Source: Escherichia coli | GTDB lineage: Bacteria; Pseudomonadota; Gammaproteobacteria; Enterobacterales; Enterobacteriaceae | Length of the DNA stretch: 64,000 bases | Reading direction: 5' to 3' (one strand) | Assembly (NCBI RefSeq): GCF_011045215.1 | Contig: NZ_CP049202.1 | Part shown: positions 1 to 64,000 of the stretch, piece by piece | Layout of the letters: each line of letters starts with the position of its first letter | Position numbering within the stretch: the stretch's first letter is position 1 | The notes under the pieces: model-generated | What the model was told of the DNA's origin: nothing | The model's input: only the letters and a program-made list of their open reading frames with translations | Databases searched by the model: none | Made by a program: the position numbers and the translations under genes

Positions 1-208
1 TTTTTCCTGTCCCCTTTTACCTTTCCCGATACCAGCGGAATTCAGGATAAACGTTACTTTCTGATTATTTTTTATCTCTTTGTGTCAAAAGTCATTTCGG
101 ATATCCAGGATAATACCCCTCATTTAACTTAAGAATAAACATGTGTTACTATATCGCTGCGTAACTTTGTTTGAAGTTCATAATAAAAAATCAGGGGTGA
201 ACAGGATT

Positions 209-237
209 TCCTCCATCACGCGATGGAGGATTTTTTT
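209..237 (+). terminator. Hairpin plus T7 run; probable terminator of a + strand transcript entering from the left edge
   Basis: Perfect 9-bp stem 209-217/222-230 (tcctccatc/gatggagga), 4-nt loop, T-run 231-237. Confidence 0.45.
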
Positions 238-243
238 ACTGCT

Positions 244-804
244 CTATTTTTCTTCAAGTACAGCCCTGAGCTCTGCTTTTATCCGGTTCTGGCAACGGAT
301 TTTCTCCAGACGCGCTGCCGCATACGCTTCCTCCTCCTGAGAAATATGCTCCGTCACATACCCTTCCGTGTCATACCGGCAGGCACCGGCTTTCATCGCG
401 CCAAGATAGCTTTCTGAACGGGTGATGGCCTTCAGCGCCCTGCGCAGTTTTTTATGCGAGAGCGGGATATTCCGCTGCGCCACGTCTTCCAGTAACACGT
501 CCCGGATACCGCAGGCCAGAAGCCGGGGTGTGTCACCGTCAAATAATCCCGGCCACCAGGGCTTCAGGGTGTTCACAGCCTCATCCAGTGTGGGCAGGTT
601 CAGATAAATGGACAGCGCCTGTCTGGCCTGCGCTTTTTTTGCCGCCAGCTCTGCTTCCCGGGCCGCTTTCTCGGCCAGTTTCTGCTTTTTCACCTTCCAT
701 TTTGGTGGCGTGGTGACATTGATGATGGTTTTCCGGCTGCGGACAGGCGTCTCTCCTTCTGTTTTCCGCTTCAGTGTCAGTACCGGTCGTTTCTGCTCTG
801 TCAT
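244..804 (-). CDS. finO: FinO fertility-inhibition RNA chaperone, 186 aa, uninterrupted
   Basis: From the Met at 804 the product is [14 protein letters not shown]...[13 protein letters not shown], which matches FinO as recalled. It lies distal to traX as in F/R100. Confidence 0.9.
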
Positions 805-858
805 GCTGTGTTCTGCCTCTGACGAATCATCCTGTTGCGGCCAAAGATACCACACCCT

Positions 859-1605
859 TTACAGCGCCAGAACGCCCAGTACAACCAGATGACCAGCGTA
901 GAATACCGGGAAAAAATCCCCGGGCCAGAAACGGGGTAATGATTTCCCTGCACAGGACACCAGACCAACGGTCAGTACCGTCATCACAAGGCCGGCTACA
1001 GCCGCCGCATCACTGGCAGCAAGGTTCAGTGCCGGAATAACAACCAGCAGACATGCGACCAGCGCCAAGCGTTCCGCCCTGTCTTCCGCCCGGTACAATC
1101 GGTGACTGACCGCCAGCATCAGCAGCCCGGTAATACCGTAACTGGTGCCGGACAAAAGCAACCACACTGCCAGCAGCAACATGATTCCCACGGAACGCCA
1201 CCCACTGCGTATTTCACACCATGTCAGCACCTGTGCCGCAACTGCAAAGGCAAACAGGATATTCCCCTCATACCAGGGAAAGCCGGCCAGATAATATGCG
1301 AACTGGGCAATCACCGCCCATCCCCACAGCCGGTTAATGGTCACCTGCCGGATATGCGCATGACGGGACAGATTCAGCCCCCACACCAGGGCAAAAAGCG
1401 GAAAGGCTCCTCGACCGGCCAGAAACATCCACGTCTTATCCAGATGCAGAATGCGGTTTGCATGGTCCAGAACCATCAGCACCAGTGCCACCGTTTTGAT
1501 GATATCCCGCTGTCCGGGTGACCAGACCAGCAACGACTGCAACCAGGTATCGGTCCGGGCAGCCAGTGAATCATTACGTGTTGTGTTCGTGTTATCCGTT
1601 GTCAT
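859..1605 (-). CDS. traX: TraX, polytopic membrane protein (F-pilin acetylase family)
   Basis: 248-aa very hydrophobic ORF between finO and traI, as in F. Confidence 0.85.
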   Translation of the reverse strand: MTTDNTNTTRNDSLAARTDTWLQSLLVWSPGQRDIIKTVALVLMVLDHANRILHLDKTWMFLAGRGAFPLFALVWGLNLSRHAHIRQVTINRLWGWAVIAQFAYYLAGFPWYEGNILFAFAVAAQVLTWCEIRSGWRSVGIMLLLAVWLLLSGTSYGITGLLMLAVSHRLYRAEDRAERLALVACLLVVIPALNLAASDAAAVAGLVMTVLTVGLVSCAGKSLPRFWPGDFFPVFYAGHLVVLGVLAL

Positions 1606-1624
1606 CAGCGTTTATCTTCCTGTG

Positions 1625-4600
1625 TCAGTCTCCGCCCAGGGTTTTCTCTTTCTGCAGGTCACGAACCATATCCCGCTCCATCTGCTGCAGTCGCTCCTGC
1701 AGCAGATTTTCCCGGGCAACCTCCCGGACCGCTTCCCGCACCCGTTGTGGTTCACGCAGTACACTCTCCGGCAGCGCGGCTTCCCGTTCAGTTATGGCAG
1801 CCCGGTCACGCTCCTGCCCGGCAATCTCCCTGACAGCCTGCTCTGTTTTGCCATCCGGCAGGTCAGGTTTGTTCTCTGCCATTTTACGGACAATTTCATC
1901 TGCGCGACGTTCCGTTTCACGGCGGATGGCCTCTTCAGCCTGCCGCTGTGCCAGTACCTCTGCCGTGACCGGTTCGCCATTTCCGGCCCCCGGCTGGACG
2001 CTGTTGTCCGGAATATCTCCCCACACGCGACCACCGGTGATGGCACCGGGATTCCACGGGCGACCTTCACCGGCAATTCTCACCACCACACCGCTGTCAG
2101 GATTATCACGAGCAATCCGGACGCCATCCTGCATGTTATCAGCCAGCAGACTCTCTCCGTTACGGCTGCCCTGCAGGGCCACGAACTGCGCATCTCCGCT
2201 GCCTTTCACCCGGCCTTCACCGCTGAATCCCCGCAGCCCGTTTCCGTCATCCGTAGTCAGTGGGTTCAGCCAGATACCGGCGGACTTGCCGTTACGGTCA
2301 AAAGCCGGCAGTGCCACATACGGCTGCGGATATTTGCGCCCCGGTGCAATAAACCGTGCAGGACTGTCTCCCCCGGCAAGTCCCGCCTGACGGAGAACGG
2401 CACGCCCTGCCGCCACGTCCCGCAGTTCCCGTGCCGTACTGAACAGTCGCTCTGCATTCATGACCTCCCGGTCAGCTTTCGGCTCCAGCACATCGTGGGC
2501 AGTCCCTTTCTGTACGGCATTGTTGATGGCATCCGTCCAGCCCTGACGGTCATCAGTGTACACCTGCACATGCTGCTTCATACGCGACAGGGCAACGTAG
2601 GCTGACTCAAAGCCGGCCATCTGTTTCCGGCCACCTTCCGTGCCTTCAAGCGCGATGGCAAAGGTTTCACTCGCCCCCTGTGCACCGTGGGCAGTGATGG
2701 CATAGGCCAGGTCAATATGTTGTTCTGCCTGCTCCTGACCGGGGCGAATCACCCGGGTCTGCAGTCCGTCAGAAAGCGTGACACTGTCACCGGAAACCGC
2801 CGTCACCGTCCAGACGCTGTTGGCCACATAGCCGCGCTCCCGGTCACTCTTCGTGAAGCGCATCCGGTCACCGGTCCCCACCCGGATGGTGTCCGGGGTG
2901 TACAGTGTGACACCTTCAGCCACCGCCTCCCGGGGCGAAATCAGCCGCGTGTTACCTTCCGCATCCTGCAGGGTTATCAGCCCGTCACCCTTACTGATAC
3001 CGGCAATCCGGTGATACACATTATCCACCAGGACAAGTGCGTCCCGATGTGTCTCCCAGGTGGAGAGACGACGCAACTCCCCGTCGCGTATATTCGCTGT
3101 GTTCAGGACAGGCACCATGACCTGCTCTTTTCCCAGCTCACCGGCCTTTTCCCGTGCATCATGAATCATGCTGTTCAGTACGCGCCGGTCCTCATTCAGA
3201 TGCGTGACAATCAGCGTCTGCTCCCGTGCTTCCGGCGTCCTGCCGGTATAATCGCGGACAATGGCTTCATACAGTGTCATGGGAATATCCGGAAAAGCCT
3301 CACCTTTCAGCATCGCCTTCTGCTGCGCTTCTGCCAGTTTCGCTTCCTGGCTGTGACTGAACTCCGTCACGGAGTGCTCCGGTACCCATGCGCCCTCCTG
3401 ACGTGGCACCTGAGACGGTTTCACACTCTCAAGCCCGGACAGTGCCCTTTCCACATCCCGGTTAATCAGGCTGTATACCGCCTCCCGCAGCTCCGGCGTC
3501 TGACGCACAATCTCCTTCATGATGGCCACATCGGCAGCACTGCGCGTCTGCTGGAGACGGAAAGGCTGACCGGGCGCGATGGCCTGCAGCTGGTCCGTGT
3601 CACCACTGGCCACGGCACGACCACCACCGGCCGCAATCAGGGCGTATGCCCGTGCCATGTCGGTATTGCCCACCATTGAGCTCTCATCGAGCAGGAACAG
3701 CGTGTTGCTGAAATCCGGCGTTTCTCCGCTGCGCTGCTGCAGCTGCGTGTCATGCAGAAAGGACGCCAGTGTCTGTGCATCCACGCCAGCGCTGCGCATC
3801 TCCCCGACCGCACGGTGCGTGGGCCCCAGCCCCACGACACGGGGACGCTCACTCTCCGGCAGCATGTTCACGGCTGACATCACCGCCCGGAACTGTGTGG
3901 TCTTACCCACACCGGCATAACCCTGCACCACCGTGAAGCGGTCAGAGGTTTCCAGTATCATGCGGGTGGCGGCACGTTGCCCCGACGTCAGTTTCTCCAT
4001 AAGTTCGCCAGGTACTCTCTCCATCAGCGGCGTGACAGCCTCCTTACCTTCGAGAATATGGCGAATAATGCTTTTTTCAGCCTCATATGACGCACGGGAA
4101 ACCAGCAGGTCTGTGCCATAACCTTTTGCCACATCCACATGCAGTAAATCACCGCGTTTTATCTGTGCATCGATTTCCCGCCCCAGGTCAGCAAAACTGG
4201 TTCCTTCTGCAGCAAACGACTTTGCCTCTGTCAGCAGGTCCACATGGCTGAAGGCCAGGTTTTTACTTTCCACCACCGGAAGGGCCAGATGAATGGCCTG
4301 CTGTGCCGGCGTGTGAAGTGCGGACTTCTGATGACTGATAGCGGTTTCCAGCGATGTCTCACCGGCCCGCGCCTTTATCTGCTCAGAAACCACCGTAAAG
4401 GAGGGATGGCGGGCAAGTTTTTCCGCAGTACGGGTTTCATCCAGTGAGGAATACAGCCGGACATCACGACCGCTGCGGGCCAGACCGTTCAGGGTGGCGT
4501 TGTCCATTGCCATCTGTGTGACGGAGGCAAAAACCTTCGCACTGTCGCTGACGGAATGCCCGGGCGTTTCCACCCAGCCGTTCTCCAGCTTCAGTGCCGT

Positions 4601-6895
4601 GAACGGTGAATCAGCCACAGGCAGGGTGGCCGGTTCAGCCCGCCCCGGCACAACAACCGTCATCGCATCTTCACTGACGGATGCCACCTGCAGGCGGTCA
4701 CCGCCGGAGACGCGGAGTCCGGGGATTTGTCCCGTCACCCTCAGACGCTCGCCGTCTGCCACCGGCATTTTTTCCGGCCGGAACAGCGACCAGCTGCTGT
4801 CCAGAGAAGAAATACGCACCACCTGCGTTTCACCCTGCGCATCCCGCAGGGTCAGGCTGTGACTCTGCGCCGTCACCCGGTCTATCACATAGCGGTCATG
4901 ACTGCGTGTCTCCGGGTTCCACTGCTCCATCACCATCCCCGGGCGGTACATATCCCGCAGATAACGGCTCCGGCTGTCCAGCCAGACCGGTGACAGGGCG
5001 GTCATGGTTACTTCCGGGTGTCCGAGCACGCCCTGTGTTTTCAGCTCACTGCGAATGGCCTGTGTCAGTATGGCCTGTTCCCGTACCCCGCTGACCTGTG
5101 CCACGCTCTCTTCTCCGGCTTTCACGCTGGCCGCAAAATCTCCTGCCAGCCGGGCATAGCGGACATTACGGTCCGGTTCACTGATGATGGTGGCCGGTCG
5201 CTGTTCTCCCCCCAGCCAGCGATATGTGTTCACCCCGGCATCCTTCATGGCCATCAGCGCACTGCCTGTACCGGTTCGCTGCCCGCTGTCGGTTATCAGG
5301 ACCTGTACGTTATGACGTGCGGCACCGTCCAGCAGGGTTAACGTCTCTTTCAGGGAGAGTTTTTCGCCCTGGTCAACGATAACAGTACTGCCCGGCGTGA
5401 AGGCCATGCCTTCCAGCAACTGACGACGTCCGGTTATCAGCTCACCGGACAGCCGTTCATCCTGCTTCAGGTTCATCTGCGAGCGACGGTCAGCAGCGAT
5501 AATCTGCACTTCCCGCCCCTGCTCCCGGGCCATCATGACCAGTTCAGCCACCCGCTCACGCTGCCCGGCTGCACCGCCCTGCCCGGACACAATGGCCAGC
5601 GACGGACGGTCCTGTGCCAGAACACTGACCGCATCGCTGTAACCAGCCGTCCGGGGGACACTTTTCTCCGGATGTACGGTCACCCGGTTCTGTTTCATGA
5701 TGTCACGACTGAGTGCCCGGACGGACAGCTCATCGAGCACATGAATTCCTGATGTGAACAGCCCCTTCTCACGGTCGAGGGGGATGAGTTGCTCACGACT
5801 GATGGCCTCATCGATACCGGCGCGTGCCCGTTCAATCACACCATTTTCCGGCGGCAGTATACCGACCGTTCTGGCCAGCACGTCCGTATACGTGAACTGC
5901 ACTTTTCGTTCACTTAATCCGGCAATGGCCTGTGTCACCGCCTGCTGCACATCCGGCCCCTCCAGTGAAACAGCCCCGGGCGCCTGCGTGCGGGTCTCTG
6001 CCCGTTGCTCCGCCGCGTCACGATACGCCCGGATATCGAACCCGGTTTCCTTCAGTGTCTGCATCCACTCGGTCATTTTGATTTCAGGATCGACGTGCTG
6101 TTTGGATTTTCGCGTATCCAGTGCTGCCACATCCCGGGATTTCAGCGAGGCGTCTTCCCCGACGGCCTCCCTGATAGCCTGCGAACGACTGGAAAAGGCC
6201 TCCACCGGTACGCCCGGCATCTCCCACATCCCGTGCTTACCGACCACTTCGGTTTCATAGCCCAGCGCCTCAACCTGCTCTTTCAGCTTTTCCCGGTAGA
6301 GTCTGCCAAAGGCAATCTGATTAGCGTACACATTCTCAATGAACCCTGTTTTTCCCACTTTGTCACTGCTCAGTGTCTTCCACTCGCCGTTATGCTGTGT
6401 AACATTGGCCACCACCGCATGCGTGTGTAACTGTGGTTCCTGATCGCGACTGGTGTCGTGATTAAAAAGCGCCATCACCAGATTACCGGTCAGCACCGTT
6501 TCTGACTGTCCGTCCGTCATAACCCGTGTGGAGGCCAGCGCCTCCACCTGACGGACAGCAAAATCCACGGCCTGGTTATGTGCATCAATAAGACGTTTAT
6601 CACCGCCTAACATGGCCATCACGGAGACACTTTTGGGGGCGGAGAAGGTCAGGTCGTAGCCGGGACGATGCTTATTACTGCCATCCTGCATGCGGCTTAA
6701 ATCCGCTCCGTCCGGCAGCCTGCCCTCCAGAAGACGGGTAAAAACATCCTTATCGACACTGCCCTGCAGCCCCAGCTGTTCAGCCCCCCTGCCGGCCCAG
6801 CGTTCTCCCATGCTGCCCAGCACATAGTAATTATCCTTGTCGGTATAATAGTTACCGGCACTTCCGGCCGATCTGACCTGCGCGATACTCATCAT
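1625..6895 (-). CDS. traI: TraI relaxase/DNA helicase I, 1756 aa
   Basis: N-terminus [24 protein letters not shown], histidine triad region QLHTHAVVAN, P-loop GYAGVGKTT. Same length as F TraI. Confidence 0.97.
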   Translation of the reverse strand: MMSIAQVRSAGSAGNYYTDKDNYYVLGSMGERWAGRGAEQLGLQGSVDKDVFTRLLEGRLPDGADLSRMQDGSNKHRPGYDLTFSAPKSVSVMAMLGGDKRLIDAHNQAVDFAVRQVEALASTRVMTDGQSETVLTGNLVMALFNHDTSRDQEPQLHTHAVVANVTQHNGEWKTLSSDKVGKTGFIENVYANQIAFGRLYREKLKEQVEALGYETEVVGKHGMWEMPGVPVEAFSSRSQAIREAVGEDASLKSRDVAALDTRKSKQHVDPEIKMTEWMQTLKETGFDIRAYRDAAEQRAETRTQAPGAVSLEGPDVQQAVTQAIAGLSERKVQFTYTDVLARTVGILPPENGVIERARAGIDEAISREQLIPLDREKGLFTSGIHVLDELSVRALSRDIMKQNRVTVHPEKSVPRTAGYSDAVSVLAQDRPSLAIVSGQGGAAGQRERVAELVMMAREQGREVQIIAADRRSQMNLKQDERLSGELITGRRQLLEGMAFTPGSTVIVDQGEKLSLKETLTLLDGAARHNVQVLITDSGQRTGTGSALMAMKDAGVNTYRWLGGEQRPATIISEPDRNVRYARLAGDFAASVKAGEESVAQVSGVREQAILTQAIRSELKTQGVLGHPEVTMTALSPVWLDSRSRYLRDMYRPGMVMEQWNPETRSHDRYVIDRVTAQSHSLTLRDAQGETQVVRISSLDSSWSLFRPEKMPVADGERLRVTGQIPGLRVSGGDRLQVASVSEDAMTVVVPGRAEPATLPVADSPFTALKLENGWVETPGHSVSDSAKVFASVTQMAMDNATLNGLARSGRDVRLYSSLDETRTAEKLARHPSFTVVSEQIKARAGETSLETAISHQKSALHTPAQQAIHLALPVVESKNLAFSHVDLLTEAKSFAAEGTSFADLGREIDAQIKRGDLLHVDVAKGYGTDLLVSRASYEAEKSIIRHILEGKEAVTPLMERVPGELMEKLTSGQRAATRMILETSDRFTVVQGYAGVGKTTQFRAVMSAVNMLPESERPRVVGLGPTHRAVGEMRSAGVDAQTLASFLHDTQLQQRSGETPDFSNTLFLLDESSMVGNTDMARAYALIAAGGGRAVASGDTDQLQAIAPGQPFRLQQTRSAADVAIMKEIVRQTPELREAVYSLINRDVERALSGLESVKPSQVPRQEGAWVPEHSVTEFSHSQEAKLAEAQQKAMLKGEAFPDIPMTLYEAIVRDYTGRTPEAREQTLIVTHLNEDRRVLNSMIHDAREKAGELGKEQVMVPVLNTANIRDGELRRLSTWETHRDALVLVDNVYHRIAGISKGDGLITLQDAEGNTRLISPREAVAEGVTLYTPDTIRVGTGDRMRFTKSDRERGYVANSVWTVTAVSGDSVTLSDGLQTRVIRPGQEQAEQHIDLAYAITAHGAQGASETFAIALEGTEGGRKQMAGFESAYVALSRMKQHVQVYTDDRQGWTDAINNAVQKGTAHDVLEPKADREVMNAERLFSTARELRDVAAGRAVLRQAGLAGGDSPARFIAPGRKYPQPYVALPAFDRNGKSAGIWLNPLTTDDGNGLRGFSGEGRVKGSGDAQFVALQGSRNGESLLADNMQDGVRIARDNPDSGVVVRIAGEGRPWNPGAITGGRVWGDIPDNSVQPGAGNGEPVTAEVLAQRQAEEAIRRETERRADEIVRKMAENKPDLPDGKTEQAVREIAGQERDRAAITEREAALPESVLREPQRVREAVREVARENLLQERLQQMERDMVRDLQKEKTLGGD

Positions 6896-9048
6896 CAGAA
6901 ATCATCTCCCGGCTCAACATCCTCCCCGCGCTCCCGGTGCACATTAATGTTCACCTCTTCACGACGCTGCATCTGCTGCTGGATGTCCGGATGATTTTCC
7001 TGTTGCCATGCCTCATAAGCGGCCATATCCACTACTTCACCGGATTCACTGATCCCGGGTGGCAGTTGCTGTTCCATCTCTTCTTCCGGTTTCATTTTCA
7101 GCTCCTGCTCGATCCCCCCTGCCGGAACATTCACACCTGCATCTGACTTCTTATCATTGATGACAGAAGACACTGGCTGTTGTGGCTGTTCAGCCTGAAC
7201 CACGTCTTCTCCGGAAACAACCTCCGGGACATCCGGTTCGAAGAGGCTGGCCATCTGGCGACCTTCTGCTTCTCTTGCGGCAAGCACGGCACTCAGGCGA
7301 TTCTCCATTTCCGGATTGATTTCACGCGGAATAAACTCCGGAGCAACCTTCGGACGTTCCTGATATTTCAGTGAGAGTTTTACTGCCGGATACGGTCCGG
7401 GCAGGGTGACATAACAGGTCAGATCCGGCAGAGACTGAATGTCGGAATAACTGACCAGCGTCTGGCGCTCCATATCCTTACCGGTCGATACCCCGTCACG
7501 CACGGGATCAGCACCGTAGGAATACTGCTCGCTGGCTTTCAGGTGCTCTTTCTCACCAATTTCACCGGCAGCGAACTCTGCAATCTTATGGCTGGGAGAA
7601 CGGAAAAAGGCACGGGTGTTCATGACGTCAAACAGCGTGGCAGCCGCTTTCTCACCGTAGATATCTTCCAGCTGGGCATAGGACTGGATACCAAATACAT
7701 AGCAGCCACCAAACTTACGGGCTTCCGGCAGGATCTCCACCAGGTCCGGCAGTTTGTGTAACGTGGGTAACTCATCACAGAAAAACCACACACGACGGCT
7801 ACGGTTTTCTCCCATTGCCAGCAGACCACGAATGGCAATGGACAGCCACATGGAGATCACCGGCTTCAGGGAGGCATGGGTGTCGGCGTTCGACGAGATA
7901 AACAGCCAGCCGTTTTTCTGATCTTCCCGGACACCACGCATCCAGTCACGGATGGTGAAGGGCTCACCGTTATGCTCAATCCCCTGCAGGTAACGGATGG
8001 CTTTCACGTAGTTGGTCAGCACAGCACGGATGGAAATCGCCGTTTTCTCGATTTTCTCTTCCACCAGGTTGGCCGCCGGTGAATTACGCAGGAAGGTACG
8101 CAGTTTTTCGATTTTGATGGAAAGCAGTGTGTCCACCAGTTTGCTGTAACTGCGGTTGGGGTCATTACGCATCAGGTACGCCGCTTCCGCAAAAATGGTA
8201 CGTCCTGAACCCTGCCAGAACGGGTCCTCTTTTGTGCCCATCGGGATCAGCGTGTTCGCGGTATTATCAAAATCCGGCTGTGTCAGGCACTCCTTCCACA
8301 AATCCCAGGCGGCACAGCGGGCATCCAGCGGATTCAGGATTTTATCGATGGAGGGATCATAGTAACTTTTAACAAATTCCCCTGAACGGTCATAAATCAC
8401 CACCATATCTCCACGCTGACGGGCGTAGTTGGCCAGACGACGGATAACTTCCGACTTACCGGCCCCGACCGTGCCGTGCAGACAGAAGTTCTGGATTTCG
8501 GAATCCCGGATAATCGGCAGGTCGCCAATCCGTATATCGGAGTCCTTGCCGTCTTTTTTCAGCATCCGGGCAACGTCTTTCGGGTTCTCCGTCAGCTGAC
8601 GACCACCTGTGACTTCATTTTCGCTCTGTTGTTTACCCTGACGCCCCAGAATCCAGGAGACAACAAAGAAGGTAATCAGGCAAATAACCAGTGCCACAAC
8701 TGTGGCCAGAACGAATGCGGACCATAGCTGCTCTCCGCACCAGATCATATATTTATCATGCAGTACCTGAGCAGCATTCATCCGGAAGGTTTTGCCGTAA
8801 TACTGGATCTCATATACCGGCTGGGACCTGATTAAATCCCGCATGCCTTCCAGCGTGGTACACCACCAGTAAATACAGCCGTTCACAAACGTCTGCCAGC
8901 TTATTTTTACCCATAAAACCAGACCAACGAGTATCCAGAAAAAAATAAACAGGCAGTAAAGCATGATATTGGCGATCTGGCTGAACATGCGGATACGCAT
9001 GGACGCAATCTGACCGCCCTGGGTCATATCCTTTGCGTTAAAACTCAT
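6895..9048 (-). CDS. traD: TraD type IV coupling protein, 717 aa
   Basis: Two N-terminal TM segments, Walker A GTVGAGKS, acidic Q/E-rich C-terminal tail. Its stop overlaps the traI start (TGATG). Confidence 0.95.
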
Positions 9049-9098
9049 GATGAAACTCCGGGAAAATCTGGAACAGAGCAGAAAAGGATGATGTGGGA

Positions 9099-9836
9099 TT
9101 AATTCACAGAAACAGACCAGGTGTACCCTGTATGCCGGTGGTGATAACCGCCTGCAGTCCTGCCGGAAGAGACCTTCTTTGTAACAATGTCAGTCAGGCG
9201 CAATACTTCAGACCAGTCACTCCCATGCGGAAACTGGATCTGAATAAAAAGGCGTACCCGTTCACGATGATCCAGAACTGTGTCCGGTTCATAAAGCAGA
9301 CCACTATCAGGAGAAACACGGGACGTTTTATTGATGAGTTCGTATTTATCGGCATGAGACAGTGATGAAAGCGCCCAGGTAATATTTTCGCCCTGATGAC
9401 CATCAATACGACTGTTCCCCGGCGTCCAGGCAATTTCCTGCGCATTCGCCACGATGATCTGTCTCGATACTTCTGCCAGCTTTTTTGAAGTACAGAATAC
9501 CGGTGCCAGCACACACAGGGACAAAAAATTGCAGCTGACCGCTTCCGGTTTAACCGGACTGCTCCCGGATTTTTCAGGAAAAGATATTTTTGTCAGTATT
9601 TCAGTTAATTCCTTATGCCTGAGAGAGTTAATAAAGTGCATGACAAGCATCATGAGAAACAATATAACAATAAGCCCTCCGATAACCACTAAAAGGTCAG
9701 TATCAATATTATTGTTGTACAGATAGTCTTTAGTGGTCGCTGTATTATCCTGTATCACCGGGGGGTATTCAGTTACAGGCTTCTCAGTAAATTGATTATT
9801 CTCACCAACATATTCAGCGATATTGTCTGATGTCAT
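9099..9836 (-). CDS. Hypothetical single-pass membrane protein, 245 aa, cargo between traT and traD
   Basis: ATG at 9836 preceded by GGAGAAAG. One strong TM helix ([22 protein letters not shown]). No recognisable motif. Locally AT-rich. Confidence 0.6.
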
Positions 9837-10038
9837 AATGACTTTCTCCGGAAGCTTCCGGCTTCGCCGGCAACACTTCACGGTCGCACAAAGAATTTGC
9901 ACAACCGCTCAGTGTTTTCATATTTATTTCGGAAACGCCGGGGAGAAATAAAATTTATTTTATTTCTTTCCGGGGTTGGACAACGAGCAAAGCGAGGCGT
10001 CAGTCAGGAGGCCGGTCAGACCAGCCTCCTGAAGATAA

Positions 10039-10770
10039 TCAGAGAATATTTGCGATTGATTTGGCCAGCTGGTCTTCGAGAACAGGCTTCGCCTCTTCAA
10101 ATTTCAGGTTAACCTTGTTCGCACTGGAGACCACACGGGTCTGGTATTTATGCTGGTTACCTGTTTCAGTACTGGTCTGAATTTTCGCACCTGATGTGCC
10201 CTGACGCAGGGCGGCAACATTATCCGTTGTCACCGTTGCCTTAGTACGCTCTGCAATCTGCACATCCGTGATCATGGTATAGTTCACATCTTCCACCATC
10301 GCATCTGCAGCCATACCCACCAGACCGGCAGCAAGGCCCACACCGAGTGTGGCACCGGCAGAACTGGAATTATATCCGGTGATACCGGCACCTAACGCTG
10401 CACCAACTGCTGCGCCTTCATAACCACGGTTCAGCCATCCCTGAGACTCCCGCAGATCCATCTTATCGGCCTTCAGCACATTCGCCTGAATCCAGTAGTA
10501 GGCTTTATCCGGAGAAGTCACCACCTGATATCCTTTTGCTTTCACAGCATCAGCAATTTTGCCCTGCAGCCCACTCATGTCTTTATCAGACGTGTTTTTG
10601 ATCTGCAGAAATACCGTGCGTTCGCTGGCGGGTTCAAGCCAGATGGTCTCACTCATCTGAGTCTTCACCTCAAGGTTACGCTTCTTGATTGCTGTGCTCA
10701 TCGCACCACACCCTGAAAGGGCCAGAGTGGAACTGACCAGTGCAACCATCATTAGTTTTTTTGTTTTCAT
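10039..10770 (-). CDS. traT: TraT surface-exclusion/serum-resistance lipoprotein
   Basis: 243 aa, lipobox LALSGC. Sequence matches TraT as recalled. Confidence 0.95.
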
Positions 10771-10783
10771 CCAAAATATCCTT

Positions 10784-11293
10784 TTAACTAACAGATTCTT
10801 TTTTGAACAGACCTATTACTGAGACTATTGCAGAGAGATTATAACGATTTATATCTATAGTATAAATAAAGGAAAAAATTACAAACAGAGTTATCGATAA
10901 AAAACCAAATAAGAACGTATGGGCGAAGGAAACTATTGAAAAAACAATCACAAACAACAAGATATAAGTTTTGTTCTTATCATACATAAAAGATATAACT
11001 TTCGACTCATCTCTGAATTTTTTAGGGATAGCAAGATACAACATCATTCCATTAGTAATGGCAACAAAAAGGATAAACCCCATTACGCCACTAAAACATA
11101 TATCAAATCCGGCATCTCGGATATCAACTTTATCTGCCAGCAAACGGAGAAATGTCGGCCATAATAAAATCCATAAAAATACATACCCCCCTGGCTTTAT
11201 GACTTGTAATAATGGCGGAATATTAACACCCTCTACAGAGAGTACATCCTTTAGTTTCTGTGTCTCCGTTTTTATATCATAGTGAGTAATCAT
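10784..11293 (-). CDS. traS: TraS entry-exclusion inner-membrane protein
   Basis: 169-aa hydrophobic AT-rich ORF between traG and traT. Its start overlaps the traG stop. Confidence 0.7.
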
Positions 11294-14136
11294 AATGGTC
11301 CCTTCAGTTGATTCTTTTTCTCATCAATCATTTTTTTCACAGTCTCTTCTGATGGCTCAGGTATTATCTTTTGACTTTCTCGCTCTTCATTATATTTATT
11401 ATTCTGAGATAATGCTTCTGTTTTATGGTGATTTTGTAGTTCAGAATACTGTTTTCTTACAATATTTTCCTCGCCTCGGATGCTGTTCTGAGTATCTCCG
11501 ATATTACCTCGATATTCTGTGACCATATTATCAACCTGATGTTTTACATCATCACGGATATTACTGTCCTGCGTTCTTTGATCAATAATGGCCTGATGCC
11601 CCTGATGGTCAGCAATAATATCCTGGCTGCCACCACCCGAAGGTACGCTCTCCATTCCTTTACCAATATCGCCACGGGATTCACGCCAGGCATTATCAAC
11701 ACCAGGCTGTATCTGTTCCTGCACAAAAGACCAGGCCATCGCCCGACGGCGTTCTGCAATCTCCGGCGAACTGGTATTTGTCAGAATAGCTTCGGCATCC
11801 TGCGGTGCGTGTTTCATCACATACTGTGCAAACTGTTGCGACAAATCTTCACTCATCTGCCCACTCATGCTTTCAGTACGGGATGCCATTTCAGCATATT
11901 CATGGCTGCGGGTCATATTCGTCGTGTACTGGTCGTAACTCTGTTTCGCTGAGTTCAGGGCTGCAGACAGCTGGTCCACACGGGAATCGGCATTATTGTC
12001 AGTATGGCTGCCGGACTCACTGACTTTGCGACTGGTAAAGTAATCGCTGGCCTCTTTAAAGTCCTTACTGGCTTTAGCATCGATATCATGTCGAGCATCA
12101 TGGGTAGCCCTGCTGCCACTACTTGCAGAATGTGAATCATCATCCGTTCGATCAAGACTTCCCTTAAATCCGCCTCTGACACCAACTCCACCACCAACCC
12201 CAAGAATTTTAGGTTTAATCCCCCATTCAGCATGAGCATCTGCATATCCGCCATACGAGAACTTAGAACCTGTTGATGCCAGTTCCTGAGTCGCCTGCTC
12301 ATTACTGATATTATGCGCTTTCGCATAGCTTTCCACTGCACTGCGCATACGGCTGGCCATCATGGAGTCCTGTGCGCTCATCGTGCTGTCAGCGCCACCG
12401 GTGACAGAATCACTGCTCCCCCGGTTAGAACCAAACTGACTGAGCGTATTCCAGGCACTGGCAATACTGCTGCTGAACCCATGCAGGGCGCTTTCTGCTC
12501 TGTTCGATGCCTCCCGGGCCATTTCCTGTTGTGCCGCCGCAATCTGACGCGTTGCATTGATACCGACCGGTAAACGGGACATCGCTCCGCTTGCATCCAT
12601 AACCATATTACCGTCACGGGTCTGTGTGGCGGTTGCGCCACTGCCGGTCTGGTACATCATCTGACCAAACGACGTGGTGCTGTTGGTGCTCCAGCTGAAG
12701 CCGTTCACGTTTTCCGTCTGCATGTTGCCGTAGGAGTAATTACCGTCAACCACACTGCCTGCTGCACTGGCCGTCGGACTGATAGATGAAGAGGCGAAGT
12801 GGCTGTACACACTGGAAAAACCTGCGCCAAGGCCTTTTACCATCATCCATGACAACGGGGGTATCATGACAGATATATATCCGGCAGTGGACGCCAGGTC
12901 GGAGTATTTCAGCTGTATCTGAGAGAGTTCAGAGAGCACGACCGGTGCACCATTCTGCTTTGCATAGAATGTCATGGCACTGTTCAGAATGGCATACAGC
13001 AACGGCCAGGTCTGGAACCACATCAGGGCAAACACATAGCCCTTCAGTACAGACAGCGTTAACCTGTTGAAGACCGCCGCCAGTACCAGGAGCGGGAAGA
13101 TACCAATGGTAATGCCCACCAGAATGGTCTGCACCATCGGCAGGTTTCGCATCAGCACATGACCAATGGAGACATGTGCCAGACGCTGTTTCTCCATCGA
13201 CGAGGTCGTGGCCAGACTGACCAGGCTGGCGGTATCACCGTTACGGGCTGCATTACTGGTGATACCCTCTTTCAGGGCATTCATGGTGACGTTCTGGCGC
13301 ATAATATGGCTGGCAGACTGGCTGGAGCCGTAGAAATAACTGTAACTGTCACTCACCAGTTGCCTGAATAACAGGTCCGGGTCCGGTCTGCCGCCAAATA
13401 TCTGCTGGACATAATAATGCCAGGTCTTGCCTCCGGTATTCGTATCAAAATTCAGCTTATCCTTCAGTCCGACGGATGCGTCCTTACAGGACACAAACGG
13501 CTCTGAACTGTGCAGAAAACTGTAATTATTATTCGGCACCTGACGTAAAGGGCTGGGCTGAGAAAAGATTATGGTGTACGGGTCAGAGGAGGCCATCAGG
13601 TCTTCCAGCGTGTATTTGTGATTCAGGTAAATATCACCCAGCACGCAGTTCTGGACGTAGTCCTGAAACAGATTGATGATTTCCGGATTCCGGGACAGAA
13701 AATCGGTGCTTTTCACAATCAGGTTCGCCCCGAACAGCATGCCTGTCTTGCTGTAGGTGGCGCTGTCAGGCTGAGCGAACACCATCTCATAGCCGGCCAC
13801 CATTGCATGCCCGATACGGGTCGTCAGTGAAAGTGGCATCGCCAGTCCGACCGGCACATTATCCACCCGATGGACTTTGACCAGGTCACTGTTATCAATA
13901 ATCTGCACCGACGTGCGGACATTAACCAGCAGGCTGATAAGCACAAACACGGCCACCCAGCCCAGCAAATCCATCACGTTGTGCCGCTGTACCCATATCA
14001 CGGCCACCGCGAGAACAGACAATGTGAGCGCAATTTTTTCAATGGAATCCCACGTCCTGGTTCCCATAAAGGCGGCAATGGCGTTCAGGTTATTCCGCAA
14101 CCATTCACCACCGGCAATCACATAAACTTCATTCAC
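11290..14136 (-). CDS. traG: TraG (pilus assembly / mating-pair stabilisation), 948 aa
   Basis: Large ORF with an N-terminal polytopic membrane region. Positioned between traH and traS as in F. Confidence 0.9.
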   Translation of the reverse strand: MNEVYVIAGGEWLRNNLNAIAAFMGTRTWDSIEKIALTLSVLAVAVIWVQRHNVMDLLGWVAVFVLISLLVNVRTSVQIIDNSDLVKVHRVDNVPVGLAMPLSLTTRIGHAMVAGYEMVFAQPDSATYSKTGMLFGANLIVKSTDFLSRNPEIINLFQDYVQNCVLGDIYLNHKYTLEDLMASSDPYTIIFSQPSPLRQVPNNNYSFLHSSEPFVSCKDASVGLKDKLNFDTNTGGKTWHYYVQQIFGGRPDPDLLFRQLVSDSYSYFYGSSQSASHIMRQNVTMNALKEGITSNAARNGDTASLVSLATTSSMEKQRLAHVSIGHVLMRNLPMVQTILVGITIGIFPLLVLAAVFNRLTLSVLKGYVFALMWFQTWPLLYAILNSAMTFYAKQNGAPVVLSELSQIQLKYSDLASTAGYISVMIPPLSWMMVKGLGAGFSSVYSHFASSSISPTASAAGSVVDGNYSYGNMQTENVNGFSWSTNSTTSFGQMMYQTGSGATATQTRDGNMVMDASGAMSRLPVGINATRQIAAAQQEMAREASNRAESALHGFSSSIASAWNTLSQFGSNRGSSDSVTGGADSTMSAQDSMMASRMRSAVESYAKAHNISNEQATQELASTGSKFSYGGYADAHAEWGIKPKILGVGGGVGVRGGFKGSLDRTDDDSHSASSGSRATHDARHDIDAKASKDFKEASDYFTSRKVSESGSHTDNNADSRVDQLSAALNSAKQSYDQYTTNMTRSHEYAEMASRTESMSGQMSEDLSQQFAQYVMKHAPQDAEAILTNTSSPEIAERRRAMAWSFVQEQIQPGVDNAWRESRGDIGKGMESVPSGGGSQDIIADHQGHQAIIDQRTQDSNIRDDVKHQVDNMVTEYRGNIGDTQNSIRGEENIVRKQYSELQNHHKTEALSQNNKYNEERESQKIIPEPSEETVKKMIDEKKNQLKGPL

Positions 14137-15509
14137 AGCGTGCTCCCTCCGAAGTGATAGTTGTTCTGGTAACGACTGAGCATGCGGGCGGAAAGCTGCT
14201 GACGCATATAGCTCATCTGACGATCGACAACCAGCAGCGCATCCTGCTGTACCTGCACCTGTGACTGAAACGCCGCAATCTGCCGGGTGGCATCATTCAT
14301 GTTGTCGTTAATATGCTCGATAACCGCTTCGTCATAATTTCCCGTGGCCACCATCGCCCGGGCCTGCTGTATCAGCTCCTGAATGTACTGCAGCAGGATG
14401 TCGTAACCGATATAGTCCGTCAGCTGGTAAATCATGCTGTTGGAAACACCGAGCATCTGCGGGTCAACCAGGTATTTGAAGACGGGGATGGTGGTACTGG
14501 AAATAAAGCCTTTTTCCTTGTCATCCAGAGGTGTGTCACTGACCGCCTTGTTCTGAATGCTGGCCAGAAGTTTAGTAATCTGAGACTTCAGTGCATTATC
14601 CCGGCTGATGGTCACCGGTGTGTCAGCCACCACTTTCAGGCATTTATCAGAATCGTTGCAGTGATAAATTTTTGCTGTGCCGCCTTCCATCATGGCCCGG
14701 ATAATTGAGCGGTCAGTGGTTCTGGCCGACAGCGGTGTGATTTCGCCGTTGGGACCAAACACCAGTGAGCCGGTCAGCGTCATCACAAACTCTTTCAGCT
14801 CTTTGTTGCCGTCAAACATTCTGTTTTTGGAAAGCGCATTCCACATGATGTTGATGTTTTTGGTCACCCGCTCCTTATCCTTGTCGCCGGCTTTATCCCT
14901 GACGCTGTCAGATTTCCCGCCAACGGTACATCCCTGCCGGGAAGCCGCCCAGTCAGCAAAAATATTGCTCTCACCGGCAATGTCCTGACAGACTTTCTGC
15001 TGGGACACCTGCGTCCGGGGGAAAAGCCCGCCGATAATCCCCTGTGCAGCCTGGCAGGAACTGAGGTTCATACTGTTAATGTCGCTTGCCATTTTCTGCA
15101 GGAAGTCTTTTGCAGTTTTGATTTCCGGCACCGTTGTCTGCAGGGCAAGGTCAAAAAAGTAACCGGCAGCATTGCTCATAATCTGCTTAACAAAACGCTG
15201 CAACTGCTCACCATTGATGTAACTGAACGAACCGAGATAGGCGTCAATGCCGCCACATCCGGCATTGATATCCGGCAGCGTCATGGAAATCAGCTGAACA
15301 TTTTTGACCTGAGTACGGGCATACAGGGAGCCACCGTAAGCATAGCCGGCGGCCTGCCCCTGCCAGACGCCCGGCTGTGTGGTATTGGAAGCAAACCCCA
15401 GCTTGTTAAAGAACTGATTCATGTCGCTGTTCACATCCGCTGACGCTGCGGGTGTGACCGTCAGTAAAGCGGCACAAAGAACCAGAAGAGGTTTAATGCG
15501 TGGCATCAT
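14133..15509 (-). CDS. traH: TraH pilus-assembly protein, 458 aa
   Basis: Signal peptide MMPRIKPLLVLCAALLTVTPAASA. F synteny; ATGA overlap with traG. Confidence 0.9.
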   Translation of the reverse strand: MMPRIKPLLVLCAALLTVTPAASADVNSDMNQFFNKLGFASNTTQPGVWQGQAAGYAYGGSLYARTQVKNVQLISMTLPDINAGCGGIDAYLGSFSYINGEQLQRFVKQIMSNAAGYFFDLALQTTVPEIKTAKDFLQKMASDINSMNLSSCQAAQGIIGGLFPRTQVSQQKVCQDIAGESNIFADWAASRQGCTVGGKSDSVRDKAGDKDKERVTKNINIMWNALSKNRMFDGNKELKEFVMTLTGSLVFGPNGEITPLSARTTDRSIIRAMMEGGTAKIYHCNDSDKCLKVVADTPVTISRDNALKSQITKLLASIQNKAVSDTPLDDKEKGFISSTTIPVFKYLVDPQMLGVSNSMIYQLTDYIGYDILLQYIQELIQQARAMVATGNYDEAVIEHINDNMNDATRQIAAFQSQVQVQQDALLVVDRQMSYMRQQLSARMLSRYQNNYHFGGSTL

Positions 15510-15885
15510 TCTCGCCCTCCCTTAATTTGTTCTCCCGGCGCATACGGCGTTTCAGCAGGAATATCCGGACACCCCCGAATATTATTTCGCACAACGGCAA
15601 CAGAGAAGCCGCAGCAAGAAAACCAGCTGCAAGCGCATATAACATAATCGGAATGACATACATCAGGATGTTCCACATATAACGAAAATTATTTAATTCC
15701 GGGTCAGCTTTCCACGAATCAATACCGGCACTGAAAAAATCATGCATAACGTTCCTTACAATCAATCCGGCAACAAAGAAAACCACAAAAAGCCAGAAAT
15801 ATTTTTTTGCATTATCACAGCTGCGCTCAATACCCCGCTTAATTTTTCTGATTTTGAATTCCTGATTCTTTTTGTTTTCTTTCAT
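15493..15885 (-). CDS. trbF: TrbF-like small membrane protein
   Basis: Position upstream of traH. Start taken at MKENKKNQEF. Hydrophobic. Confidence 0.55.
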   Translation of the reverse strand: MKENKKNQEFKIRKIKRGIERSCDNAKKYFWLFVVFFVAGLIVRNVMHDFFSAGIDSWKADPELNNFRYMWNILMYVIPIMLYALAAGFLAAASLLPLCEIIFGGVRIFLLKRRMRRENKLREGENDATH

Positions 15886-16135
15886 TATAAGTTTCCTCTG
15901 ATATTTCTGATAATTCATTCAGACCGGTCATGCGGCTGTAATATATTTCAGACACCGAAATCCATCCCACAATTGCCCCCACAAAAAACACAACAGAAAC
16001 AGAAAAGGTAAGACACAGCGAAACGACAATTTCTACAGGGCTGGCGGGATAAAAAAGCCCCTGACGGATAAAGGGGATATTCAGGCTGACGATTATTCCT
16101 GTCGCGATGCCGGATATTCCGGCAATGAGTAACAT
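15839..16135 (-). CDS. trbJ: TrbJ-like small membrane protein
   Basis: Position between trbB and trbF. Start taken at MLLIAGISG. Confidence 0.5.
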   Translation of the reverse strand: MLLIAGISGIATGIIVSLNIPFIRQGLFYPASPVEIVVSLCLTFSVSVVFFVGAIVGWISVSEIYYSRMTGLNELSEISEETYNERKQKESGIQNQKN

Positions 16136-16142
16136 CACCTGC

Positions 16143-16688
16143 TTATTTCGCACCTTTTTTCCCTCCGTACATCTGCAGAACGGTATCCATCCGCGCCATA
16201 AAACCAGCGGCATCCGTTGCCCCCTGTAAAAGCGGTAATGCCTCAAGCGTGTTGACGTTGACCAGGAAGGTGGTCGGTGTGGCCACCGGGATATTCGGGA
16301 AGAAGGTCTGCATTACGTCAGGTGGTGCCGGTAATGCCTCCGGAAAAGCCGAATCCCCCTGACCATCCAGGGTGTAGGGAAAAACGGAAAAACCGTACTG
16401 TTGTGCCAGCTGTTTCAGCACCGGGTCAAACTGGTGACAGTAAGGGCAATGTCCCTGCATAAACAGCACCACCTTCCAGTCGGCCAGGTTAACCTGCCTG
16501 CCGTTGCTGAGGCGGAACCAGCGGGGAGCCGTTTTTTCTGTTCTGGCTGACGTACCTGCTGCTGGTTGTGCTGGCTGCGCGGCCATACCCTGCGGATTCC
16601 AGAGTCGTTCAATTTCATCCCGGGTGGAGGCCCGCACACCTGTGGCCATTATCAACAGAATGACCGGCAGTAATTTAGTGAGAGACAT
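16143..16688 (-). CDS. trbB: TrbB periplasmic thioredoxin-fold disulfide isomerase
   Basis: 181 aa, signal peptide, CPYC motif. F synteny. Confidence 0.85.
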   Translation of the reverse strand: MSLTKLLPVILLIMATGVRASTRDEIERLWNPQGMAAQPAQPAAGTSARTEKTAPRWFRLSNGRQVNLADWKVVLFMQGHCPYCHQFDPVLKQLAQQYGFSVFPYTLDGQGDSAFPEALPAPPDVMQTFFPNIPVATPTTFLVNVNTLEALPLLQGATDAAGFMARMDTVLQMYGGKKGAK

Positions 16689-16959
16689 GTCCGCCCTCCT
16701 GCTGCCCTTCCATCATGGCCTGTTGCCTGGCTTCCAGTGCCTCACGCTCTTCCCGGCTGACACGTGCAATCCATGCATCCAGCACCTGGTATGCGCCGAA
16801 CAACACAAGGATGGCCGCAATCAACTCCGCCAGAAAAAAAGCCATCCAGGGTTTGCTGTAAACAAGACGGGCGACGATATGAAACCAGACACCCAGGGAA
16901 AATACCCACATTCCCGTAATATCAAGCCGGGGTAAAGAGAATCTGCGTTTACCTATCAT
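16675..16959 (-). CDS. traQ: TraQ pilin chaperone, 94 aa
   Basis: Size and position as in F; one TM segment. Confidence 0.8.
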   Translation of the reverse strand: MIGKRRFSLPRLDITGMWVFSLGVWFHIVARLVYSKPWMAFFLAELIAAILVLFGAYQVLDAWIARVSREEREALEARQQAMMEGQQEGGHVSH

Positions 16960-17039
16960 GTTAAACTCCGGTTATTATTTACATGAGAGTATTTATGTCT
17001 GTAATATTCGCGTTTGTGTGATATTAATCAGAGGTACAA

Positions 17040-17354
17040 ATGGAAAAGCGATCTTTTAAAGAAAAACTGGAAATAATCAGAAACATAATAAGAGAGTCGT
17101 TACTGGGAAATGCGGCAATTATTGCGCTGATATATGCAGCATCACATTCATTACCGGTCAATGCCTTCCCTGACTATCTTGTAATAAGTTTATTAAGTAT
17201 CGCAGCAGGCATCGTTGTATTATGGTTATTTTCAATTATCTATATTTATTTTTGTGAGCTATTCAGAAGCCACTGGATTGCGGTATGGTTTATCATATGG
17301 TCTTCAGTAATCAACCTCATTATTTTGTATGGTTTTTATGACCGTTTTATATGA
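17040..17354 (+). CDS. artA: ArtA-like anti-tra-strand ORF, 104 aa
   Basis: 104-aa hydrophobic ORF on the opposite strand between traQ and trbA. F artA has the same size and placement. Confidence 0.55.
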   Translation: MEKRSFKEKLEIIRNIIRESLLGNAAIIALIYAASHSLPVNAFPDYLVISLLSIAAGIVVLWLFSIIYIYFCELFRSHWIAVWFIIWSSVINLIILYGFYDRFI

Positions 17355-17355
17355 C

Positions 17356-17703
17356 TTAGCCTGTCATAAGCCCCCTTATAAAAAACCACATCACTCCGGA
17401 CCATACCGATGACAACATAATACAGATAAATATTCTTCTGAACCTGTCGAAGCTCGTAACGTCCGGTAATGCGGCCGCAACTATTGAAACAACCATTGCT
17501 GCGCCCTGATTCATAATTGCACCACACAGAAACCAGAGACTGGCGGTAAGCACATATAAACACGCAATATTAATAACAAGGAAAACCAGTGAGCTCAGGA
17601 GAAACATTTTCCTGTCATTACGCTCAGAAAAGAAATAACCGGCAATAATGACAAATATTAACAGAACAACACCTGTAAACATTTTCAAATAATCTTCACT
17701 CAT
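17356..17703 (-). CDS. trbA: TrbA membrane protein, 115 aa
   Basis: Size and position as in F; hydrophobic. Confidence 0.65.
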   Translation of the reverse strand: MSEDYLKMFTGVVLLIFVIIAGYFFSERNDRKMFLLSSLVFLVINIACLYVLTASLWFLCGAIMNQGAAMVVSIVAAALPDVTSFDRFRRIFICIMLSSVWSGVMWFFIRGLMTG

Positions 17704-17718
17704 AAATCAAATCCGCGA

Positions 17719-18462
17719 TTAAAAATTGGGTTTAAAATCTTCAGAAACGTTCAGGAACTGTTTTGCCAGGTCGTCCTGCGAAATAAAGCCGTATGATAAC
17801 GGGCGAACACTGCCCTGTTTCGGGTCAACCAGCATCATGGCCGGGAAATATTTCACGCCGAGGCGCTGCGCCTGCCCCTGGTCAGTCCGGGAATCCGGCA
17901 ACAGCGGATTAATCACGCCATCCACGGAAACGGGAATAACACTCAGACCATACGTATCCCGGAAGCCATTAATGACCTGCGCCAGCTGCCCGTCGATAGG
18001 GTCCTGACCCCGGTAAAAAAACATGATGCCGTAATGCTCTGCCAGTCTGGCAATAGCCTGTCGCTGCTGCGCCTGGTCTGCCGCCAGCTGGTTCCGGACC
18101 GTGCCGTTGTAATGGCTGTACTGCAGGTTATAGTCCAGTTCGGGATGCGCCAGCATGGCCTTTCTGGCGCTCATGGTGAAAAGCCCGGCCTGCTGAGTCC
18201 AGTAATTCTGCAGCCGGAAATATTTCACAAAATTATCCACGCCGGGATACAGAATGGCTTCGTACAGCGCCCGCTTTGTTGCCGTCTGCAGCGCGGCCAG
18301 TTTCTGCATAATATCCGGCTCCTGACGGGGGGCTGCAGGTACAGGTTTATTTTCTTTTTCCTTTGGACTTATTTTCTCGTTATACCACTGCCAGCCTGCA
18401 TCTTTCCCTGACGCCGGAAAAATAAAGCAGCAGAGTAACAGTGGCAGTAATGCTTTATTCAT
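17719..18462 (-). CDS. traF: TraF thioredoxin-like pilus-assembly protein
   Basis: Start at MNKALLPLLLCCFIFPASG gives 247 aa, as in F. Confidence 0.88.
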   Translation of the reverse strand: MNKALLPLLLCCFIFPASGKDAGWQWYNEKISPKEKENKPVPAAPRQEPDIMQKLAALQTATKRALYEAILYPGVDNFVKYFRLQNYWTQQAGLFTMSARKAMLAHPELDYNLQYSHYNGTVRNQLAADQAQQRQAIARLAEHYGIMFFYRGQDPIDGQLAQVINGFRDTYGLSVIPVSVDGVINPLLPDSRTDQGQAQRLGVKYFPAMMLVDPKQGSVRPLSYGFISQDDLAKQFLNVSEDFKPNF

Positions 18463-18715
18463 CTTCATTCCTTTCATCATTTTTTCTTTCATCAGCTTTC
18501 TGCAGGCCAGTCAGGGCAGAAAAACAAAAATACAGAATAAACAGGAGCACACCGGAGTAAAGGATAACGAAAGCAGCGGCAAGCATCCCGTCTGCCGTGG
18601 TTTCTTTTACCGTATCCCACGACCAGATAATTACCGGGGAAATGACAATCGCTGTAATCAAAAGCCGGATAAGAAAATCAATAAAACGGTTCGACGTGAA
18701 TATGACTTTCATCAT
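18455..18715 (-). CDS. trbE: TrbE small membrane protein, 86 aa
   Basis: Size and position as in F. Confidence 0.7.
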   Translation of the reverse strand: MMKVIFTSNRFIDFLIRLLITAIVISPVIIWSWDTVKETTADGMLAAAFVILYSGVLLFILYFCFSALTGLQKADERKNDERNEDE

Positions 18716-18738
18716 TTTCCCCGGTTATTTTCCATACC

Positions 18739-20613
18739 TTACAGTCCTGCCTGTTTCAGCTGGTCAGCAATCTGCTCTTTCACTTTCTGCGTCAGAACAC
18801 CACTGTCCGGGATTTTCTGGTTATTCATCAGGTCTTCGTAGAAGTTAGTGAAATCCAGTCTGTCGAACTGAATTTTCTGCAGCTCATCAACCGTAATCCC
18901 CCGACAGTCAGGATGCTTCGCACTGCCAAAACTGATACGCAACTGACCGTTGCGCCCCTGCTGCTGGACTATCTGCGCCAGCTTCGAATCAAACTGACAG
19001 TAGCTGCGTTTTTTCTCCAGACAGACGCCCAGCACTTTCTTCGAACAGAACTCCCCGACGCTGACGGTCAGTTTGTTTGATTTTTCTTTAGCCAGGGCTT
19101 TTTCATCACTGCTGCATTTGGCCAGCCCGATATCCTGTCCCCAGCCGCTGTCCTTACAGCAGTTGCTGTATCCGGCTGCTGCCTTCTTACAAAATTTCGC
19201 CTGACCGGTGAAAGCACGGACATCCACCCCGTTCAGCGCCGCAATATCCTTACCTGCAGCGGCCAGTGCCGCCAGCTGAGAAACAGCTTCGGCAAAATCA
19301 TTACTCTGCCCGCTCTGAGCCTTATCGCATTCGCCATCGAGACAGAAGACGTCTCCCCCACAGAGCATCACTTTCCCGGATGTTTTTGACTCACAGGAGT
19401 ACGTGGCATATTCATGCAGACAGGCACCTTCTTCGGAGTAAAAGGCGCACTGGTGTGACACCAGGGTACAGGCTGGATTGTCGGTGTAGGTCTGACAGGT
19501 TCCCTTGTCTGCTGACTGTGTGACATACGTGTCCCGGTATGCCCAGCAGCTCTGGTACATGCTGTATGACTGACCGTCTTTCACCAGCGTCCTGTTCCCG
19601 CCAGCCTCCGTACATTCTGTTTTTGTCAGTTTCCCCAGCTCCTTGCTGAACGGGCAGCTTTCAGACCAGACAACATACGGGGTGTACGAGGCTTTTTTTA
19701 CCCTGACAACCAGACGCAGCTTCATTGCCGTATGACGTTTGAATTTTGTATTCCCGACCCGGACGGGGTGAGATGACGTAAAAGCCACACCGGCAGTCAG
19801 TGTTTTCTGTACTGGTGTAAATGAGGCATCTGCTGAGTATTTGGCATTCCAGCTCAGTGGGGTTCCCAGTACTGTAATTGTCATAGGTACACTCTTCTGC
19901 AGGTAAGTACGACTCCAGCTGTAATGCGCATCGACAATTTCACCGGTAACGGGAGAGGTAATGGAGACAACATACTGACCATTCACTTCACGTGCAGGTA
20001 GCTGACTCATTTCATACTCCAGCGTCCGGGTTTCCCATGTGGTACTCCCCTGCAGCTCCATACGGGCAGTTCGTGTGCAGTACTGCTCCACCTGTAAATC
20101 CCTCTCACAGGTATAATTCGTGTATTCACTCCGGCTAATCTCCTGCGCACTGCACTGCTGCCCGGTGTTTCCCACAATGCTGTCAGCCCGGTTCACCACA
20201 TCCCTGTCGGTCTGGATAAACGGTGCATCCGGTGAAAGAATGTCTTTCGGCTTGTTCATGAATGACTCTGTGATGGTTTTTCCGGTTTCACCGGTCGCCC
20301 ATTCCGTGGTGCCGTCATTTTTCAGGCCGCCATCCCCGCCGGCAGTCACGCCACCGTAATATTTTGTCTCGTCCGGATTCGCGTTATAGCCGGGGATACT
20401 CTCCTGTGGCTTAAAGCCCTGAATACTGCTGCTTCCCTGTCCTTTGATCTGGTGAGCAAAATCAGAGCCGGCCCGGTAATCACTGTTGCTGTCAGCAAAC
20501 ACAGAAAAGCTCAGGAAAAAAACAATTGCACAAAGATTGCACGGCTTTACGGAATAATTAAAATTCAGAGATCTGAAAAAGGTATTTATCTTTTCTTTCA
20601 TAACCTGAACCAT
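18739..20613 (-). CDS. traN: TraN outer-membrane mating-pair stabilisation protein, F-type mature region
   Basis: From DSNSDYRAGSDFAHQIKGQG onward it is Cys-rich and matches F TraN as recalled. The start is ambiguous (20613 or 20601). The signal peptide differs from the one I recall for F. Confidence 0.9.
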   Translation of the reverse strand: MVQVMKEKINTFFRSLNFNYSVKPCNLCAIVFFLSFSVFADSNSDYRAGSDFAHQIKGQGSSSIQGFKPQESIPGYNANPDETKYYGGVTAGGDGGLKNDGTTEWATGETGKTITESFMNKPKDILSPDAPFIQTDRDVVNRADSIVGNTGQQCSAQEISRSEYTNYTCERDLQVEQYCTRTARMELQGSTTWETRTLEYEMSQLPAREVNGQYVVSITSPVTGEIVDAHYSWSRTYLQKSVPMTITVLGTPLSWNAKYSADASFTPVQKTLTAGVAFTSSHPVRVGNTKFKRHTAMKLRLVVRVKKASYTPYVVWSESCPFSKELGKLTKTECTEAGGNRTLVKDGQSYSMYQSCWAYRDTYVTQSADKGTCQTYTDNPACTLVSHQCAFYSEEGACLHEYATYSCESKTSGKVMLCGGDVFCLDGECDKAQSGQSNDFAEAVSQLAALAAAGKDIAALNGVDVRAFTGQAKFCKKAAAGYSNCCKDSGWGQDIGLAKCSSDEKALAKEKSNKLTVSVGEFCSKKVLGVCLEKKRSYCQFDSKLAQIVQQQGRNGQLRISFGSAKHPDCRGITVDELQKIQFDRLDFTNFYEDLMNNQKIPDSGVLTQKVKEQIADQLKQAGL

Positions 20614-20626
20614 ACTGGAGAATGAA

Positions 20627-20848
20627 GTGATGTCATCTCAACTTCAGAACTGTGTTGATTGTGGTAAAGCATTAAGTCGAACAGCCACAACGTGCGGGAA
20701 TTGCAGCTCAACGGACCCTTTTGGAAAAAAACGGCGCAGTGATCGCTTTTACCAGTGGTTTGTAGGGCTGTTTATTACGGCTATTATTATTGCTGGCGGA
20801 TTATGGTACATGGGGCTTCTTGACGTACCGGGATTACTACTCAGATAA
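20627..20848 (+). CDS. Zinc-ribbon plus C-terminal TM protein, 73 aa, antisense to the tra operon
   Basis: CVDCG...CGNC motif. GGAG lies 8 nt before the ATG. Hydrophobic C-terminus FVGLFITAIIIAGGLWYMGLL. Confidence 0.5.
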   Translation: MMSSQLQNCVDCGKALSRTATTCGNCSSTDPFGKKRRSDRFYQWFVGLFITAIIIAGGLWYMGLLDVPGLLLR

Positions 20849-21217
20849 CGACTTCAGTAACGATATCAGTGTTCTGAAATCGGCACATAACGAGTGACGA
20901 CAATACCGGTTATACCAGTAATGAGGGGTGTCGGGCTGAAGCCTGAAACAGAGCTGAAACTCACTGTTAAAAGCCCCCTTCACCGACCATCCCCATGCCA
21001 GACGTGGTATTGCTGATTCAGCATCCTGCCGCAGTCGCTGCTCAAGAAGGGCAGCCATTTTTACCGGACAGGCAAAGGCAATATAAGGAGGCAGCTTTGT
21101 AACAGGGAAACCATGTCCCTGACAGGAAGCATATGTGCGGAAGCCGTGAATGTTCATCGCGGCCACCAGGGCACGGATCTCCGGATCAATCTGATAATAC
21201 CCGGCAGGTAAAGTCAT
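20837..21217 (-). CDS. Hypothetical protein, 126 aa, translationally coupled to trbC
   Basis: ATGA overlap with the trbC stop. Contains ASCQGHG; no recognised family. Confidence 0.55.
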   Translation of the reverse strand: MTLPAGYYQIDPEIRALVAAMNIHGFRTYASCQGHGFPVTKLPPYIAFACPVKMAALLEQRLRQDAESAIPRLAWGWSVKGAFNSEFQLCFRLQPDTPHYWYNRYCRHSLCADFRTLISLLKSLSE

Positions 21218-21852
21218 TTTTGTTTATCTCCCGGGTTATTCAGCAACGCCCGAGCCACCTGCCGGCAGTCCCCCGTGGCGGCCACTTTCTCCAGCGCCTG
21301 GCCGACCCGCAGGTTCCCCCGGATAATGTCGTATCCCTGACTGCAGAACACCACCAGTGCCGGTACACTGCGAATGCCGTACTGTGAAAACAGCGTCGGG
21401 TCGATCTGAACACCATCAGTCGCGCCGTCTTTCACCAGGGACAGCACGGCTTCAGCGGTGGTCTTCAGGTCATTGTTCACCATGCCCCGCAGTGTGGCGG
21501 GTATACCGTAGTGCCGGGTTTCGCCCAGCATCCGTTTCAGCCCCTCTTCGGGAATGGAAAACGACACAAAATACAGGGCACCCTGCCGGGGTTTCCCGTC
21601 CTGCGAAGCCTGCTGTTTACGAACCAGCTCATCCAGAAAATGGTTATCTGAACGCTGAAGGGGGTTTTCCAGCACCAGTTTCTCCGCCCAGGCCTTCAGC
21701 TGATGGTCAGGTTTTTCACGCAGTTGTCTGCTTAAATTTTCCTGCTGCTTCAGGAACTGGCGGTTTTCAGGAGTGTTCACATTTTCTGAGGCATGAACAG
21801 TGATATGCATCCCTGCAGTCAGGGCAAAAAGCGCAAATATTTTCCAGTTCAT
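21214..21852 (-). CDS. trbC: TrbC periplasmic pilus-assembly protein, 212 aa
   Basis: Start at MNWKIFALFALTAG. Size and position as in F. Confidence 0.85.
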   Translation of the reverse strand: MNWKIFALFALTAGMHITVHASENVNTPENRQFLKQQENLSRQLREKPDHQLKAWAEKLVLENPLQRSDNHFLDELVRKQQASQDGKPRQGALYFVSFSIPEEGLKRMLGETRHYGIPATLRGMVNNDLKTTAEAVLSLVKDGATDGVQIDPTLFSQYGIRSVPALVVFCSQGYDIIRGNLRVGQALEKVAATGDCRQVARALLNNPGDKQK

Positions 21853-21879
21853 GATATATCCTGATGGCATTATTACAAT

Positions 21880-22332
21880 TTAATTACCCGTAGGGTTTTC
21901 TCTCAGTTTTTCTGCCAGTTTTAAAAAAGCATCAAATTCTTTCTGATCTGCACATATTTTACTGGCTGTAACCGACACGGTTATTCCTGATATGTTATTG
22001 GCAGAGTCTTTAACATCATTATTATGGACGGAGACATTATCGGGACTGAAAATATAAACCTTTTCTCTGGGATAATCCCTGTCCACATCCTCCCGCCACT
22101 GAATCTGTTCTTTATCAAAACGGTGATACATTATTGAGGAAAACCGGCACAGCCAGTCGTCAATGCATGACAGCTTATCCAGTAATTGTTGCGAATGACG
22201 GACCTCACTGGCAAGCTGCCGGCACTCCATAATGCACCGTGACACACCACCATTTGCATTCACAAGCGCTTTCATTTCCAGCAGAACACCCATATCAAGT
22301 ATTCTGGAGCCATATTTTATATTATTACTCAT
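21880..22332 (-). CDS. Hypothetical soluble protein, 150 aa (cargo between traU and trbC)
   Basis: AT-rich ORF overlapping the upstream 116-aa ORF by 8 nt. No recognised motif. Confidence 0.5.
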   Translation of the reverse strand: MSNNIKYGSRILDMGVLLEMKALVNANGGVSRCIMECRQLASEVRHSQQLLDKLSCIDDWLCRFSSIMYHRFDKEQIQWREDVDRDYPREKVYIFSPDNVSVHNNDVKDSANNISGITVSVTASKICADQKEFDAFLKLAEKLRENPTGN

Positions 22333-22660
22333 TACATCCTCCTCTGTTTTTGTTTACACACTTACCTGGCATAAACGCATCAGAGCACAAATATTTAAAA
22401 AACACAGCAGCAAAAGCACACACAAATGCAGCTTTCAGATATAGCCGGACCAGAAACATTTTCCCTGACATATCTGACTGTTGCCATTCATAAATAACCT
22501 CACTGAGGACACTATCAGGAACAAAATAAAACAATATTGCAGGTGCCATTACCAGATTAAAAGGAAACCATTTTAATGGTTCATTTATCAGCCGGATAAG
22601 CACACAACCTGTTCTTTTTAAATTATGTGTGTATTTACTTTTTATCATCTCAATTTTCAT
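22325..22660 (-). CDS. Hypothetical two-TM membrane protein (about 111 aa)
   Basis: ORF 22325..22675. The ATG at 22660 has SD GAGAGGAA. Begins just after the traU stop. Confidence 0.5.
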   Translation of the reverse strand: MKIEMIKSKYTHNLKRTGCVLIRLINEPLKWFPFNLVMAPAILFYFVPDSVLSEVIYEWQQSDMSGKMFLVRLYLKAAFVCAFAAVFFKYLCSDAFMPGKCVNKNRGGCNE

Positions 22661-22688
22661 AGATATTCCTCTCATTTGTTAACTCGAT

Positions 22689-23681
22689 TTACAGGAAGAC
22701 ACAGTTACGTTTACGCCACATCAGGTAGCCGAAGTTTTTCTTTGTGTTGGGCGGATTTTTCCCGGTTTCCCAGCGGGTCACGCTGCGCCCGAACGGGTGG
22801 CACTGTCCGCTGTCCGGGTACATATTCACCATCTGGTAACGCCAGCGTTCTTTGGGCAGGATTGGGGACGGATATTCATTACAGACGGCGTTATTTTTCC
22901 CGATGGTTTCCATAATCATGCCCTGACGGTGCAGCTTGAACGCCATGCGTTCACTGACCAGCAGGGAGGACTGCAACGGACTGGACTCATTACTCACCCA
23001 GCCATTGAACGGGTACATGCTGCCCTGCGAGCCGGCACACCAGAACAGAACATCGAGAGGCATATTAAAGGCGCTGGCAATCGCATCTGCTGCACAGGCC
23101 CCCTGTGCTATCGGATTGGCAAAGATGACAGCTTCCGGATTGAGAATGGTGGTCAGGCTGCTGTCCGTCCAGGTGGGGTCAATTTCAGAAAGATAAGCGA
23201 TATCCAGGTCACCACCTTCCAGACAGCCCAGCGATGTGATGATGTTAAGCCAGTACGTCAGCGGGTATTTGTACCAGTGAACGTGATAGAACGCCCCGTT
23301 CACCTGCTTCTCATCCTTTTTCGCCGTTCCCTGTGCCGTTTTACCAAAAGCCGGCAGGCTGAAGCCCAGGTTCACCATGCATCCCGGTGACCGGGTGACG
23401 TCCGTCAGCGCCATCGGCTCCCAGTAACCAATGGCCAGCCCGATACGCCTGAACAGCGGCGGCGGTGCCGGACAAATCTGAATGGGCATCGACGGGTTCG
23501 CCGTGTCGGGGACCTTACCCTGACTGACTTTGATACTGCCCAGCGAGAGCGGGAAAATACAGCTCCAGCAGATATCCGTGATCGGGTTTACAAAACGCCC
23601 CTCACAGGCAGAATCCGCAGACGCCGCAGGGACATGACCGGCGAGAAGGAATAACATCAGCAGCCACAGGCTTCGCTTCAT
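22689..23681 (-). CDS. traU: TraU pilus-assembly protein, 330 aa
   Basis: Signal peptide, Cys-rich. Size and position as in F. Confidence 0.92.
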   Translation of the reverse strand: MKRSLWLLMLFLLAGHVPAASADSACEGRFVNPITDICWSCIFPLSLGSIKVSQGKVPDTANPSMPIQICPAPPPLFRRIGLAIGYWEPMALTDVTRSPGCMVNLGFSLPAFGKTAQGTAKKDEKQVNGAFYHVHWYKYPLTYWLNIITSLGCLEGGDLDIAYLSEIDPTWTDSSLTTILNPEAVIFANPIAQGACAADAIASAFNMPLDVLFWCAGSQGSMYPFNGWVSNESSPLQSSLLVSERMAFKLHRQGMIMETIGKNNAVCNEYPSPILPKERWRYQMVNMYPDSGQCHPFGRSVTRWETGKNPPNTKKNFGYLMWRKRNCVFL

Positions 23682-24310
23682 TTTCTGCCCTCCTCTGCCG
23701 GAATAAATTCCACCTTCAGGAAGCGATCGCCGGGAACGGCGCTCACCCGTGCCGGGACCTGATCAATGCCGAGGCGCTGGCAGAGCACACCGTTCTGGTC
23801 AAAGTAAACACGGCTGTCCAGAGACTTCTGCATCTCCGGGATACTGCCCTGCACGAGGATAATTTTGCTCTCCAGTGTGGGCGGCGTCTGGCGTTTCATC
23901 CAGGCCACCTGCGCCGGATCATCGCCATTGATGAAATACAGCGTCTGGTTAAAAGGAACATACTGCAGCGGATTCATCACTTCACCCTGACGGGCAAACA
24001 CCCGCCCTTCGTTATCCCGGATATCCGCAGCCAGTCTGACGGACGGGTCAAACAACCGGCTGCCGTATTTCTCCGTGCGTCCGATACCGGGCACGGCAGG
24101 GGGCCGCAGACTGTTGCGGATCACCCGCTCCTTAAAGGCATCCATTTTCCGGCCCATCTCACCGGACTGCTCCAGTGCCGTCAGGCGCTGCATGATCACC
24201 GTCAGCATGTCCGGCTCCTTTACCGGCCACAGATCGCCCCAGGTACCAAGATCGGCGGCGGCCACACTCTGCCCCCATATCAGCAGGGCAATCAGCCCCC
24301 GGCATCTCAT
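23678..24310 (-). CDS. traW: TraW pilus-assembly protein, 210 aa
   Basis: Start at MRCRGLIALLIWGQSVAA. ATGA overlaps with both trbI and traU. Confidence 0.88.
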   Translation of the reverse strand: MRCRGLIALLIWGQSVAAADLGTWGDLWPVKEPDMLTVIMQRLTALEQSGEMGRKMDAFKERVIRNSLRPPAVPGIGRTEKYGSRLFDPSVRLAADIRDNEGRVFARQGEVMNPLQYVPFNQTLYFINGDDPAQVAWMKRQTPPTLESKIILVQGSIPEMQKSLDSRVYFDQNGVLCQRLGIDQVPARVSAVPGDRFLKVEFIPAEEGRK

Positions 24311-24687
24311 GGTTCCGCCCTCATTCGCCGGGCAATATCCTGCTGGATTTCCCGGGTGATATCCGGTGCCCCCTGTACCACAGCAGGCGACACCAGAATG
24401 ACCGCGTGGTGTTTCTGCTGCCACGCCTGCAGGCTGGCTTCCAGTGCCGTGTTAAAACGCGCTGAAAGGGCTTTTGACTGCGCTTCTGACAGTTGTTTCT
24501 GACTGGCGCTGTCAAAAAACGCATCCACGGTCTGTTTCATGTTGAAGGCGACAGTCACCGGTGCGTTCAGTCTGACAATGCCGTAACTGACGACCGTATT
24601 TATTGCCAGTATCCCTGCCAGCGCCAGCCACCACGAATGTCGTGATACCTTCTTTCTTCGGTCTTTTAATTTCACATCAGTACTCAT
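24307..24687 (-). CDS. trbI: TrbI, 126 aa
   Basis: One TM segment. Located upstream of traW (toward traC), as in F. Confidence 0.8.
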   Translation of the reverse strand: MSTDVKLKDRRKKVSRHSWWLALAGILAINTVVSYGIVRLNAPVTVAFNMKQTVDAFFDSASQKQLSEAQSKALSARFNTALEASLQAWQQKHHAVILVSPAVVQGAPDITREIQQDIARRMRAEP

Positions 24688-24770
24688 AATAATGCCCCTG
24701 TTTTCTCTGTTTCCTCTTTGCGGTAATATGCTTCCCTGATTTTCAGGTAAGTTAAAAAGGTGCGTTTTAT

Positions 24771-25878
24771 ATGACGAAAAAAATCCTCTTATTTTCCCTG
24801 ATTTTTATTTTTAGTATCACCGGCACTTTTTCTCTTATGATAAACGGCAAACAGAAAAAAAGTGCAGATAAAATCATTCCCGCAATCAACGCTAAATATA
24901 ATAATAAATGGCTTACACACAGATTAATAAAAATGGACTATGATAATGGAACGGCTTTATCTGTTATTCAGAAAGCATGGAATAACACCGAATACTTCAT
25001 CCTCTCAGCCAGAAAAAAAATGCCAGTCAGCCACAACCACTCTTAATTTTCTTTACTGCACAAATGATTTGCTTGGCGAAATGTTTCCTTATAAGGAATC
25101 CAATATGGTCAGCCCGGCATATGCCAGTCAGTTCTCTGATTGCGATCTGAATGTCTATCTTCTCATTGACGCAGCAAAAGAATCTGGCAGGCAGATTGAG
25201 ATCATATTCGCCCCCTTCCACGCTTTTATTTCATATATTGATGATAATAATGCAAGAGCATACTGGGAAACAACCGCCAACCATAATAAAGGTTCTGTTG
25301 CGGATTTAAATGATAATCACTGGTATCAAAAAACATTCAATAAATTCTATTATGTTCCTCGTAGTGAAAATTACATAGAATCACTCTACTCTGTACTGAT
25401 TGCAAATAGTGTAGACTCATCACATAAAAAAGAAATATACAACAATCTTAAGCCGGAAATAAAAAAGACACCATTAGCCTATGATCTGTACTACAGCATG
25501 AAAAATGAAATCTCGTCTCAGGATGCCGAACAGATTAATCTTTTGTTAAGAGAAGACATTACCTCATCATATAAACAACTTCTTCTTACCGGATACTTCA
25601 TTAAAAACAACAATACAGAAGCAGCCCAAAAAATCATTGACAACATACGAGCAAAAAACTGTAAATCAGACTGCATTAGGTTTAAGAAAAAAGTGTACTG
25701 GTACTTTTTTCCATCATATCTGATCTCTCAATATGCATCGGAATTTGGCGTCACACTATCCCTTGAAGATATATATTATTATTACGCATTCAATATTATC
25801 ATTATTCTGTTTAGTTCCCTTTTATTTTTGCCTAAAAGCAGAGATAAGAACAAGAAAAGGCGTGAGAACAATAAATAA
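24771..25878 (+). pseudogene. Frameshifted gene for a secreted/membrane transglutaminase-like (papain-fold) plus TPR-like protein; about 368 aa if restored
   Basis: ORFs 24771..25046 and 24940..25878 join if the A8 tract at 25013-25020 were A7. N-terminal signal/TM and C-terminal TM are present. The segment SDCDLNVYLLIDAAKESGRQIEIIFAPFHAFISYIDD resembles transglut_core2 (SirB1-like) proteins. Confidence 0.5.
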
Positions 25879-26238
25879 CAGAGCAGGCACACCCCCATCC
25901 ATAAGGAAACTCAGGGGGAGACTGCAGGTTACAGGCACCATGATATAGCATCCCATCACGATCAAAGGGCGATGACGACACAGTTCTGTATATTCATATA
26001 ACCCGGTTCTGCCATATAAATCCCTGACAAGCAAAGACGGAGCAATCATAAACAAAACGCTTACAATGGCATAAATCATCAGCACATATTTTGTTTCTCT
26101 CAGAAATGGTTCCGGTGTATTTATTTCTGATTCAACAAAACGCTCATACCAGTACAGAAACAGGTCGCCACAGGCCACACTGTTAAGGATAAAAAATAAG
26201 ACAATATCAGATACCTTCTTTATATGACAAAATTTCAT
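25822..26238 (-). CDS. Hypothetical 4-TM membrane protein, 138 aa, immediately downstream of traC
   Basis: ATG at 26238 with SD AAGGGG. Its 3' end overlaps the convergent + strand ORF by 57 nt. Confidence 0.55.
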   Translation of the reverse strand: MKFCHIKKVSDIVLFFILNSVACGDLFLYWYERFVESEINTPEPFLRETKYVLMIYAIVSVLFMIAPSLLVRDLYGRTGLYEYTELCRHRPLIVMGCYIMVPVTCSLPLSFLMDGGVPALLFIVLTPFLVLISAFRQK

Positions 26239-26260
26239 ATATACCCCTTGTGACCAACCC

Positions 26261-28906
26261 TTAACCCCAGTTTCCTGACATTCGTTCGCCGGACATTTCA
26301 TGCTCTTTTAACCAGGCTTCCAGCGAAGCCATCTCCGGCCCTGACTTCTTCCACGCCAGCTGCCACACCGCCTCATGAATACTCAGGCCCTCTTTACGCT
26401 TCTGCTGCACAAACTCAAAATCCGGGCCGTCGGAGCTGTACATGGCACGGCTTAACGGGTCCACAAACAGACGGTGCCAGGAGGAATGGTTTTCCACCTG
26501 CAGCAGGAAGGAACTGAACCACTGGTCTTTAGCCGCACCAAACTTGCCAATCATGTCCCGCTGCAGTGGCAGGAACTGGTCCGGGAATAACTGGTTATAT
26601 TTCGCGAACTCCTTCGCACTCTGTTTGAGGATAATTTTGTAGGAGGAGTTACCCCATGCCGCACGGGCCGCACTGGAGGCCTTGTCAGAGTCAAAGTCGA
26701 CGATGTTCTGTGTGATGGTGATATAGGCACCGGTATGACGGCGACAGGTGCGGTAACCTTTTTGAATAAACTCACCGACTTTACGATTTTTGAAGTCCAG
26801 CAGACGCCAGCCTTCATCAATGACGTTCAGTTTTTTGAGAGTACGCGGCGTGCGGTACATCCTGTTCTCGATGTAGATAATCAGGGAGAACATCACCGCA
26901 ACCAGCAGGGACGGACGGTCTTCCAGTCCACCCAGCTCCAGCACCACCATTCTGGCATCATCCCGCAGGGACGGTTCATCAGAGTTAAAATACCGGCCGT
27001 AAGTGCCGCCAGCGGTATATTGATCCAGAAGGACAATCATTTCATCCAGACGGCTGCGGATGGTCGGAGACTCGACATACTGGTCGTTATCACGGGCGTT
27101 TTTCAGGAAATCCACCACATCATCGATGCGCGCCTTATTCTTTTTAGCCAGCCAGGAGGCCCTGACCGCCTGCAGCAGCAGACCTTCATGTACTTCATCC
27201 AGGTTACCGTTGGGGCTGGCCATCACCGACAACTGGTCACGGACACGCTCCGCTGACTGGTCAATATCAGTGATGTTCGCAAACGGGTTAAAACGCAGGG
27301 TTTCACCGTCCAGATATACGCCCCCCATGTTCTCACACAGGGACTTGTAGCCATCCCCCATGTCGAACACCACGGCAAAGCCCCCGGAGTCCAGCACGCT
27401 GCGGATAAGTGGCTGTATCAGTCCGGTTTTACCGGCCCCGGAGGTGCCACAGACCGCCATGTTGTAGTTGGTGTTATTCATCCCCTTAAAGAAGATATCG
27501 ATAAACGCCAGCTGGTTACGGTAGGTGGGCGCCAGCAGACCTGCCGGTGTCAGGGGATTATCCGCCACTAACGGCATCAGGTTGGCCACATTAAAACTCT
27601 CTGCCCGCTGTACCACTCCGGCCTCTTTCAGCTGTTTAAACAGCCCTTTCCCGGCCATAAAGGGCAGGCAGGTCAGGAAATTGCGCATGTGGTTAAAGCG
27701 CGGTGAAATCAGCTCAAAACCGTTTTTACGAAAGCTGTTCAGGATGTCCTGCTCCACTTCCAGTGCCGTTTCATTATTGTCCCTGCAGAAGGCTGTGATG
27801 TTGAGGAAGTAGGACACGACAGAAGACTGGCCGGAGCCCAGCCGCTGGCGCAGTTCCCCCCACTCCTTCGCCTCCTTTTCAACTGACGGAAACCATTTGG
27901 CATAGGAGGTCTTCGACTTTTTCTCCAGGTCCATGTACTTCAGGTTGGCTTCGCTGTGGGTTTTCACCTGGTCTTCCACCACCAGAGTCAACGTCAGGAT
28001 GAACGGGCAGGAAATGGACATTTCCGGGTTCAGCAGATTGCTGTAGTTGTCGGCCATGTTCCACAGGAAGGCGATTTCCGGGTTACGGGCCAGATGGAAA
28101 TTCAGGATGCGGGCCGTGCTGTTCCTGCCGTTCTCACGCAGGCCCAGCGTCAGGTAATCAGCCCGGACTTTCAGGTCAAAACTGTCCTCCACACACTGAT
28201 AATTCAGATCAGAATACGGATCCAGCTGACGTCTTTTCGGGTACAGAGAGTCCGGATTATGGTTAATCATCTCCCCGACAATCTCGATGAAAGCCTGTGC
28301 ATCCACTGTCTGTGTGGTGATTTTTGCGCCGTGAAAAGAGGCACGGATGATTTTCACCAGATTTTCCATTTCCAGAATGTCAGCCCGGCTTTTTTTCTTC
28401 GAGGGAGAACAGTACGAGATAAACACCCGGTAATGGCGCAGGGTCAGGGGCAGATTCATCCCCTCCGGCAGCGGGAACTGTGTCGCTGCCGCTTTCATAT
28501 AATAGGCACGGGTAATGGCGTTAAACCGTTCAGCCTGTTCACCTGACCAGGAGAACTCACGCAGCCCGTATTCAATCCTGTCACCAACCAGCTGACTGGA
28601 CATCAGATGGATACACAACGGAATACCGCGCGGCAGTTTGGTGCGCAGCATATGATCGAGAGCCTCCACAATGGACTCATTCGCACCATTGATGGGAATG
28701 GCTTCCAGCATAAAGCCCATCGTGGTGTCATTCATGAACAGGCCGGACTCCTGGTTGTAATCACGGTACGGCAGCAGACGGCTGAACTGCGGGAAGCTCA
28801 TCTCACCGAGGATCTGATTAGCCTGAGAGGATTCATCCGGTAATTTAAGCGCAGTCAGCAGTGAATTAACCGCCTGAGTGACGGTCTCAAGTGGGTTTTT
28901 ACTCAT
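26261..28906 (-). CDS. traC: TraC (VirB4-family) pilus-assembly ATPase, 881 aa
   Basis: Walker A GTSGAGKTG. Matches F TraC as recalled except for the last ~12 residues. Confidence 0.95.
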   Translation of the reverse strand: MSKNPLETVTQAVNSLLTALKLPDESSQANQILGEMSFPQFSRLLPYRDYNQESGLFMNDTTMGFMLEAIPINGANESIVEALDHMLRTKLPRGIPLCIHLMSSQLVGDRIEYGLREFSWSGEQAERFNAITRAYYMKAAATQFPLPEGMNLPLTLRHYRVFISYCSPSKKKSRADILEMENLVKIIRASFHGAKITTQTVDAQAFIEIVGEMINHNPDSLYPKRRQLDPYSDLNYQCVEDSFDLKVRADYLTLGLRENGRNSTARILNFHLARNPEIAFLWNMADNYSNLLNPEMSISCPFILTLTLVVEDQVKTHSEANLKYMDLEKKSKTSYAKWFPSVEKEAKEWGELRQRLGSGQSSVVSYFLNITAFCRDNNETALEVEQDILNSFRKNGFELISPRFNHMRNFLTCLPFMAGKGLFKQLKEAGVVQRAESFNVANLMPLVADNPLTPAGLLAPTYRNQLAFIDIFFKGMNNTNYNMAVCGTSGAGKTGLIQPLIRSVLDSGGFAVVFDMGDGYKSLCENMGGVYLDGETLRFNPFANITDIDQSAERVRDQLSVMASPNGNLDEVHEGLLLQAVRASWLAKKNKARIDDVVDFLKNARDNDQYVESPTIRSRLDEMIVLLDQYTAGGTYGRYFNSDEPSLRDDARMVVLELGGLEDRPSLLVAVMFSLIIYIENRMYRTPRTLKKLNVIDEGWRLLDFKNRKVGEFIQKGYRTCRRHTGAYITITQNIVDFDSDKASSAARAAWGNSSYKIILKQSAKEFAKYNQLFPDQFLPLQRDMIGKFGAAKDQWFSSFLLQVENHSSWHRLFVDPLSRAMYSSDGPDFEFVQQKRKEGLSIHEAVWQLAWKKSGPEMASLEAWLKEHEMSGERMSGNWG

Positions 28907-29032
28907 ATGAGTATTCCTTAGTGCGTTTAAAAAAGGAAAATATCAGTCTGTGGGCCGTGGATATATCACGCAGTGCCATTCTTAAAACCACAGCACAAAT
29001 AAGAGATGGAGGCTTTTAACAGGAAAACAGGA

Positions 29033-29395
29033 TTAACGTTCCTTTACTGAATGAGCATCATTTAATGCCTGAAGTTGTTTTTCGCGTATCTTATTGCGCT
29101 CGTTTTCTCTTACCCGTTTCACCTCTGCCATTTCGTTTCTTTCTCTACACGCTGATGCAAGCTCTTTTGCCTTACCAAGACTTAAAGGTTCAGGCTGATA
29201 ATCAGATGTGTCAGACTTAATAGCTTCCTTAAATGCTTCTGCTGCACAGGGGGTATCCTGTGTAATCTCTGTCAGTTGTTCTGGTGTTGCAGGTTGTTGC
29301 TCAAGGTAATCATTGTAAAAAAGACCACATATCAACATAGCCATAACACCAACAAATATAAAAGCCAGAACAGATTTTAAATATATCGACTTCAT
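29033..29395 (-). CDS. Hypothetical TM-anchored protein with a charged C-terminal region, 120 aa
   Basis: N-terminal TM. ATGA overlap with the upstream ORF. Confidence 0.5.
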   Translation of the reverse strand: MKSIYLKSVLAFIFVGVMAMLICGLFYNDYLEQQPATPEQLTEITQDTPCAAEAFKEAIKSDTSDYQPEPLSLGKAKELASACRERNEMAEVKRVRENERNKIREKQLQALNDAHSVKER

Positions 29396-29662
29396 TTCAT
29401 TTTAGCCTTATATAATTCCCATTGTCGGATATACTCCTCATACTGAGCCACTGGCACATTAACGATGACTCCGGCACACTCCAGTTTATTAACCGGTTCA
29501 GTAAATGCGCCTGTCGGTATATTCACTTCCAGAAATTTACAGTCATTTTTCCAGTATCTCCCGACATCCAGTTCATCCATCGTGAATGACTGACTGGCGA
29601 ACACAACAAGCGTAATAAAAGAAAAACATCCAGTAAGCACACTACAAACTAATATTTTTCAT
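29392..29662 (-). pseudogene. Small exported protein gene; the ATG at 29662 is out of frame with the body because of an A5 tract (a GTG at 29640 is a possible alternative start)
   Basis: The ATG overlaps the upstream ORF's stop (ATGA). With A4 instead of A5 (29655-29659) the product would start MKILVCSVLTGCFSFITLVVFASQSF. Confidence 0.4.
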
Positions 29663-29796
29663 CTGCTGATCTGCAGACTGAATTTTTCAGGGATAACAAA
29701 CATAGCCAGTAAGTTAACAACACAGATAACCACAAGAAAGAGACACAGGAATATAAACCAGTCGATATTATTTCCTTCGAAGTAGTAAGCTCTCAT
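29659..29796 (-). CDS. Small hydrophobic peptide, 45 aa
   Basis: MRAYYFEGNNIDWFIFLCLFLVVICVVNLLAMFVIPEKFSLQISR. ATGA coupling at both ends. Translated by hand; not in the ORF track. Confidence 0.4.
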   Translation of the reverse strand: MRAYYFEGNNIDWFIFLCLFLVVICVVNLLAMFVIPEKFSLQISR

Positions 29797-30011
29797 TGCC
29801 CACCACCATTCAGTGTTTCCATCACATTGTTCAAAGGTTCATTTGTTTTAACTTCAATACACTCCCCTGTATTTCCAAAGCCCCTGCCTCCATGCGCTTC
29901 GATTGTCCGAAGAACCTGCACGCATACGTCCGTATTTGGCATGGGAGTAACATTCCAGCTTCCGCCACCGTTAATATTTTTTATCAGCACAAGAAAAATA
30001 AAGGTATGCAT
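29793..30011 (-). CDS. Hypothetical small protein, 72 aa
   Basis: ORF in the coupled chain between traR and traC. Confidence 0.4.
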   Translation of the reverse strand: MHTFIFLVLIKNINGGGSWNVTPMPNTDVCVQVLRTIEAHGGRGFGNTGECIEVKTNEPLNNVMETLNGGGQ

Positions 30012-30089
30012 TCTTTATTACCTCCAGTTAAATATTAATCACTGAATATTCATTCAGTTAACTATGAGGTCAGAAACACCGCAGATTTT

Positions 30090-30563
30090 TCATTCGGATT
30101 TACTCTCTTCAGAAAACTGCCGGATGGTATCCTGTTCACGCTGACGAGTGGCAGACTCCTGCATTGCATCCACTTTCTCCTGCCAGAGACGCCGGATATC
30201 CTTTTCATCCCGACCAGTCAGTTTTTTACCGGACAGCAGACGGTTAAGCAGTTCCTGTCTCGCATCCGGTATGTCTTCAGTCAGACGCATAAGCTGAAGC
30301 AGGCTCTGACGGCTGAGGACCATGAGTGATTCTGGCAGGAGGGTGAAGAAGCAAATAAAACAGCATACCGCACCACTGCAGGCAAGGACCGCAAACAGGA
30401 TTTTCAGATATATACCATCAACGCCGAACGCAGCAATAACACAGGGAATCCATGCAATACACGCACAAAACGCCAGGATGTTATATATTCGGTTATGTCT
30501 GCGATATATCTGTTGATGTTCATCCAGAATAAAATCGATTTTTTCAGCTTCTGATTTATGCAT
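30090..30563 (-). CDS. Hypothetical two-TM protein with a helical C-terminal tail, 157 aa
   Basis: Start at MHKSEAEKIDF overlaps the traR 3' end. Hydrophobic core ILAFCACIAWIPCVIAAF...AVLACSGAVCCFICFF. Confidence 0.5.
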   Translation of the reverse strand: MHKSEAEKIDFILDEHQQIYRRHNRIYNILAFCACIAWIPCVIAAFGVDGIYLKILFAVLACSGAVCCFICFFTLLPESLMVLSRQSLLQLMRLTEDIPDARQELLNRLLSGKKLTGRDEKDIRRLWQEKVDAMQESATRQREQDTIRQFSEESKSE

Positions 30564-30777
30564 AGTGTTTCCTCTGCCTTTCCTGATACGCCTGACATTC
30601 AACACATAACGTCACACCGGGAAATATTTTCCGCCGGGCTTCCGGAACAGGATTTCCGCATGCTTCACAGAGATAAACAGGAATACCATGAACATTTATT
30701 TTCTGGCGTATCCGGTTTATTCCTGTCATGGTCAGTTGTTCTGTCACTGAATATGCTTCATCGGCTTCATCACTCAC
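30556..30777 (-). CDS. traR: TraR, DksA/TraR-type C4 zinc-finger protein, 73 aa
   Basis: CEAC...CVEC motif. Position after traV. Confidence 0.9.
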   Translation of the reverse strand: MSDEADEAYSVTEQLTMTGINRIRQKINVHGIPVYLCEACGNPVPEARRKIFPGVTLCVECQAYQERQRKHYA

Positions 30778-30911
30778 GGAATATTCCTCCCGACATGTTC
30801 TGACACGCTACCGCCCATCCCTTTTCACGCACAGGGCACTCGTTTTACAGGCAGATTTTGAATACAGAAAGCCCGCCGGCATTGCCGGCTGATATACAAC
30901 TTCAGGGCCAG

Positions 30912-31427
30912 TTAATTAATACGTGGTTTTCCCCACGCAGACGGTTTAATAACAAAAAACACACTGGATGGCTGATGATAAACATCCTGATTATCAATAT
31001 AAGGCGCTATCCATAATGCTGCCGTCTGCTCACCCGTTCTTAGCGGACGGGGAGGCGTTACCGGCACAACTGAACTGACCGGAACAACCGTTTTCACTTC
31101 CCGGGCAGCGGTAAACAGCGGGCGTGGCGCCAGCAGTTTCTGCTCCGGAAGTGCCGTCACCGCAGGTCTGCTGCCGGACGGAGTGGTCGCGGTGACGGTC
31201 TGCACCGGCATTGTCCGGAAGTTCCCTTCAGCCAGGCGCGGCAGTGATGCCGCAACCGGCTTTGCTTCTGAGGACTGCTCCAGTTTTTTGGCCTTATCAT
31301 TGGCCTGCTCCATCGTCATACAGGTATCGGATGTGGTGGCGTTACACTCAAATTCCGTACTGGTTCCGGCACAGCCGGAAAGTAATAAGGTCCCCAGCAG
31401 AGGAATAAATAAAGAAATCTGTTTCAT
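30912..31427 (-). CDS. traV: TraV outer-membrane lipoprotein, 171 aa
   Basis: Lipobox LLLSGC. Size and position as in F. Confidence 0.9.
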   Translation of the reverse strand: MKQISLFIPLLGTLLLSGCAGTSTEFECNATTSDTCMTMEQANDKAKKLEQSSEAKPVAASLPRLAEGNFRTMPVQTVTATTPSGSRPAVTALPEQKLLAPRPLFTAAREVKTVVPVSSVVPVTPPRPLRTGEQTAALWIAPYIDNQDVYHQPSSVFFVIKPSAWGKPRIN

Positions 31428-31675
31428 TGTCCCTCACCTTTCTCATCGCAGTTCACAAAATCATTCTTCAAATCCCTGACCGTACAGGTTTTTACAATGT
31501 CAGGATTTTCAAAAACCGTACTCCGTGATGATTTATAAACATATGCCACAATGCGTTTCCCACCCGCATCAGGTTCTGGTGCACTGACTTCACATAACGG
31601 AGGTGTTATTCCGGACTCATACAGCACCGGATAATTTATTTTTTTGACGCTGCCATCAGAAACCAGCTTATTCAT
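31424..31675 (-). CDS. trbG: TrbG, 83 aa
   Basis: Size and position as in F. Confidence 0.65.
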   Translation of the reverse strand: MNKLVSDGSVKKINYPVLYESGITPPLCEVSAPEPDAGGKRIVAYVYKSSRSTVFENPDIVKTCTVRDLKNDFVNCDEKGEGQ

Positions 31676-31988
31676 CGAAGGGGTCCTTATATTTCTGAAT
31701 AATTCTGTCGATTAGTTCTTTCACCGGAACAGATTTTCCGCCACCGGATTGTCCGGCAACCACAATATGCCCCGGAGAAGAAAATAAACTCATCGACATA
31801 CCCTTCTTCATCACACCGACAGCAGCCATATTAAAATTGTCCGGCAATGACTCAGAACCGAATTTCTCCGGTGCAGGAAGGACGATTCTTGTGGCGCAGT
31901 TACTGAGAACAGCATGAATAAAATCATCTGACACGGTTTTACCCGGCACAGAGAGGGCTGTAATAACATTAATATTACGCATGTTCAT
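31668..31988 (-). CDS. trbD: TrbD-like protein
   Basis: Position between traP and trbG. Start taken at MNMRNINVIT. Confidence 0.5.
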   Translation of the reverse strand: MNMRNINVITALSVPGKTVSDDFIHAVLSNCATRIVLPAPEKFGSESLPDNFNMAAVGVMKKGMSMSLFSSPGHIVVAGQSGGGKSVPVKELIDRIIQKYKDPFDE

Positions 31989-32565
31989 TTTTATCTCCGT
32001 TGTTTCTGATTGTTCTGTCATCAGGGAAATAAACATGGCATTCCCTGATTTTTCCCGGCAGGGAAGTGTCTTCTGCAAGAACTTCCTTCAGACGCTCATC
32101 TGCAGTTGCCACCCGGACACATTTCATTTTTCCGGGTCGCATCGGATATTTTCCGGAGATCACCGCCAGCGAGACATACATCAGTGCCAGCGTTGCCCAT
32201 AATGCGGTGAACAGTTGCATCAGAGACTAGTCAGTCTCCCTGGCATATTCTGCAGCATCCCCCCGGCGAAAACCGCACGTTACAGACGGAGGCATCGCTA
32301 AATCGGAACCAAAACTGTTCGAGCAGTATCGGACCGGATACAGCCCGGCTGGCGTTCTGCCCCTTACAAACTCGATCTCCTGAACCAGCAATTTCCCCGG
32401 TGTGGTGTTGTCCTTCCATAAAACAAACAGAGCCATCAGGGCCATTGTGGCCAGTGGCAGAATGACGGCGTATTTCAGACACCAGAACAGTCCTCGCAGA
32501 ACCCGGGCGACAACATACCGGGCGGCATGGCCCGCCTGACGGGACGACGTATTATTTGCCATCAT
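31975..32565 (-). pseudogene. traP: traP interrupted by an in-frame amber codon
   Basis: ORFs 32227..32565 and 31975..32220 are in the same frame, separated by TAG at 32227-32229 (...ARETD*SLMQLFTALW...). The total of 197 codons fits the 196-aa F TraP. Confidence 0.8.
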
Positions 32566-33979
32566 TGCCCCCTCCCTGACTGCCGGACATAAACTGCTGC
32601 GGATTCAGGTTGCCCAGTTGCTTCAGCATCTGGTCAGTATTAAAGCCGTTAAGATGACTTTCAGCTGATGGCGGAACAGGAACCGGACTTTCCGGATTGT
32701 CTTCTTCCGCTCTGCTCTGCGTGCGTTCCAGCGCCATCTCTTCCACGGTTTTCAGCTGGAAGCCGTCCTGGAACACCACGGTCACTTCGTTGCCCGCACC
32801 AATCGGTATCACCGGGTGATACTGTTCGGCACGTTTGATGTAGTAGTCACTTAGCGTCTGTGCGGCTTTCGATGCGCCGCCACCGATACCCATTTTAAGG
32901 ACATCGCCGACCCCGTAAGCAGCAGTGGCACCCAGCCCGACAGCCGGCTGGGAGGCGCGCTCCATTCCCTGACCGATACCGTCAACAAATCCCGCGCCCC
33001 ATGCCCAGCCGAGGATTTTGCCGTTACGCATCACCACTTCGCCCTTGATACCGTTTTTACCCCGGAAGCTGACATGCCCCTTAATCGGCATATCAATGGT
33101 TTTGCCGTCCTTCAGGCAGCTGATATTGCGGGTGCGTACAATGGCACGCTCACTGGACACATCCCCCCAGGCTTCCAGACCCACAAAACATCCCGTTGCG
33201 TCATACGTCTTGCTGTTCGGCATTTCCACCAGGCCGGTGATACGCAGCTGCATCGGCACCGTGGATTCATTACCGGTGACAGAGGCATTGGCATCAGCCC
33301 CTTCAATCAGCATGGCTTTCGCAAAACTTCCTGACGGAATGTACGGCAGTGATGGTCCCTGTTTTCCCTCATTACGGGTAAACACCTTACGCTGTATCCG
33401 GTTAGGTACCGGCACAGACTGGTACGTCACCTGTGGTGGTGGCGTGACACCATTCCCGGGATAAAACGCCGTCGGCGGTGGAACAGCAACGCTGCCCTGC
33501 GGCGGGAAGGATACGGGGGTGTTTCCTGGCTGTGGTTCGCCTTCCGGGCCGGGCGGTGAGGCAGGCATCTGCGGTACAGGCTCACCGGTCGCCGTGACGG
33601 GATTAGCACCCAGGGCTTTTACCTGCTCTGCCAGGGCGGCATTGTCCTGTCCCAGCTTTTCAATACGACGCTGGTCATCACCGCGCTGTTTGTTCAGAAC
33701 ATCCAGCTCACGACGGATTTCCTCATACTGCTTCTGCATCTGCGCTGCCGTCACCTGCATCTCGGTGGTGGCATGCTGACGCACCTTGTCATCAAAGGTC
33801 GTATCCACCACACCGGTCATATCCGGCACAGGCTCCTGTTCAGCCACGGTTTCACCGTTACCGGACATGTCCACATCAGACAGATACAGTGCCCCACCAA
33901 TCGCGGAGGCTGTACCGACAACCACAATCCCCAGCCACAGGTACTGCTTGCGTTTCACAATGGTATTGATACTGGCCAT
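32552..33979 (-). CDS. traB: TraB (VirB10-like), 475 aa
   Basis: N-terminal TM, coiled-coil, Pro-rich region. Size and position as in F. Confidence 0.92.
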   Translation of the reverse strand: MASINTIVKRKQYLWLGIVVVGTASAIGGALYLSDVDMSGNGETVAEQEPVPDMTGVVDTTFDDKVRQHATTEMQVTAAQMQKQYEEIRRELDVLNKQRGDDQRRIEKLGQDNAALAEQVKALGANPVTATGEPVPQMPASPPGPEGEPQPGNTPVSFPPQGSVAVPPPTAFYPGNGVTPPPQVTYQSVPVPNRIQRKVFTRNEGKQGPSLPYIPSGSFAKAMLIEGADANASVTGNESTVPMQLRITGLVEMPNSKTYDATGCFVGLEAWGDVSSERAIVRTRNISCLKDGKTIDMPIKGHVSFRGKNGIKGEVVMRNGKILGWAWGAGFVDGIGQGMERASQPAVGLGATAAYGVGDVLKMGIGGGASKAAQTLSDYYIKRAEQYHPVIPIGAGNEVTVVFQDGFQLKTVEEMALERTQSRAEEDNPESPVPVPPSAESHLNGFNTDQMLKQLGNLNPQQFMSGSQGGGNDGK

Positions 33980-34707
33980 CAGTTGCCCTCCCCGTCACGG
34001 ATGACATACACATCCATGCGCGCACCTGCCAGTAACTGGCTGGCAGGCTGGCTGAACATCACGGCACGGGTTCCCGGCTGCCAGAAGTCACTTTCCCGGA
34101 TATTCAGGGCAGACAGCGTTTTATTTTCCACGGCAAAGCGGACCATCTTCAGGTGATTCCCCGTCCATACGGCATCTGCCACTGAAGACAGCCCCGCCGG
34201 GGCCTGCAGGGTTTCCTTTGTCACCGGGACCTGATACCAGCCTGCGGGTAATTTTCCGCCACGGACGGCCTGGCTGATGGTCACAAGCAGGGATTCGTAA
34301 GGCGTGGACGTTTCCCACGCACCGGCTTCTTCTCCGGTTCCGCGCAGGTCACTGACCAGCTGAATGGTACGCCCCGCGCCTTCACGGGGAACGGCCTGAA
34401 TGGAAAGATTCAGACCACGTTCTGTTTCCAGAATGAACGTAAAGGGCTTTTTGTTGACGGTGGCAACCACCACACCGCCGGAGGCGGTCTGCTCATTATT
34501 GGTCAGGGCACCATCCAGACTGTTCACGGCGATAATCCGGTCACCGGGAACGGTAAACAGATTCGGGCTGGTATTGCTGATGGCAATACTGGCCTGACCA
34601 CCGTTCACCATTGGCACCACGGTGGGGGCCAGCGTACCGTTTGCGGCCATCACGCTGCAGGAAAAAAACAGGCTGCCGAATATTATTGCCGTATTATTTT
34701 TTCTCAT
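33979..34707 (-). CDS. traK: TraK (VirB9/secretin-like), 242 aa
   Basis: Signal peptide. Size and position as in F. Confidence 0.9.
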
Positions 34708-35260
34708 CGTCTGTTTCCCCGAAATTATCCAGCCAGGTCACCCCGTTTTCCCGCTTCAGAATAAGGATGTAATGTTTGATATCAGTGAAAGGTTTTGAAT
34801 CACCAATCCAGGTTTTAAGCACACCACGAATTTCCACACGGCCATACTGAGGCCAGACACGAACACTGGTCTGGAAAAAGGCTGAGTTCACGTTATCGTT
34901 TTTAATACGCTTCGCTTCTTCAGCCAGAATAACTTTCATCTGGTTCTGTGCGCCCGGACGGATATATTGCAGAAGCGCCTGATGTGAGGCATCGACGGTT
35001 TCTGATGAAACATTCAGGCGGAGGGCAATAAATGACAGCGCCATCTGCTGTAAATAAGAGGCATCTGCACTATTCTGCGACACGGCAAAGGGGGCATTAA
35101 ATGCCATTGGCGTCACGGCAGTGCGTTGCTCATTCTGAAGACGGTAGTTATTCACCCCCTGAATGACGTTAACAGAGAGGCTGAGAACAATAAGCACTGA
35201 CATAAATATAAAGGCGATGGCCATTACACGACTGGTACTTAAACGGGCACCGTGTTCCAT
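34694..35260 (-). CDS. traE: TraE, 188 aa
   Basis: N-terminal TM. Size and position as in F. Confidence 0.9.
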
Positions 35261-35281
35261 ATAACAATCCTGGTATCAGTT

Positions 35282-35593
35282 CTATTTAATCCACTGCCGG
35301 AAACACGAATCGGGAATATTATGAAAAATACCGCGCAGCAGGGCTGTTGGCATATACCAGTAAATCAGGTCACGTAACCAGGAACTGCCCCGCCCCTTTT
35401 TCAGTTTTTTAATCCCGAAATAAACCAGAACCGCTGCACCAATACCGAACAGATATTTCGATGTTGTGATACCCCAGCCAGTACAGATTGCTGCGGGTAT
35501 CAGTTCATCCAGTGGCAGGCCAAAGTAGCGGCTCTGGTTGGTCAGTGTTTCCGGGAAACGATATTTCTTAAGTTTATTCTCGTCTCCCGACAT
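35282..35593 (-). CDS. traL: TraL, 103 aa
   Basis: [30 protein letters not shown]. Position after traA. Confidence 0.88.
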
Positions 35594-35607
35594 CGTTTTA
35601 TTTCCTG

Positions 35608-35967
35608 TCAGAGGCCAACGACGGCCATACCCACAGCAATAAATACAGAAATGATGGCAAAACCGGCCAGGAACTTGACGTTTTTGGTCATCATGTACAT
35701 GACCGCACCGACCAGAACTTCAGCCAGAACAACCCATTTAACAACACTGGAGTCCTTACCGAAGGTCGCCTTAACCGTGGTGTTACCGCTTGCCATCAGG
35801 TCCTGGCCCTGTGCTGCCATTGCCAGCTGCGGGAAGAACATCATCAGAACAGCAGCCGGGATCACAGCGCGAACCAGGCGAAGCATATTCAGACGAGTGA
35901 ATTTAGAAAAAAACGACTTCTTTTTGACGGGCGCAGAAGCACCCTGAACACTTAAAACGGCGTCCAT
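35608..35967 (-). CDS. traA: TraA propilin, 119 aa
   Basis: Long leader ending FPQLAMA, followed by a mature hydrophobic F-type pilin. Confidence 0.95.
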
Positions 35968-36009
35968 ATGATTCCTCTGTTTAATATTGATAGTAAAAAA
36001 TAAAACTCT

Positions 36010-36225
36010 TTATATATCGTCTATGTCTTCAGCTTCCTCCTTTACTAAAGATGCATTATAAAAGTCGGGAAAACGATTGAGATGATCTTTTAGTCTAATG
36101 AACACCTCATTAGTTTTTGTTCTTCCGCTACGATCCCTGGCTGCTAAAAGTTTCTGATTAGTTGTCTCATCCAGTATTAATAAGACTTTGTTACCTGGTG
36201 CGGCTCTGGTTCTCCCTCTGCTCAC
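36010..36225 (-). CDS. traY: TraY ribbon-helix-helix oriT/PY accessory protein (GTG start)
   Basis: 71 aa with SD GGAGGGAAC before the GTG. Position between traJ and traA. Confidence 0.8.
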   Translation of the reverse strand: MSRGRTRAAPGNKVLLILDETTNQKLLAARDRSGRTKTNEVFIRLKDHLNRFPDFYNASLVKEEAEDIDDI

Positions 36226-36360
36226 GTTCCCTCCGCATAATTACTTGAGATAATAAAATATAATCATATAAATCATCTTTAATGAAAACAAAAATAGAGT
36301 AAATTATATTAACAAAAACGGGAACCAATGGTTCCCGCAAAATAACAAAAAGTTAACAGC

Positions 36361-37008
36361 TTATCTTCCCAATATTTCTTTTACTTTAGCATATAAAGGA
36401 AGTATCTTTTCCGTTCTAATCATTTCATCCAACCAGAGATCTCTAGAACTAAATCCATATCGTTTAAATAATTTCATGGTTTTCTTCTTTGATTTAGACA
36501 CAGTGATGTTCATCTTTGCTGATGAATAATGATGGCTAAACCCTATCAGATATGGCTCAATGCCTACATATTCATCAGAGGGTACAATTAATTCATTGGA
36601 GTATTTAGACACAACAAACGATGACAGATTATCATTTGCTACCCAAATAAACCTCCAGATGAAGAAATAGCCGCATGGTGTTATAACACTTTCTATGATC
36701 ACACTCCATAACGTATTATTAAGTAATATGTCATTATTACAATTTACACCATAAATAGAAGAGCATGATTCAATCTCTGCTCTGGATAACTGTAATTTAC
36801 ATTCCAACGTTAAACTATCAAACCATTCATCACATGAATTAAAGGACGATCTGATAAGTTTTTCAAAGCAGTTATTTTCCTTAATAAAAGAACCATCCTC
36901 GAAGCGGATACATACAGGATATTTTAAAAACGAAATAGCCTCTCCAAGACTATGAGGGAAATGCAATTGACTGATGAGTGCTCTTTCTCTACGATCCATC
37001 GCACACAT
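36361..37008 (-). CDS. traJ: TraJ transfer activator, 215 aa
   Basis: ATG at 37008 preceded by GGAGG. AT-rich. Position between traM and traY; FinP lies antisense at its 5' end. Confidence 0.8.
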
Positions 37009-37078
37009 AGGAACCTCCGTTAAGGATTCTATGGACAGTCGATGCAGGGAGTGGCTGCTCCCTGCATCGGCGATTTTC
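37003..37078 (+). ncRNA. finP: FinP antisense RNA (approximate ends)
   Basis: Antisense to the traJ RBS and start codon. Stem-loop I is about 37006-37033. Stem-loop II is a 14-bp stem, 37038-37051/37058-37071, followed by GAUUUU. Confidence 0.65.
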
Positions 37079-37198
37079 AGTTTCAATTTTTAACGTGGCA
37101 TTAACCACGTAATCAATATACTAATTATTCTGATTATTGTCATCAGTTCGAACCATAAAAAACTCTGATATTTGAACAAAGTCAAAATTTATTTCCCT

Positions 37199-37582
37199 TT
37201 ATTCATCATCATTTTTTGGAAAGAACCTTTCCATCTCAACCGACACCTTCTCTCTGATATCTTCAACCATATTGGCATATTCAAACTTCGGGTTTCCGGA
37301 AACATGAGGGCTAAGAGACTCAATACCTAAAATCTTTGCCACTGTTGACTGCGTTTTTACAACACATTCAAGAAGAAGTTTATTAAACTCTGCCTGATTA
37401 AATGCTGATTCTTTTCGTTCCATCTGCGCTTCATAAACTCGCAATCCTAACTCAAGCAACATAGAGGCAATACTTGAATAACTAACATCTTTCTCTTTTG
37501 CTCCCTCTGCTCGCCTCTGCACAGCAATAGCATTTATTTTTTCAGACACATGGTCATTAACATAAACCTGAATTTTGGCCAT
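37199..37582 (-). CDS. traM: TraM relaxosome accessory protein, 127 aa
   Basis: ...SMLLELGLRVYEAQMERKESAFNQAEFNKLLLECVVKTQ... matches TraM of F-like plasmids. Confidence 0.93.
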   Translation of the reverse strand: MAKIQVYVNDHVSEKINAIAVQRRAEGAKEKDVSYSSIASMLLELGLRVYEAQMERKESAFNQAEFNKLLLECVVKTQSTVAKILGIESLSPHVSGNPKFEYANMVEDIREKVSVEMERFFPKNDDE

Positions 37583-37960
37583 AACACACCTTATTTATCT
37601 TCCTAAACAAACAATATGTTTTCGTGCTCTCTATTCTTCACCTTACGACGAATCGCCATTAGATTCATCATACTAAAATTACGATTCACTATACGAATCA
37701 GCAATCATCAAATGACGAATCTAATATAGATTCACGCGCCAAGTAAATAGATGTTTTCAAAAAAATAGTCATTACTGAATCATTGACAATTCGTGATAGA
37801 TTCACTATCGAATCTATCACGAATCCCTGCAATATAATTCAAAATTATATAATATAAATACACTTCATTAATTACATGATTTAAAACACAAATCAGCAAA
37901 AACTTGTTTTTGCGTGGGGTGTGGTGCTTTTGGTGGTGAGAACCACCAACCTGTTGAGCC
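37583..37960 (+). other. oriT: oriT region; nic predicted between 37922 and 37923 on the + strand
   Basis: TTTGCGTGGGGTGT|GGTGCTTTTGGTGGTGAGAACCACCAACCTGTTGAG equals the F-type TraI nic/binding sequence as recalled. The AT-rich region carries gattc/gaatc repeat motifs. Confidence 0.85.
37793..37820. promoter_or_regulatory. Inverted repeat, candidate TraM binding site (sbm-like) / traM operator
   Basis: gtgatagattc-actatc-gaatctatcac. Related half-sites recur between 37650 and 37830. Confidence 0.5.
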
Positions 37961-38013
37961 TTTTTGTGGAGTGGGTTAAATTATTTACGGATAAAGTCAC
38001 CAGAGGTGGAAAA

Positions 38014-38523
38014 ATGAAAAAATGGATGTTAGCCATCTGCCTGATGTTTATAAATGAGATCTGCCATGCCAATGATTGCTTTGATCTTTCAGGCCGGGAT
38101 TACAAAATAGATCCTGATTTACTGAGAGCAATATCATGGAAAGAATCCCGTTACCGGGTTAATGCCATCGGTATTAATCCGGTAACGGGATATGGCAGCG
38201 GACTGATGCAGGTAGATTCCCAGCATTTTAACGAACTGGCCCGCTATGGAATTAATCCGGAACATCTGACAACAGATCCCTGCATGAACATTTATACCGG
38301 TGCTTATTATCTGGCAATAGCCTTTAAAAAATGGGGCGTCTCCTGGGAGGCCGTTGGTGCATACAATGCCGGATTCAGGAAGACCGAACGCCAGAACCAG
38401 AGACGTCTTGCCTACGCATCAGATGTTTACCGGATTTATACCGGGATAAAAAGCAGTAAAGGTATCCGGATTCCGGCCACGAAGAAATCACTTCCGGAAA
38501 TTAACAGCGTGCAGAACAATTAA
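38014..38523 (+). CDS. Lytic transglycosylase (F orf169 / R1 gene 19 family), 169 aa
   Basis: Signal peptide plus the SLT motif AISWKESRY...GLMQV...AYNAG. It is the first gene next to oriT. Confidence 0.88.
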
Positions 38524-38768
38524 TCTTACAGACATTGTCAGATACCGGTTATGCCGCAAAAGCGGCATGGAAGGCCACACACAAAAATATCATATGAGTG
38601 ACAATACTGACTGGCCGAAGCCCCGCGAAGCGGGAACCCATCTTATATATACCCGGTAACTGCGCAGCCTCCTGCCAGACCATTTTTCGCGGGCACAATA
38701 TTTACAGACAACCGGAAAGCCAGTTGATGAAATTGAGGTATATCAGACGACACAGCGATGCCGAAGAA

Positions 38769-38821
38769 TGATAATATAAGTAAAGCCCCGAAAATTTTTC
38801 GGGGCTTTACTTATATTATCA
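38769..38821. terminator. Perfect 26-bp inverted repeat (bidirectional terminator-like)
   Basis: tgataatataagtaaagccccgaaaa / t / ttttcggggctttacttatattatca. The right arm contains the natural stop of the DUF932 reading frame. Confidence 0.6.
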
Positions 38822-39640
38822 TGACTTCCACTTTCTGAACTGTTCGGCAATCACCCATAACGCCTTGTTGATTCTTATATCACCATCAATACCTGTAATG
38901 GCTCTTGTCCTAGTATTTTTCCCGGAGGCACTTTGCCCCGATCATCCACCTTTTATCATATTCTCCTGAACCCGCTGCCAGGTTGTCCAGAGATCGTTCT
39001 GTTTATCCTCCCAACGATGGGGAGTAATTATCTGTTCAGGCGTCACTGGCGTTTTATTTTCATCTTCATACCTGACCATCAGTGCAGCTCTGCTAAATAA
39101 ATGTTGCTCGTCACTGTTAAGATGAATTTCTTTCATCGCCTCCATATTATCAGTGACCTTATCAAAGATACCGAGTACTTCATACGCTCCCTCGATAACC
39201 TGCTCGACAATATCACCTTTATGTGGAACGCGGATTTCGCCAAAATTATTTCCGCACACCAGGCCATTTGTGCAGACAAAACGAAAAATTCCGGGGATCA
39301 TCTGATAACTGGATGAACCATCATGTGAATTAAGCAGGATAATTTCAGGAACTTCCTGCCCGTTAATATGCCCTTCCCTGCGAAGACGTAACATATGTTT
39401 ACTGTATTCGCGACGTCCCAAATCACGAACCCGACTCTGACAGGCAAAGAATGGCTGGAAACCTTCATCACGTAACTTATTGATGATATTGATTGTTGGA
39501 ATATACGTATAACGTTCACTCCGGGACTCATGTTTATCACCGGAAAATACCGAAGGCACGAACTGCATTAATTCATCATCCGTTAAAGGACGTTCACGGC
39601 GGATGGAATTATACCGACCAAAACGGGAAGCTAATCGCAT
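38819..39640 (-). pseudogene. DUF932 (YfjQ-like) gene with an in-frame opal codon
   Basis: MRLASRFGRYNSIRRERPLTDDELMQFVPSVF... resembles E. coli YfjQ. TGA at 38942-38944 is followed in frame by 40 conserved-looking codons (SGQSASGKNTRTRAITGIDGDIRINKALWVIAE...). Total 274 codons. Confidence 0.75.
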
Positions 39641-39758
39641 AACAGCTACTCCTTTATGAAAGAATAAATTTAATAAAAAATTTTTCCGCTTAATATCATC
39701 CCTCCTGGTCACCATTAACAAGATTGCAACAATCAGGAGGAATATTCATCACATCCAG

Positions 39759-40045
39759 TCAGCAGATCGCCCGGATATCGAGGCCGGCACGCTTAATCTG
39801 ACGCAGGAACTGTTTGAAGTGATCGGCTTCCGCAATGTTGATATGGCGGAACTGCGTATCCACACCCCGGCTGAGCGCGTAGCTATAGCTGAAGGCCATC
39901 TTTTCCGGGTGGCTTTTGCGATATTTTTTCAGCTCAGTCAGGCTGCTGAATTCTAGGACGTCCCACTCTTCCCCGGTGTTTTTTTCTTCCCGGCAACAAG
40001 AAGCGTGTACGACGCGGTGTTAACGTGGATATTTCGGGTACTCAT
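39759..40045 (-). pseudogene. Frameshifted small leading-region gene (95 aa if restored)
   Basis: MSTRNIHVNTASYTLLVAGKKK, then a frame change at the A7/T7 tract 39979-39985, then ...EEWDVLEFSSLTELKKYRKSHPEKMAFSYSYALSRGVDTQFRHINIAEADHFKQFLRQIKRAGLDIRAIC. Length 287 nt. Confidence 0.55.
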
Positions 40046-40066
40046 CCTGCTTTCTCCTCTCTCTGG

Positions 40067-40620
40067 TTTTCAGCCCCCATCATCTTTTGAGTTTCGGGAG
40101 CCGCGGTTTTGACGTTTTGCGGGGACCTGCCTTTTGTTCCCTCCGGTATTCACCATCATCTTTTTGAGAACCTTCGCCGCAAGGGGCATCACTGCCACGG
40201 CCGGAAACGACTGTCCGGGGGCAGACCGCAAAAGTTTTTGCCTGCTTCTGGGCAAAAACTTTTGCGGGATGTGCATTTCACCCCTGGACTGGCGGAGACG
40301 GTTGTGGCTGTATCAGCCCCCGGCGACAGGGGATTAAACAGGTGAATGGCACCGGACAGAACAACGGGCAGGGACCCGCCGCAGCGACGTGAAGCGCGGT
40401 TTGCGAAACGGCGTTGCCCCTTACATCCCGGCGGCCTTTTGCCGGGATGCCGGGAGCGCAGGCCACGGCGCGACAGAGGCGGCGCGACCGGAACGGTCGC
40501 TGCAAGCCCGGGGTTTCGCGTCAGGGATGGAAGCCCGCCAGGGCGGAGACAGCTTCGCTGGCTCCGTTCACGACAGCCCGCCCCGCCAGGGGGACGCCCG
40601 GAAAAGGCATAAGCAGGAGA
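40067..40620. repeat. Direct repeat copy A (~554 bp), GC-rich structured non-coding element
   Basis: Near-identical to 45462-46018. Spurious ORF peptides from the two copies differ by single residues. Confidence 0.9.
40121..40377 (-). promoter_or_regulatory. Frpo/ssi-like long imperfect hairpin in the T-strand (candidate ssDNA promoter, minus-sense output)
   Basis: Perfect 16-bp apical stem 40227-40242/40251-40266. The arms stay partly complementary for ~120 nt (ggtgaataccgga vs ggtgaatggcaccgga; gaacaaaaggcaggtcccc vs gaacaacgggcagggaccc). Confidence 0.6.
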
Positions 40621-40915
40621 ACAACAAAACAGACAATAATCAGGGCAGCAGTAATCAGAGTCAGAACAGGAGGAAAAAGAGAATAATCAAAGGGAAGGTG
40701 ATGTGATTTCTGACAGGTCATAAACAGAGAAGGCGGGGGAAAAGAACGGGCGCCGCAGGCGCACGTTCATCCCCGTTCCCGGAGGGAAACGGCCTTCCTG
40801 GCAGTCTGGTTGTTCATGCCCGTACAATGCCAGCAAGGAGAAAGGGGCCACCGGCGAACCAGCAGCCCCTTTATAAAGGCGCTTCAGTGCAGTCAGACCA
40901 GCATCAGCCCTGAAA

Positions 40916-40935
40916 AGGCGGGCCTGCGCCCGCCT
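40916..40935 (-). terminator. Hairpin plus U-run just 3' of hok
   Basis: aggcgggc-ctgc-gcccgcct with a flanking A4 on the + strand (U-run in minus sense). Confidence 0.5.
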
Positions 40936-40943
40936 CCAGGTTG

Positions 40944-41102
40944 CTACTTACCGGATTCGTAAGCCATGAAAGCCGCCACCTCCCTGTATCCGTCTCTGTA
41001 ACGAATCTCGCACAGCGATTTTCGTGTCAGATAAGTGAATATCAACAGTGTGAGACACACGATCAACACACACCAGACAAGAGAGCTGCGTGGTAGTTTC
41101 AT
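40944..41102 (-). CDS. hok: Hok membrane toxin, 52 aa
   Basis: [52 protein letters not shown] matches Hok as recalled. Confidence 0.95.
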
Positions 41103-41160
41103 GGCCTTCTTCTCCTTGCGCAAAGCGCGGTAAGAGGCTATCCTGATGTTGTCTAAGCAT
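40948..41160 (-). CDS. mok: Mok (modulator of killing) overlapping reading frame, 70 aa
   Basis: 70-aa ORF overlapping hok in another frame, as in hok/sok loci. Confidence 0.75.
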
Positions 41161-41206
41161 GCAGGGGCCTCGTGGGTTAATGAAAAATTAACTACGGGGC
41201 TTTTGT
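41148..41206 (+). ncRNA. sok: Sok antisense RNA (approximate)
   Basis: Promoter TTGCGC-17 nt-TATCCT at 41116-41144. Antisense to the mok start. Hairpin then TTTT at 41201-41204. Confidence 0.5.
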
Positions 41207-41376
41207 CCTTCTGCCACACAACACGGCAACAAACCACCTTCACGTCATGAGGCAGAAAGCCTCAAGCGCCGGGCACATCATAGCCCATATCCCTGCACGC
41301 TGACCACACTCACTTTTCCTGAAAATAATCCGCTCATTCAGGCTGTTTACGGGTAATCTGTGTGATTGTTGCCGCA

Positions 41377-42096
41377 TCACGCTGCCTCCCGGAGTTTGTT
41401 CGGCACCATCCACCGCTCCATCTCACGGACAGCGTGACCGGCCTCTCTTGCTGCAAGACTGGCTTCCGCAATAACCTGCCAGAACGGCATATCCTGCCAC
41501 TGCCAGCGTTCCATTCCGGACAGTGACGGAAAACGCTCGCCCCACTGCCAGAACAGGGTTTCCAGGTCATGCTCTGCCACCCGGTCACTCCAGCGTGCAT
41601 GCCAGCTTCCGACTGTTTCCGGCGAATGGAATGCCAGTTCGATTTCAGCCTGAGCGACCAGCTCCTGGTACGCACGGGCTTTCTGCTCTGCCTCCCGTGC
41701 CTGCTGGCGGCTGTACTTCTGCATGACCAGCGCGGATTTATGGCGACTGCGCTCCCTGACACGAAACCGCACCGACGGAAACAACCGCTCTGCTGCATCA
41801 CCGGGAAGGGGAAGGAGGCAGACCTCGCCCTGTATTTCAATCAGCACATCGATGACATACAGCCACTGAAGACGGTTGCCGTGCAGTTCTTCTGCGGTCA
41901 GGGACGGCATGAAAAATCGCAGGTCAGACAGCGATATCCTGCGGCTTCCGTTCAGACAGCGGAAAAACGCCCCCGCATACGGATATTCCGCCAGCGTGTT
42001 ACCCTGATGGCGGCGTTTTTCTGTCTCCGCCACCGCCCGCCATGCGGCCTGTTGCTCTGTGCTGAGCGGAACCAGTGCCTGTGAACGTACGCTCAT
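41377..42096 (-). CDS. psiA: PsiA, 239 aa
   Basis: Size and position downstream of psiB; start overlaps the psiB stop. Confidence 0.85.
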
Positions 42097-42530
42097 ACCT
42101 GACCTCCTTCCGCCATCAGGATATGGATGATGTCGTTAACGCTGTACCCTTGCGTATCCAGTGACGCCGCCAGTGCCAGTGAATGGCTGACGGCTTCCGG
42201 TGCAAACCGCCGCTGTACCTGAACCACCGCAAACGGCTCACCACCGGCATTCACCAGAACCAGCACCCAGACCTGAGAGACATCGCCCGGTGAACATAAC
42301 GCCAGGTGAAAACGTTCGTGGGCAGGCGTGAAACGGACCTGGACGGGGAAAAAGCCGCCAAACTCGCTGCCGTACTCGCCGTTCATCGTCCAGTTATCCG
42401 GCGCATCCAGCTCCCGCATCACGGCGTGAGTCAGCTCACGGCGTTCATCACTTCCGGCAGCCCGGATATCTTCATATTCCTGTGCGTTCATGGTCTGTAA
42501 TACATTCAGGGTCAGTTCAGTTTTCATCAC
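42093..42530 (-). CDS. psiB: PsiB plasmid SOS-inhibition protein, 145 aa
   Basis: [46 protein letters not shown]... matches PsiB as recalled. Confidence 0.9.
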
Positions 42531-42581
42531 GGTATCTCCCTTGCTGCCGCCCCGTCTCCGGCGGGGCGGTGTGGTTGTTCA

Positions 42582-44540
42582 TCAGGCGGCATCAGCCAGG
42601 TTATCGGTGCGTTCAGTGGCATCCGTCTGTGGGCGTGGTGCACACATCCAGCCAGGCACCCAGCGGTTGTCTTTCATGTGGAACTCTGCATGTTCAGCCG
42701 CATCGCCTTTCTTCATCTTCTCCGCGTCCCGTGCAGCACCGGACAGTCCTGCCTCATTCAGGGCTGCGATAATCTGCGGCTTTTTCAGGTGTCCGAAGAA
42801 GTTTGCTTTTGTCGGCTGCCACCAGTCGCGCATGTGAAAGCCGATGGCGCTTTCCAGCGAATCCAGCGGACTGCGTGACGTGTGACCATACTCACGGGTC
42901 TGAACACCGTGGATGCTGCACGCAGTGCAGAAACTGAGCAGGGACAACAGCACCTCCTGACTGAGTGACAGGAACGTCGCCATGTCCCGTGACCATCCCT
43001 CCGGTAACAGGGCCGCAAGACGGGCTTTTTCTGCCATCATCGCCATGAACGCGGCACCTTCCTTCCCTGACGGCGCATCGCTGGTCAGCGAATAATGTTT
43101 ACATTCCAGGCTGATTTGTGCTGGTTTACTGTACGCTCCGCTGCCAAACACATTCAGGCAGAGCGTCCATGCCAGCAGTGCCAGAGATTTGTCCGGTTGC
43201 TGCATGAGTGCTGTCTGGACTGCCAGCGTGCGTTCGGAAGACATTTTCGTCAGCAGTGGCAGACTGATTTCCTCCACTGATGCTTTCTCCTGCACCTGTT
43301 CCGTGCGGTCAGCGTCATCAGTCGCGTCATCTTCACTGCGCAACTGCACACCACGCTGGACACATACGTTTCCATAACGCCAGGACACCACCACGCCACT
43401 TCCGGCACGCATCTCCGGCGTCCACGCCCTGACCTTCGCCATGCAGTCAATCAGCTTCATTTCTGCTTCCAGCAGGTCGGATTCCTCACACTGATTTTCC
43501 AGCGCGTCGTAACGTGCCATCAGTTCGTTCAGGCGTTCTTCTTCCGCCTCCGTCAGCACAGCTTCCGGCTCCGGCAGACTGCGGTATGTTCCGGCATCCT
43601 CACGGCAGAAACCGACAGGCTCCATACGTCCAGCACACCATTCCCAGCCTTCGGCTTCCCGAAGGTGTTCAGCAACAGCCTGGAGTTTTTCCAGCAGGGC
43701 GGCATCGAGCGCCACGCAGTCCACATAGCCACCCTCGTTGTCGCTGAACAAATCGGTGCGCAGTTCATCTGGCGAGAAGGCATCAGCCCCCACGAAGCGG
43801 AATTTACTGTTCCCCGCCACCACCACTTCACTTTCGGTCACCAGACGACGAATGGTCTGTACTTCCGGTTTTCCGCCCCATCCCGACTGACAGGCAGCTT
43901 CAAACACCTGTACCTGACGTGCGGTGTCGTTCTCCAGCGCCAGCGCCTGACAGTGCTCTGTGGTGATGCGGTCTTCTGCCAGCGCATCGAGGATGACAGG
44001 CGCAAGGTCAGCCAGTTTCAGCATTCGCTGAACGTGGCGGGGTGAATAGCCCAGCAAATCACCGATTTGTGCAGGTGTTTTGCCTTCCTGCGCCATTGCG
44101 CGGAATCCGGCAATCTGTTCGGCAGGGTGCATATCCCGACGATGACCGTTTTCAGTCATTGATGCGGCAGTCGCCAGTTCCTGCGGAATGACCTTCACAC
44201 GGACAGGCCAGTCAGCCGGAATGATGCCACGCTCTGCCAGCATGTTGAGTGCTGCCAGTCGGCGACCACCTGCGGCGACACCGTGGCGGTCACCTGGCAG
44301 GGCATGAACAACCAGATTCTGTAACAGGCCGACACCTTTAATGGAGTCCGCCAGTTCGCTGACGGACTCCGCAGAATACGGCACCGTGCGCACATTCAGC
44401 GGTGACTTAATCAGTGAGGACAGCGGCACGCTCACTTCCTCCGTCTGCGCCAGCAGGGCAGACAGGGCAGTCTCCTGCTCTTTTGACGGTTTACGGCTGG
44501 ATTTACGCTCCGTTTTTGTCTTAGACTCTGTAACTGACAT
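42582..44540 (-). CDS. ParB/Srx-domain (ParB-like nuclease) leading-region protein, 652 aa
   Basis: The N-terminal region LNVRTVPY...GLLQNLVV...GGRRLAAL plus an HTH segment is typical of the ParB N-terminal domain. The long C-terminal extension is unrecognised. Confidence 0.75.
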   Translation of the reverse strand: MSVTESKTKTERKSSRKPSKEQETALSALLAQTEEVSVPLSSLIKSPLNVRTVPYSAESVSELADSIKGVGLLQNLVVHALPGDRHGVAAGGRRLAALNMLAERGIIPADWPVRVKVIPQELATAASMTENGHRRDMHPAEQIAGFRAMAQEGKTPAQIGDLLGYSPRHVQRMLKLADLAPVILDALAEDRITTEHCQALALENDTARQVQVFEAACQSGWGGKPEVQTIRRLVTESEVVVAGNSKFRFVGADAFSPDELRTDLFSDNEGGYVDCVALDAALLEKLQAVAEHLREAEGWEWCAGRMEPVGFCREDAGTYRSLPEPEAVLTEAEEERLNELMARYDALENQCEESDLLEAEMKLIDCMAKVRAWTPEMRAGSGVVVSWRYGNVCVQRGVQLRSEDDATDDADRTEQVQEKASVEEISLPLLTKMSSERTLAVQTALMQQPDKSLALLAWTLCLNVFGSGAYSKPAQISLECKHYSLTSDAPSGKEGAAFMAMMAEKARLAALLPEGWSRDMATFLSLSQEVLLSLLSFCTACSIHGVQTREYGHTSRSPLDSLESAIGFHMRDWWQPTKANFFGHLKKPQIIAALNEAGLSGAARDAEKMKKGDAAEHAEFHMKDNRWVPGWMCAPRPQTDATERTDNLADAA

Positions 44541-44603
44541 ATATTTCTCCTTTGACCGGGATGGTTGTATGTCTGCCGGACGCGTTCCCGTCCGGCACCT
44601 CTC

Positions 44604-45439
<836 letters not shown>

Positions 45440-45461
45440 GATGTGTCTCCTTCTGTTGATG

Positions 45462-46018
45462 TTTTCAGCCCCCATCATCTTTTGAGTTTCAGGAGCCGCG
45501 GTTTGACGTTTTGCGGGGACCTGCCTTTTGTTCCCTCCGGTATTCACCATCACCTTTTTGAGAACCTTCGCCGCAAGGGGCATCACTGCCACGGCCGGAA
45601 ACGACTGTCCGGGGGCAGACCGCAAAAGTTTTTGCCTGCTTCTGGGCAAAAACTTTTGCGGGATGTGCATTTCACCCCTGGACTGGCGGAGACGGTTGTG
45701 GCTGTATCAGCCCCCGGCGACAGGGGATTAAACAGGTGAATGGCACCGGACAGAACAACGGGCAGGGCCCCGCCGCAACGACGGAGAGCGCGTGCGCGAA
45801 ACGGCGTTGCCCCTTACATCCCGGCGGCCTTTTGTCGGGATGCCGGGAGCGCAGGCCACGGCGCGACAGAGGCGGCGCGACCGGAACGGTCGCTGCAAGC
45901 CAGGGTTTCGCGTCAGGGATAGAAGCCCGCCAGGGCGGAGACAGCTCCGCTGGCTCCGTTCACGACAGCCCGCCCCGCCCCGCCAGGGGGACGCCCGGAA
46001 AAGCCATAAACAGGAGAG
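45462..46018. repeat. Direct repeat copy B (~557 bp) immediately upstream of ssb
   Basis: Near-identical to 40067-40620. Confidence 0.9.
45515..45770 (-). promoter_or_regulatory. Frpo/ssi-like long hairpin, copy B (candidate ssDNA promoter for ssb-psiB-psiA)
   Basis: Apical perfect stem 45621-45636/45645-45660. The arms are as in copy A. Confidence 0.6.
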
Positions 46019-46022
46019 GAAC

Positions 46023-46075
46023 GGAAAGAAGAGGAAGAGGAAAAAGAAAAAGAAGAAGAAGAAGAAGAAGAAGAA
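46023..46075. repeat. 53-nt all-purine tract containing (AGA)8 microsatellite
   Basis: ggaaagaagaggaagaggaaaaagaaaaagaagaagaagaagaagaagaagaa. Confidence 0.9.
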
Positions 46076-46252
46076 CAATAACAAGCACGGTAACCACAGA
46101 AAAATAACATCAGAAAAAAACATTCCGGACACATCACAAACAGGAAGGGTAACGGGCGACGCGTCAGCGTGGCCCGCTTCCCTTCCGGCAGGCGTCAGCC
46201 TGCCAGGGGTTTTCGCGCGGGCTGACAGGCGGCCTCCACCGCCTGCCCTGTA

Positions 46253-46444
46253 TCACCTGTTTCTGCTGCCCTGAAGGATGTACTGACCGCCGAGGAATAC
46301 AGCCTGCTGATTCGCCACAAAATCGCAGATTTCATCAACAATCTGCGCCGTGGTGAGCGGTTTCTGCCCCATTTCACGACGTCGTGCATTAATCACAGCT
46401 TTGTAATTACGCAGAATTTCGCGGGTTTCCGTGCTGATATTCAT
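46253..46444 (-). CDS. Hypothetical small protein, 63 aa
   Basis: ATG overlaps the stop of the upstream 139-aa ORF. Confidence 0.5.
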   Translation of the reverse strand: MNISTETREILRNYKAVINARRREMGQKPLTTAQIVDEICDFVANQQAVFLGGQYILQGSRNR

Positions 46445-46863
46445 TACCCGTTCTCCCCGTCCAGCGCCTGACGCATCACCCGCATAATCTCACGTTCTTC
46501 CCTGACAAATGCGTCACCGTCGCCCCCGTTCTCGCTCCCGACAGCATGGAGGCGATAAATTTCACTACCAGCCATCACCATCACTTTTTCCAGCAGCACC
46601 GCAGGGACTGTTACAAGACGGTTTACGCGCTTTTCCTCCATCAGTTCATTGACAATATCGGAAACAACTCTGTCACATGCGCCATATACAAAAGCATCGT
46701 CCAGCCGCTGCATGACGGTTTCCAGCTCATCGTCTGTCAGACTCCAGTCCTGGGCTATGTGACGCACATCCCCACGGGTCAGCACCACGGCAAAAACGCA
46801 TTCACTGTCCGGCACGTCTGTATCCAGTACATCGCGAATGATTTCTTTAACAGTACAGTACAT
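46444..46863 (-). CDS. DUF1380-like leading-region protein, 139 aa
   Basis: Paralogous to 48567..49001 (shared MY.T, SLTD.E..TV, R.VTVPA.LL). SD GGAGACGAGAAC. Confidence 0.6.
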   Translation of the reverse strand: MYCTVKEIIRDVLDTDVPDSECVFAVVLTRGDVRHIAQDWSLTDDELETVMQRLDDAFVYGACDRVVSDIVNELMEEKRVNRLVTVPAVLLEKVMVMAGSEIYRLHAVGSENGGDGDAFVREEREIMRVMRQALDGENG

Positions 46864-46909
46864 GTTCTCGTCTCCTTTACAGGGGCGGCATTGCCGCCCC
46901 GTCCGTTAA

Positions 46910-47335
46910 TCAGTCCAGTGCCGCGTAAATCGCGTTGCATTCAGGGTGAAATTCGATGTGACGCCACAACTGCGCATCACGCATCCGGTAAAGCTGAGTC
47001 AGCCCCGCATCACCGCTGTCGTGGTACAGCCACAACTGACGGTTAATCACAAGGGAAGTCAGAATGACACCTGCGGCATCAGCACTCACAGTACGGTCAA
47101 ACCAGTTTGCACCGTTCACCATGTGGAAACGGTCGCCATCCGGCATCATGTAACCGCCACCGTCCGGCAGGCGGATGAAGTGCCAGAATCCGCCTTCATA
47201 TTCCGGCATCATTTTTTTCGCCAGCGCGTATACAGACGCTTCGGCATACAGAAAATCCTGGCCAAACAGGTAAGGCAGAAAAGACAGACGGTCGCACTCT
47301 TCAACGTTCAGAGTGACAGATTTCGCATATTGCAT
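46910..47335 (-). CDS. klcA: KlcA/ArdB-family antirestriction protein, 141 aa
   Basis: Size, leading-region location and overall sequence ([32 protein letters not shown]...) fit KlcA/ArdB as recalled. Confidence 0.75.
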
Positions 47336-47374
47336 GATGTTTTCCTCCGTTGTTCACATATTCCGCGACACCGG

Positions 47375-47606
47375 GCGGTGCCGTGCCTCCATAAAAGCCG
47401 GGCGATAAGGCGGGGATGCAGGGGCGCAAGGGAAGCCGCAGCCTGACGCACACGGCTGACGGGAGTTGGAGGGTGAGACCGCGAAATCTGAGCGGGTGAA
47501 CGACCGGAAAATCACGGCAGACGGGAAGAAAGGACCGGGTGACCGCAGCGGCAAAGCGTACCCTTGCATCCCTGCCAGCCCGGCTAAGATGGAGGCACGG
47601 CACAGC
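47375..47606 (-). promoter_or_regulatory. Long imperfect hairpin in the T-strand upstream of klcA (candidate ssDNA promoter/ssi)
   Basis: Arm 47375-47403 (gcggtgccgtgcctccataaaagccgggc) pairs with 47578-47606 (gcccggctaagatggaggcacggcacagc). The inner arms ggggatgcaggggcgcaaggg / cccttgcatccctgcc also pair. Confidence 0.55.
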
Positions 47607-47751
47607 CCGCACACGACGCTGAGGCCACATAACTGAAAAACCACAAGGCCATGCCCTGCATGGCCGGGTAAAGCGGAGCCGGCGGCGACTTCCTTTGTGC
47701 TCTGTCCGGGGACCGGCAGGAAAAAGGCGGGGATTTACCCCGCCAACGTCA

Positions 47752-48522
47752 TCATTTCCGGATTTTTGCCAGGGCATCCGCCATGCTGCGGATTTCGGCC
47801 CGGGCTTCCCGGACCACCTCCCGCAGAACACCACGGTCAAACCAGCGGCGGGGCGGTTCATCCGGTATACGCAGCACATCGCAGGCCAGCCCACTGGACA
47901 GGATATGCTCAATACAATCGCTGACCAGGTACATTTCCACCGACGAAAAACGTGCTCCCCGGTTCACGATGGCATCGAGCACCACGGGCAGGTTTTCGTC
48001 ATCTTCATCGAGCCAGCAGGGGTGATCGCTTTCCTTCACAACCAGACGAAAGCGGCGCGTCTGGCGGGTCAGCAACGTCTGACCGGTGGTGGTCAGCGCC
48101 GCCCGGATACGCCGCGCATCGTCTGCCACCTGGTAACAGATGCTTCGTATTGCATCGCGCACCGCCGCAAGTACAGCCCTGATTTCGTCTTCTGCCAGCC
48201 ACTCACCGGCATACGGGAAAGACACCTGCGTTCCGTCTGCCGGAAGTACCGGCAGCGACTGCCACTGACTGCCGGACAGAACAAGTTCCGCCCCGGTTCC
48301 GGTCAGTTTCTGAATGGCAGAGGCCAGGTGCGGCGGCAGTACGCCGCCGTGACGGTTGATAAGTAACGTCGCCAGCCGGGGCGTATCCAGCCGCACGTAA
48401 ATGCTGATCCAGCCCGGATGGTTCGGATTTCGCTGGTCAACATCCGTCTCTTCCGGCCAGCCCTGCGCCAGCAGCAGGTTACGGGCGTGGCGACAAATCA
48501 GTGCATTCAGCGTTTCGTTCAT
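47752..48522 (-). CDS. Hypothetical leading-region protein, 256 aa
   Basis: Good SD (GGGAGACC). No recognised motif. Confidence 0.6.
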
Positions 48523-48566
48523 GATTCATGGTCTCCCTGAATCGCCGCCCGCAGGCGGCGATAACA

Positions 48567-49001
48567 TCAGTCGTTTTCGCGTGTGTTGTTTTTCAGCAGG
48601 GCGCGGGCCTGATTAACCACCGCCAGTCGGCGGGTGACGCATTCCGGGACGACGAGGCCGTTATCACGGGCGGCCCACTCACGTTTCCACAGTGCCTGTT
48701 CAGCGGTCTGAATCAGGGACGCCAGCAGTTCAGCAGGGACGGTCACCTGGCGGTTTTCGCTCACGTTGCTGATAATCTCCATCACCGCGGCGGAAGAAAT
48801 ACCGGATTCAGTCCTCTGGTCTTCCGGGATGTCCTCCATGCGCGCCAGGACGGTCCTGATTTCATGATCGGTCAGAGAAATTTCCATACCGTCAGCCAGT
48901 GCCTGAATCTCTTCCGGAGACCAGATAACCAGCATCAGCGGCGTGTCTCCCGGATACTTTGCTGCCAGCTCCCGGCAGAGCGTTTCGCATGTTCCGTACA
49001 T
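48567..49001 (-). CDS. DUF1380-like leading-region protein, 144 aa
   Basis: Start MYGTCETL with SD AAGGAGACGAGA. Paralog of 46444..46863. Confidence 0.6.
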   Translation of the reverse strand: MYGTCETLCRELAAKYPGDTPLMLVIWSPEEIQALADGMEISLTDHEIRTVLARMEDIPEDQRTESGISSAAVMEIISNVSENRQVTVPAELLASLIQTAEQALWKREWAARDNGLVVPECVTRRLAVVNQARALLKNNTREND

Positions 49002-49014
49002 TCTCGTCTCCTTC

Positions 49015-49236
49015 TCAATCTTTAAAGCACGCATCCAGTTCCAGAATTTCGGTATATGCCTCCATCAGGAGGCGGTTTGCGCGAAACAACGTCTGACGCA
49101 CCAGACGTTCCGGCAGGGTGTCAGCATTAAAGCTGTACCGCCGCTCCATCTCATTCATGGTTGTACGCAGGTCGCACATGGCATTGGCCACCTCCGCCAC
49201 TTCGGCGCGAAGTTTTTCGTGTCCGGCATAGTTCAT
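49015..49236 (-). CDS. Hypothetical small helical protein, 73 aa
   Basis: ORF directly abutting the methyltransferase stop. Confidence 0.5.
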   Translation of the reverse strand: MNYAGHEKLRAEVAEVANAMCDLRTTMNEMERRYSFNADTLPERLVRQTLFRANRLLMEAYTEILELDACFKD

Positions 49237-49920
49237 TTACGCAGCCTCCGGCATAAACCAGTCATCATTCGCGGCCCCCTGCTGCATGGCCCGTTGCACG
49301 GCGGCAAGGCGTTGCTGCCCGGCACGGTGATACTGCTCAAGCAGCTCGATACCGATATACCGGCGTCCGGACTGGAGGGCGGCGACGCAGGTTGAGCCGC
49401 TGCCTGCAAACGGGTCCAGCACAATTGCGTTCGGGTGTGTGAAGCTCTCAATCAGCGGTTGCAGGCTGGTAACGGGCTTTTCCGTCGGGTGATGGCGATT
49501 GCCCGAATATTTCCAGCCCAGCACGTCCGGCGGCGGGTTTTGTGGCAGACGTGGACGGCCTTTTGCCAGGATGTAGGCGCATTCGTGGCGATAGCCCACA
49601 TATGCGGCCTTCGATGTGTAGTTTTTGGTGAAGACCAGGTGACCAACAACGCTGAATCCCGCATTTTTCCAGGCGGCAATAAAGCGATCGACGCGGTTCC
49701 AGCCATAGAAGCTCACCATTAACGCGTCTTTTTTCAGCACGCGGTACATCTCATTACAGGCCGGTTGCAGCCATTCATCGGTTTTATCTCCGGCGATGGT
49801 GCGCCCGGAACGGTCACGAAAACCGACGAGATATGGCGGGTCAGTTAATATGAAATCAATGGCGTTATCAGGGATACGCGTCATAACATCGATGCAGTTA
49901 CCAAGAACAAAACGGGACAT
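49237..49920 (-). CDS. Orphan DNA methyltransferase (DPPY N6-A/N4-C class), 227 aa
   Basis: Motif IV LTDPPYL near the N-terminus and motif I VLDPFAGSGST near the C-terminus. No adjacent endonuclease gene. Confidence 0.85.
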   Translation of the reverse strand: MSRFVLGNCIDVMTRIPDNAIDFILTDPPYLVGFRDRSGRTIAGDKTDEWLQPACNEMYRVLKKDALMVSFYGWNRVDRFIAAWKNAGFSVVGHLVFTKNYTSKAAYVGYRHECAYILAKGRPRLPQNPPPDVLGWKYSGNRHHPTEKPVTSLQPLIESFTHPNAIVLDPFAGSGSTCVAALQSGRRYIGIELLEQYHRAGQQRLAAVQRAMQQGAANDDWFMPEAA

Positions 49921-49980
49921 AATAACGCTCCTTCTCTTACAGAGGGCACCGGGAGGGCACCCCTGTGGTGCCCGTTCCCC

Positions 49981-50202
49981 GCTGCCTGTGGGCTGTTCAC
50001 CGCGTCCGGTAACGGGTCAGGCCGACCGTGGAATATCGCAGCCGTCGTCTTTTTGACGGCGAGAATATGCCGCGAAAGCGGCTTGAAGGGCGTTCATCAG
50101 AAAAGGGCGACAGGCTGGCGTACACTGTCACCGGTACCAGCCGGGAGCAGTAAAAGCGCCCGTCCCGTGCCCGCCGGACGCGGGACACTGACCACAGGCA
50201 GC
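49981..50202 (-). promoter_or_regulatory. Long imperfect hairpin in the T-strand upstream of the methyltransferase gene (candidate ssDNA promoter/ssi)
   Basis: gctgcctgtgggctgttcaccgcgtccgg (49981-50009) is complementary to ccggacgcgggacactgaccacaggcagc (50174-50202). Confidence 0.5.
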
Positions 50203-50271
50203 GTTCCTGCCGCGCCGCGTCAGCCGGCGCAGTAAAAAGAGGAGCACGGCGACATCCTTTGTCGGAAAAGA

Positions 50272-50293
50272 AACGGGCGGTTGCCCGCCCGTC
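50272..50293 (-). terminator. Rho-independent terminator after the DUF1281-like gene
   Basis: In minus sense: gacgggcgg-gcaa-ccgcccgt followed by TTCTTTTCC. Confidence 0.6.
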
Positions 50294-50304
50294 TCCGTCA
50301 TACT

Positions 50305-51231
50305 TCATCCGCCATAATGCGCCACATTGTCGACTATCCACGCAGGTCCGGTGACTTCCGGCAGCTCATCGTCATCTGTCGGGGAAGAGCATTCCAGTTC
50401 CCCCCACAGCACATCAACGAGCTCTCCGCGCTCATACAACTGCCAGCCACAGAAATTGCAGCCCTGTTCGGCGTACCAGTGCTCCAGCGTGCAGCCGAAA
50501 CGGCGGCTTAATTCTGCAACAACGTTGCTTTCCGGCTGACACCACGGCGTGTCGAAATCCACCTGAATGAAGTTGTCTCCCTGACGGCTGATATTCACCT
50601 CATACCTCACAGGCCACTTCACGCCATACTGTTCCGTATACCAGTGATACGCAGAAGGAACACCGTTCAGAACACCACCGTTAAAGCCATTCACTTCAAC
50701 ATCCAGGCGGGTGGGCAGAACCGTCAGCAGGTCAAACGGCATGGTTTTTTCCGGCAGTACATTGTCACACAGACGGTTCCACCACACCGATACATCCTCG
50801 TTACTCCAGAAGCCACACCAGTCACCTCTTTTGGCGGTGAAATGCACGGTGATGGTTTCTCTGACCTCATCCGGTAATCCTTCCCAGCGACGCTGGCCAG
50901 TACCACTCTGCAGCCAGAGTTCATGCAGCATCAGGCAGTTTTGCTCATCCAGCAGTACACCGTCCTGCAGGTATGTCAGCCAGCGGGTGAACGCGATATT
51001 CTCCGGCGATACAACACCACGTCCGGCAGCCGTCAGTCCGGGGCACGGTTCAAACTGCACATCTTCAGTGGTCTGCAGAAGTCCGGCACTTCCGGCCAGA
51101 AATAGCTGAATACCTTCATTTGTGGCGCGGCGATAAAGCGGTATGACTGCACCGCTGGCCAGTCGTTTAATCTCAGCGATCTGTGCCGGTTCACCAGAAA
51201 AATACATACGATTCGAGCACCAGTTTAGCAT
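50305..51231 (-). CDS. DUF1281-like leading-region protein, 308 aa
   Basis: Start MLNWCSNRMYFSGEP with SD GGAGAATTCCC. The family assignment is from memory of similar YubB/YfjI-type proteins. Confidence 0.55.
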   Translation of the reverse strand: MLNWCSNRMYFSGEPAQIAEIKRLASGAVIPLYRRATNEGIQLFLAGSAGLLQTTEDVQFEPCPGLTAAGRGVVSPENIAFTRWLTYLQDGVLLDEQNCLMLHELWLQSGTGQRRWEGLPDEVRETITVHFTAKRGDWCGFWSNEDVSVWWNRLCDNVLPEKTMPFDLLTVLPTRLDVEVNGFNGGVLNGVPSAYHWYTEQYGVKWPVRYEVNISRQGDNFIQVDFDTPWCQPESNVVAELSRRFGCTLEHWYAEQGCNFCGWQLYERGELVDVLWGELECSSPTDDDELPEVTGPAWIVDNVAHYGG

Positions 51232-51263
51232 GGGAATTCTCCTCTCACATGCGGCCTCCATCA

Positions 51264-51424
51264 GGCCGTGCCGCACCTGTAACCGGGCGACCGCATACGA
51301 ATGCAGGTGCGGCCCCGAAGCCGCAGCGCGTGGAGGAGGAACGACGAAACGTGACCGGGTGAGGAGGCCTGCGACAGCGACACACTTGCATCGGATGCAG
51401 CCCGGTTAACGTGCCGGCACGGCC
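51264..51424 (-). promoter_or_regulatory. Long imperfect hairpin in the T-strand upstream of the DUF1281-like gene (candidate ssDNA promoter/ssi)
   Basis: ggccgtgccgcacctgtaaccgggc (51264-51288) pairs with gcccggttaacgtgccggcacggcc (51400-51424). The inner pair is gcatacgaatgcaggtgcg / cacacttgcatcggatgc. Confidence 0.55.
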
Positions 51425-51554
51425 TGGGTAACCAGGTATTTTGTCCACAGAACCGTGCACAAAATGCTGTGGATAAGCTGGACACAACAGTCCACAGCAG
51501 GCATACAGCCACACTCTCAGAGAATTGAGCGTTTTTTAGTCACAATAATGACAT

Positions 51555-51603
51555 TTGACTGTGTGTGGATTCAGTTATTAGAATACTGTATATACATACA
51601 GCA
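51555..51603 (+). promoter_or_regulatory. imp promoter with LexA (SOS) box
   Basis: TTGACT (51555-51560), 18-nt spacer, TAGAAT (51579-51584). TACTGTATATACATACAGCA at 51584-51603 fits CTGT-N8-ACAG. Confidence 0.85.
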
Positions 51604-51624
51604 AAAGAAAAGGGAGATGAGAAC

Positions 51625-51873
51625 ATGATCCGCATTGAAATTCTTTTCGACCACCAGAGCACAAAAAACCTCAAATCAGGCACACTTCAGGCGCTACAGA
51701 ATGAAATCGAACAACGTCTGAAACCACACTACCCGGAAATCTGGCTACGTATAGACCAGGGCAGCGCCCCGTCTGTATCTGTCACTGGAGCCCGCAACGA
51801 CAAGGATAAAGAACGTATCCAGTCTCTGCTGGAAGAAATCTGGCAGGACGACAGCTGGCTGCCCGCAGCATGA
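51625..51873 (+). CDS. impC: ImpC (DinI-like) protein, 82 aa
   Basis: MIRIEILFDHQSTKNLKSGTLQALQNEIEQRL... is DinI-family. It is the first gene of a three-gene operon with UmuD/UmuC homologs. Confidence 0.85.
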   Translation: MIRIEILFDHQSTKNLKSGTLQALQNEIEQRLKPHYPEIWLRIDQGSAPSVSVTGARNDKDKERIQSLLEEIWQDDSWLPAA

Positions 51874-52307
51874 GTACCGTTTATCACCGTCCGGCTGACC
51901 CTTCAGGCGATGACAGTTACGTGCGACCGTTGTTTGCCGATCGTTGCCAGGCCGGTTTTCCTTCGCCTGCCACTGATTATGCTGAGCAGGAACTGGATCT
52001 GAACAGCTATTGCATCAGCAGACCTGCAGCCACCTTCTTTCTGCGCGCCAGCGGTGAATCGATGAACCAGTCTGGCGTGCAGAATGGTGATCTGCTGGTA
52101 GTGGACAGGGCCGAAAAACCACAACACGGGGACATCGTTATCGCTGAGATCGACGGTGAGTTCACCGTCAAACGACTGCTGTTGCGCCCACGCCCGGCAC
52201 TGGAGCCGGTTTCAGACAGCCCGGAGTTCCGCACACTGTATCCGGAAAACATCTGTATTTTTGGTATTGTCACTCACGTGATACACAGGACGCGGGAGTT
52301 ACGCTGA
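51870..52307 (+). CDS. impA: ImpA (UmuD-like), 145 aa
   Basis: LexA/UmuD-type S24 peptidase region (GESM...K). Overlaps impC and impB. Confidence 0.88.
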   Translation: MSTVYHRPADPSGDDSYVRPLFADRCQAGFPSPATDYAEQELDLNSYCISRPAATFFLRASGESMNQSGVQNGDLLVVDRAEKPQHGDIVIAEIDGEFTVKRLLLRPRPALEPVSDSPEFRTLYPENICIFGIVTHVIHRTRELR

Positions 52308-53577
52308 TGTTTGCACTGGCTGATATCAACAGTTTCTACGCCTCATGTGAAAAAGTTTTCCGCCCGAACCTTCGCAACGAACCGGTCATCGTACTCAGCA
52401 ATAACGATGGCTGTGTGATCGCGCGCAGCCCGGAGGCAAAAGCCCTTGGCATCAGAATGGGGCAGCTCTGGTTTCAGGTGAGACAAATGCGCCTGGAGAA
52501 GAAAATACATGTATTTTCCAGCAATTATGCGCTGTACCACAGCATGAGCCAACGGGTTATGGCTGTTCTGGAGTCGCTTTCTCCCGCAGTTGAGCCCTAC
52601 TCAATTGATGAAATGTTCATTGATTTGCGGGGGATAAATCATTGCATCTCTCCGGAGGTTTTTGGTCATCAGCTCAGGGAACAGGTAAAGAGCTGGACAG
52701 GACTCACCATGGGGGTGGGCATTGCGCCTACAAAAACGCTGGCTAAAAGTGCACAGTGGGCAACAAAGCAATGGCCACAGTTTTCCGGTGTGGTCGCGCT
52801 GACGGCAGAAAACCGTAATCGGAGCTTGAAGCTACTGGGGCTGCAGCCAGTTGGTGAGGTCTGGGGAGTAGGACGCAAACTGACGGAAAAGCTGAATGCG
52901 CTGGGTATTAACACAGCACTGCAACTGGCGCAGGCTAACACGGCATTCATCCGGAAAAACTTCAGCGTCATTCTTGAGCGTACGGTACGCGAACTCAACG
53001 GCGAGTCCAGCATATCCCTGGAAGAAGCACCACCGGCAAAACAGCAGATTGTCTGTAGTCGCAGTTTTGGTGAACGAATCACAGACAAAGATGCCATGCA
53101 CCAGGCTGTTGTTCAGTATGCAGAGCGGGCCGCAGAGAAACTACGTGGGGAGCGTCAGTATTGTCGGCAGGTGACGACATTTGTACGGACATCCCCCTTT
53201 GCAGTAAAAGAACCCTGTTACAGCAATGCCGCTGTGGAAAAGCTTTCATTGCCACACAGGACAGCCGGGACATTATTGCCGCCGCATGCAGAGCCTTAAA
53301 CCATGTCTGGCGTGAAGGGTACCGCTATATGAAGGCAGGAGTCATGCTGGCTGATTTCACACCATCGGGTATAGCGCAGCCGGGATTATTTGATGAAATC
53401 CAGCCCCGTAAAAACAGTGAAAAGTTAATGAAAACACTCGATGAACTGAACCAGTCGGGAAAAGGGAAAGTGTGGTTTGCGGGGCGAGGAACCGCCCCTG
53501 AATGGCAAATGAAACGGGAAATGCTATCGCCTTCGTATACAACACAATGGACTGAGATCCCCATTGCTTCATTCTGA
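52307..53577 (+). pseudogene. impB: impB (UmuC-like Y-family polymerase) with a single-nt frameshift
   Basis: MFALADINSFYASCEKVF.... The frame switches near 53252-53258, between AAVEKLSLP and TQDSRDIIAAA. 1271 nt, which is 1 nt short of 424 codons. Confidence 0.8.
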
Positions 53578-53581
53578 TATA

Positions 53582-53974
53582 TCAGAATAATTTTTTCATT
53601 TTAAGACGCACATCATTCATTGCCTCCTGCACCGAATCAGTAGCAGAAGGAGGCATTTTTTCAACAGATTGCGAAGCACCGAGTTCAGTCAACACAGCTC
53701 TGATATCGGCCTGAGAAGGCTTCCATCCAGTCGTCTGACTGAGTAAGGTTACAACCTGATCTGCTGAAAACTCCTCGCTCAAAATGGCTGTCAGCAATAC
53801 AGGCAGGCGAGGATCAAGTTGGTGTAACGCCATTCCAGAAATAAATGCATTCCGGAACAGCTCACCACGCTCAGAACGCGGAACGGACTCTATCGCTTCC
53901 AAAGTTTGAAAGTCTGCAGCTTTTTCCGGATGCAGATAAAGTGTGTATTTTTTCCTTTTCCGTTCATCGTCCAC
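53582..53974 (-). CDS. parR: ParR-like centromere-binding protein (GTG start), 130 aa
   Basis: Immediately downstream of the parM-like gene. SD AAAGAGGAG before GTG. The N-terminal KKYTLYLHPEK segment is RHH-like. Confidence 0.65.
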   Translation of the reverse strand: MDDERKRKKYTLYLHPEKAADFQTLEAIESVPRSERGELFRNAFISGMALHQLDPRLPVLLTAILSEEFSADQVVTLLSQTTGWKPSQADIRAVLTELGASQSVEKMPPSATDSVQEAMNDVRLKMKKLF

Positions 53975-53978
53975 AATA

Positions 53979-54950
53979 TTACTCCTCTTTGAAAGCCGCG
54001 ATAGCTTCAACCAGTGCTGTCTGTGGCGACTCCATCATCACTACTTTTTGCCCAAGATGGTGCCATGCCGTTTTTATCGAATCATAGATCAACGGGGCCC
54101 CACCACCGACAACATAAACACGATTCACATGATGGAAATCACCGAGCTCATTGACTACTTGCTCCCCCAAACTGGCAATAGCCCCCTCAATGGTATTAAG
54201 GACCAGATCAGTTTTTGTTTCGTCATTTATAACCTGCCGAACAAAGTCCGGGTCATTACGACGTTTAATCAATTCATCTGCAACGAGGAAACTGGTATCA
54301 CTGGATGCCATGCGCAATGCACTCATTGCAGCTTTCGTAACTGAAGACACACCAATGCCAGAATTACCATGAATGGCACTTACAGAGTCAAATTGACCAA
54401 CGATAACACCAACATCAAGCGTAGTGCCGCCAATATCAACTACCAGCGATTTTTCGAACTGACCAACTTTATCCACGACCAGACGAGAAAACACAGCTGG
54501 CAATGATTCAGGCATCACATCAACGTGTTCAATGGTGAAAACATCGCCTTTATTAAGACGAATCGGCCTCATTAAATTCTCAATTTTACGCTGAATGTTG
54601 AGTTCATTTTTTTGACACTCTTTCGTATAGAACTCACTGATAGGCAAAGTCACAGTCAATGATACAGGCTGAGGCGCTAATCCACTATTCAGTAAAGCGT
54701 GATGCACAGCTAACAGGTTAACATCCGTATATTGATACTCAATATGAGTCGTAAGAATAGATTGGTTGCTAACTTCATCATACGTGTATTTTTTACCATC
54801 CAGTTCATAGTTAAATGTCTGGCGAATTCCTAACCCGTCAACCTTCCATCCATGACGAAATGAGTTTTGCGACAACGACTTACAGATTTTTCCATTATCA
54901 TTCCATGCCAACTTGATTGTTGTTGAACCATCATCGCAGTATACGTTCAT
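53979..54950 (-). CDS. parM: ParM/StbA-family actin-like partition ATPase, 323 aa
   Basis: DDGSTTIKL..., VVDIGGTTLD and VYVVGGGA are actin-fold phosphate motifs aligned with R1 ParM as recalled. Confidence 0.85.
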   Translation of the reverse strand: MNVYCDDGSTTIKLAWNDNGKICKSLSQNSFRHGWKVDGLGIRQTFNYELDGKKYTYDEVSNQSILTTHIEYQYTDVNLLAVHHALLNSGLAPQPVSLTVTLPISEFYTKECQKNELNIQRKIENLMRPIRLNKGDVFTIEHVDVMPESLPAVFSRLVVDKVGQFEKSLVVDIGGTTLDVGVIVGQFDSVSAIHGNSGIGVSSVTKAAMSALRMASSDTSFLVADELIKRRNDPDFVRQVINDETKTDLVLNTIEGAIASLGEQVVNELGDFHHVNRVYVVGGGAPLIYDSIKTAWHHLGQKVVMMESPQTALVEAIAAFKEE

Positions 54951-55178
54951 CTATAGCCCCTTAAATACTCAATCTGAGTAAATCATTGTTTCTAGTTGCA
55001 AGGTAATACTCAATTTGAGCACTATCATAGTTATGAAATCACAAAACACAAGTATTATTTATTACATCACATAACGCACTTCATATTTCACACTTCATAA
55101 ATATGAACACATATTGACACCTCAGGTTACCGTGTCAAAATATCATCATACTTCACATATCACATTTATGAGGTTGCA
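54951..55178. promoter_or_regulatory. Shared divergent promoter/centromere region (parC1-like) with iterons
   Basis: tactcaatctgagta (54966-54980) and tactcaatttgagca repeats. Several acttca / tgaaatcaca motifs. Confidence 0.55.
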
Positions 55179-55823
55179 ATGATTACTGTAGTTGGTGGGA
55201 ACAAAGGTGGTTCAGGGAAAACTACCATTGCATCAAACCTGGCTATTGCTCTCGCAAATAAAGGAAGGGAAGTCTGCCTGTTAAACGGAGATCTACAACG
55301 AACAGCCGCAAAACATCATGCGGAACGAGAAGCTGCAGGACTGTTACCAGCAATAACCCTTGTTGAGAAATTTGATAACCTGACACAAACACTACAGGCT
55401 CTGAATGAAAAGTTCGATGATGTAATAGTGGATGTCGCAGGAAGAAACTCAAAGGAATTCATAACGAGTGGAGTTGTCGCACATCAAATAATTGCGCCAC
55501 TACAGTGTTCTCAACCAGATCTGGATACTCTTACAGAACTAGAACAACAGATAGACGCAATGCGTAACCTTAACCCGGAACTTAAGGTTTATTGTTTACA
55601 AAGTATGGCAACAACCAATCCGGTTTTGAGGGGAAATGAGAGAAAAGAATTCCTTGAATATCTTGAAGAATTCCCAACAATTCAAGTCCTTGATTCAGTT
55701 ATTTGTTTCAGAAAAGTCTATCGCGATTGCATGAGCAACGGCACCGGTGTAGTAGAAACGAACAATACAGCAGCCAAAGCAGAAATTGAACATTTAATGA
55801 ATGAGGTATTTGGCCCATGGTGA
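55179..55823 (+). CDS. parA: Small ParA-type (type Ib) partition ATPase, 214 aa
   Basis: Deviant Walker A GGNKGGSGKTT. Confidence 0.85.
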   Translation: MITVVGGNKGGSGKTTIASNLAIALANKGREVCLLNGDLQRTAAKHHAEREAAGLLPAITLVEKFDNLTQTLQALNEKFDDVIVDVAGRNSKEFITSGVVAHQIIAPLQCSQPDLDTLTELEQQIDAMRNLNPELKVYCLQSMATTNPVLRGNERKEFLEYLEEFPTIQVLDSVICFRKVYRDCMSNGTGVVETNNTAAKAEIEHLMNEVFGPW

Positions 55824-56092
55824 AGAAACCCAGCCAGCAAGCATTAAACAGAGCTGCAGTTACGGTAGAACAAGCAGAGGCTCTGGCTCAGCGCCTTGCG
55901 GATAAACCATACGGCGCGCCGGAAAAACCCGAACCAGAAAAACAATGTCGGACGACAATCTCTCTTGGTGAAAGCATGCTTGTCACAATAGAAGATCTGG
56001 CATTGAGGAATAAACGCAATGGTAAAGATCCAAAAAATGTAAGTGCCATCGTCAGAGTAGCCCTTGAGCAATACTTAAAAACACTAACGTAA
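55817..56092 (+). CDS. Small partition adaptor (ParB/ParG-like, RHH C-terminus), 91 aa
   Basis: Overlaps the parA stop. The C-terminal IVRVALEQYL segment is typical of an RHH fold. Confidence 0.6.
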   Translation: MVKKPSQQALNRAAVTVEQAEALAQRLADKPYGAPEKPEPEKQCRTTISLGESMLVTIEDLALRNKRNGKDPKNVSAIVRVALEQYLKTLT

Positions 56093-56229
56093 TAATCAAT
56101 AAGTTATTACTTATGAAATCACACTTGTGAATTCATACTTTTTAAGCACCCTTGCATACAAGAGATCACATATTGCAGTGGTCTCTTTTTTTACAGAATA
56201 AATCACAATTCATAATTATGATTTATGAA
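56093..56229. promoter_or_regulatory. Second iteron cluster (parC2-like)
   Basis: atgaaatcaca and aaatcacaattcataattatgatttatgaatt repeat the motifs seen at 55030-55170. Confidence 0.45.
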
Positions 56230-57039
56230 TTATGCGTGTCTGTTTTTCAGCATTGTGACCGCATCGGACTCAGGCATCGAAAACTGCACCCGGTGCCGTG
56301 CAGCCACATCCAGCGCAAACACCTTCGTGTAGACCTCCGTTGAGCTGATGGACTTATGCCCCATCAGGCTCTGCAGGACCTTCAGTGGTATACCGGCATA
56401 CAGCATGTGCATCGCATGGGAATGGCGGAACGTATGTGGCGTGACCGGGACAGAGAACGTCACACCGTCAGTAGCAGCGGCGGCAACCGCCTCCCCAATC
56501 CAGGTCCTGACCGTTCTGTCCGTCACTTCCCAGATCCGCACTTTCTCTGTCCTGCCTGTTCGTTTATTACGCCGTTCCAGAGGAATTTTCAGTGTTGCCA
56601 CCATCGTCTGCAGCTGACTGACGTACCAGGAGTCGGAGAGCGGAACCAGCCGGTGAGTCTGCTGTCCGGCAGGCGTTCTTCCTGCCGTCCTGGCGGCTTT
56701 TTCGGTCCGCTGCTTCAGAGTGGCCAGCTGCACAAACGGATACGGAGGCGCAAGCGAAAAATCCCCCCGCGTCAGCGCCAGTGCTTCATTAATGCGCGCA
56801 CCGGTGTTCCACAGTGTGGCCAGCAGCATCTTGCGGCGCAGATCCGGGACGTAATGGAGCAGGGCACTCACTTCCGGAGCCAGCAGATATTTCGGCAGTT
56901 CATCATGAACCATCGACATCTGGCGAAGTGCCAGAGCTGCCGGATAATCAATGACAACAGGAAGTTGTGGAGACTGTCCGGCAGAATACACTGCCGGTAC
57001 CCTGGCTGCAGACTGGCTGTGTATAACGGAGCCTGACAT
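56230..57039 (-). CDS. resD: ResD tyrosine recombinase (multimer resolution), 269 aa
   Basis: HTFRHSHAMHML and GHKSISSTEVYTKV catalytic motifs. Located directly downstream of ccdB as in F. Confidence 0.85.
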   Translation of the reverse strand: MSGSVIHSQSAARVPAVYSAGQSPQLPVVIDYPAALALRQMSMVHDELPKYLLAPEVSALLHYVPDLRRKMLLATLWNTGARINEALALTRGDFSLAPPYPFVQLATLKQRTEKAARTAGRTPAGQQTHRLVPLSDSWYVSQLQTMVATLKIPLERRNKRTGRTEKVRIWEVTDRTVRTWIGEAVAAAATDGVTFSVPVTPHTFRHSHAMHMLYAGIPLKVLQSLMGHKSISSTEVYTKVFALDVAARHRVQFSMPESDAVTMLKNRHA

Positions 57040-57565
<526 letters not shown>

Positions 57566-58118
57566 AGCACACCTCTTTTTGACATACTTCGGGTATGCAT
57601 ATAAGTATATATTATTATGATGCAAAAATCAGCGCGTAAATACACATACTGTTATCTTATTTTTAGTAAACCTTATTTATTTTACCTTGCGTTATGTTAA
57701 CCAATAAAAATCAAAATCTGACTTATAAAAACAAACCGTAATTATCGCATTCCCGTTTCTGTCAGATCCGACTTTCATGAATATCACAACTTTCCGGAAG
57801 TGTACCACGCTGAGAAAATCATCATATCACTGTTTTCCGCCCCTGCGCGGCGCATCACAGGTCAGGGAGATGACACAACATATAGTGTCATTAGCAGCTG
57901 AATTCAGAACTACATGTTGTGCTGATGGGAAGATGGCGCTGTGCGGCGGGAGAGGAAGATCCGTGACCAGGAGTTTTCGGATCTTCCTGAAGAAAAAGAA
58001 AGATTAATGCCTCTATGTCATCAATTAAAATAGATTACTGTCCAAAATGCATTAATGCTTTTTTTTGATTACAATATCTTGGCACTGTTGCATAAAAGAC
58101 AGAAATCACTCACGGCAC

Positions 58119-61100
58119 TCAGACGTGATTAAACATAGCTATGACAGGATCTGTCATCTCTGCATCCAGCTCCCAGAGATGGGTCATAATACTTTTAAGC
58201 GGATCATCTGCATCTTCCCGGCAGAACGTGCAGAACATCGTATCATCAGGATAACGGAACAGACGTAAACGGCCAAAAGATGAATTCCGTACCAGTAATG
58301 AGTAATTATCCTGACAGTCCGGAACGAAATATATTGTACAGTTGCCAATCATATATTGAAGAACATGTGGCTGATATCCCTTTTCTGGTTTACTTACTCT
58401 TTTTATGCCAAGTTCATTATGTTTATCAGTGCAATATTCAAGTTCGTATAATTTCCTGGAAAAACAATCACCATACACAATGAGAGTGCAATCTTCTTCT
58501 TTTTTCATAAAAATTTTTACTTTATGAAAAAGTTCATCCAGATTGCCTATATCCTCACTCAACTGACCGCGATTAATAAAGAGTTTCCGGTGAACTGTAT
58601 TAAGTATGTTGTCTGCAATTGTTGTTGAGGGAAAAAATGTCGGATCAATTGTGCGTCCAAGTTTCTTTGCCACACTTTCCTTATCAATGCCAATATTAAT
58701 CCATTGTTTTTCCCAGCGTTCTGAAATTCCAGTATCAGGTGTAAACTCAAACAGAGAAAGAAGATGATCTTTCTTAATATCATCAACAACATTCTGAGAG
58801 ATGTTCATATCAATTCTTCTGAAAAGATCGATGTCTGCTTCTGCCTTTATAATATCTGACTTAATACTTTCTTCAAAAGCGGATATGTACATGTCCAGCG
58901 TTCTGTTAAAGAATACAACTCGCGTAGCATACTCCTCCGATGTCTTCAGAAAGTTTTCTGCTACTTCTGTTGTGCTTTTTGTCAGAGATTTCAGCGTATA
59001 AACAATATTTTTTTTATCAGAAAATGAAAAAATCCCTTCACCGATTGCAGTAACCACTTTCTGGCTGATACGTTGTTCAGATACAGACAGCATTACCGCT
59101 ATATCAGCAAATGCAGGGTATAGTGTGTTTAAATCATCAACACTACTCATATAAATCCGCCCGGAAATAACCGGGCCTTTGTTGTTTCTGGTGAGCCTCT
59201 CCACCATATGAGACAAACGTGAAAACCAGTTACTGTGCTCGTCTGCATGGCAGAAAGTGAGACGTAATATAACATCAATAATATCAGTCTGACCTACTAT
59301 TGCCGAAGGTAGTGTATTATATGCACCAGTTGGGGCGACCAGTGAAGGAGACAGTAACCGTTTGATGACAGTGAGCAAATTGACATTTTTTTGTTGTCCC
59401 AGATACCTCACCATATAAGCTGACAGGAACAGGCGGAGATCAGTCATCACATTACGCATTGTCAGGGATAATGCGGCTTTTTCGTTATACGATGCCCCCC
59501 TCAATATGCAGGACTGACAGTTGTCTGAAACAGAGTGCAATAAAAAATCTGGCGTAAGAAAAAGGCTGTGCCACAGATATTCTTCGTGATAATGATTATG
59601 AAACTGCCCCTGATTAAGCCACAGCATAAACATATCAGTACTCAGATCAGTGGCATCAATATCATCAGATGTTATTGCCGTAATAAGCATTTCCATAGAG
59701 CGAAACAAATGTGATACAAGGGCCTCAGTATAGCCAGCAGTATCAACATTATTCTTAAACGTCAGACGCAACCACATATGCCAGCTTTCCCACTCGCCGA
59801 TAAAATGTTGCAGCATTGCAACATAACGTTGCTTCTGGTTCACTGATAACGCCTTGTTTCCAACATTCCAGTCAATCAGTATCTGCCAGATATCACACTG
59901 GGACTGAAGAGCCTGTTGCAACTCTCCGGTTCTGTCTTCTCCCCGATACCGGTAAAAAGACTGAGGAAGATGTATGATCTTTCGAAAATACGTAGATGTG
60001 GTATCCAGTGTTTTCACCACTTCTTCTGCAAGACGGTAGAAATCATTATGAAAAGACTGGCTTAAACTTTGTGGAAAAAATGAAATGGATACATCATCAA
60101 TATAATTTTTATCACCATACTGGAAACATCTTTTCAGTGTAATAAAGGTCGAAACAAGTCTGTCTGCAGCTTCCTCAAACGCCCCCAGATTTCGTTCATC
60201 CAGAGCATCATAAATTTCCCCATAAAAACCTCTGGTGAAATTTAAAAAATTTGTTTTTTCCCATTTGCTTCCACGGATAAAACAGAGCTTAAACAGCTTC
60301 TCCCAGATAGCATTATATCTGATACCGGTTGTAGCCAGAATAACCACTTCGCTGTTATGTATCCCCCACCCAGGTAAGACTCTGATTCTTGCAGGTCCCG
60401 TTCCGACAGGTTTTAATCTCCTGAGGAGAAACAATAATGGAAGTGTATAGATATCTCTCACACATTCATCCATTTTAAGTTTTAACTTCAGAAGATCAGA
60501 CTTTTCCTTCTCCGGAGAATCATAAACATCAACAGAGACATTCAGCCGTCCCATTTGGTTAATATATCTCCCAGGAAGAGCCAACCAGTTTTTTACCATT
60601 GCTGTTCTGATATGTTGCGCCACGACTTTTGAAATAAAATACTTAAGCATAATTCGATCACGCCGGCGATCATCCAGAACATTCAGGCTCTGAATAAAAA
60701 ACCAGATAGACAAACCAATATTCATGATCATCCAGATTATTGCCACTACAACAAGGCAAATATCAAGGTATTTATCCCCCCGGGCAGACAAAAGTTCACT
60801 CACCAGAATAAATGCAGCAAGGGAAAGACCGCTCAGACCTGCAAACATGTATCCTGAGTAAAGCTGATAGGCCGACTGGATATGCTCACGTGTCGATTTT
60901 TTCTGAAAAAGGACGCTGATCAGACCGACAACTAATGGAAATACAATACCAATGATGGTTAATTGTCCACCCAGCAGATCTGAGAGTCCATCTGGAAGCT
61001 TTTCAATCCCCTTAAAATACTGCCTGCCAAATGGAGCCAAGACCGGCCTCAGATACAAACCAGCAAGTACAATCATTATTGCACCAACCCAGAGAATCAA

Positions 61101-61250
61101 CATAGCCCGCCCATAGTATGTCGAGCACCAGGCCAGCAGGCGCTCAAAAACATTCCAGCGGTATTTTCGATATTCAGAATTCATACGTAAATTATGTCTG
61201 AGCTCACGATCAACAAGACTGTTCACGCTTTTAAACAGTTTACTCAACAT
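58119..61250 (-). CDS. Orphan 1043-aa protein: N-terminal 4-5 TM region plus ~850-aa unrecognised cytoplasmic region
   Basis: Single uninterrupted AT-rich ORF. TM helices lie within residues ~45-190. No P-loop or nuclease motif was seen. Cys pairs occur near the C-terminus. Confidence 0.7.
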   Translation of the reverse strand: MLSKLFKSVNSLVDRELRHNLRMNSEYRKYRWNVFERLLAWCSTYYGRAMLILWVGAIMIVLAGLYLRPVLAPFGRQYFKGIEKLPDGLSDLLGGQLTIIGIVFPLVVGLISVLFQKKSTREHIQSAYQLYSGYMFAGLSGLSLAAFILVSELLSARGDKYLDICLVVVAIIWMIMNIGLSIWFFIQSLNVLDDRRRDRIMLKYFISKVVAQHIRTAMVKNWLALPGRYINQMGRLNVSVDVYDSPEKEKSDLLKLKLKMDECVRDIYTLPLLFLLRRLKPVGTGPARIRVLPGWGIHNSEVVILATTGIRYNAIWEKLFKLCFIRGSKWEKTNFLNFTRGFYGEIYDALDERNLGAFEEAADRLVSTFITLKRCFQYGDKNYIDDVSISFFPQSLSQSFHNDFYRLAEEVVKTLDTTSTYFRKIIHLPQSFYRYRGEDRTGELQQALQSQCDIWQILIDWNVGNKALSVNQKQRYVAMLQHFIGEWESWHMWLRLTFKNNVDTAGYTEALVSHLFRSMEMLITAITSDDIDATDLSTDMFMLWLNQGQFHNHYHEEYLWHSLFLTPDFLLHSVSDNCQSCILRGASYNEKAALSLTMRNVMTDLRLFLSAYMVRYLGQQKNVNLLTVIKRLLSPSLVAPTGAYNTLPSAIVGQTDIIDVILRLTFCHADEHSNWFSRLSHMVERLTRNNKGPVISGRIYMSSVDDLNTLYPAFADIAVMLSVSEQRISQKVVTAIGEGIFSFSDKKNIVYTLKSLTKSTTEVAENFLKTSEEYATRVVFFNRTLDMYISAFEESIKSDIIKAEADIDLFRRIDMNISQNVVDDIKKDHLLSLFEFTPDTGISERWEKQWINIGIDKESVAKKLGRTIDPTFFPSTTIADNILNTVHRKLFINRGQLSEDIGNLDELFHKVKIFMKKEEDCTLIVYGDCFSRKLYELEYCTDKHNELGIKRVSKPEKGYQPHVLQYMIGNCTIYFVPDCQDNYSLLVRNSSFGRLRLFRYPDDTMFCTFCREDADDPLKSIMTHLWELDAEMTDPVIAMFNHV

Positions 61251-61608
61251 AAGTAACCTTCATAACCGGATTTATCCTCTGATTTCACTGCCAGAATGAT
61301 ACGTTGATTTACCTATTTTTATAACTGTGAATCAAGCTCAGCTCAGTTCCAGACTCCGACAAGCCAGACAGATATTGATTCCAGACTTTGTTATAAGATA
61401 TTGACTAGCTCACTCTTAAGAACTAATTTTAAAATTTTGTTGATAACATCTTTCAGCCTCTCTGGTTTTCTAGGCCCAAGCCAGCAACGTCAGCCCCCAC
61501 AGCTCCTAAGCTCCTATAGTTGGATTAATATGAGCGAAGCTGTCGAACTAGCGTTACCGGACGAAGAAGTTCTTCTGTTCAGGACCGCAAAGACATGGAA
61601 ACGATGTT

Positions 61609-63300
61609 AGGCTCTTATTGTGTTAACCACGAAATTAATCCAGCATCGTTGTCCGGCAACCTCTGTTCCAACTTTTCCCTGTCATGCTGGATCAGGTGTC
61701 TTAGCTGAGCCACTGTTACTGGTACTGTCCACCTCCACCGCATAACAGGCCGAAGCCACAACATTCATAGAAAATGTTGTTTTTTATCTCCCTTCTCGCC
61801 GCCTCTGTCAAAGCCAAGGGTCATGTACAGGCAATAAAGAACCTTTAGGGGAATGTCACGAACGGTGCAAAAATGGTTCTTCCGCAACTTGGGGGAAGGA
61901 AAGAAAAAGGATCTAAGCTGTTTTAAGTTATGGGTAACGCAATGCACTCTCTTAAGACACTTCTACAGTTACCTTGCAGATGGCAATGCAGTCGACAAAT
62001 AATTAGCTCTGACGGTATAACCCTCCATCTCCGCGGAAAACGCAAAACAGCACAATGCCCTGAATGCTTTAAGCGTAGCGATTCTGTTCATAGTTGTCGC
62101 CGGCTGGATACAGCATCTACCCTGTGCAGGCCAGACGCTATGGCTTGTATTTTCCGTCCGCCACTAGTACTGCCGTAACCCAGCTTGTTCACGTAAAATT
62201 TTTGCCGAGTCGCTTGCTCCCTTCGCCGGTTCACACCAGCAGTCTTCACTGGCATTACAAAATTTGCAACGTCAACTGGGATTAATAGCCGGAGGTGAGG
62301 CCGGAAAACGAGCAGCAACGGCAGTGGGTCTCCGTTGCAGTGCAGATACTCTTCTTCGCAGGGTTATCAATACCCCGGAGACGAGACTGTCAGGCGCGCT
62401 CCATGTCAGTATTAATGAGTGGAGGTGGCCATCGGGGCCACCGTTACGGTACGTTAATTGTCAATCTTGATACTCACCGTCCCCTCGCCCTGCTTCCCGG
62501 CCGTGAGCAGTGTACACTGGCCACCAGGTTCAGAAAATATCCGGAAATACAGGTTGTCTCGCGTGATCGTAGTGGAGTCTATGCGACAGCAGCATGTGAG
62601 GGTGCACCTCAGGCCAGGCAGGTGGCTGATCGATGGCATCTGCTAAATAATATTGACGATGCGCCTGAACGAATGATGTACAGACATATACCTCTGATAC
62701 TCTTGTTGCCCCAAAGAAATCACCTGAGCCATAACTGCCTGTGCCTGCAGCATCGCTCCGTTGTCCGGAATGCCTTAAACAGCAAACCAGCAAAAAACGG
62801 CATCAGCGTTGGACAAAGGTTATGGCCCTGCATAACAAGGGATGTAGTTTCAGGGAAATATCCCGTATTACAAGCCTGCCGCGTGTGACAGTCAGTCGCT
62901 GGGTGCGTTCAGGAACATTCCCTGAAATGTCAACCATGCCTCCAAAGCGAGGGCTTCTGGCCTCATTTAGAGAGTGGTTAAAAGAGCAACGAGAAAGTGG
63001 TAATTATAACGCCAGCCGGATATGGCGGCCCGGGGTTTACAGGCAGTGAAACCATCGTCAGGGATGCTGTTGCCAAATGGCGTAAAGGTTGGATCCAACC
63101 GGTTACTACTGCCGCCAGACTTCCTTCAGTGTCCTGAGTAAGCCGCTGGTTGATGCCCTAGAGAAGTATGTACAACTGGACCAGAGTAAAGCACACCTTG
63201 CTGTCACGGGTGACCGGCCAGATACATGAATCTGCAGATAGATATATCATCAGAGACACCCTTTTATTTCGCGAATAAGTGTCTGTAATAACGCCGATGC
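61609..63300 (+). mobile_element. Decayed ISL3-family insertion sequence (transposase broken into several frames)
   Basis: Candidate IR ggctcttattg at 61609. Fragments carry zf-ISL3-like CPEC...VHS..RR and the DDE region HRYGTLIVNLDTHRPLALLPGRE...VVSRDRSGVYA...QVADRWHLLNN. Confidence 0.6.
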
Positions 63301-63721
63301 CAACCAGTTCACAACTTTTCCATTGAAGCAGTCCACCACCTGTGATAACCAGACTTTGCCTGTAGTCTGTATACACAATCCCTGGCATTGAAACACGCAT
63401 ATGAGGTGTACTTCGGAATATGACCGTGCGCTCAGGAAGTACGGCAGATTCCGTCAAAAATTACCTGTAAAGACAGACTTCAGAAAAAACAGTGCTCGCC
63501 GCAGACCGGTGACCGGGCGAAGCCCGCGAACCGGCGAGGAAGCGCAATGGATCTGTAGTTACAGTGAGCAGGTACGCCCTGAAGCCTTCATAATCGGTAG
63601 TGTGTGTTGTTTTTCTGGAATGATTTATCCACATATCCGGAGGCCCGATCCAGTAAACAGATCCATGAATGATCAACAAAGGATCCATTAAAGATCCCCA
63701 TATCGCTGTCAACCTTGTCAC
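63300..63721 (-). mobile_element. Possible remnant of an rve/IS3-like transposase C-terminus
   Basis: Weak resemblance only (LLIIHGS..., YTDYRQSLVITGGG). Multiple frames. Confidence 0.25.
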
Positions 63722-64000
63722 TCATGGGCCGGGACCACGTTCACATAAGCGGTGGCATGTTATGGATAAACTGTAACAGGTTCATGATAAGCTGTATTCA
63801 GTAATGCATATACTGAAGTAAGTTAATGACATAAACTATGGTCAGTACGCCAGACTCAGTTGTTAAATACAGACTGCAGGTTTTTCTTCAGTCAGTTGAC
63901 GGGGTTCTGACACACGATTTTCTGTTTATTCTTTTACTGTCCACAGGCAGGAGGCTTTCTGGAAAACGAAAATTCAGACATCAAAAAACTGTTCGGCGAG

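Follow-up and report, generated by a model that had tools for sequence, protein, structure and literature searches.

Which gene occupies the interval between traT and traD in this F-like transfer region, and what could its product do? The window, i.e., the whole stretch of 64,000 nucleotides of Escherichia coli DNA that was analysed (contig NZ_CP049202.1 of assembly GCF_011045215.1), had been inspected before from its letters alone. That sequence-only reading proposed an orphan membrane protein, inserted next to the exclusion genes and provided with a palindromic regulatory element of its own, which would act on the cell envelope. All coordinates below are those of the window; features are on the (-) strand unless marked otherwise.

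Identity and coding status of the open reading frame

The interval from the traT stop codon (10039) to the traD start (9048) measures 990 bp. With a GC content of 0.453 it is indeed richer in A+T than traD (0.524) and traT (0.505); traS is far lower still (0.324). The open reading frame listing and the translation bore out the proposed frame of 245 aa plus stop codon (9099..9836), and the good Shine-Dalgarno sequence claimed for its ATG at 9836 was read as GGAG at 9846..9849, 9 nt 5' of the ATG and within the gene-specific segment. This start is favoured over an upstream GTG at 9902, since the same initiating methionine begins the homologs of all clades.

By tblastn the window protein was 90.6% identical over residues 1–245 to WP_000199905.1 of R100-1 (NZ_OQ683449.1), a hypothetical protein encoded, as in the window, between traT and traD. 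The closest copy of the window gene was found on pRHB07-C12_2, with 98.8% amino-acid and 99.6% DNA identity. The gene is already known: it is annotated in R100 as hypothetical "yhfA", and the description in which the R100 ORF in this position was named YhfA also remarked on its absence from F (PMC2762410). The window ORF is very probably the R100-type allele of yhfA and a real accessory gene of F-like transfer operons. No functional study of it was found in the literature, either under the name yhfA or by position; the gene would have escaped study because the model plasmid F does not carry it.

DNA specific to yhfA-bearing plasmids extends over 9069..9855 and comprises the ribosome-binding site, the ORF and about 30 nt more; its counterpart is unrelated sequence of about 50 bp in pSFO157 and of about 190 bp in pSLT (alignment A1). 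The pooled dN/dS of eight yhfA alleles was 0.25 in the annotated frame and 1.10–1.66 in all but one of the five alternative frames; the value of 0.34 in the antisense frame which shares third codon positions is a known artefact. Two antisense ORFs on the (+) strand (9093-9365 and 9454-9726) were rejected, their frames showing no constraint past this third-position artefact. Along the gene, dN/dS was highest in the linker (codons 71–98; 0.49), with 0.21 in the C-terminal domain (C-domain) and 0.16 in residues 101–155. There was no sign of positive selection on yhfA; values of 0.2–0.3 mean purifying selection, and yhfA is a real protein-coding gene under such selection. The conservation of the frame across related plasmids, on which the sequence-only reading had depended, was thus found, and the architecture is kept even in remote clades.

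The traT-distal spacer and its palindromes

Between traT and the gene-specific DNA lies a structured spacer of 183 bp (9856..10038), which is common to plasmids without yhfA and shows 94–99.5% identity in such F-like plasmids; partial matches in the plasmid search covered query positions 1–183 only. The RNA fold of 9830–10045 had a free energy of -87 kcal/mol (z = -8.1) and four hairpins. Rfam covariance models gave only a chance microRNA match to the spacer (E = 0.068), which fell well short of the gathering score.

Directly 3' of the traT stop, the minimum-free-energy fold contains a G+C-rich hairpin (10004..10032) with 14-nt arms that are 93% complementary. The perfect 11-bp inverted repeat reported at 9944–9967 is present as described; of 2000 sequences simulated for the interval with a first-order Markov model, 3 contained a perfect repeat of 11 nt whose loop was ≤10 nt. 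It forms the core of a longer A+T-rich hairpin or palindrome (9934..9977) with 21-nt arms (9934–9954 and 9957–9977; 86% complementary), of which two haplotypes exist, two double-compensatory and two stem-extending changes apart. When this hairpin was checked as an intrinsic terminator, it was seen to be kept by compensatory changes, its stem is A+U-rich and no U-tract follows; a consensus terminator scan around the palindrome found none on this strand. A third hairpin (9872..9916), from minimum-free-energy folds, resembles in sequence hairpins of the pKpQIL spacer. Two overlapping CCGG-rich palindromes, GCCGGCGAAGCCGG and CCGGAAGCTTCCGG (9848..9871), read from the sequence and the folds, straddle the junction of shared and specific DNA and touch the yhfA ribosome-binding site. 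In the pKpQIL counterpart, GCCGCCTTCGGCGG, the stem is kept via a compensatory change and a U-tract follows.

Thus, contrary to what had been assumed, the palindrome is not a regulatory element belonging to yhfA; since it occurs also in plasmids without yhfA, it belongs to the traT-distal spacer. This conserved and highly structured element (RNA or DNA) is its true context and is of interest in itself. The title of a 1987 paper on traS and traT of F reportedly speaks of "promoter and terminator activities".

Transcription

Independent regulation of yhfA, which the palindrome had suggested, was not supported. Gene-specific DNA begins only 19 nt 5' of the ATG, so that a promoter belonging to the gene itself is very probably absent, and no promoter-like site was found upstream. 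The yhfA-traD spacer (9049..9098; 50 bp, read from the sequence) contains the traD ribosome-binding site, and a spacing of about 50 bp was found in all R100-type loci. No terminator-like site was detected in it on this strand; the spacer is free of hairpins, and yhfA and traD are therefore probably co-transcribed.

RNA-seq data from pBIC1a, a repressed pKpQIL-like plasmid of the remote clade, gave RPKM values of 231 for traS, 282 for traT, 8 for the gene in the traT-traD slot, 7 for traD and 10 for traI (PMC6286996), the slot gene pBIC_00031 being taken as the yhfA homolog from gene order and from the paper's 99.3–99.9% identity to pKpQIL-type plasmids. Its level is that of traD and lies 35-fold below traS and traT (PMC6286996), a drop in RNA after traT which is documented for the pKpQIL-type spacer only, where a canonical terminator-like hairpin with U-tract is present. 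It is strongly predicted that yhfA is reached by transcripts which read through the hairpins behind traT, and that it forms one unit with traD.

Distribution and remote homologs

R100-type yhfA was found in about 1,930 plasmids of PLSDB, with at least 80% of the protein covered in 1795 of 1933 matches. A pKpQIL-type homolog occurs in about 2,280 Klebsiella plasmids (at least 80% covered in 1632/2284 matches) and an E. marmotae-type homolog in about 55; together, about 4,200 sequenced plasmids carry the gene in their transfer operon. The two remote types are 20–33% identical and also lie in the traT-traD slot. At this level of identity the E. marmotae-type clade retains architecture and motifs. 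The pKpQIL clade was found by position and then confirmed by hhalign, with a probability of 96.6% and E = 7e-10 over the whole C-domain; unrelated occupants of the slot, used as negative controls, gave probabilities <1%.

Position was tested in every fetched locus containing traT: in the window and in L001, L002, L007, L008, L011, L014-L016 and L023, yhfA is flanked by traT and traD and has the orientation of the tra genes. Where traT is replaced (L009, L020) or absent (L013), yhfA is still directly 5' of traD. E. marmotae-type plasmids have a DUF2726 gene, sometimes together with vapBC, between the yhfA homolog and traD, so that adjacency to traD is not required. Comparison of the window with L020 showed TraD 99% identical (dS 0.05) and YhfA 82% identical (dS 0.38); the alleles of YhfA do not track those of traD, which argues against tight co-adaptation with TraD.

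The survey of the interval proposed by the sequence-only reading revealed an accessory gene which many F-like plasmids lack. F, pSFO157 and pSLT are without yhfA, and plasmids of these types are nevertheless classed as conjugative; many copies elsewhere are truncated, frameshifted or disrupted by insertions. For both reasons it is strongly predicted that yhfA is dispensable for DNA transfer. Among 26 loci from species representatives in which traD comes after traT, one contained yhfA and nine contained unrelated genes, while 14 had gaps of 49–295 bp lacking an ORF and two had longer gaps without a forward ORF; in other genera the slot is empty or holds unrelated membrane genes. The occurrence in 1/26 rules out that yhfA is ancestral to all F-like plasmids. 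The term "inserted" does not fit well either, as diverged F-like lineages carry remote homologs in the same slot, which is elsewhere variable, empty or filled by unrelated genes.

Architecture, predicted topology and search for relatives

YhfA is strongly predicted to be a bitopic inner-membrane protein, composed of an acidic N-terminal tail, one transmembrane helix, a linker of about 30 aa and a C-domain. This agrees with the architecture of polar tail, single helix and C-terminal domain that had been described, except that the tail measures 47 and not about 65 aa, and that the folded domain is confined to residues 99–245. The tail (codons 1–47, 9696..9836), predicted to be periplasmic, has K+R = 2 and D+E = 9; in all clades it is 42–47 aa long with K+R 1–3 and D+E 6–9, and its low AlphaFold confidence is consistent with disorder. 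The transmembrane helix (codons 48–70, 9627..9695) has its best 19-residue window at residues 48–66, with a mean Kyte-Doolittle value of 3.2. A basic juxtamembrane stretch and a poorly constrained linker follow (codons 71–98, 9543..9626), with three K/R in the 15-aa C-flank and 2–4 K/R in the 15 residues after the helix in all clades. Because of this charge bias (positive-inside rule) in every clade, the C-domain is placed in the cytoplasm, and the topology is probably N-out/C-in, with the tail in the periplasm.

A full-length AlphaFold model, built on 13 close homologs, reached a pLDDT of 42, with helix 46–85 as its sole confident element, and was left out of the fold search. Restriction to the C-domain and addition of the divergent clade (alignment A5) yielded an AlphaFold2 model of the 147 aa with pLDDT 86.4 and pTM 0.85, the only highly confident one of five, the other four having pLDDT 59–71. 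It predicts an alpha+beta domain (codons 99–245, 9102..9542) of two beta-alpha-beta-beta units; BLASTP gave no alignment between its two halves, and an internal duplication was discarded. Sixteen residues are invariant across four clades: P112, P139, G140, R143, D145, W154, R173, P176, G179, P184, Q201, L214, G229, G230, G237 and Y238. The R100-type C-domain has three conserved cysteines, in place of which the E. marmotae and pKpQIL clades have other residues.

The designation as an orphan without recognisable motif held up. A profile search of 1.84 billion cluster representatives retrieved only YhfA's own family, as did a second one with the divergent clade included, both searches missing the pKpQIL clade. 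No family library gave a match: Pfam (E up to 1) returned only a spurious SpoIIM match over the transmembrane helix, NCBIfam nothing, PADLOC-DB and PHROGs nothing at E up to 1, and the TraS (PF10624) and TraT (PF05818) profiles did not match YhfA. A PDB sequence search gave nothing usable. The structure-based fold search that had been recommended was run with the confident C-domain model; the best matches were two-layer alpha+beta sandwiches of generic type, and no significant or informative one was obtained. Thus, a homolog with known function, which would have spoken against a new accessory protein, was found neither in Pfam, NCBIfam, PADLOC, PHROGs and PDB nor by the profile searches. A nuclease of the DUF2726 or PD-(D/E)XK-like type was considered, in view of the DUF2726 neighbour and of an SRIDG motif recalling ExDG, and rejected: PF10881 (DUF2726) matched neither YhfA nor the E. 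marmotae homolog, while the neighbouring 122-aa gene scored E = 2e-25, and the predicted topology (beta-alpha-beta-beta twice) is different from the PD-(D/E)XK core.

Possible functions

The best explanation overall, to which we would give a probability of roughly one in three, is that YhfA assists the transfer apparatus from its cytoplasmic side, as a dispensable accessory factor of the donor. Tentatively, the membrane-tethered cytoplasmic domain could act in the donor, where the type IV secretion machinery faces the cytoplasm, and could modulate TraD (the coupling protein), the partner ATPases of TraD or the docking of the relaxosome; its role would then not be outer-envelope exclusion or phage resistance. 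It is more doubtful still, but conceivable, that YhfA and its remote relatives represent an unrecognised component of F-like conjugation in Escherichia and Klebsiella, with a fold that has no known relative, which would modulate the coupling protein or the ATPases of secretion from the cytoplasmic side of the membrane.

YhfA could instead serve recipient-side immunity, joining TraS and TraT as a third component of exclusion that blocks related plasmids or discriminates between partners; we consider this unlikely. The gene directly follows traG-traS-traT and has the same deep allelic genealogy as that block (dS 0.3–0.4 vs 0.05–0.2 for traD). The N-terminal half of YhfA falls into discrete types that cannot be aligned at the DNA level, the breakpoint coinciding with the domain boundary, and small multi-TM proteins which resemble TraS fill the slot in other genera. 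In SXT/R391, exclusion specificity is determined by the cytoplasmic parts of the Eex proteins, which reside in the inner membrane, and a C-in topology is therefore compatible with such a role. However, exclusion genes need constitutive high expression, and the RNA of the pKpQIL-clade homolog equals that of traD, 35-fold below traS and traT; the hairpins after traT separate yhfA from the exclusion transcript. The N-terminal type does not covary with traS either, R100-type YhfA occurring with at least four traS arrangements, and the Pfam scan linked YhfA neither to TraS (PF10624) nor to any other family of exclusion proteins. Moreover, TraS and TraT alone suffice for exclusion by F (PMC12445648).

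An N-in/C-out signal anchor with a periplasmic domain, serving the envelope, e.g., in pilus assembly or mating-pair stabilisation, appears similarly improbable. In its favour are the three conserved cysteines of the R100-type C-domain. Other products of the region, namely TraG with its C-terminal part, TraT and TraN, also act in the envelope. The cysteines, however, are odd in number and are not kept in the E. marmotae and pKpQIL clades, the N-terminus has neither a cleavable signal peptide nor a lipobox, and the charge bias indicates C-in in all clades. An envelope-acting role, as first suggested, is accordingly not favoured, the folded domain being predicted as cytoplasmic in every clade.

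Still less probable is that YhfA is conflict cargo, i.e., a membrane-anchored factor for phage defence, abortive infection or plasmid competition that occupies a hotspot for cargo genes within the tra operon. Variable cargo is present in the traT-traD slot and at the neighbouring traD-traI junction, namely vapBC, DUF2726, an adhesin-like and a lipoprotein-like gene; yhfA is dispensable and often disrupted, and the amino-acid changes of YhfA outpace those of TraT or TraD about 3- to 20-fold when the same pairs of plasmids are compared. A cytoplasmic sensor-like domain with a membrane anchor is common among abortive-infection effectors. Against this, PADLOC and PHROGs gave no match, the homolog is expressed at a very low level, and selection is purifying (dN/dS 0.2–0.3) with no sign of positive selection; the family is restricted to one position in F-like tra operons down to 20% identity, and mobile defence genes usually move. 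Finally, a decaying or functionless ORF, retained solely through linkage to essential tra genes, is most improbable, for although many copies are broken and thousands of conjugative plasmids lack yhfA, constraint is limited to the annotated frame (dN/dS 0.25), most matches of both major types cover at least 80% of the protein, and the architecture and the 16 invariant C-domain residues persist at 20% identity.

Significance and comparison with known systems

The carriers of yhfA include the IncFII and IncFIIK backbones, which are responsible for a large part of the burden of clinical resistance in E. coli and Klebsiella. Most mechanistic studies of F-like conjugation are done with F; as yhfA is missing there, whatever it contributes to transfer, exclusion or host fitness would have gone unnoticed. 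Should YhfA be a conjugation component, it would affect the transfer efficiency, recipient range or transfer cost of IncFII/IncFIIK plasmids, and these spread ESBL and carbapenemase genes. The hypothetical protein is now a defined target, with a family of four clades, a predicted topology, a confident domain model, an expression context and a list of invariant residues (R143, D145, R173, Q201 and the structural Gly, Pro and Trp).

YhfA of R100/R100-1 is the same gene, with 245 aa and flanked by the same spacers, of 200 bp upstream and 50 bp downstream; differences are allelic only. WP_004198206.1 of pKpQIL (IncFIIK, Klebsiella) and the E. marmotae-type WP_000235175.1 share the N-terminal tail, the transmembrane helix, the linker, the alpha+beta domain and the position after traT, but overall identity is only 19–28% and the cysteines are not conserved. 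TraS is likewise a small inner-membrane protein from the same gene block, highly variable among plasmids and non-essential for transfer; unlike YhfA it is polytopic, has no soluble domain and is highly expressed, in contrast to the homolog of YhfA. The two proteins gave no sequence match, and their types do not covary. F encodes TrbA, TrbE, TrbH, TrbJ and similar products, accessory and membrane-associated, with no known transfer phenotype in laboratory matings. Like YhfA they are embedded in the tra operon; YhfA is larger, with a folded domain of 147 aa, and not homologous to them. At the level of fold, the best structural matches were the small subdomain of the polyketide acyltransferase 4amn, the EF-Ts core, AdoMetDC, the GGDEF/Cas10 palm and ACT; the predicted C-domain of YhfA, for its part, consists of repeated beta-alpha-beta-beta units packed into an alpha/beta sandwich.

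Locus and Gene Call

The window includes the distal part of an F-like transfer operon, consisting of traG (11290–14136), traS (10784–11293), traT (10039–10770), the yhfA ORF (9099–9836), traD (6895–9048) and traI (1625–6895), all on the minus strand; the same gene order is annotated in the near-identical plasmid pRHB07-C12_2. The sequence-only reading had described an A+T-rich traT-traD interval of about 990 bp and, within it, a 245-aa protein with a Shine-Dalgarno sequence. Both observations held: the interval comprises 990 bp with a GC content of 0.453, compared to 0.524 for traD, 0.505 for traT and 0.324 for traS, and the 245-codon frame from ATG 9836 is preceded by GGAG at 9846–9849, 9 nt 5' of the start. 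This ATG was preferred to the upstream GTG 9902, since the homologues of every clade begin at the equivalent methionine.

The A+T-richness of traS (GC 0.32; neighbours about 0.50) was accompanied by a lack of DNA similarity in most other compared plasmids, as expected for exclusion-specificity alleles. An uninterrupted 624-aa ORF is present at 18739–20613; the corresponding region of pRHB07-C12_2 (L021:18994–20795) contains an IS100 element at the expected place of traN, and the PLSDB gene table has no traN there. The window therefore differs from pRHB07-C12_2, its closest public plasmid.

Selection and Allelic Variation

Ten further yhfA alleles were compared with the window at the DNA level. 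Pairwise dN/dS values were 0.13–0.5, with dS reaching more than 1. The annotated reading frame is under selective constraint: pooled over eight alleles, dN/dS was 0.25 in the annotated frame versus 1.10–1.66 in four other frames, and the antisense frame with common third codon positions gave 0.34, an expected artefact. Constraint was tightest in residues 101–155 (0.16) and loosest in the linker 71–100 (0.49). For the same plasmid pairs, YhfA showed dN of 0.03–0.10 and dN/dS of 0.2–0.3; the dN/dS values were 0.02–0.11 for TraT (with a single outlier of 0.24) and 0.07–0.11 for TraD.

The yhfA alleles undergo recombination independently of traD: between the window and plasmid locus L020, TraD is 99% identical (dS 0.05) and YhfA 82% identical (dS 0.38). 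In two allele types (L007, L008) the N-terminal part of about 100 codons had no DNA similarity to the window, while the C-domain (residues 99–245) and traD matched at 89–95%; a breakpoint is therefore placed at the domain boundary of YhfA. Shortened copies are common (clusters P0021, P0048 and P0064); one cluster with 921 members begins at Met65, and two further clusters share the foreign C-terminal peptide AYYREGDR, which looks like the product of insertion-element junctions. An IS66-family element was found inside yhfA in one plasmid (L004:2501–3005) and an IS21-family element between yhfA and traD in another (L002:4507–6809); yhfA and the yhfA-traD junction are frequent break points.

The traT-traD Junction

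The first 183 bp after traT (9856–10038) and the last ca. 20 bp before traD are common to the window and to plasmids of the F/pSFO157 and pSLT types, in which unrelated sequence of about 50 bp or about 190 bp takes the place of 9069–9855. In a survey with one genome per species, 26 loci had traT followed by traD: yhfA was present in one, gaps of 49–295 bp without any ORF in 14, longer gaps without a forward ORF in two and unrelated genes in nine. The latter encoded small multi-TM proteins (Pantoea, Rahnella, Ewingella), one lipoprotein-like and one adhesin-like protein. The traT-traD junction is thus a variable accessory slot. Since remote homologues hold the same slot, the notion of a gene "inserted" between traT and traD was abandoned; the YhfA family has long occupied it in the Escherichia/Klebsiella-centred lineages, being neither of recent insertion nor universal.

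The Pantoea, Rahnella and Ewingella slots contained one or two multi-TM proteins of 99–155 aa, unrelated to YhfA (L080, L090, L091, L093, L097, L098, L102, L103; about 4740–5800). A 203-aa lipoprotein-like ORF occurred in K. pneumoniae ATCC 13883 (L025:4804–5415) and a 677-aa repeat-rich adhesin-like ORF in one Pantoea plasmid (L091:5508–7541). An 86-aa ORF (WP_040090733.1, no Pfam match) was added between traT and yhfA in two loci (L015:3573–3833, L005:2240–2500); the yhfA region of L005 has no CDS in the PLSDB gene table, which omits pseudogenes. In L009 (2572–3825) and L020 (4263–5516), traS-traT has given way to two other genes, one on the opposite strand for a "heavy metal-binding domain" protein of about 103 aa and one for a 262-aa hypothetical protein without a TraT Pfam match; the spacer is kept from position 10003 of the window on, and so are yhfA and traD. 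A similar opposite-strand 102-aa ORF took the place of traS in L008 (2661–2969), with traT kept. Several F-like plasmids have an opposite-strand vapBC pair at the traD-traI junction (L003:4969–5183, L006:5046–5180, L020:8644–9269), which makes this junction another cargo site within the operon.

Three loci (L024, L031, L032) with traT and traD of Enterobacteriaceae type (TraT identity 83–99%), the first also with an R100-type yhfA, were assigned to metagenome-assembled genomes with the labels Lachnospiraceae, Geobacteraceae and Dysgonomonas, most likely through binning errors.

The Structured Spacer

A perfect 11-bp inverted repeat at 9944–9967, already noticed in the sequence-only reading, forms the central part of a hairpin whose arms measure 21 nt; a comparable repeat arose in 3 of 2000 simulated sequences. 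Its interpretation as the gene's own element for independent regulation did not stand. The palindrome lies in the spacer 9856–10038 (minus strand, 183 nt), which is 94–99.5% conserved in more than 4,000 F-like plasmids, whether yhfA is present or not. No promoter-like site was found upstream of yhfA, and yhfA-specific DNA begins 19 nt 5' of the ATG; the palindrome is therefore not a regulator of yhfA's own, but forms part of the 3' end of traT and of the region upstream of traD.

The spacer folds with –87 kcal/mol (z = –8.1 versus shuffled controls) into four hairpins and matched no Rfam family. The A+T-rich hairpin exists in two haplotypes, differing by two double-compensatory and two stem-extending changes, which argues for selection on the hairpin or palindrome itself, although the changes count as only one evolutionary event. 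Hairpins of similar sequence occur in the pKpQIL spacer; one of them shows a compensatory change in its stem, together with a U-tract. The spacer may act as terminator or attenuator, as mRNA-stabilising 3' structure of the traT transcript, or as protein-binding palindrome.

Family, Topology and Fold

In agreement with the lack of a recognisable motif, YhfA had no match in Pfam, NCBIfam, PADLOC, PHROGs or PDB sequence searches, and when 1.84 billion cluster representatives were searched exhaustively with its profile, only fragments of its own family were returned. A divergent clade was reached through a weak match (P0139); its representative WP_000235175.1 (P0140, 230 aa) has about 28% identity overall and 33% in the C-domain, and the clade occurs on about 55 plasmids of F-like type, from E. 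coli, E. marmotae and E. albertii. The gene follows traT and precedes a 122-aa DUF2726 gene, sometimes vapBC, and traD. The DUF2726 assignment (PF10881, E = 2e-25) refers to L018:6650–7660 and L019:6686–7054; L018 also has an inverted vapBC toxin-antitoxin pair 5' of traD. The same slot in pKpQIL encodes a 229-aa hypothetical protein, WP_004198206.1, which aligned with the YhfA profile over 149 columns spanning the complete C-domain, with an identity of about 20% (hhalign probability 96.6%, E = 7e-10), while unrelated slot occupants scored below 1% in the same test; this clade was found in 2,284 plasmids, 2,188 of them from Klebsiella. The architecture is constant in all four clades, with P112, P139, G140, R143, D145, W154, R173, P176, G179, P184, Q201, L214, G229, G230, G237 and Y238 invariant in the C-domain.

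The single TM helix proposed initially corresponds to residues 48–66, the only strongly hydrophobic segment (mean hydropathy 3.2). A second helix at 99–117 was rejected, as this moderately hydrophobic stretch is a core beta-strand in the AlphaFold model. The N-tail is acidic in every clade (42–47 aa; K+R 1–3, D+E 6–9) and 2–4 K/R occur in the 15 residues C-terminal to the helix; the positive-inside rule therefore predicts an N-out/C-in orientation, and the folded domain is probably cytoplasmic. A periplasmic domain, which overlaps the functional alternatives, is unlikely; the three cysteines of the R100-type C-domain are not conserved in other clades. The full-length model was poor (pLDDT 42); once the divergent clade was included in the alignment, the C-domain alone reached pLDDT 86.4 and pTM 0.85, the other four C-domain models reaching pLDDT 59–71. 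The topology of the best model is beta-alpha-beta-beta, short helix, beta-alpha-beta-beta.

Expression and Possible Function

RNA-seq data for the pKpQIL-like plasmid pBIC1a (PMC6286996) gave RPKM values of 56, 231 and 282 for traG, traS and traT, and of 8, 7 and 10 for the hypothetical gene of the traT-traD slot, traD and traI. The slot gene, equated with WP_004198206.1 by gene order and the stated identity of 99.3–99.9% to pKpQIL-type plasmids, thus follows the repressed distal tra genes in its transcription, and not the exclusion genes, whose expression is constitutive. We conclude firmly that yhfA is a real, dispensable accessory gene of the R100 YhfA family, encoding a bitopic inner-membrane protein and co-transcribed with traD. 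The original observation was correct; its regulatory and "insertion" inferences failed on the shared spacer, the missing promoter-like site and the variable slot.

YhfA could tentatively be placed in the donor, working on the cytoplasmic side of the secretion apparatus (probability about 0.3). A recipient-side exclusion factor, suggested by the proximity of traS and traT, is rather improbable, the pKpQIL-clade homologue being expressed like traD. Defence or competition cargo would suit a variable slot, but is more doubtful still, the defence-system search with PADLOC having been negative. A functionless ORF is made very unlikely by the selection data.

Prior Record

A PLSDB megablast with the interval matched 4,033 plasmids, 1,770 of which carry at least 80% of it; yhfA is always annotated there as "hypothetical protein". 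With tblastn, YhfA was found in 1,933 plasmids, near full length in 1,795. In the literature, it was entered for pMccB17 as hypothetical "gene_27" (PMC10912980), and a linkage signal of traC variation with yhfA variation was reported for ST131 plasmids (PMC13600687), the sole other mention found besides the pEntH10407 paper; our literature search found no functional study. The gene is already on record, yet uncharacterised, and is worth an experiment. The description of pEntH10407 gives the R100 ORF the name YhfA and reports F to have no ORF like it (PMC2762410); R100-1 is among the 1,933 plasmids, and its WP_000199905.1, with 90.6% identity to YhfA of the window, likewise separates traT from traD.

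Follow-up and report, generated by a model that had tools for sequence, protein, structure and literature searches.

The window, by which we mean the whole 64,000-nucleotide stretch of Escherichia coli DNA analyzed here, carries an F-like tra operon on its minus strand, and the slot between traU and trbC is occupied by a cassette of two co-oriented genes, designated A and B (Table 1). The reading frames of A and B share 8 nt (22325-22332, ATGAGTAA), and trbC starts 27 nt past the gene B stop. In the F plasmid itself (NC_002483), the slot between the end of traU (78369) and the start of trbC (78378) is only 8 bp long and holds no cassette. The GC contents of A and B (0.351 and 0.413, respectively) are well below those of the flanking traU and trbC (0.558 and 0.551, respectively), and the GC content of the cassette falls in the lowest 8% of the 796-nt windows of the stretch. 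An earlier note had described two ORFs overlapping by 8 nt in a traU-trbC slot that it gave as essentially empty in F, with a composition more AT-rich than that of traU and trbC; these observations were correct in every detail. Flanking repeats, which would be the signature of a mobile element, were not found around the cassette beyond chance.

Table 1. Positions of the cassette genes, their translation signals and the flanking genes in the window.
Feature	Positions	Strand	Remarks
traU	22689..23681	-	upstream flank; Pfam TraU, E 8e-110; stop 28 nt before the gene A ATG
Shine-Dalgarno-like GAGAGGAA	22666..22673	-	upstream of the gene A ATG at 22660
gene A	22325..22660 (22325..22675 from the upstream ATG)	-	ORF; 111 aa (116 aa from the upstream ATG)
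translational-coupling junction (predicted)	22325..22344	-	Shine-Dalgarno sequence of gene B, GAGGAGGA, at 22337-22344 within the last codons of gene A
gene B	21880..22332	-	ORF; 150 aa
trbC	21214..21852 (longer ORF to 21870)	-	downstream flank; Pfam TrbC_Ftype, E 5.5e-19; start as in RefSeq

The cassette lies on the same strand as the genes on either side, at a distance of about 27 nt from each, and has Shine-Dalgarno sites of its own. No promoter or terminator at the cassette rose above the shuffled background. These features are consistent with transcription of A and B as part of the tra operon, which appears to be the case. Within the cassette, the ATG of gene B (22330-22332) overlaps the end of gene A, which reads ...AAT GAG TAA with the stop at 22325-22327. 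Because the Shine-Dalgarno sequence of B lies inside the 3' end of A and the ATG of B overlaps the stop of A, translation of B is predicted to be coupled to translation of A. The overlap, or a near-abutment of the two genes, is kept in relatives L013, L016, L017, L018 and L019.

Products of genes A and B and their relatives

Translation of gene A most likely begins at the second ATG, at 22660, and yields a protein of 111 aa. A Shine-Dalgarno-like sequence stands ahead of this codon (Table 1), and RefSeq gives the same start in NZ_CP010123, a plasmid that is 99.8% identical. From its N-terminus, the A protein consists of a tail rich in Lys and Arg, a hydrophobic segment of 17 residues (~32-48), an acidic loop of 19 residues, a second hydrophobic segment (~68-91) and a basic C-terminal tail. 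By the positive-inside rule and the distribution of charge, A is predicted to form a small inner-membrane hairpin in the N-in/C-in orientation. In the family alignment the invariant positions lie in a region that begins where the first hydrophobic segment ends and takes in the whole loop (FYFxPD...W..D..K); the acidic loop, which is predicted to be periplasmic, is among the most constrained parts of the protein.

Gene B encodes neither a hydrophobic segment nor a signal peptide (the highest Kyte-Doolittle mean over 19 residues was 0.86), and its product is predicted to be soluble and cytoplasmic. Hydropathy thus bears out the pairing of a membrane protein, with two hydrophobic segments, and a soluble protein, with none, that had been proposed from the translations alone. 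An AlphaFold2 model of B, made from an alignment of both clades described below, reached a pLDDT of 70.2 and shows a helical bundle (~4-93) followed by a linker modeled with low confidence (96-116) and, near the C-terminus, a further helix (130-144). A zinc site was considered for B and set aside: of four Cys residues that are invariant in the clade of 150-aa proteins, the sister clade retains only two, C37 and C127.

Gene A is a homologue of an unnamed 'hypothetical' ORF that lies directly 3' of traU in R100 and pSLT. The tblastn alignment of A to the R100-type gene covered 88% of the query at 56-57% identity (E about 1e-24); the identities to the other A clades were 40% and 35%. The homologues in R100 (WP_000224416, 101 aa), in pSLT-type plasmids (102 aa, 'OrfF', UniProt Q93GM9 'Conjugative transfer protein') and in IncFIA/FII plasmids (WP_000412447) belong to families whose source names are only 'hypothetical protein' or, by context, 'conjugative transfer protein'. 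The ORF of R100 and pSLT resembles A in its two hydrophobic segments, its loop motif and its position directly after traU. It differs in that it stands alone, without B, and in having no C-terminal ...KNRGGCNE tail, the coding sequence of which supplies the ribosome-binding site of B in the window. The possibility, raised beforehand, that the pair maps to known tra accessory genes therefore turned out to be half right: A, as an annotated ORF (WP_000224416 in R100, 'OrfF' in the pSLT type), belongs to a family that is already annotated but is unnamed and unstudied.

Distant homologues of B were found in IncFIA/FII plasmids of E. coli and Klebsiella, namely WP_015059014 (173 aa) and a protein of 259 aa (P0037/P0066). 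They share 30-36% identity with B (HMM E about 1e-50) and occupy the same slot with an A-family gene upstream, but differ from B in being fused to a second A-type hairpin or in retaining a remnant of one. In the 173-aa type, this remnant is the end of the hairpin, kept at the N-terminus. The 259-aa protein (P0037/P0066 and others), recovered in an exhaustive profile search, is an A-type hairpin fused in frame to a B-type domain. It was present on more than 70 contigs from NCBI, JGI, ENA and Logan and lies in the traU-trbC slot after a further, free-standing copy of A. The fusion argues that A and B are linked functionally; by the Rosetta-stone reasoning, B would lie on the cytoplasmic, C-terminal side of A and the two would work together. 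The locus L009 (3590-4780, plus strand) illustrates the tandem A-family copies, of which the first is free-standing (103 aa) and the second is fused to the B domain (259 aa). RefSeq starts the L009 fusion ORF at an internal Met within the second hydrophobic segment, giving 177 aa, and this is probably a mis-called start.

Searches with Pfam, NCBIfam, PHROGs and PADLOC returned nothing significant for A, for B or for the whole families, in agreement with the earlier note, which had recognized no motif in either protein. One match to E1-E2 in PADLOC-DB 2.0 (E 7e-4) was set aside as chance since it was seen in just 3 of 35 family members; A had no match. Comparison with PDB sequences and Foldseek searches of PDB and BFVD gave nothing informative for the cassette proteins. 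The profile and structure searches that had been recommended thus gave no function by sequence, profile or fold, and none of Pfam, NCBIfam, PHROGs, PADLOC, PDB sequences or folds gave a significant similarity to a toxin, antitoxin or immunity family. Among the ORFs of the window, the A and B HMMs matched only themselves, with no paralogue or named Tra or Trb homologue, and neither protein was similar to the TraS or TraT of the window. A word-indexed search of 5.8 billion proteins yielded 17 clusters with one single query, 18 with the other and 91 with a profile, and an exhaustive HMM search of 1.84 billion representatives yielded 14 matches. Apart from records that are likely mislabelled or contaminant and three long repetitive proteins, the matches were enterobacterial, and none was annotated. 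In the full-text literature we found neither experimental data on any member of the A and B families nor a paper on this ORF; the survey 'Five Shades of F' took its queries from F genes only. To judge from the literature searched, gene B, its fusion to A and the recombination of the two as a unit, reported below, have apparently gone undescribed.

Distribution of the cassette

By tblastn against PLSDB, A was found in 1,975 plasmids, B in 669 and TraU in at least 5,000. Nearly all of the plasmids with A or B are typed as conjugative (1892/1975 and 628/669, respectively). An A homologue follows traU directly in R100, in pSLT-type plasmids and in IncFIA/FII plasmids of E. coli and Klebsiella, in nearly all loci examined. 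The A-B pair also precedes trbC in backbones whose TraU is just 65% identical to that of the window. In one such backbone (L016, 1542-2590), traP and a gene for a 147-aa protein lie between traU and the pair, and in L017 and L019 (654-878) traR lies between trbI and traW, with the pair still 5' of trbC. Each B gene of the 150-aa type that was examined has an A gene directly upstream, either overlapping or no more than 14 nt away.

To describe the states of the slot, 60 entries were drawn at even intervals from the 4,387 PLSDB matches to the slot and its flanks; in 45 of these, both flanks aligned. The slot was empty, as in F, in 20 of the 45 (about 44%) and held A only in 16; A was accompanied by B of the 173-aa type in five, a Walker-A gene preceded A and B in three, and the arrangement of the window was seen once. 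The A-only alleles of R100, pSLT and other sampled relatives are each present on at least 1000 contigs. Truncated remnants of B are common as well, on more than 100 contigs each. Among 5,426 complete E. coli genomes, the B part was found in 226 and this combination of A and B in 22, and 238 of the 239 places in these genomes are on plasmids. No match to A or B was found in phage records, and the GTDB representative genomes gave no match for B and two contigs, likely contaminants, for A. The pair, whose co-occurrence outside plasmids had been put forward as a check, was found only in F-like tra operons in the collections searched, and neither a defence island nor any varied genomic context was found for it. 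Family members (proteins P0002 and P0077, loci L022 and L023) are deposited as Staphylococcus aureus, Acinetobacter baumannii, Acinetobacter idrijaensis (a 440-bp contig) and an Oxalobacter MAG. Because their sequences are nearly identical to enterobacterial plasmid genes, they most likely reflect contamination or mis-binning and not the true host range.

The commonest arrangement that carries B is that of NZ_CP117617 (L002, 2033-2503, minus strand), in which B is ~97% identical and A is frameshifted ~60 residues into the part homologous to A. An intact A of 126 aa is present in other plasmids that share the arrangement (clusters P0025 and P0029). Extra small genes lie upstream of A within the slot in L002 (2352-2855, minus strand) and L003 (2522-2899, minus strand). 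One type encodes a Walker-A protein of 154-167 aa, annotated 'ATP-binding protein', with a weak match to AAA_14 (E 0.001), and another encodes a 125-aa protein with about four hydrophobic segments and a weak match to DUF2162. Since relatives carry such additional genes between traU and trbC, the slot behaves as an insertion hotspot.

These slot states bear on the proposal that the cassette is a toxin-antitoxin, toxin-immunity or abortive-infection pair, the last two of which the earlier note had raised. In such a pair one protein, for example the membrane protein, would be toxic and the other would neutralize it. The proposal drew on the combination of a small membrane protein with a soluble partner encoded by overlapping genes, here with predicted translational coupling, and it gains from the AT-rich, cargo-like composition and from the other small genes gathered in the same slot in relatives, the Walker-A protein and the four-segment membrane protein among them. 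Against this, A is found stably alone in R100, in pSLT and in the A-only slots of the sample, intact B stands beside a frameshifted A in NZ_CP117617, and truncated B is widespread, which implies that neither gene needs the other for viability. In the sister clade the supposed toxin and its antidote would be a single polypeptide, and in no collection searched was the pair found outside F-like tra operons. No promoter of its own is evident at the cassette, and repression is the normal state of most operons of this kind. The cassette also matches no toxin, antitoxin or defence profile. We therefore regard a toxin-immunity or abortive-infection module as poorly supported and very improbable.

Constraint, exchange and candidate roles

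Homologues of the A and B proteins extend down to 56-59% identity, and to 30-38% in the sister clade. Pairwise dN/dS ratios (Nei-Gojobori) from codon alignments of eight loci were 0.19-0.49 for A and 0.18-0.45 for B, compared to 0.03-0.24 for traU and 0.10-0.41 for trbC, and they stayed clearly below 1 across synonymous distances up to saturation. When the genes were divided into segments, all ratios were below 1, and constraint was strongest in the helical core of B (0.19), the C-terminal tail of A (0.22) and the loop of A (0.26). A and B are genuine genes under purifying selection. With ratios of 0.18-0.49 and homologues at 56-59% identity, the concern that either ORF might lack conservation or a coding signature is ruled out.

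In the same eight loci, the pairwise identities of A and B were strongly correlated with each other (r = 0.85) and poorly correlated with those of TraU (r = 0.24 and 0.09, respectively), while TraU and TrbC followed each other closely (0.97). Relative to the window, L007 has a TraU that is 100% identical but A and B that are only 38% and 30% identical. In L016, by comparison, TraU is 65% identical while A is 56% and B 70% identical. In L003 the TraU and B identities are 99% and that of A is 64%, with the breakpoint of this type of exchange within the 3' end of A. Moreover, the cassette is present or absent among near-identical backbones. The decoupling of A and B identities from those of TraU shows that the cassette is exchanged by recombination among F-like backbones, with A and B passed on together irrespective of the surrounding tra genes. 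The interpretation given in the earlier note is supported in part. The description of the cassette as an operon hitchhiker is borne out by its AT-rich composition, its presence or absence in close relatives, the divergence of A and B identities from that of TraU and the lack of a Pfam, NCBIfam, PHROGs or PADLOC model for either protein; the toxin-immunity or abortive-infection role attached to that description is not supported.

Alternatively, A and B might be passenger genes without a current role, left over from foreign DNA that is exchanged between F-like plasmids while it slowly decays. The frequent absences, frameshifts and truncations point in this direction, as do the lack of a recognizable domain in either protein and a constraint that is relaxed compared to that of traU (dN/dS 0.2-0.5 and 0.03-0.24, respectively). 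A decaying remnant is difficult to reconcile with ratios that remain clearly below 1 up to synonymous saturation, with frames, junction and gene order that persist where the proteins are only 30-58% identical and where the TraU of the backbones is 65% identical, or with the conserved motifs in both proteins. We consider it quite unlikely that the genes are mere passengers.

The explanation that we favor, tentatively and with a probability of roughly 40%, is that A and B are an accessory module of the F-type transfer apparatus, located at the inner membrane, dispensable and variable between lineages. No search gave a function, and this reading accordingly rests on anatomy and context. It is supported by the fixed slot, the restriction to conjugative F-like plasmids, purifying selection, the co-variation of A and B, the fusion and the predicted topology. 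Several results weigh against it: homology to a named Tra or Trb protein was not found in Pfam, in NCBIfam or among the ORFs of the window; the AT-rich composition and backbone-independent recombination are as expected of foreign cargo; F and about 44% of the sampled relatives do without the cassette; and frameshifted A and truncated B genes are frequent. The structure of the two genes, their conservation and their fixed position in the tra operon are observed; from these we infer that A and B may interact, act on the T4SS and have an effect there.

In such a module, A would serve as a membrane anchor and B would most likely be docked at its cytoplasmic face, since relatives encode the hairpin and the soluble domain as one polypeptide. 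A and B would be expressed solely from the long tra transcript, and so alongside the pilus and the transfer machinery, since no promoter or terminator of their own stood above background. F and many close relatives transfer without the cassette, so the module most likely would modulate the apparatus at the inner membrane and not build it. Candidate targets are pilus assembly or retraction, mating-pair behavior and coupling to a host factor.

The module would in this respect resemble the small, non-essential Trb proteins of F. TrbA, TrbE, TrbF, TrbJ, TrbI and TraP of F are short, mostly inner-membrane proteins whose genes lie between those for pilus assembly, are co-transcribed in the tra operon and can be lost with little or no effect on transfer. 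The cassette shares with the named Tra and Trb accessory genes its place within the tra operon and, to judge from its strand, the short gaps, the Shine-Dalgarno sites and the lack of a terminator above background, apparently also co-transcription. It differs in having no detectable sequence relationship to the small Trb proteins or TraP, in being AT-rich, and in being missing from F.

A rival explanation is that the module is protective and would act at the inner membrane against the entry of male-specific phage, against redundant incoming plasmid DNA (an additional exclusion function) or against a co-resident competitor plasmid (fertility inhibition). Being co-expressed with the tra operon, it would be on just when the pilus-expressing cell is vulnerable, and the expression of the cassette does appear to be tied to that operon. 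A small inner-membrane architecture with two membrane segments is common to phage superinfection-exclusion and entry-exclusion proteins, and A may be likened to them by analogy. F TraS and phage T4 Imm, for instance, are inner-membrane proteins of small size, with alleles that diverge strongly from one element to another even when the elements are otherwise alike. Highly divergent alleles in near-identical backbones are typical, in F-like plasmids, of specificity genes such as traS, and the cassette shows this pattern in the window and L007 as well as presence or absence among close relatives and a foreign-looking composition. The likeness to TraS and T4 Imm is one of analogy only, with no homology to the TraS of the window or to any PHROGs or PADLOC model. 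Several points disfavor a protective role: A and B are similar neither to the TraS nor to the TraT of the window, PADLOC and PHROGs gave no match beyond the weak E1-E2 hits in 3 of 35 members, and dN/dS is well below 1 in every segment. In addition, the predicted periplasmic loop, at which an invader would be encountered, is the conserved and not the variable part of A. On balance we regard protection as possible but somewhat unlikely. The bolder claim that the A-B pair, together with the A-only gene of R100-type plasmids, is a conjugation-linked immunity or competition device embedded in tra and switched on with the pilus is doubtful.

Among Enterobacteriaceae, IncF plasmids are a major vehicle of resistance and virulence genes, and a gene of the A family is present in ~1,975 PLSDB plasmids, the textbook examples R100 and pSLT among them. 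The content of the slot 3' of traU varies between plasmids, which have no gene there, A alone, or A and B. Should the favored accessory module adjust the dynamics of the pilus, the sensitivity to phage or exclusion, some of the unexplained differences in phenotype between F-like plasmids would be accounted for, and if the protective reading were true, a previously unrecognized class of conjugation-linked immunity would be present in a large share of clinical IncF plasmids. If the cassette does nothing measurable, it is one more accessory ORF. For the present we place it among the optional accessory ORFs of the variable slots in F-like tra operons; nothing about it is mechanistically surprising yet.

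Other small genes in the operon

A second AT-rich island (24700-26300, GC 0.36) lies between trbI and traC of the window. It contains an ORF of 312 aa (24940-25878, plus strand) and an ORF of 159 aa (25822-26301, minus strand) that overlaps the 3' end of traC. In NZ_CP010123, the closest plasmid, trbI and traC overlap and have no insert. Neither ORF of this island (24940-26301) matched Pfam or PADLOC.

The slot between trbC and traN holds an ORF of 126 aa (20837-21217, minus strand) that overlaps the trbC stop by 4 nt. It had no match in Pfam, NCBIfam, PADLOC or PHROGs and is absent from F and R100. A homologue (WP_000056336, 123 aa) occupies the same slot in IncFIA/FII plasmids, where it is followed by a gene for an HNH endonuclease. 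Between traN and the 126-aa ORF, an ORF of 73 aa (20627-20848, plus strand) runs antisense to the operon, as artA does in another part of it. Its N-terminus is zinc-ribbon-like (CxxC...CxxC), with weak Pfam matches (E 0.003-0.02), and its C-terminus carries a hydrophobic segment.

Follow-up and report, generated by a model that had tools for sequence, protein, structure and literature searches.

The window, a 64,000-nucleotide stretch of Escherichia coli contig NZ_CP049202.1, carries an F-type transfer (tra) operon in which two additional genes lie between traC (881 aa; 26261..28906, minus strand) and trbI (126 aa; 24307..24687, minus strand). The trbI product matches Pfam TrbI_Ftype (E=1.5e-31), and no core tra ORF of the window is disrupted. 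Over positions ~24650–26300 the GC content is 0.32–0.42, compared with 0.53–0.62 in the flanking tra genes. An insertion-like low-GC segment holding two convergent, overlapping membrane-protein genes had been described from the sequence alone, and it is seen in both the GC profile and the ORF coordinates.

The extent of the segment is defined by alignment to the empty site of CP010123, a cassette-less F-like plasmid in which the trbI start overlaps the traC stop. The divergent region covers 24590..26305 and comprises the low-GC cassette, an alternative 3' end of traC, and an alternative 5' end of trbI. The sequence-only reading took divergence in the last ~12 residues of TraC as the mark of the insertion junction. 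The traC end does differ, over the last ~14 codons, but it is only one side of the exchange: since the divergent segment spans ~24590 to ~26305, the first ~32 codons of trbI are replaced as well. No convincing terminal repeats of the kind expected for transposon-like ends were found at the borders, and two short repeats located nearby, one direct and perfect over 12 nt (24644 and 26210), the other inverted and imperfect over 16 nt, are probably due to chance. A scan of 24000–27000 against Rfam gave no match, and a promoter/terminator scan of the segment returned no terminator.

The small gene (25822..26238, minus strand) encodes a 138-aa protein with four hydrophobic segments and begins 22 nt after the traC stop on the tra strand, as described earlier. 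Its start is preceded by an AAGGGG ribosome-binding site, and as it has no visible promoter of its own, it is presumably expressed from the tra transcript. The large gene (24771..25878, plus strand) runs antisense to the tra operon and is frameshifted; restored, it encodes 368 aa, and an intact 368-aa ORF is present in relatives. Its start is preceded by AAGGTG. The putative promoter formerly suggested for it is not borne out, as a sigma-70 consensus scan gave no site upstream of 24771. The two genes meet tail to tail in the 57-nt overlap noted before (25822..25878).

The frameshift lies at a run of eight adenines (A8; 25013..25020, plus strand), one base longer than the A7 run of otherwise identical copies. 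Removal of one A gives the 368-aa reading frame, and this together with the shorter tract in relatives confirms that the run splits the gene. The ORF list and public protein records give a truncated product of 91 aa (24771..25046, plus strand), which consists of the first transmembrane helix (TM1), 60 further residues, and an out-of-frame tail. The downstream remainder in the original frame (25105..25878, plus strand) is annotated as a 257-aa ORF from Met112 that lacks the N-terminal anchor (P0227, adjacent to P0222).

A conserved cassette of conjugation operons

The gene pair is a conserved cassette of many conjugation operons, a feature missed by the first reading. Homologues at the protein level were found in 112 plasmids, 102 of them typed as conjugative, and all are annotated as 'hypothetical'. 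The pair occupies at least seven different positions in F-type and I-type conjugation operons. In F-type operons it occurs between traC and trbI (the window), between traU and trbC (L030, L060), and between trbA and traQ (L059); other sites are next to traH, between traG and traD, and two in I-type/Dot-Icm-like operons. In all of the at least 13 operon-embedded copies the large gene is antisense, and most copies examined have a small tra-strand ORF with multiple TM segments that overlaps the end of the large gene. This convergent pairing with overlapping ends holds across 25–35% protein identity, with overlaps of 10–170 nt recurring in divergent copies. The cassette behaves as an accessory element: it lies between conserved tra genes that remain intact and is variably present, with the segment found in the window carried by 24 of the 2423 PLSDB plasmids with matching flanks. 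The link with conjugation is not absolute, since chromosomal homologues without the small partner exist in Raoultella (beside T6SS genes) and in Gilliamella (beside truB). A literature search for such a module found nothing relevant.

Close homologues of the 138-aa protein form 13 clusters. In L030 the equivalent position holds a distant homologue (BLASTP E=6e-5), and at least ten other loci have positional equivalents. An HMM of the 138-aa family gave no significant match to the Pantoea and Citrobacter partner ORFs; the small partners of distant loci have no significant similarity to the 138-aa protein, and in an alignment of 13 sequences one Pro and the topology are nearly all that is shared. 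The overlapping small gene is often missing from annotations.

An antisense gene within the tra operon, with an orientation of its own, is also known from plasmid F, namely artA, and the exact artA slot, from trbA to traQ, is taken in plasmid KS-NP019_P1 by a large-gene homologue. Homology to ArtA, a 104-aa membrane protein that resembles neither cassette protein in sequence, was considered and rejected (BLASTP E=12, hhalign probability 0.15%); slot and orientation alone are common to the two.

Fold and predicted topology of the large protein

The family to which the restored protein belongs is unannotated and comprises 79 cluster representatives; the large gene has a dN/dS of ~0.3. Scans of both cassette proteins against Pfam, NCBIfam, PADLOC, and PHROGs yielded nothing meaningful, and neither protein matched any defence or phage family of PADLOC or PHROGs. 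Of 51 family members scanned against Pfam, two gave a weak TPR_19 match and the others none, and a profile search of PDB sequences gave marginal TPR matches only. Structure prediction was more informative. An AF2 model built from nine near-identical sequences reached a pLDDT of 51, and a 51-sequence alignment raised the confidence to a pLDDT of 94.2 and a pTM of 0.89. The modelled architecture consists of TM1, a transglutaminase-like core, TPR repeats, a second transmembrane helix (TM2), and a basic tail.

In the modelled core, helix 124–137 packs on an antiparallel sheet, which is the fold of the transglutaminase-like/papain superfamily. Cys124, the putative nucleophile (codon 25141..25143, plus strand), is placed at the N-terminus of this helix and is Cys in 50 of the 51 members. 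His150 (25219..25221, plus strand), on the second strand of the sheet, is present in 51/51, and Glu166 (25267..25269, plus strand), on the third strand and the acidic member of the putative triad, is Glu in 49 members and Asp in the other two. A Cys/His/acid triad, as a papain fold would call for, is thus conserved, with an acidic residue at position 166 in 51/51. The earlier description of a SirB1-like transglutaminase segment with TPR repeats and TM helices stands in the model as regards fold and architecture; its SirB1 homology does not, as neither a Transglut_core2 match nor a profile-profile signal was obtained. Two cysteine pairs, 84/96 and 297/301, are each kept or lost jointly across the family, the pattern that disulfides formed in the periplasm would produce. 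On a reading of the sequence, the basic residues that precede TM1 and follow TM2 are consistent with an in-out-in topology. Hence, the restored protein is predicted to be membrane-anchored, periplasmic, and protease-like.

Three known systems resemble the cassette in part. Menin was by far the best structural match in the fold search (PDB 3re2, 3u84); a viral fold library returned one weak giant-virus match. Menin combines a transglutaminase-like domain with TPR (PMC13256885), but its identity to the large protein is ~10%, without a sequence-level relation. Menin is a nuclear, soluble, non-catalytic scaffold, whereas the large protein carries a membrane anchor at each end, probably lies in the periplasm, and conserves both its Cys pairs and the Cys-His-Glu triad. 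LapG is a periplasmic transglutaminase-like cysteine protease (PMC3032545), and the likeness of LapG/BTLCP (PDB 4fgo) to the large protein is at the fold level only, with zero Pfam or sequence matches. LapG is soluble, lacks TPR, and cleaves a large adhesin under the control of LapD and c-di-GMP; no LapD- or LapA-like gene is present near the cassette among the ORFs of the window. The SirB1 (YchA)/SirB2 (YchQ) pair of Enterobacteria likewise sets a transglutaminase-like and TPR protein beside a ~130-aa four-TM protein. However, SirB1 is devoid of TM segments and no longer has the catalytic His (Q in the consensus), and the SirB genes are chromosomal and co-directional (prfA-prmC-ychQ-ychA), in contrast to the convergent genes of the cassette. 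Membership of SirB1/UPF0162 was rejected because PF13369 and PF13371 were unmatched, at E<=10 for the restored protein and E<=0.1 in the 51 members. By hhalign, a 15-sequence SirB1 alignment gave a probability of 0.05%, and E. coli YchA alone was also negative. The SirB2 profile PF04247 was unmatched by the 138-aa protein and by ten positional equivalents.

The A8 allele among other lesions

The run was one base shorter in 15/15 related copies first compared, and a one-off error or singleton mutation was initially favoured. Exact-sequence look-ups overturned this view. A7 is found in 11 near-identical copies, and five samples equal the window over 1751 nt with A7 as the sole difference. The A8 run itself recurs: the draft assembly GCA_009820175.1 (L047) is identical to the window, A8 included, and the Logan assembly of SRR3213947 (L046) combines A8 with SNPs that mark another A7 haplotype and with a tra backbone that differs by ~2%. 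The exact 91-aa product (P0222) is on record as EFK5197625.1, MXC53907.1, QIF16477.1, and WP_160521696.1. A8 is therefore a real, inherited lesion. It would have arisen by replication slippage that added one A to A7, and its presence on two haplotypes could reflect recombination instead of repeated slippage.

A8 is not the only lesion of the large gene. At least eight different ones were found, among them the nonsense mutation W70* (50 contigs), a truncation after K220 (28 contigs), a -1 frameshift in the first A run, and a -1 frameshift in an A6 run. Among the matches listed, ~479 contigs are intact and ~130 disrupted, so that ~21%, or about one in five, are broken; this fraction is only rough because contigs are not independent isolates and the tally comes from the matches listed. 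The small gene is intact in at least 750 contigs. Neither the hypothetical A6 product nor the P0005-type allele in its exact restored form is present in the protein collection. Distant family members lack the A tract. Several of the lesions sit in A runs, so that a contingency-like reading keeps some plausibility.

The sequence-only reading offered two explanations of A8, a homopolymer error and a slipped-strand on/off switch. It is highly improbable that sequencing or assembly introduced the extra A and that the real plasmid has an intact gene. Homopolymers are the classic site of such errors, and two database copies with single-base insertions (L004, L005) do come from assemblies that hold other broken genes; yet the same allele in independent assemblies, on a different haplotype and plasmid backbone, and the several accessions of the exact product contradict this account, as does the comparison of the window with a 99.6% identical plasmid, which shows zero single-base homopolymer discrepancies in 26 kb. 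A contingency locus, at which the large gene is switched adaptively and at high frequency between A7 (on) and A8 (off), is quite unlikely. In common with such genes, the cassette has a coding mononucleotide run whose length change shifts the frame and is reversible in principle, both lengths occur in natural isolates, A8 is found on two haplotypes that also occur with A7, and other A runs of the gene bear further frameshifts. Unlike them, the run is merely 7–8 bases long and is not conserved among alleles: the tract is interrupted (AGAGAAAAA) in the commonest allele, found on 203 contigs, and in each of the five metagenome records. There is also a strong excess of the on state, with A7 ~10 times as frequent as A8 in the same allele (41 vs 3–4 contigs), and irreversible point nonsense has the same outcome. 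As the commonest allele lacks the A7 run, A7 far exceeds A8, and nonsense mutations and frameshifts at other sites inactivate the gene elsewhere, A8 looks like one among many loss-of-function lesions and not a dedicated switch. The many independent knock-outs in E. coli F-like plasmids suggest that the gene is dispensable or costly there.

Proposed role and significance

Taken together, we consider it probable (roughly 0.6) that the large gene of the window is a null, or at best leaky, allele of an accessory, repeatedly lost, conjugation-associated periplasmic peptidase module. The module takes the form of a compact two-gene cassette resident in conjugative type IV secretion operons of Enterobacterales. 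Its large protein is pictured as an inner-membrane protein with a TM helix at each end, whose predicted core and TPR domain would face the periplasm. There it would most likely cut or modify a peptide bond in a protein of the envelope or the transfer apparatus, with the TPR part possibly holding the substrate and the small four-TM protein acting as a putative membrane partner. Expression of the large gene and tra transcription are expected to be in opposition, because a tra transcript that reaches trbI crosses the large gene in antisense over ~1.1 kb.

A toxin-immunity or addiction module would account for the same pair in another way: the large protein would be a toxin acting in the periplasm and the small one its immunity protein, the toxin decaying while immunity is retained. 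Such a module is unlikely. The tight convergent, overlapping arrangement is conserved across the divergent family, lesions are frequent in the large gene whereas the small one appears intact, and one homologue adjoins T6SS genes. However, the model anchors the large protein at both ends in the membrane of its producer and shows no delivery domain, the Gilliamella and Raoultella chromosomal homologues have no small partner, and there were zero matches in PADLOC or other toxin families. Moreover, ~80% of copies retain both genes, and the small gene presents a 2.7-fold smaller target for mutation. Still less probable, in our judgement, is a menin-like non-catalytic scaffold whose TPR groove assembles or stabilizes the transfer apparatus and whose Cys, His, and Glu are structural. 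The best fold match is itself a scaffold, a TPR domain is present, and the gene lies within clusters of assembly genes; yet the Cys-His-acid residues are kept in 50–51 of 51 members, with Cys at a helix N-terminus and His and Glu on successive strands, the catalytic layout of the superfamily, whereas menin and E. coli SirB1 have lost triad residues. In addition, the large gene is frequently lost while the tra genes stay, and thus it is no core assembly factor.

Tentatively, the peptidase reading may be taken a step further, to a possible though doubtful role as a modulator of conjugation of a new class. The large protein would then be a membrane-tethered periplasmic cysteine peptidase, set in opposition to tra by convergent transcription, that targets the apparatus, the pilus, or an incoming partner, while the co-transcribed four-TM protein would shield the machinery of the plasmid itself; the frequent losses, many of them in A runs, would represent adaptive tuning of transfer or of susceptibility to pilus-dependent phages.

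Resistance and virulence genes in Enterobacteria are carried mainly on F-like and I-type plasmids, whose transfer operons are generally regarded as well catalogued. The cassette adds to them a previously undescribed conserved pair with an enzyme-like signature, 'hypothetical' in every record examined, which keeps a fixed, unusual orientation at many operon positions and has repeatedly been knocked out in E. coli. In annotation, the A8 copy is best kept as a genuine pseudogene allele rather than 'corrected'. If the pair does affect transfer, exclusion, envelope integrity, or phage sensitivity, it would constitute a new regulatory or protective layer for conjugation, and the natural on and off alleles would provide a ready set for testing such effects.

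Gene content and origin of the traC–trbI segment

An F-type transfer operon runs along the minus strand of the window, and its remaining large tra ORFs are unbroken. Between traC (26261–28906, minus strand, ORF call) and trbI (24307–24687, minus strand; TrbI_Ftype, E=1.5e-31), GC content is 0.32–0.42 versus 0.53–0.62 outside. Two convergent genes, here termed the cassette, occupy this segment. The small gene (25822–26238, minus strand) starts 22 nt past the traC stop, is preceded by AAGGGG, and encodes a 138-aa protein with four hydrophobic segments. The first ORF of the large gene (24771–25046, plus strand; 91 codons) is preceded by AAGGTG, and beyond 25046 the reading frame goes on in a different phase up to 25878. 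The phase shift is located at a run of eight A residues (A8, 25013–25020), and only three runs of at least eight bases exist in the entire window. Deletion of one A (the A7 form) gives a 368-aa product. The two genes overlap tail-to-tail by 57 nt (25822–25878, both strands). The sequence-only reading had all of this anatomy right: the convergent genes, the 22-nt gap, the A8 split, the restored length of ~368 aa, and the overlap. It also gave the plus-strand gene a putative promoter of its own, for which a promoter scan found no sigma-70-like site upstream.

The segment is present on only 24 of the 2423 PLSDB plasmids matching its flanks and on four plasmids among RefSeq complete E. coli genomes. 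The close plasmid CP010123 lacks the segment, and its trbI start and traC stop overlap. The window diverges from this empty site from ~24590 to ~26305, so that alternative versions also cover the first ~32 trbI codons and the last ~14 traC codons. No transposon-like ends of the segment were found. The divergent trbI and traC ends argue that the cassette joined a single tra lineage long ago and that its present movement among F-like plasmids proceeds through recombination within the adjoining tra genes instead of recent transposition. A perfect 12-nt direct repeat, GATACCTTCTTT, occurs at 24644–24655 and 26210–26221, spaced 1566 nt, and both copies encode KKVS near the N-termini of TrbI and the 138-aa protein. 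Chance alone would give ~0.1 such matches; the repeat is probably fortuitous, but it could be a recombination footprint.

Fold and distribution of the large-protein family

Curated profile libraries (Pfam, NCBIfam, PADLOC, PHROGs) do not contain the family of the large protein. A word-indexed search returned just nine clusters at ≥78% identity, and a full HMMER profile search returned 79 representatives (50% clustering level), mostly of 360–420 aa and aligning end to end. In a 51-sequence alignment, F105, Y107, P148, H150, and Y185 are invariant, and S122-D123-C124-D125, E166-T167-T168, and four cysteines are nearly so. The AlphaFold2 model obtained with this alignment (pLDDT 94.2, pTM 0.89) starts with a long N-terminal helix (2–28), followed by a helical region, a helix at 124–137, and strands at 142–147, 150–156, and 162–166; its C-terminal part comprises a paired-helix stack to residue 323, a second hydrophobic helix (331–352), and a basic tail. 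Cys124 (conserved in 50/51) is placed at a helix N-terminus, and His150 (51/51) and Glu166 (51/51; 49 Glu, 2 Asp) lie on successive strands. Known proteins of related design include menin, in which TPR repeats follow a transglutaminase-like domain (PMC13256885), and LapG, a transglutaminase-like cysteine protease of the periplasm (PMC3032545). The membrane anchor, transglutaminase-like segment, TPR repeats, and C-terminal TM helix proposed earlier are thus supported at the level of fold, with the catalytic residues conserved. The label "SirB1-like" holds as architectural resemblance only, since PF13369 matches no member and a profile-profile alignment against SirB1 is empty; SirB1 itself lacks the His, whereas the family keeps His150. 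Several public gene calls (hits P0102–P0112) show SirB2 and SirB1 fused as a 401-aa product (PF04247 + PF13369 + PF13371), probably where a call reads through or shifts frame over the 4-nt ychQ–ychA gap (L037, E. coli K-12).

Cys84/Cys96 and Cys297/Cys301 are jointly present in 47 members and jointly absent in the four most distant, a pattern that fits disulfides. This pattern and the Lys/Arg residues before TM1 and after TM2 suggest that the central domain faces the periplasm. The members without the four cysteines (representatives P0076, P0078, P0081, and P0082) still have the Cys-His-Glu triad and may form a subgroup that resides elsewhere in the cell.

Scanning a single genome for each species yielded 13 loci with a large-gene homologue, which were positioned by matching them to the window's Tra proteins. 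The homologue is antisense to the tra genes in the traH–traF gap of four Pantoea replicons and in the traG–traD gap of Ewingella. On contigs of other representatives, an F-type cluster has a copy after traU and further copies adjoin traH. I-type (Dot/Icm-like, shufflon-bearing) transfer regions carry copies at two distinct places. In annotated E. coli plasmids, homologues of 35–37% identity are found in the trbA–traQ gap and also in the traU–trbC gap. Those between trbA and traQ take exactly the slot and orientation of artA in F, although ArtA itself is unrelated. For example, locus L059 (NZ_AP024124.1, 3372–4875) has a 381-aa homologue and an unannotated overlapping small ORF in this slot, and plasmid F (L061, 4207–4521) has the antisense artA: one slot and orientation, different cargo.

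At nearly all these sites, a multi-TM ORF of 110–165 aa on the tra strand overlaps the large-gene 3' end by 10–170 nt. The partner at locus L030 is detectably homologous to the 138-aa protein (E=6e-5); remoter partners have topology and a few positions in common with it, nothing more. Because of the overlap, the small gene is often dropped by automated annotation though intact (L003/CP057013 and relatives; L059, L060). The exceptions, both without a small partner, are a chromosomal Raoultella copy directly after the T6SS genes tssF/tssG (L024, Raoultella scottii, 5830–7077) and Gilliamella copies between truB and a lacI-type regulator (L026/L027, 5833–7056). Of 112 PLSDB plasmids with a homologue, 102 are typed as conjugative, and every gene is labelled "hypothetical protein". 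That the orientation stays constant over at least seven insertion positions argues for functional constraint. Expression of the small gene presumably depends on tra transcription. The F tra operon is polycistronic, and a tra transcript has to cross the large gene antisense (~1.1 kb here) to reach trbI; from this layout, opposed expression of tra and the large gene is expected.

Inactivation of the large gene and its possible function

A homopolymer sequencing or assembly error was suggested earlier as one source of the A8 split. Five plasmids and ten metagenome or Logan contigs have one base fewer, which made A8 look like a singleton; five of the contigs agree with the window at every other base of a 1751-nt stretch. 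Over 26 kb compared with a 99.6% identical plasmid there are no single-base homopolymer discrepancies, so the assembly is not generally error-prone. The only clean indels in that stretch, at 45969 and 46050, are repeat copy-number differences from CP057013 (5-nt CCCGC-type and 6-nt AAGAAG-type). The idea that A8 is a singleton was overturned by exact-sequence look-ups: the 91-aa product is present under EFK5197625.1, MXC53907.1, QIF16477.1, and WP_160521696.1, and VNXN01000053.1 matches the window over 2832 nt, A8 included. In a Logan assembly of SRR3213947, A8 is combined with 25322T and 25891T, the pair of SNPs that marks an A7 haplotype in L007 and L013, and the flanking tra genes are ~2% different. 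Occurrence in separate assemblies and backgrounds indicates that the lesion is real and inherited, and an error is very unlikely, the least probable of the alternatives considered. Either repeated slippage or recombination would account for A8 on two backgrounds.

The other suggestion, a programmed on/off switch at the tract, is quite unlikely. The unbroken A7 run is restricted to the window-type allele, in which A7 (41 contigs) far outnumbers A8 (3–4); the commonest allele (203 contigs) and 5/5 records of a metagenome-wide pattern scan read AGAGAAAAA. Many other lesions exist: W70* (TGG to TAG) in 50 contigs; one A lost from an A8 run at codons 3–5 in another allele, called from Met23; a metagenome copy, identical in all else, that lacks one A of an A6 run at gene position 690; a product stopping after K220 in 28 contigs, fitting an inferred GAA to TAA change; and a frameshift after residue ~204. 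One window-type allele is also called from Met23, and two plasmid records have single-base insertions, which may be errors. This is unlike a dedicated contingency tract, though a contingency-like benefit from easy loss is conceivable. Among the members listed, ~479 contigs are intact versus ~130 disrupted, roughly 1 in 5, contigs not being independent isolates. The dN/dS of ~0.3 between large-gene alleles indicates past purifying selection. The picture is of a functional gene that E. coli plasmids lose again and again, and irreversibly, with A runs as the easiest but not the sole route. RNA polymerase slippage at A8 could give a small in-frame mRNA fraction, which may make the allele leaky; a −1 ribosomal shift would leave it out of frame.

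The small gene is full length on at least 750 contigs (variants among those listed). A toxin–immunity pair with decay of the toxin is an unlikely reading of the cassette, and a non-catalytic, menin-like scaffold is a decidedly unlikely one for a family with the triad conserved. We favor a large protein that would be a Cys-His-Glu peptidase, or a similar amidase/transamidase, tethered to the membrane on the periplasmic side. An envelope or transfer-apparatus protein would be bound as substrate by its TPR domain. The large protein would pair with the four-TM protein, which would be produced along with the tra genes, and its own expression would oppose theirs; the window copy is off through a slippage mutation.

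Apparent cargo slots and novelty

A second low-GC island (GC 0.35–0.42; 21880–22680, minus strand) lies between traU and trbC. Its ORFs, 21880–22332 (150 aa, soluble) and ~22340–22680 (~111 aa, membrane), both on the minus strand and also called in L046 (the SRR3213947 assembly), are unrelated to the cassette, though other plasmids carry the cassette at that position. A third low-GC stretch (GC 0.38–0.42; ~28920–30090), between traC and the traR/traV region, holds small ORFs that CP010123 lists as "hypothetical". Variable cargo slots seem to exist at several places in F-like tra operons.

Neither the fold superfamily, nor accessory or antisense genes within tra operons, nor frameshifts at homopolymers are new. 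Literature searches found no description of the gene pair. The family itself, missing from the profile libraries and "hypothetical" in all records seen, seems to be new, as apparently are the fixed pairing and orientation, the recurrent embedding in two conjugation operon types, and the frequent inactivation. The cassette gives plasmid biology a clear lead that can be tested.

Follow-up and report, generated by a model that had tools for sequence, protein, structure and literature searches.

The question raised by this locus is how the genes next to the transfer origin of an Escherichia coli plasmid, organised almost entirely on one strand and interspersed with long inverted repeats, are expressed upon conjugation. 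The window, a stretch of 64,000 nucleotides of contig NZ_CP049202.1, had been described in an earlier note as harbouring a hairpin-punctuated island for early expression templated by the incoming T-strand. We assign a probability of about 0.93 to the reading that we are dealing with an F-like plasmid's leading region, the early genes of which are expressed from five T-strand hairpins as five operons.

By sequence comparison, the plasmid is an F-like conjugative plasmid (IncFIA/FIB, MOBF), whose leading region matches that of F orthologue by orthologue. Window positions 37.9-51.5 kb are collinear with the F leading region (NC_002483, 66201-52569, about 52.6-66.2 kb) at 94.7% nucleotide identity, and many IncF plasmids are 99.7% identical to this part of the window. 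At the start of the region lie:

37916-37930, plus strand: oriT nic-site core, GGGGTGT followed by GGTGCTTT, an exact match to the F nic site that occurs once in the window when 0 mismatches are allowed
38014-38523, plus strand: orf169 (gene X), SLT lytic transglycosylase (Pfam SLT, E = 2.5e-21; annotation of a near-identical plasmid)

The nick within this motif is presumably located between 37922 and 37923. As the F nic site is found on the plus strand, the T-strand is the plus strand, running 5' to 3' into higher coordinates, and genes on the minus strand consequently take the T-strand as template. All real protein genes from ygeB through the DUF1281 gene (17 of 17) are on the minus strand, as are all annotated or Pfam-supported genes between 38.8 and 51.2 kb, with orf169 as the sole plus-strand gene, just as had been claimed. 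Within the blocks genes overlap or are spaced by 0-65 nt in an operon-like manner, and the large intergenic gaps of 384-900 nt contain one hairpin each, which confirms the observed polarity, hairpins and gene blocks. The hairpins are:

40066-40625, plus strand: Repeat A, Frpo1/ssp1a, class 1 ssDNA promoter region, T-strand hairpin core 40091-40409
45461-46022, plus strand: Repeat B, Frpo2/ssp1b, class 1 ssDNA promoter region, T-strand hairpin core 45486-45802
47372-47609, plus strand: ssp2, class 2 ssDNA promoter hairpin, arms 47372-47403/47578-47609
49980-50203, plus strand: ssp3, class 3 ssDNA promoter hairpin, arms 49980-50009/50174-50203
51262-51426, plus strand: fifth hairpin (H5), arms 51262-51288/51400-51426

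All five hairpins lie where the earlier note had placed them. The inverted repeats at ssp2, ssp3 and 51.3 kb agree with its coordinates to within 1-3 nt and are the three best long-range ones in the whole window. Repeats A and B are 96-98% identical and each contains a hairpin of approximately 320 nt, that of Repeat A folding with -101.5 kcal/mol and that of Repeat B with z = -7.6 in a single-locus fold. Against F, copy B (45480-45815) shows 94.1% identity to Frpo1, situated upstream of ygeA, and the hairpin core of Repeat B shows 84.8% identity to Frpo2, situated upstream of ssb. The plus-strand ssDNA of the other three hairpins folds with z = -6.5 (ssp2), -4.8 (ssp3) and -2.55 (H5). When the folding of the whole window is scanned with GC correction, the Repeat A and B hairpins rank first and second (z -5.8 and -5.7), ssp3 fourth, ssp2 seventh and H5 fifteenth, while for 5 of 5 hairpins the plus-strand fold is at least as stable as the minus-strand fold. 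Hairpin arms at the matching gene junctions of F, ColIb-P9 and pESBL differ at 1-4 positions (1-3 of 32 for ssp2 upstream of klcA), and alignment-based compensatory changes support conservation of the structures.

With respect to promoter signals, consensus sigma-70 sites for double-stranded DNA are not enriched in the region (12 versus 8.8 +/- 2.8 expected) and none was found by the region scan directly upstream of a block. In the right arms of ssp2 and H5, a -35-like TTGCAT is accompanied by a -10-like TAAnnT that falls within a mismatch bubble, namely TTGCAT-N15-TAAGAT with a 3-nt bubble in ssp2 and TTGCAT-N15-TAACGT, with a weak -10-like hexamer, in H5. Simple scans of the class 1 and class 3 hairpins did not find consensus -35/-10 hexamers, so the promoter anatomy of these hairpins rests on the literature. 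The genes organised behind the hairpins are, from the distal end towards oriT:

50305-51231, minus strand: DUF1281/Api92-like gene (Pfam DUF1281 and DUF1281_C; PDB 2ijr, E = 1e-46)
47752-49920, minus strand: ssp3 operon
49237-49920, minus strand: orphan N6/N4 methyltransferase with DPPY motif (Pfam N6_N4_Mtase)
49015-49236, minus strand: 73-aa ORF
48567-49034, minus strand: DUF1380 (Pfam)
47752-48522, minus strand: 256-aa ORF (family breadth, structure model and fold searches)
47726-47744, minus strand: intrinsic-terminator-like site ending the ssp3 operon, with a T-run after GGCGGGGTAAATCCCCGCC
46253-47335, minus strand: ssp2 operon
46910-47335, minus strand: klcA/ardB, equal to yfgB (Pfam Antirestrict, E = 7e-26)
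46444-46863, minus strand: weak DUF1380 paralogue (E = 0.003, below the Pfam cutoff)
46253-46444, minus strand: 63-aa ORF
41377-45439, minus strand: Frpo2 operon (Pfam; 94-99% amino-acid identity to F orthologues)
44900-45439, minus strand: ssb (Pfam SSB)
44604-44837, minus strand: yfjA/DUF905 (Pfam DUF905)
42582-44540, minus strand: yfjB/HerB, ParB-like (Pfam; ParB/Spo0J relatives in the PDB)
42093-42527, minus strand: psiB (Pfam PsiB)
41377-42096, minus strand: psiA (Pfam PsiA)
40944-41271, minus strand: hok/sok-type (flm) toxin-antitoxin module (Pfam HOK_GEF; Rfam sok RF01794, 92.6 bits)
39759-40045, minus strand: ygeA, frameshifted here (alignment with F ygeA)
38942-39640, minus strand: ygeB (Pfam DUF932, E = 1.3e-50)

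Most of the gene identities read earlier from the sequence hold, namely KlcA, the methylase, PsiA, PsiB, SSB, the ParB-like protein, DUF932 and DUF1281; the 77-aa ORF belongs to DUF905. Of two proposed DUF1380 paralogues one is clear and the second weak, with 25-29% identity between them. The methyltransferase is 94% identical to the protein of the pESBL M.EcoGIX locus, and an ssp3-type hairpin precedes the methylase in F, ColIb-P9 and pESBL too. For the DUF1281 gene, an ATG at 51231 preceded by the Shine-Dalgarno sequence GAGGAG (51241-51246) is the probable start of a 308-aa product, as deduced partly from the pESBL annotation, while the PGAP start in a near-identical plasmid is at 51207.

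The block behind Repeat A deviates. The DUF932 gene that had been assigned to it is present, but the 'small gene' preceding it is ambiguous, as the 68-aa ORF sits within the hairpin and the true ygeA carries a frameshift; two annotated small ORFs inside hairpins (68 and 103 aa) look spurious. In ygeA the plus-strand T-run at 39979-39985 has 7 T versus 8 T in F, with plasmid L001 identical to the window at this site. A TTA to TGA nonsense SNP at 38943 (versus L001) cuts ygeB to 232 aa, the full-length frame to 38819 encoding 273 aa, and this allele occurs in 3 PLSDB records versus 3665 with the sense allele. With both genes damaged, the Frpo1 block may be non-functional here, or the differences may be sequencing errors.

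Among known systems, the F leading region shares gene order, orientation, nic site and all five hairpins at the same junctions, with proteins 77-99% identical. It differs in that DUF1281 is a frameshifted pseudogene in F and intact here, that ygeA and ygeB are intact in F, and that the distal neighbour is sopC in F and the dinI-umuDC' operon here. IncI1 plasmids pESBL-EA11 and ColIb-P9, with ssDNA promoters of class 1 (ssi1-3), class 2 (klcA/ardA) and class 3 (M.EcoGIX), share the module from DUF1281 to psiA (proteins 82-99% identical except PsiA, 63%), class 2, class 3 and H5 hairpin arms differing at 1-4 positions, and a flanking dinI-umuDC operon. They differ in relaxase and oriT (MOBP), in having one more class 2 copy, which drives ardA, and three rather than two class 1 copies, and in being without the F-type block Frpo1-ygeA-ygeB-orf169. 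The anti-defence islands (Samuel et al., Nature 2024) are likewise situated beside oriT on the first-transferred side, with genes oriented for T-strand transcription (PMC11541004), comprise anti-restriction, methyltransferase, SSB, SOS-inhibitor and toxin-antitoxin genes with Frpo-type promoters, and are flanked by a umuDC operon in opposite orientation; there is no difference in kind, the window being a canonical enterobacterial example behind the concept (Samuel 2024).

Experiments in F and IncI1 pESBL/ColIb-P9 have demonstrated T-strand-templated early expression of the orthologous regions, which supports the island proposed for the window. Published work on F or pESBL has validated Frpo1, Frpo2, ssp2 and ssp3 (Couturier 2023; Wen 2025; Fraikin 2026 preprint). 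In F, Frpo1 and Frpo2 are both necessary for expression before conversion, and deletion of either abolishes early expression of downstream fusions (PMC9849209). Transcription starts have been mapped at class 1-3 hairpins, by 5'RACE at the class 2 and class 3 promoters upstream of klcA/ardA and M.EcoGIX (PMC12672017).

With promoter activity, timing and protein functions adopted from the F and pESBL literature, TraI would nick oriT at 37922/37923 and the plus strand would enter the recipient 5' end first. Five GC-rich segments of the single strand (two class 1, ssp2, ssp3 and the shortened class 2 paralogue) would fold, the stems rebuilding duplex sigma-70 promoter elements and mismatches keeping the -10 region open, whereupon host RNA polymerase would initiate at the hairpins and transcribe the T-strand template towards oriT. 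The five operons would be DUF1281; methylase-orf73-DUF1380-orf256; klcA-DUF1380-like-orf63; ssb-DUF905-herB/yfjB-psiB-psiA; and ygeA-ygeB. Among the early products, the M.EcoGIX-type enzyme would methylate ssDNA, KlcA/ArdB would block type I restriction, SSB and PsiB would coat ssDNA and dampen the SOS response, and HerB would reprogram the host. Complementary-strand synthesis, for which hairpin transcripts would partly provide the primers and which would be held up at ssp2 pending unwinding by UvrD, would finally iron out the hairpins and switch the promoters off. The uncharacterised ORFs had also been put forward as anti-defence factors, which is guilt by association; homology and fold searches gave no support for such a role, and YfjB/HerB, so far the only large unknown to have been studied, acts by reprogramming host transcription and not by blocking a defence system.

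The hairpins might alternatively be mainly signals for DNA replication, ssi primer sites or roadblocks timing the complementary strand, with expression secondary and H5 possibly serving solely this purpose. DNA synthesis is indeed primed by Frpo transcripts, both in vitro and in vivo, and ssp2 halts the replisome as a roadblock resolved by UvrD (bioRxiv 2026.01.09.698686), but the two roles are compatible, and neither the Frpo deletions nor the mapped starts fit expression as a minor role. For H5, its retention in F despite the DUF1281 pseudogene downstream, its absence from the induced pESBL operons and a directly adjoining conserved DnaA-box cluster folding into small hairpins point to replication; however, F conversion is not delayed at yfdA and yffB, loci upstream of ssp2, so a roadblock at H5 is not evident, and promoter-like motifs persist 30 nt from a Shine-Dalgarno-led start even in Pantoea. 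We consider this reading unlikely, though to be taken seriously.

H5, by its sequence, is a shortened paralogue of class 2/ssp2 with the DUF1281 start 30 nt downstream, and it could be a decayed, inactive duplicate, in which case the DUF1281 block is no real expression unit. In length ssp2 exceeds H5 by about 70 nt, and H5 has the weaker -10-like hexamer and the weakest z of the five. The six promoters published for pESBL, a plasmid that carries H5, do not include it, and neither do promoter reports on F. Decay is nevertheless doubtful, as H5 occurs in 4400 PLSDB records and in F, ColIb-P9, pESBL, an IncK plasmid and Pantoea, with an identity of at least 98% among the IncF, IncI1 and IncK plasmids. 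Alignments A1 and A2 contain 5 and 12 pairs in which both partners have changed. The Pantoea copy, upstream of a DUF1281 homologue with 47% identity, retains the stem through two-sided changes at up to 12 pairs as well as TTGACT-N15-TAACGT, and F homology ends about 90 nt past H5, which forms the distal edge of the conserved module. We infer that H5 may be the promoter of the DUF1281 gene.

That strand bias and inverted repeats are incidental (co-orientation with tra, terminators or mobile-element scars) is highly improbable, for although the minus strand also carries the window's tra genes, so that a shared orientation is by itself no distinguishing feature, and a terminator-like palindrome (38768-38822) exists besides the terminator of the ssp3 operon, the large hairpins, with 110-175 nt between basal arms or about 320 nt in total, are without T-runs, lie upstream and not downstream of operons and are conserved with compensatory changes, while position and strand swaps demonstrate the importance of T-strand orientation within the leading region (PMC11541004) and deletion and 5'RACE data on orthologous hairpins contradict it.

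Cumulatively, the description of the region as an early-expression island is essentially right, but rediscovers published biology. The possible addition to what has already been described is H5.

By synteny and homology, the region at 38014-51424 is an F-type (MOBF/IncF) leading region, which adjoins nic on the first-transferred side and is arranged as in the F plasmid. Its 13.4 kb are 99.7% identical to dozens of E. coli plasmids of approximately 89 kb with the types IncFIA/FIB, MOBF and MPF_F, and the F plasmid (NC_002483) aligns with it from 66201 down to 52569 in one collinear stretch of 13.7 kb at 94.7% identity, with the orthologous leading region proteins being 77-99% identical. The low-coordinate flank, with traM, the FinP/traJ 5'UTR and the tra operon, constitutes the side of nic opposite to the leading region. 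The core of the F nic site, GGGGTGT/GGTGCTTT, occurs exactly at 37916-37930 on the + strand as the sole perfect match in the window. At the oriT of F, the relaxase stays on the 5' end made by the nick and this end leads the way into the recipient. With the nic motif on the + strand, the T-strand, which is the strand entering the recipient, is thus the + strand read toward higher coordinates, so that genes on the - strand use the T-strand as template and are transcribed toward oriT. The orientation of the nic site thereby settles from the sequence itself the strand polarity that the earlier note had claimed. Annotation and Pfam equally bear out its statement that from nic to 51.3 kb all genes except orf169 are located on the - strand.

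Genes of the leading region (coordinates, strand, gene, family or feature)
38014-38523, +, orf169, SLT domain; the sole + strand gene between nic and 51.3 kb
38942-39640, -, ygeB, DUF932
39759-40045, -, ygeA, without Pfam family
40944-41271, -, hok/sok, Pfam HOK_GEF and Rfam sok
41377-42096, -, psiA, PsiA
42093-42527, -, psiB, PsiB
42582-44540, -, yfjB/HerB, ParB-like, 652 aa
44604-44837, -, yfjA, DUF905, 77 aa
44900-45439, -, ssb, SSB
46253-46444, -, orf63, without Pfam family
46444-46863, -, DUF1380-like gene, Pfam E = 0.003
46910-47335, -, klcA/ardB, Antirestrict, E = 7e-26
47752-48522, -, orf256, without Pfam family
48567-49034, -, DUF1380 gene, E = 8e-55
49015-49236, -, orf73, without Pfam family
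49237-49920, -, methyltransferase, N6_N4_Mtase with DPPY motif; adjacent partner nuclease gene absent
50305-51231, -, DUF1281/Api92-like gene, DUF1281 and DUF1281_C

Within blocks, genes either overlap their neighbours or are separated from them by no more than 65 nt, while each of the five large gaps (384-900 nt) holds one hairpin. The methylase operon ends, shortly before the hairpin ssp2, in a good terminator-like site (47726-47744). With the protein that pESBL (pESBL-EA11, IncI1) encodes at its M.EcoGIX locus, the methylase shares 94% identity; M.EcoGIX methylates single strands specifically and has been shown to protect the plasmid on entry (Fomenkov et al., 2020). The ParB-like YfjB, now HerB, is according to published work zygotically induced and reprograms host transcription. 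As the two DUF1380 proteins are 25-29% identical, their designation as paralogues is justified.

Hairpins of the leading region (coordinates, designation, position)
40091-40409, stem-loop of Repeat A (40066-40625; Frpo1/ssp1a), upstream of ygeA-ygeB
45486-45802, stem-loop of Repeat B (45461-46022; Frpo2/ssp1b), upstream of ssb-yfjA-yfjB-psiB-psiA
47372-47609, ssp2, upstream of klcA
49980-50203, ssp3, upstream of the methylase gene
51262-51426, fifth hairpin (H5), upstream of the DUF1281/Api92-like gene

The hairpins are real and well beyond chance. The inverted repeats of ssp2, ssp3 and H5, situated within three bases of where the earlier note had placed them, are the best long-range ones in the whole 64 kb, and their + strand ssDNA folds have z-scores of -6.5, -4.8 and -2.55, respectively, against dinucleotide shuffles. 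Repeats A and B are 96-98% identical and form stem-loops of approximately 320 nt with about -100 kcal/mol each. When the window was scanned for folding with GC correction, the repeat hairpins ranked 1-2, ssp3 4, ssp2 7 and H5 15, the latter being diluted by the scan width of 320 nt. For none of the five hairpins is the fold on the + strand weaker than that on its complement (differences of 14, 6.2, 10.3, 2.0 and 1.1 kcal/mol in favour of the + strand). The region holds no excess of consensus sigma-70 sites for double-stranded DNA (12 observed versus 8.8 +/- 2.8 expected), with zero sites directly upstream of any block.

Two annotated reading frames coincide with these structures. The small gene suggested to follow Repeat A does exist, but as ygeA, which is frameshifted here, while the 68-aa open reading frame annotated by PGAP at 40070-40276 (-) looks spurious; the left arm of the Frpo1 hairpin contains it completely, it matches no family, and the corresponding frame at Repeat B merely extends that of ssb upstream. 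Likewise, the 103-aa frame at 49997-50308 (-, PGAP) overlaps the ssp3 hairpin, is of odd, arginine-rich composition without family match and has an N-terminal frame that is not conserved in F. PGAP reports both as 'hypothetical protein' in near-identical plasmids and the 103-aa frame also in F, ColIb-P9 (IncI1) and pESBL; both are probably annotation artefacts arising from long GC-rich hairpins.

In F, ColIb-P9 and pESBL, hairpins are found at the same junctions with arms matching at all but 1-4 positions. Homology and the stem-loop on the T-strand assign Repeats A and B to the class 1 ssDNA promoters, the activity of which is known from F; the hairpin core of Repeat B shares 94.1% identity with Frpo1 and 84.8% with Frpo2 of F. 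In F, deletion of Frpo1 or Frpo2 abolishes the downstream fusion proteins in transconjugants, and Frpo-driven production normally starts before the plasmid is double-stranded (Couturier et al., 2023; PMC9849209). Sigma-70 RNA polymerase has been shown to transcribe from the F orthologues only while they are ssDNA, prior to conversion (PMC9849209; Masai and Arai, 1997, as cited). With respect to promoter elements, a scan of both strands for TTGACA-N15-19-TATAAT gave no hit of at least 7/12 in either class 1 hairpin core, and the only class 1 hits at this threshold, in Repeat A at 40610-40640 outside the hairpin core, are unconvincing. Among the five hairpins, the hexamer scan of both strands retrieved weak candidates in ssp2 and ssp3 only. 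In ssp3, these are GACACT, where the right arm is mismatched, and TACACT, which reads TAAAAT in Salmonella and sits in an inner branch. As these scans are weak or empty, promoter boxes are not claimed for class 1 or class 3.

Sequence comparison identifies the hairpin upstream of klcA as the class 2 promoter hairpin ssp2, with all but 1-3 of 32 arm positions matching the copies of F, ColIb-P9 and pESBL, and the one upstream of the methylase gene as the class 3 promoter hairpin ssp3, which shows few differences from the F and ColIb-P9 copies and arms that differ from pESBL at 1-2 positions; in a diverged Salmonella class 3 copy, the stem is kept via compensating changes. According to Wen et al. 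(2025; PMC12672017), RNA-seq following donor elimination revealed class 2 and class 3 promoters in pESBL, whose starts were determined by 5'RACE and which are conserved in F, as noted independently elsewhere in the literature. Furthermore, ssp2 stalls complementary-strand synthesis until UvrD unwinds the hairpin, which extends the period of early expression and is of help against type I restriction (Fraikin et al., bioRxiv 2026.01.09.698686).

If the T-strand template is read toward lower coordinates, the non-template strand would be provided by the 3' (right) arm, from loop to base. By inspection, the right arm of ssp2 displays TTGCAT (47564), a spacer of 15 nt and TAAGAT (47585), with the AAG of the -10-like hexamer opposite an AAA of the left arm creating a 3-nt bubble, and with four extra unpaired spacer bases in the left arm such that the two sides measure 15 versus 19 nt. 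Transcription would start approximately 7 nt further on, near 47384 on the template, giving a leader of approximately 50 nt before the klcA ATG at 47335. This putative layout would agree in kind with the published -35 and -10 boxes rebuilt by the stem.

The fifth hairpin H5 is homologous to ssp2 and approximately 70 nt shorter. The alignment of the two spans the basal and middle stems and the loop motif, and they have in common the basal stem, the left-arm motif GCCGGGCGA, the loop motif CGAAA..TGA.CGGGTGA and the right-arm sequence TTGCAT-N15-TAA..T; the -10-like hexamer of H5, TAACGT, is located in a bubble and the hairpin ends 30 nt before the Shine-Dalgarno-led ATG of the DUF1281 gene. Five stem pairs are changed on both sides between H5 and ssp2 with pairing kept, and the number of pairs changed on both sides rises to as many as 12 once a copy from Pantoea is added, although covariation support for H5 is modest because only three independent lineages contribute. 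Homology and common secondary structure thus argue for placing H5 with ssp2.

H5 is widespread, being present at 98% identity or more in F (52660-52824, beside sopC), ColIb-P9, pESBL and an IncK plasmid and recovered from 4400 PLSDB records. In Pantoea stewartii pCN102 (L005 1789-1969), a class 2/H5-like hairpin with the right arm TTGACT-N15-TAACGT precedes a 47% identical DUF1281 homologue. On the Salmonella IncFIB plasmid CP053403 (L006 3696-3921), a 43% identical DUF1281 homologue is preceded by a class 3-like hairpin, the basal stem of which is kept via compensating changes. Hairpin classes and operons have therefore been reshuffled, which suggests that ssDNA promoter hairpins move between operons as cassettes.

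Whether H5 acts as a promoter has to be weighed against published work. The text of Wen et al. describes six promoters in pESBL, three of class 1, two of class 2 and one of class 3 (PMC12672017), while the F promoters named in published work are ssp1a, ssp1b, ssp2 and ssp3. H5 is absent from the six induced operons and promoters described in that text, though pESBL carries H5 directly upstream of its DUF1281 gene; nor is it named in the promoter lists that the published texts give for F and pESBL. The weak -10-like hexamer and the modest fold score equally speak against promoter activity, as does the fact that F keeps H5 even with a DUF1281 pseudogene downstream of it. We consider an active role of H5, as a promoter and/or a replication signal, to have slightly less than an even chance.

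Just distal of H5, a cluster of DnaA boxes at 51441-51497 is conserved in F, ColIb-P9 and pESBL, with the perfect box TTATCCACA on the - strand (51476-51468) and the boxes TTGTCCACA on the + strand (51441-51449) and AGTCCACAG (51489-51497). On the T-strand, the cluster forms small hairpins with a box in the stem (dG -13.6 kcal/mol, z = -3.6), which we take to resemble the DnaA-box-hairpin priming signals of the 'ABC primosome'. Complementary-strand synthesis may start from this cluster at the border of the module.

A further-reaching, tentative reading (probability about 0.4) is that H5 would be a short class 2 hairpin and the fifth ssDNA promoter of the IncF/IncI module, driving the DUF1281/Api92-like gene, that H5 and the DnaA-box hairpins would mark the distal border and may initiate complementary-strand synthesis over the whole leading region or set its timing, and that the hairpin classes would be interchangeable cassettes.

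At the opposite, oriT-proximal end, the two genes downstream of Repeat A are damaged. A T-run in ygeA (39979-39985) comprises 7 T versus 8 in F, which throws ygeA out of frame after 22 codons; the run is equally long in the near-identical pSTEC005, and a real mutation, slippage or an error in sequencing could explain the difference. In ygeB, a nonsense SNP (TTA to TGA at 38943) shortens the protein from 273 to 232 aa with the loss of 41 residues, an allele found in 3 PLSDB records versus 3665 with the sense codon. In F, deletion of ygeA lowers transfer approximately 20-fold and a ygeB deletion was not obtainable (PMC9849209). Given this importance in F, the damage represents either a natural exception or sequencing errors in this plasmid; as a natural variant, it would be one in which both Frpo1-controlled genes, which are reported to matter for F transfer, appear inactivated. 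Between ygeB and orf169, a perfect 27+27-nt palindrome (38768-38822), which ranks third in strength among the ssDNA structures of the window scan, overlaps the stop codon of full-length ygeB and looks like a bidirectional terminator.

Beyond H5, a dinI-like/umuD/umuC operon on the + strand (51555-53299) opposes the leading genes in orientation. It possesses a sigma-70-like promoter, TTGACT-18-TAGAAT (51555-51584), and a LexA box, CTGTATATACATACAG (51587-51602), and its umuC is cut to 330 aa versus 424 aa in ColIb-P9.

None of the genes without assigned function matched a PADLOC model, an annotated PHROG or a Pfam family whose function is known; PADLOC retrieved nothing for the nine unknown proteins and PHROGs only families of 'unknown function'. 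For DUF905 and DUF1281, solved structures exist (2hjj and 2ijr) that carry no functional assignment. The family of the orf256 product is narrow, with 178 cluster representatives out of 1.84 billion at E <= 0.001, and the product has zero sequence matches in Pfam, PADLOC or PDB. While a model from a shallow alignment was poor (pLDDT 57) and its Foldseek result meaningless, the model from a diverse alignment (pLDDT 91) predicts two alpha/beta domains joined by a long helix, and comparison with BFVD gave only uncharacterised phage proteins at E >= 1e-3. The role of these genes as anti-defence or establishment factors, a reasonable proposal already made in the literature, is not strengthened by this analysis; as already proposed, orf63, orf73, orf256, the two DUF1380 copies, DUF905, DUF1281 and DUF932 are reasonable targets for an anti-defence screen.

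Anti-defence genes are known to cluster in leading regions, in such an orientation that the T-strand is their template, in islands that are tied to promoters of the Frpo type and frequently bordered by a umuDC operon of opposite orientation (Samuel et al., 2024; PMC11541004). Similarly, KlcA/ArdB, the orphan methylase, PsiB/PsiA, SSB and hok/sok are all encoded on the - strand at most 13.5 kb from nic in the present plasmid, and the + strand dinI-umuD-umuC' flanks the region in opposite orientation. The interpretation as an early-expression island enriched in anti-defence functions is supported, with anti-defence, SOS-inhibition, SSB and methyltransferase genes clustered near oriT. No new principle follows from the finding, as the organisation, the mechanism through hairpin promoters of the incoming strand and several gene functions are already in print for the orthologous regions of F and IncI1. 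The remaining contributions are small: H5, absent from the published promoter lists, the DnaA-box hairpins at the border and the damaged ygeA/ygeB pair. They concern a region under active study because it decides the survival of a resistance plasmid in the first minutes in a new host.
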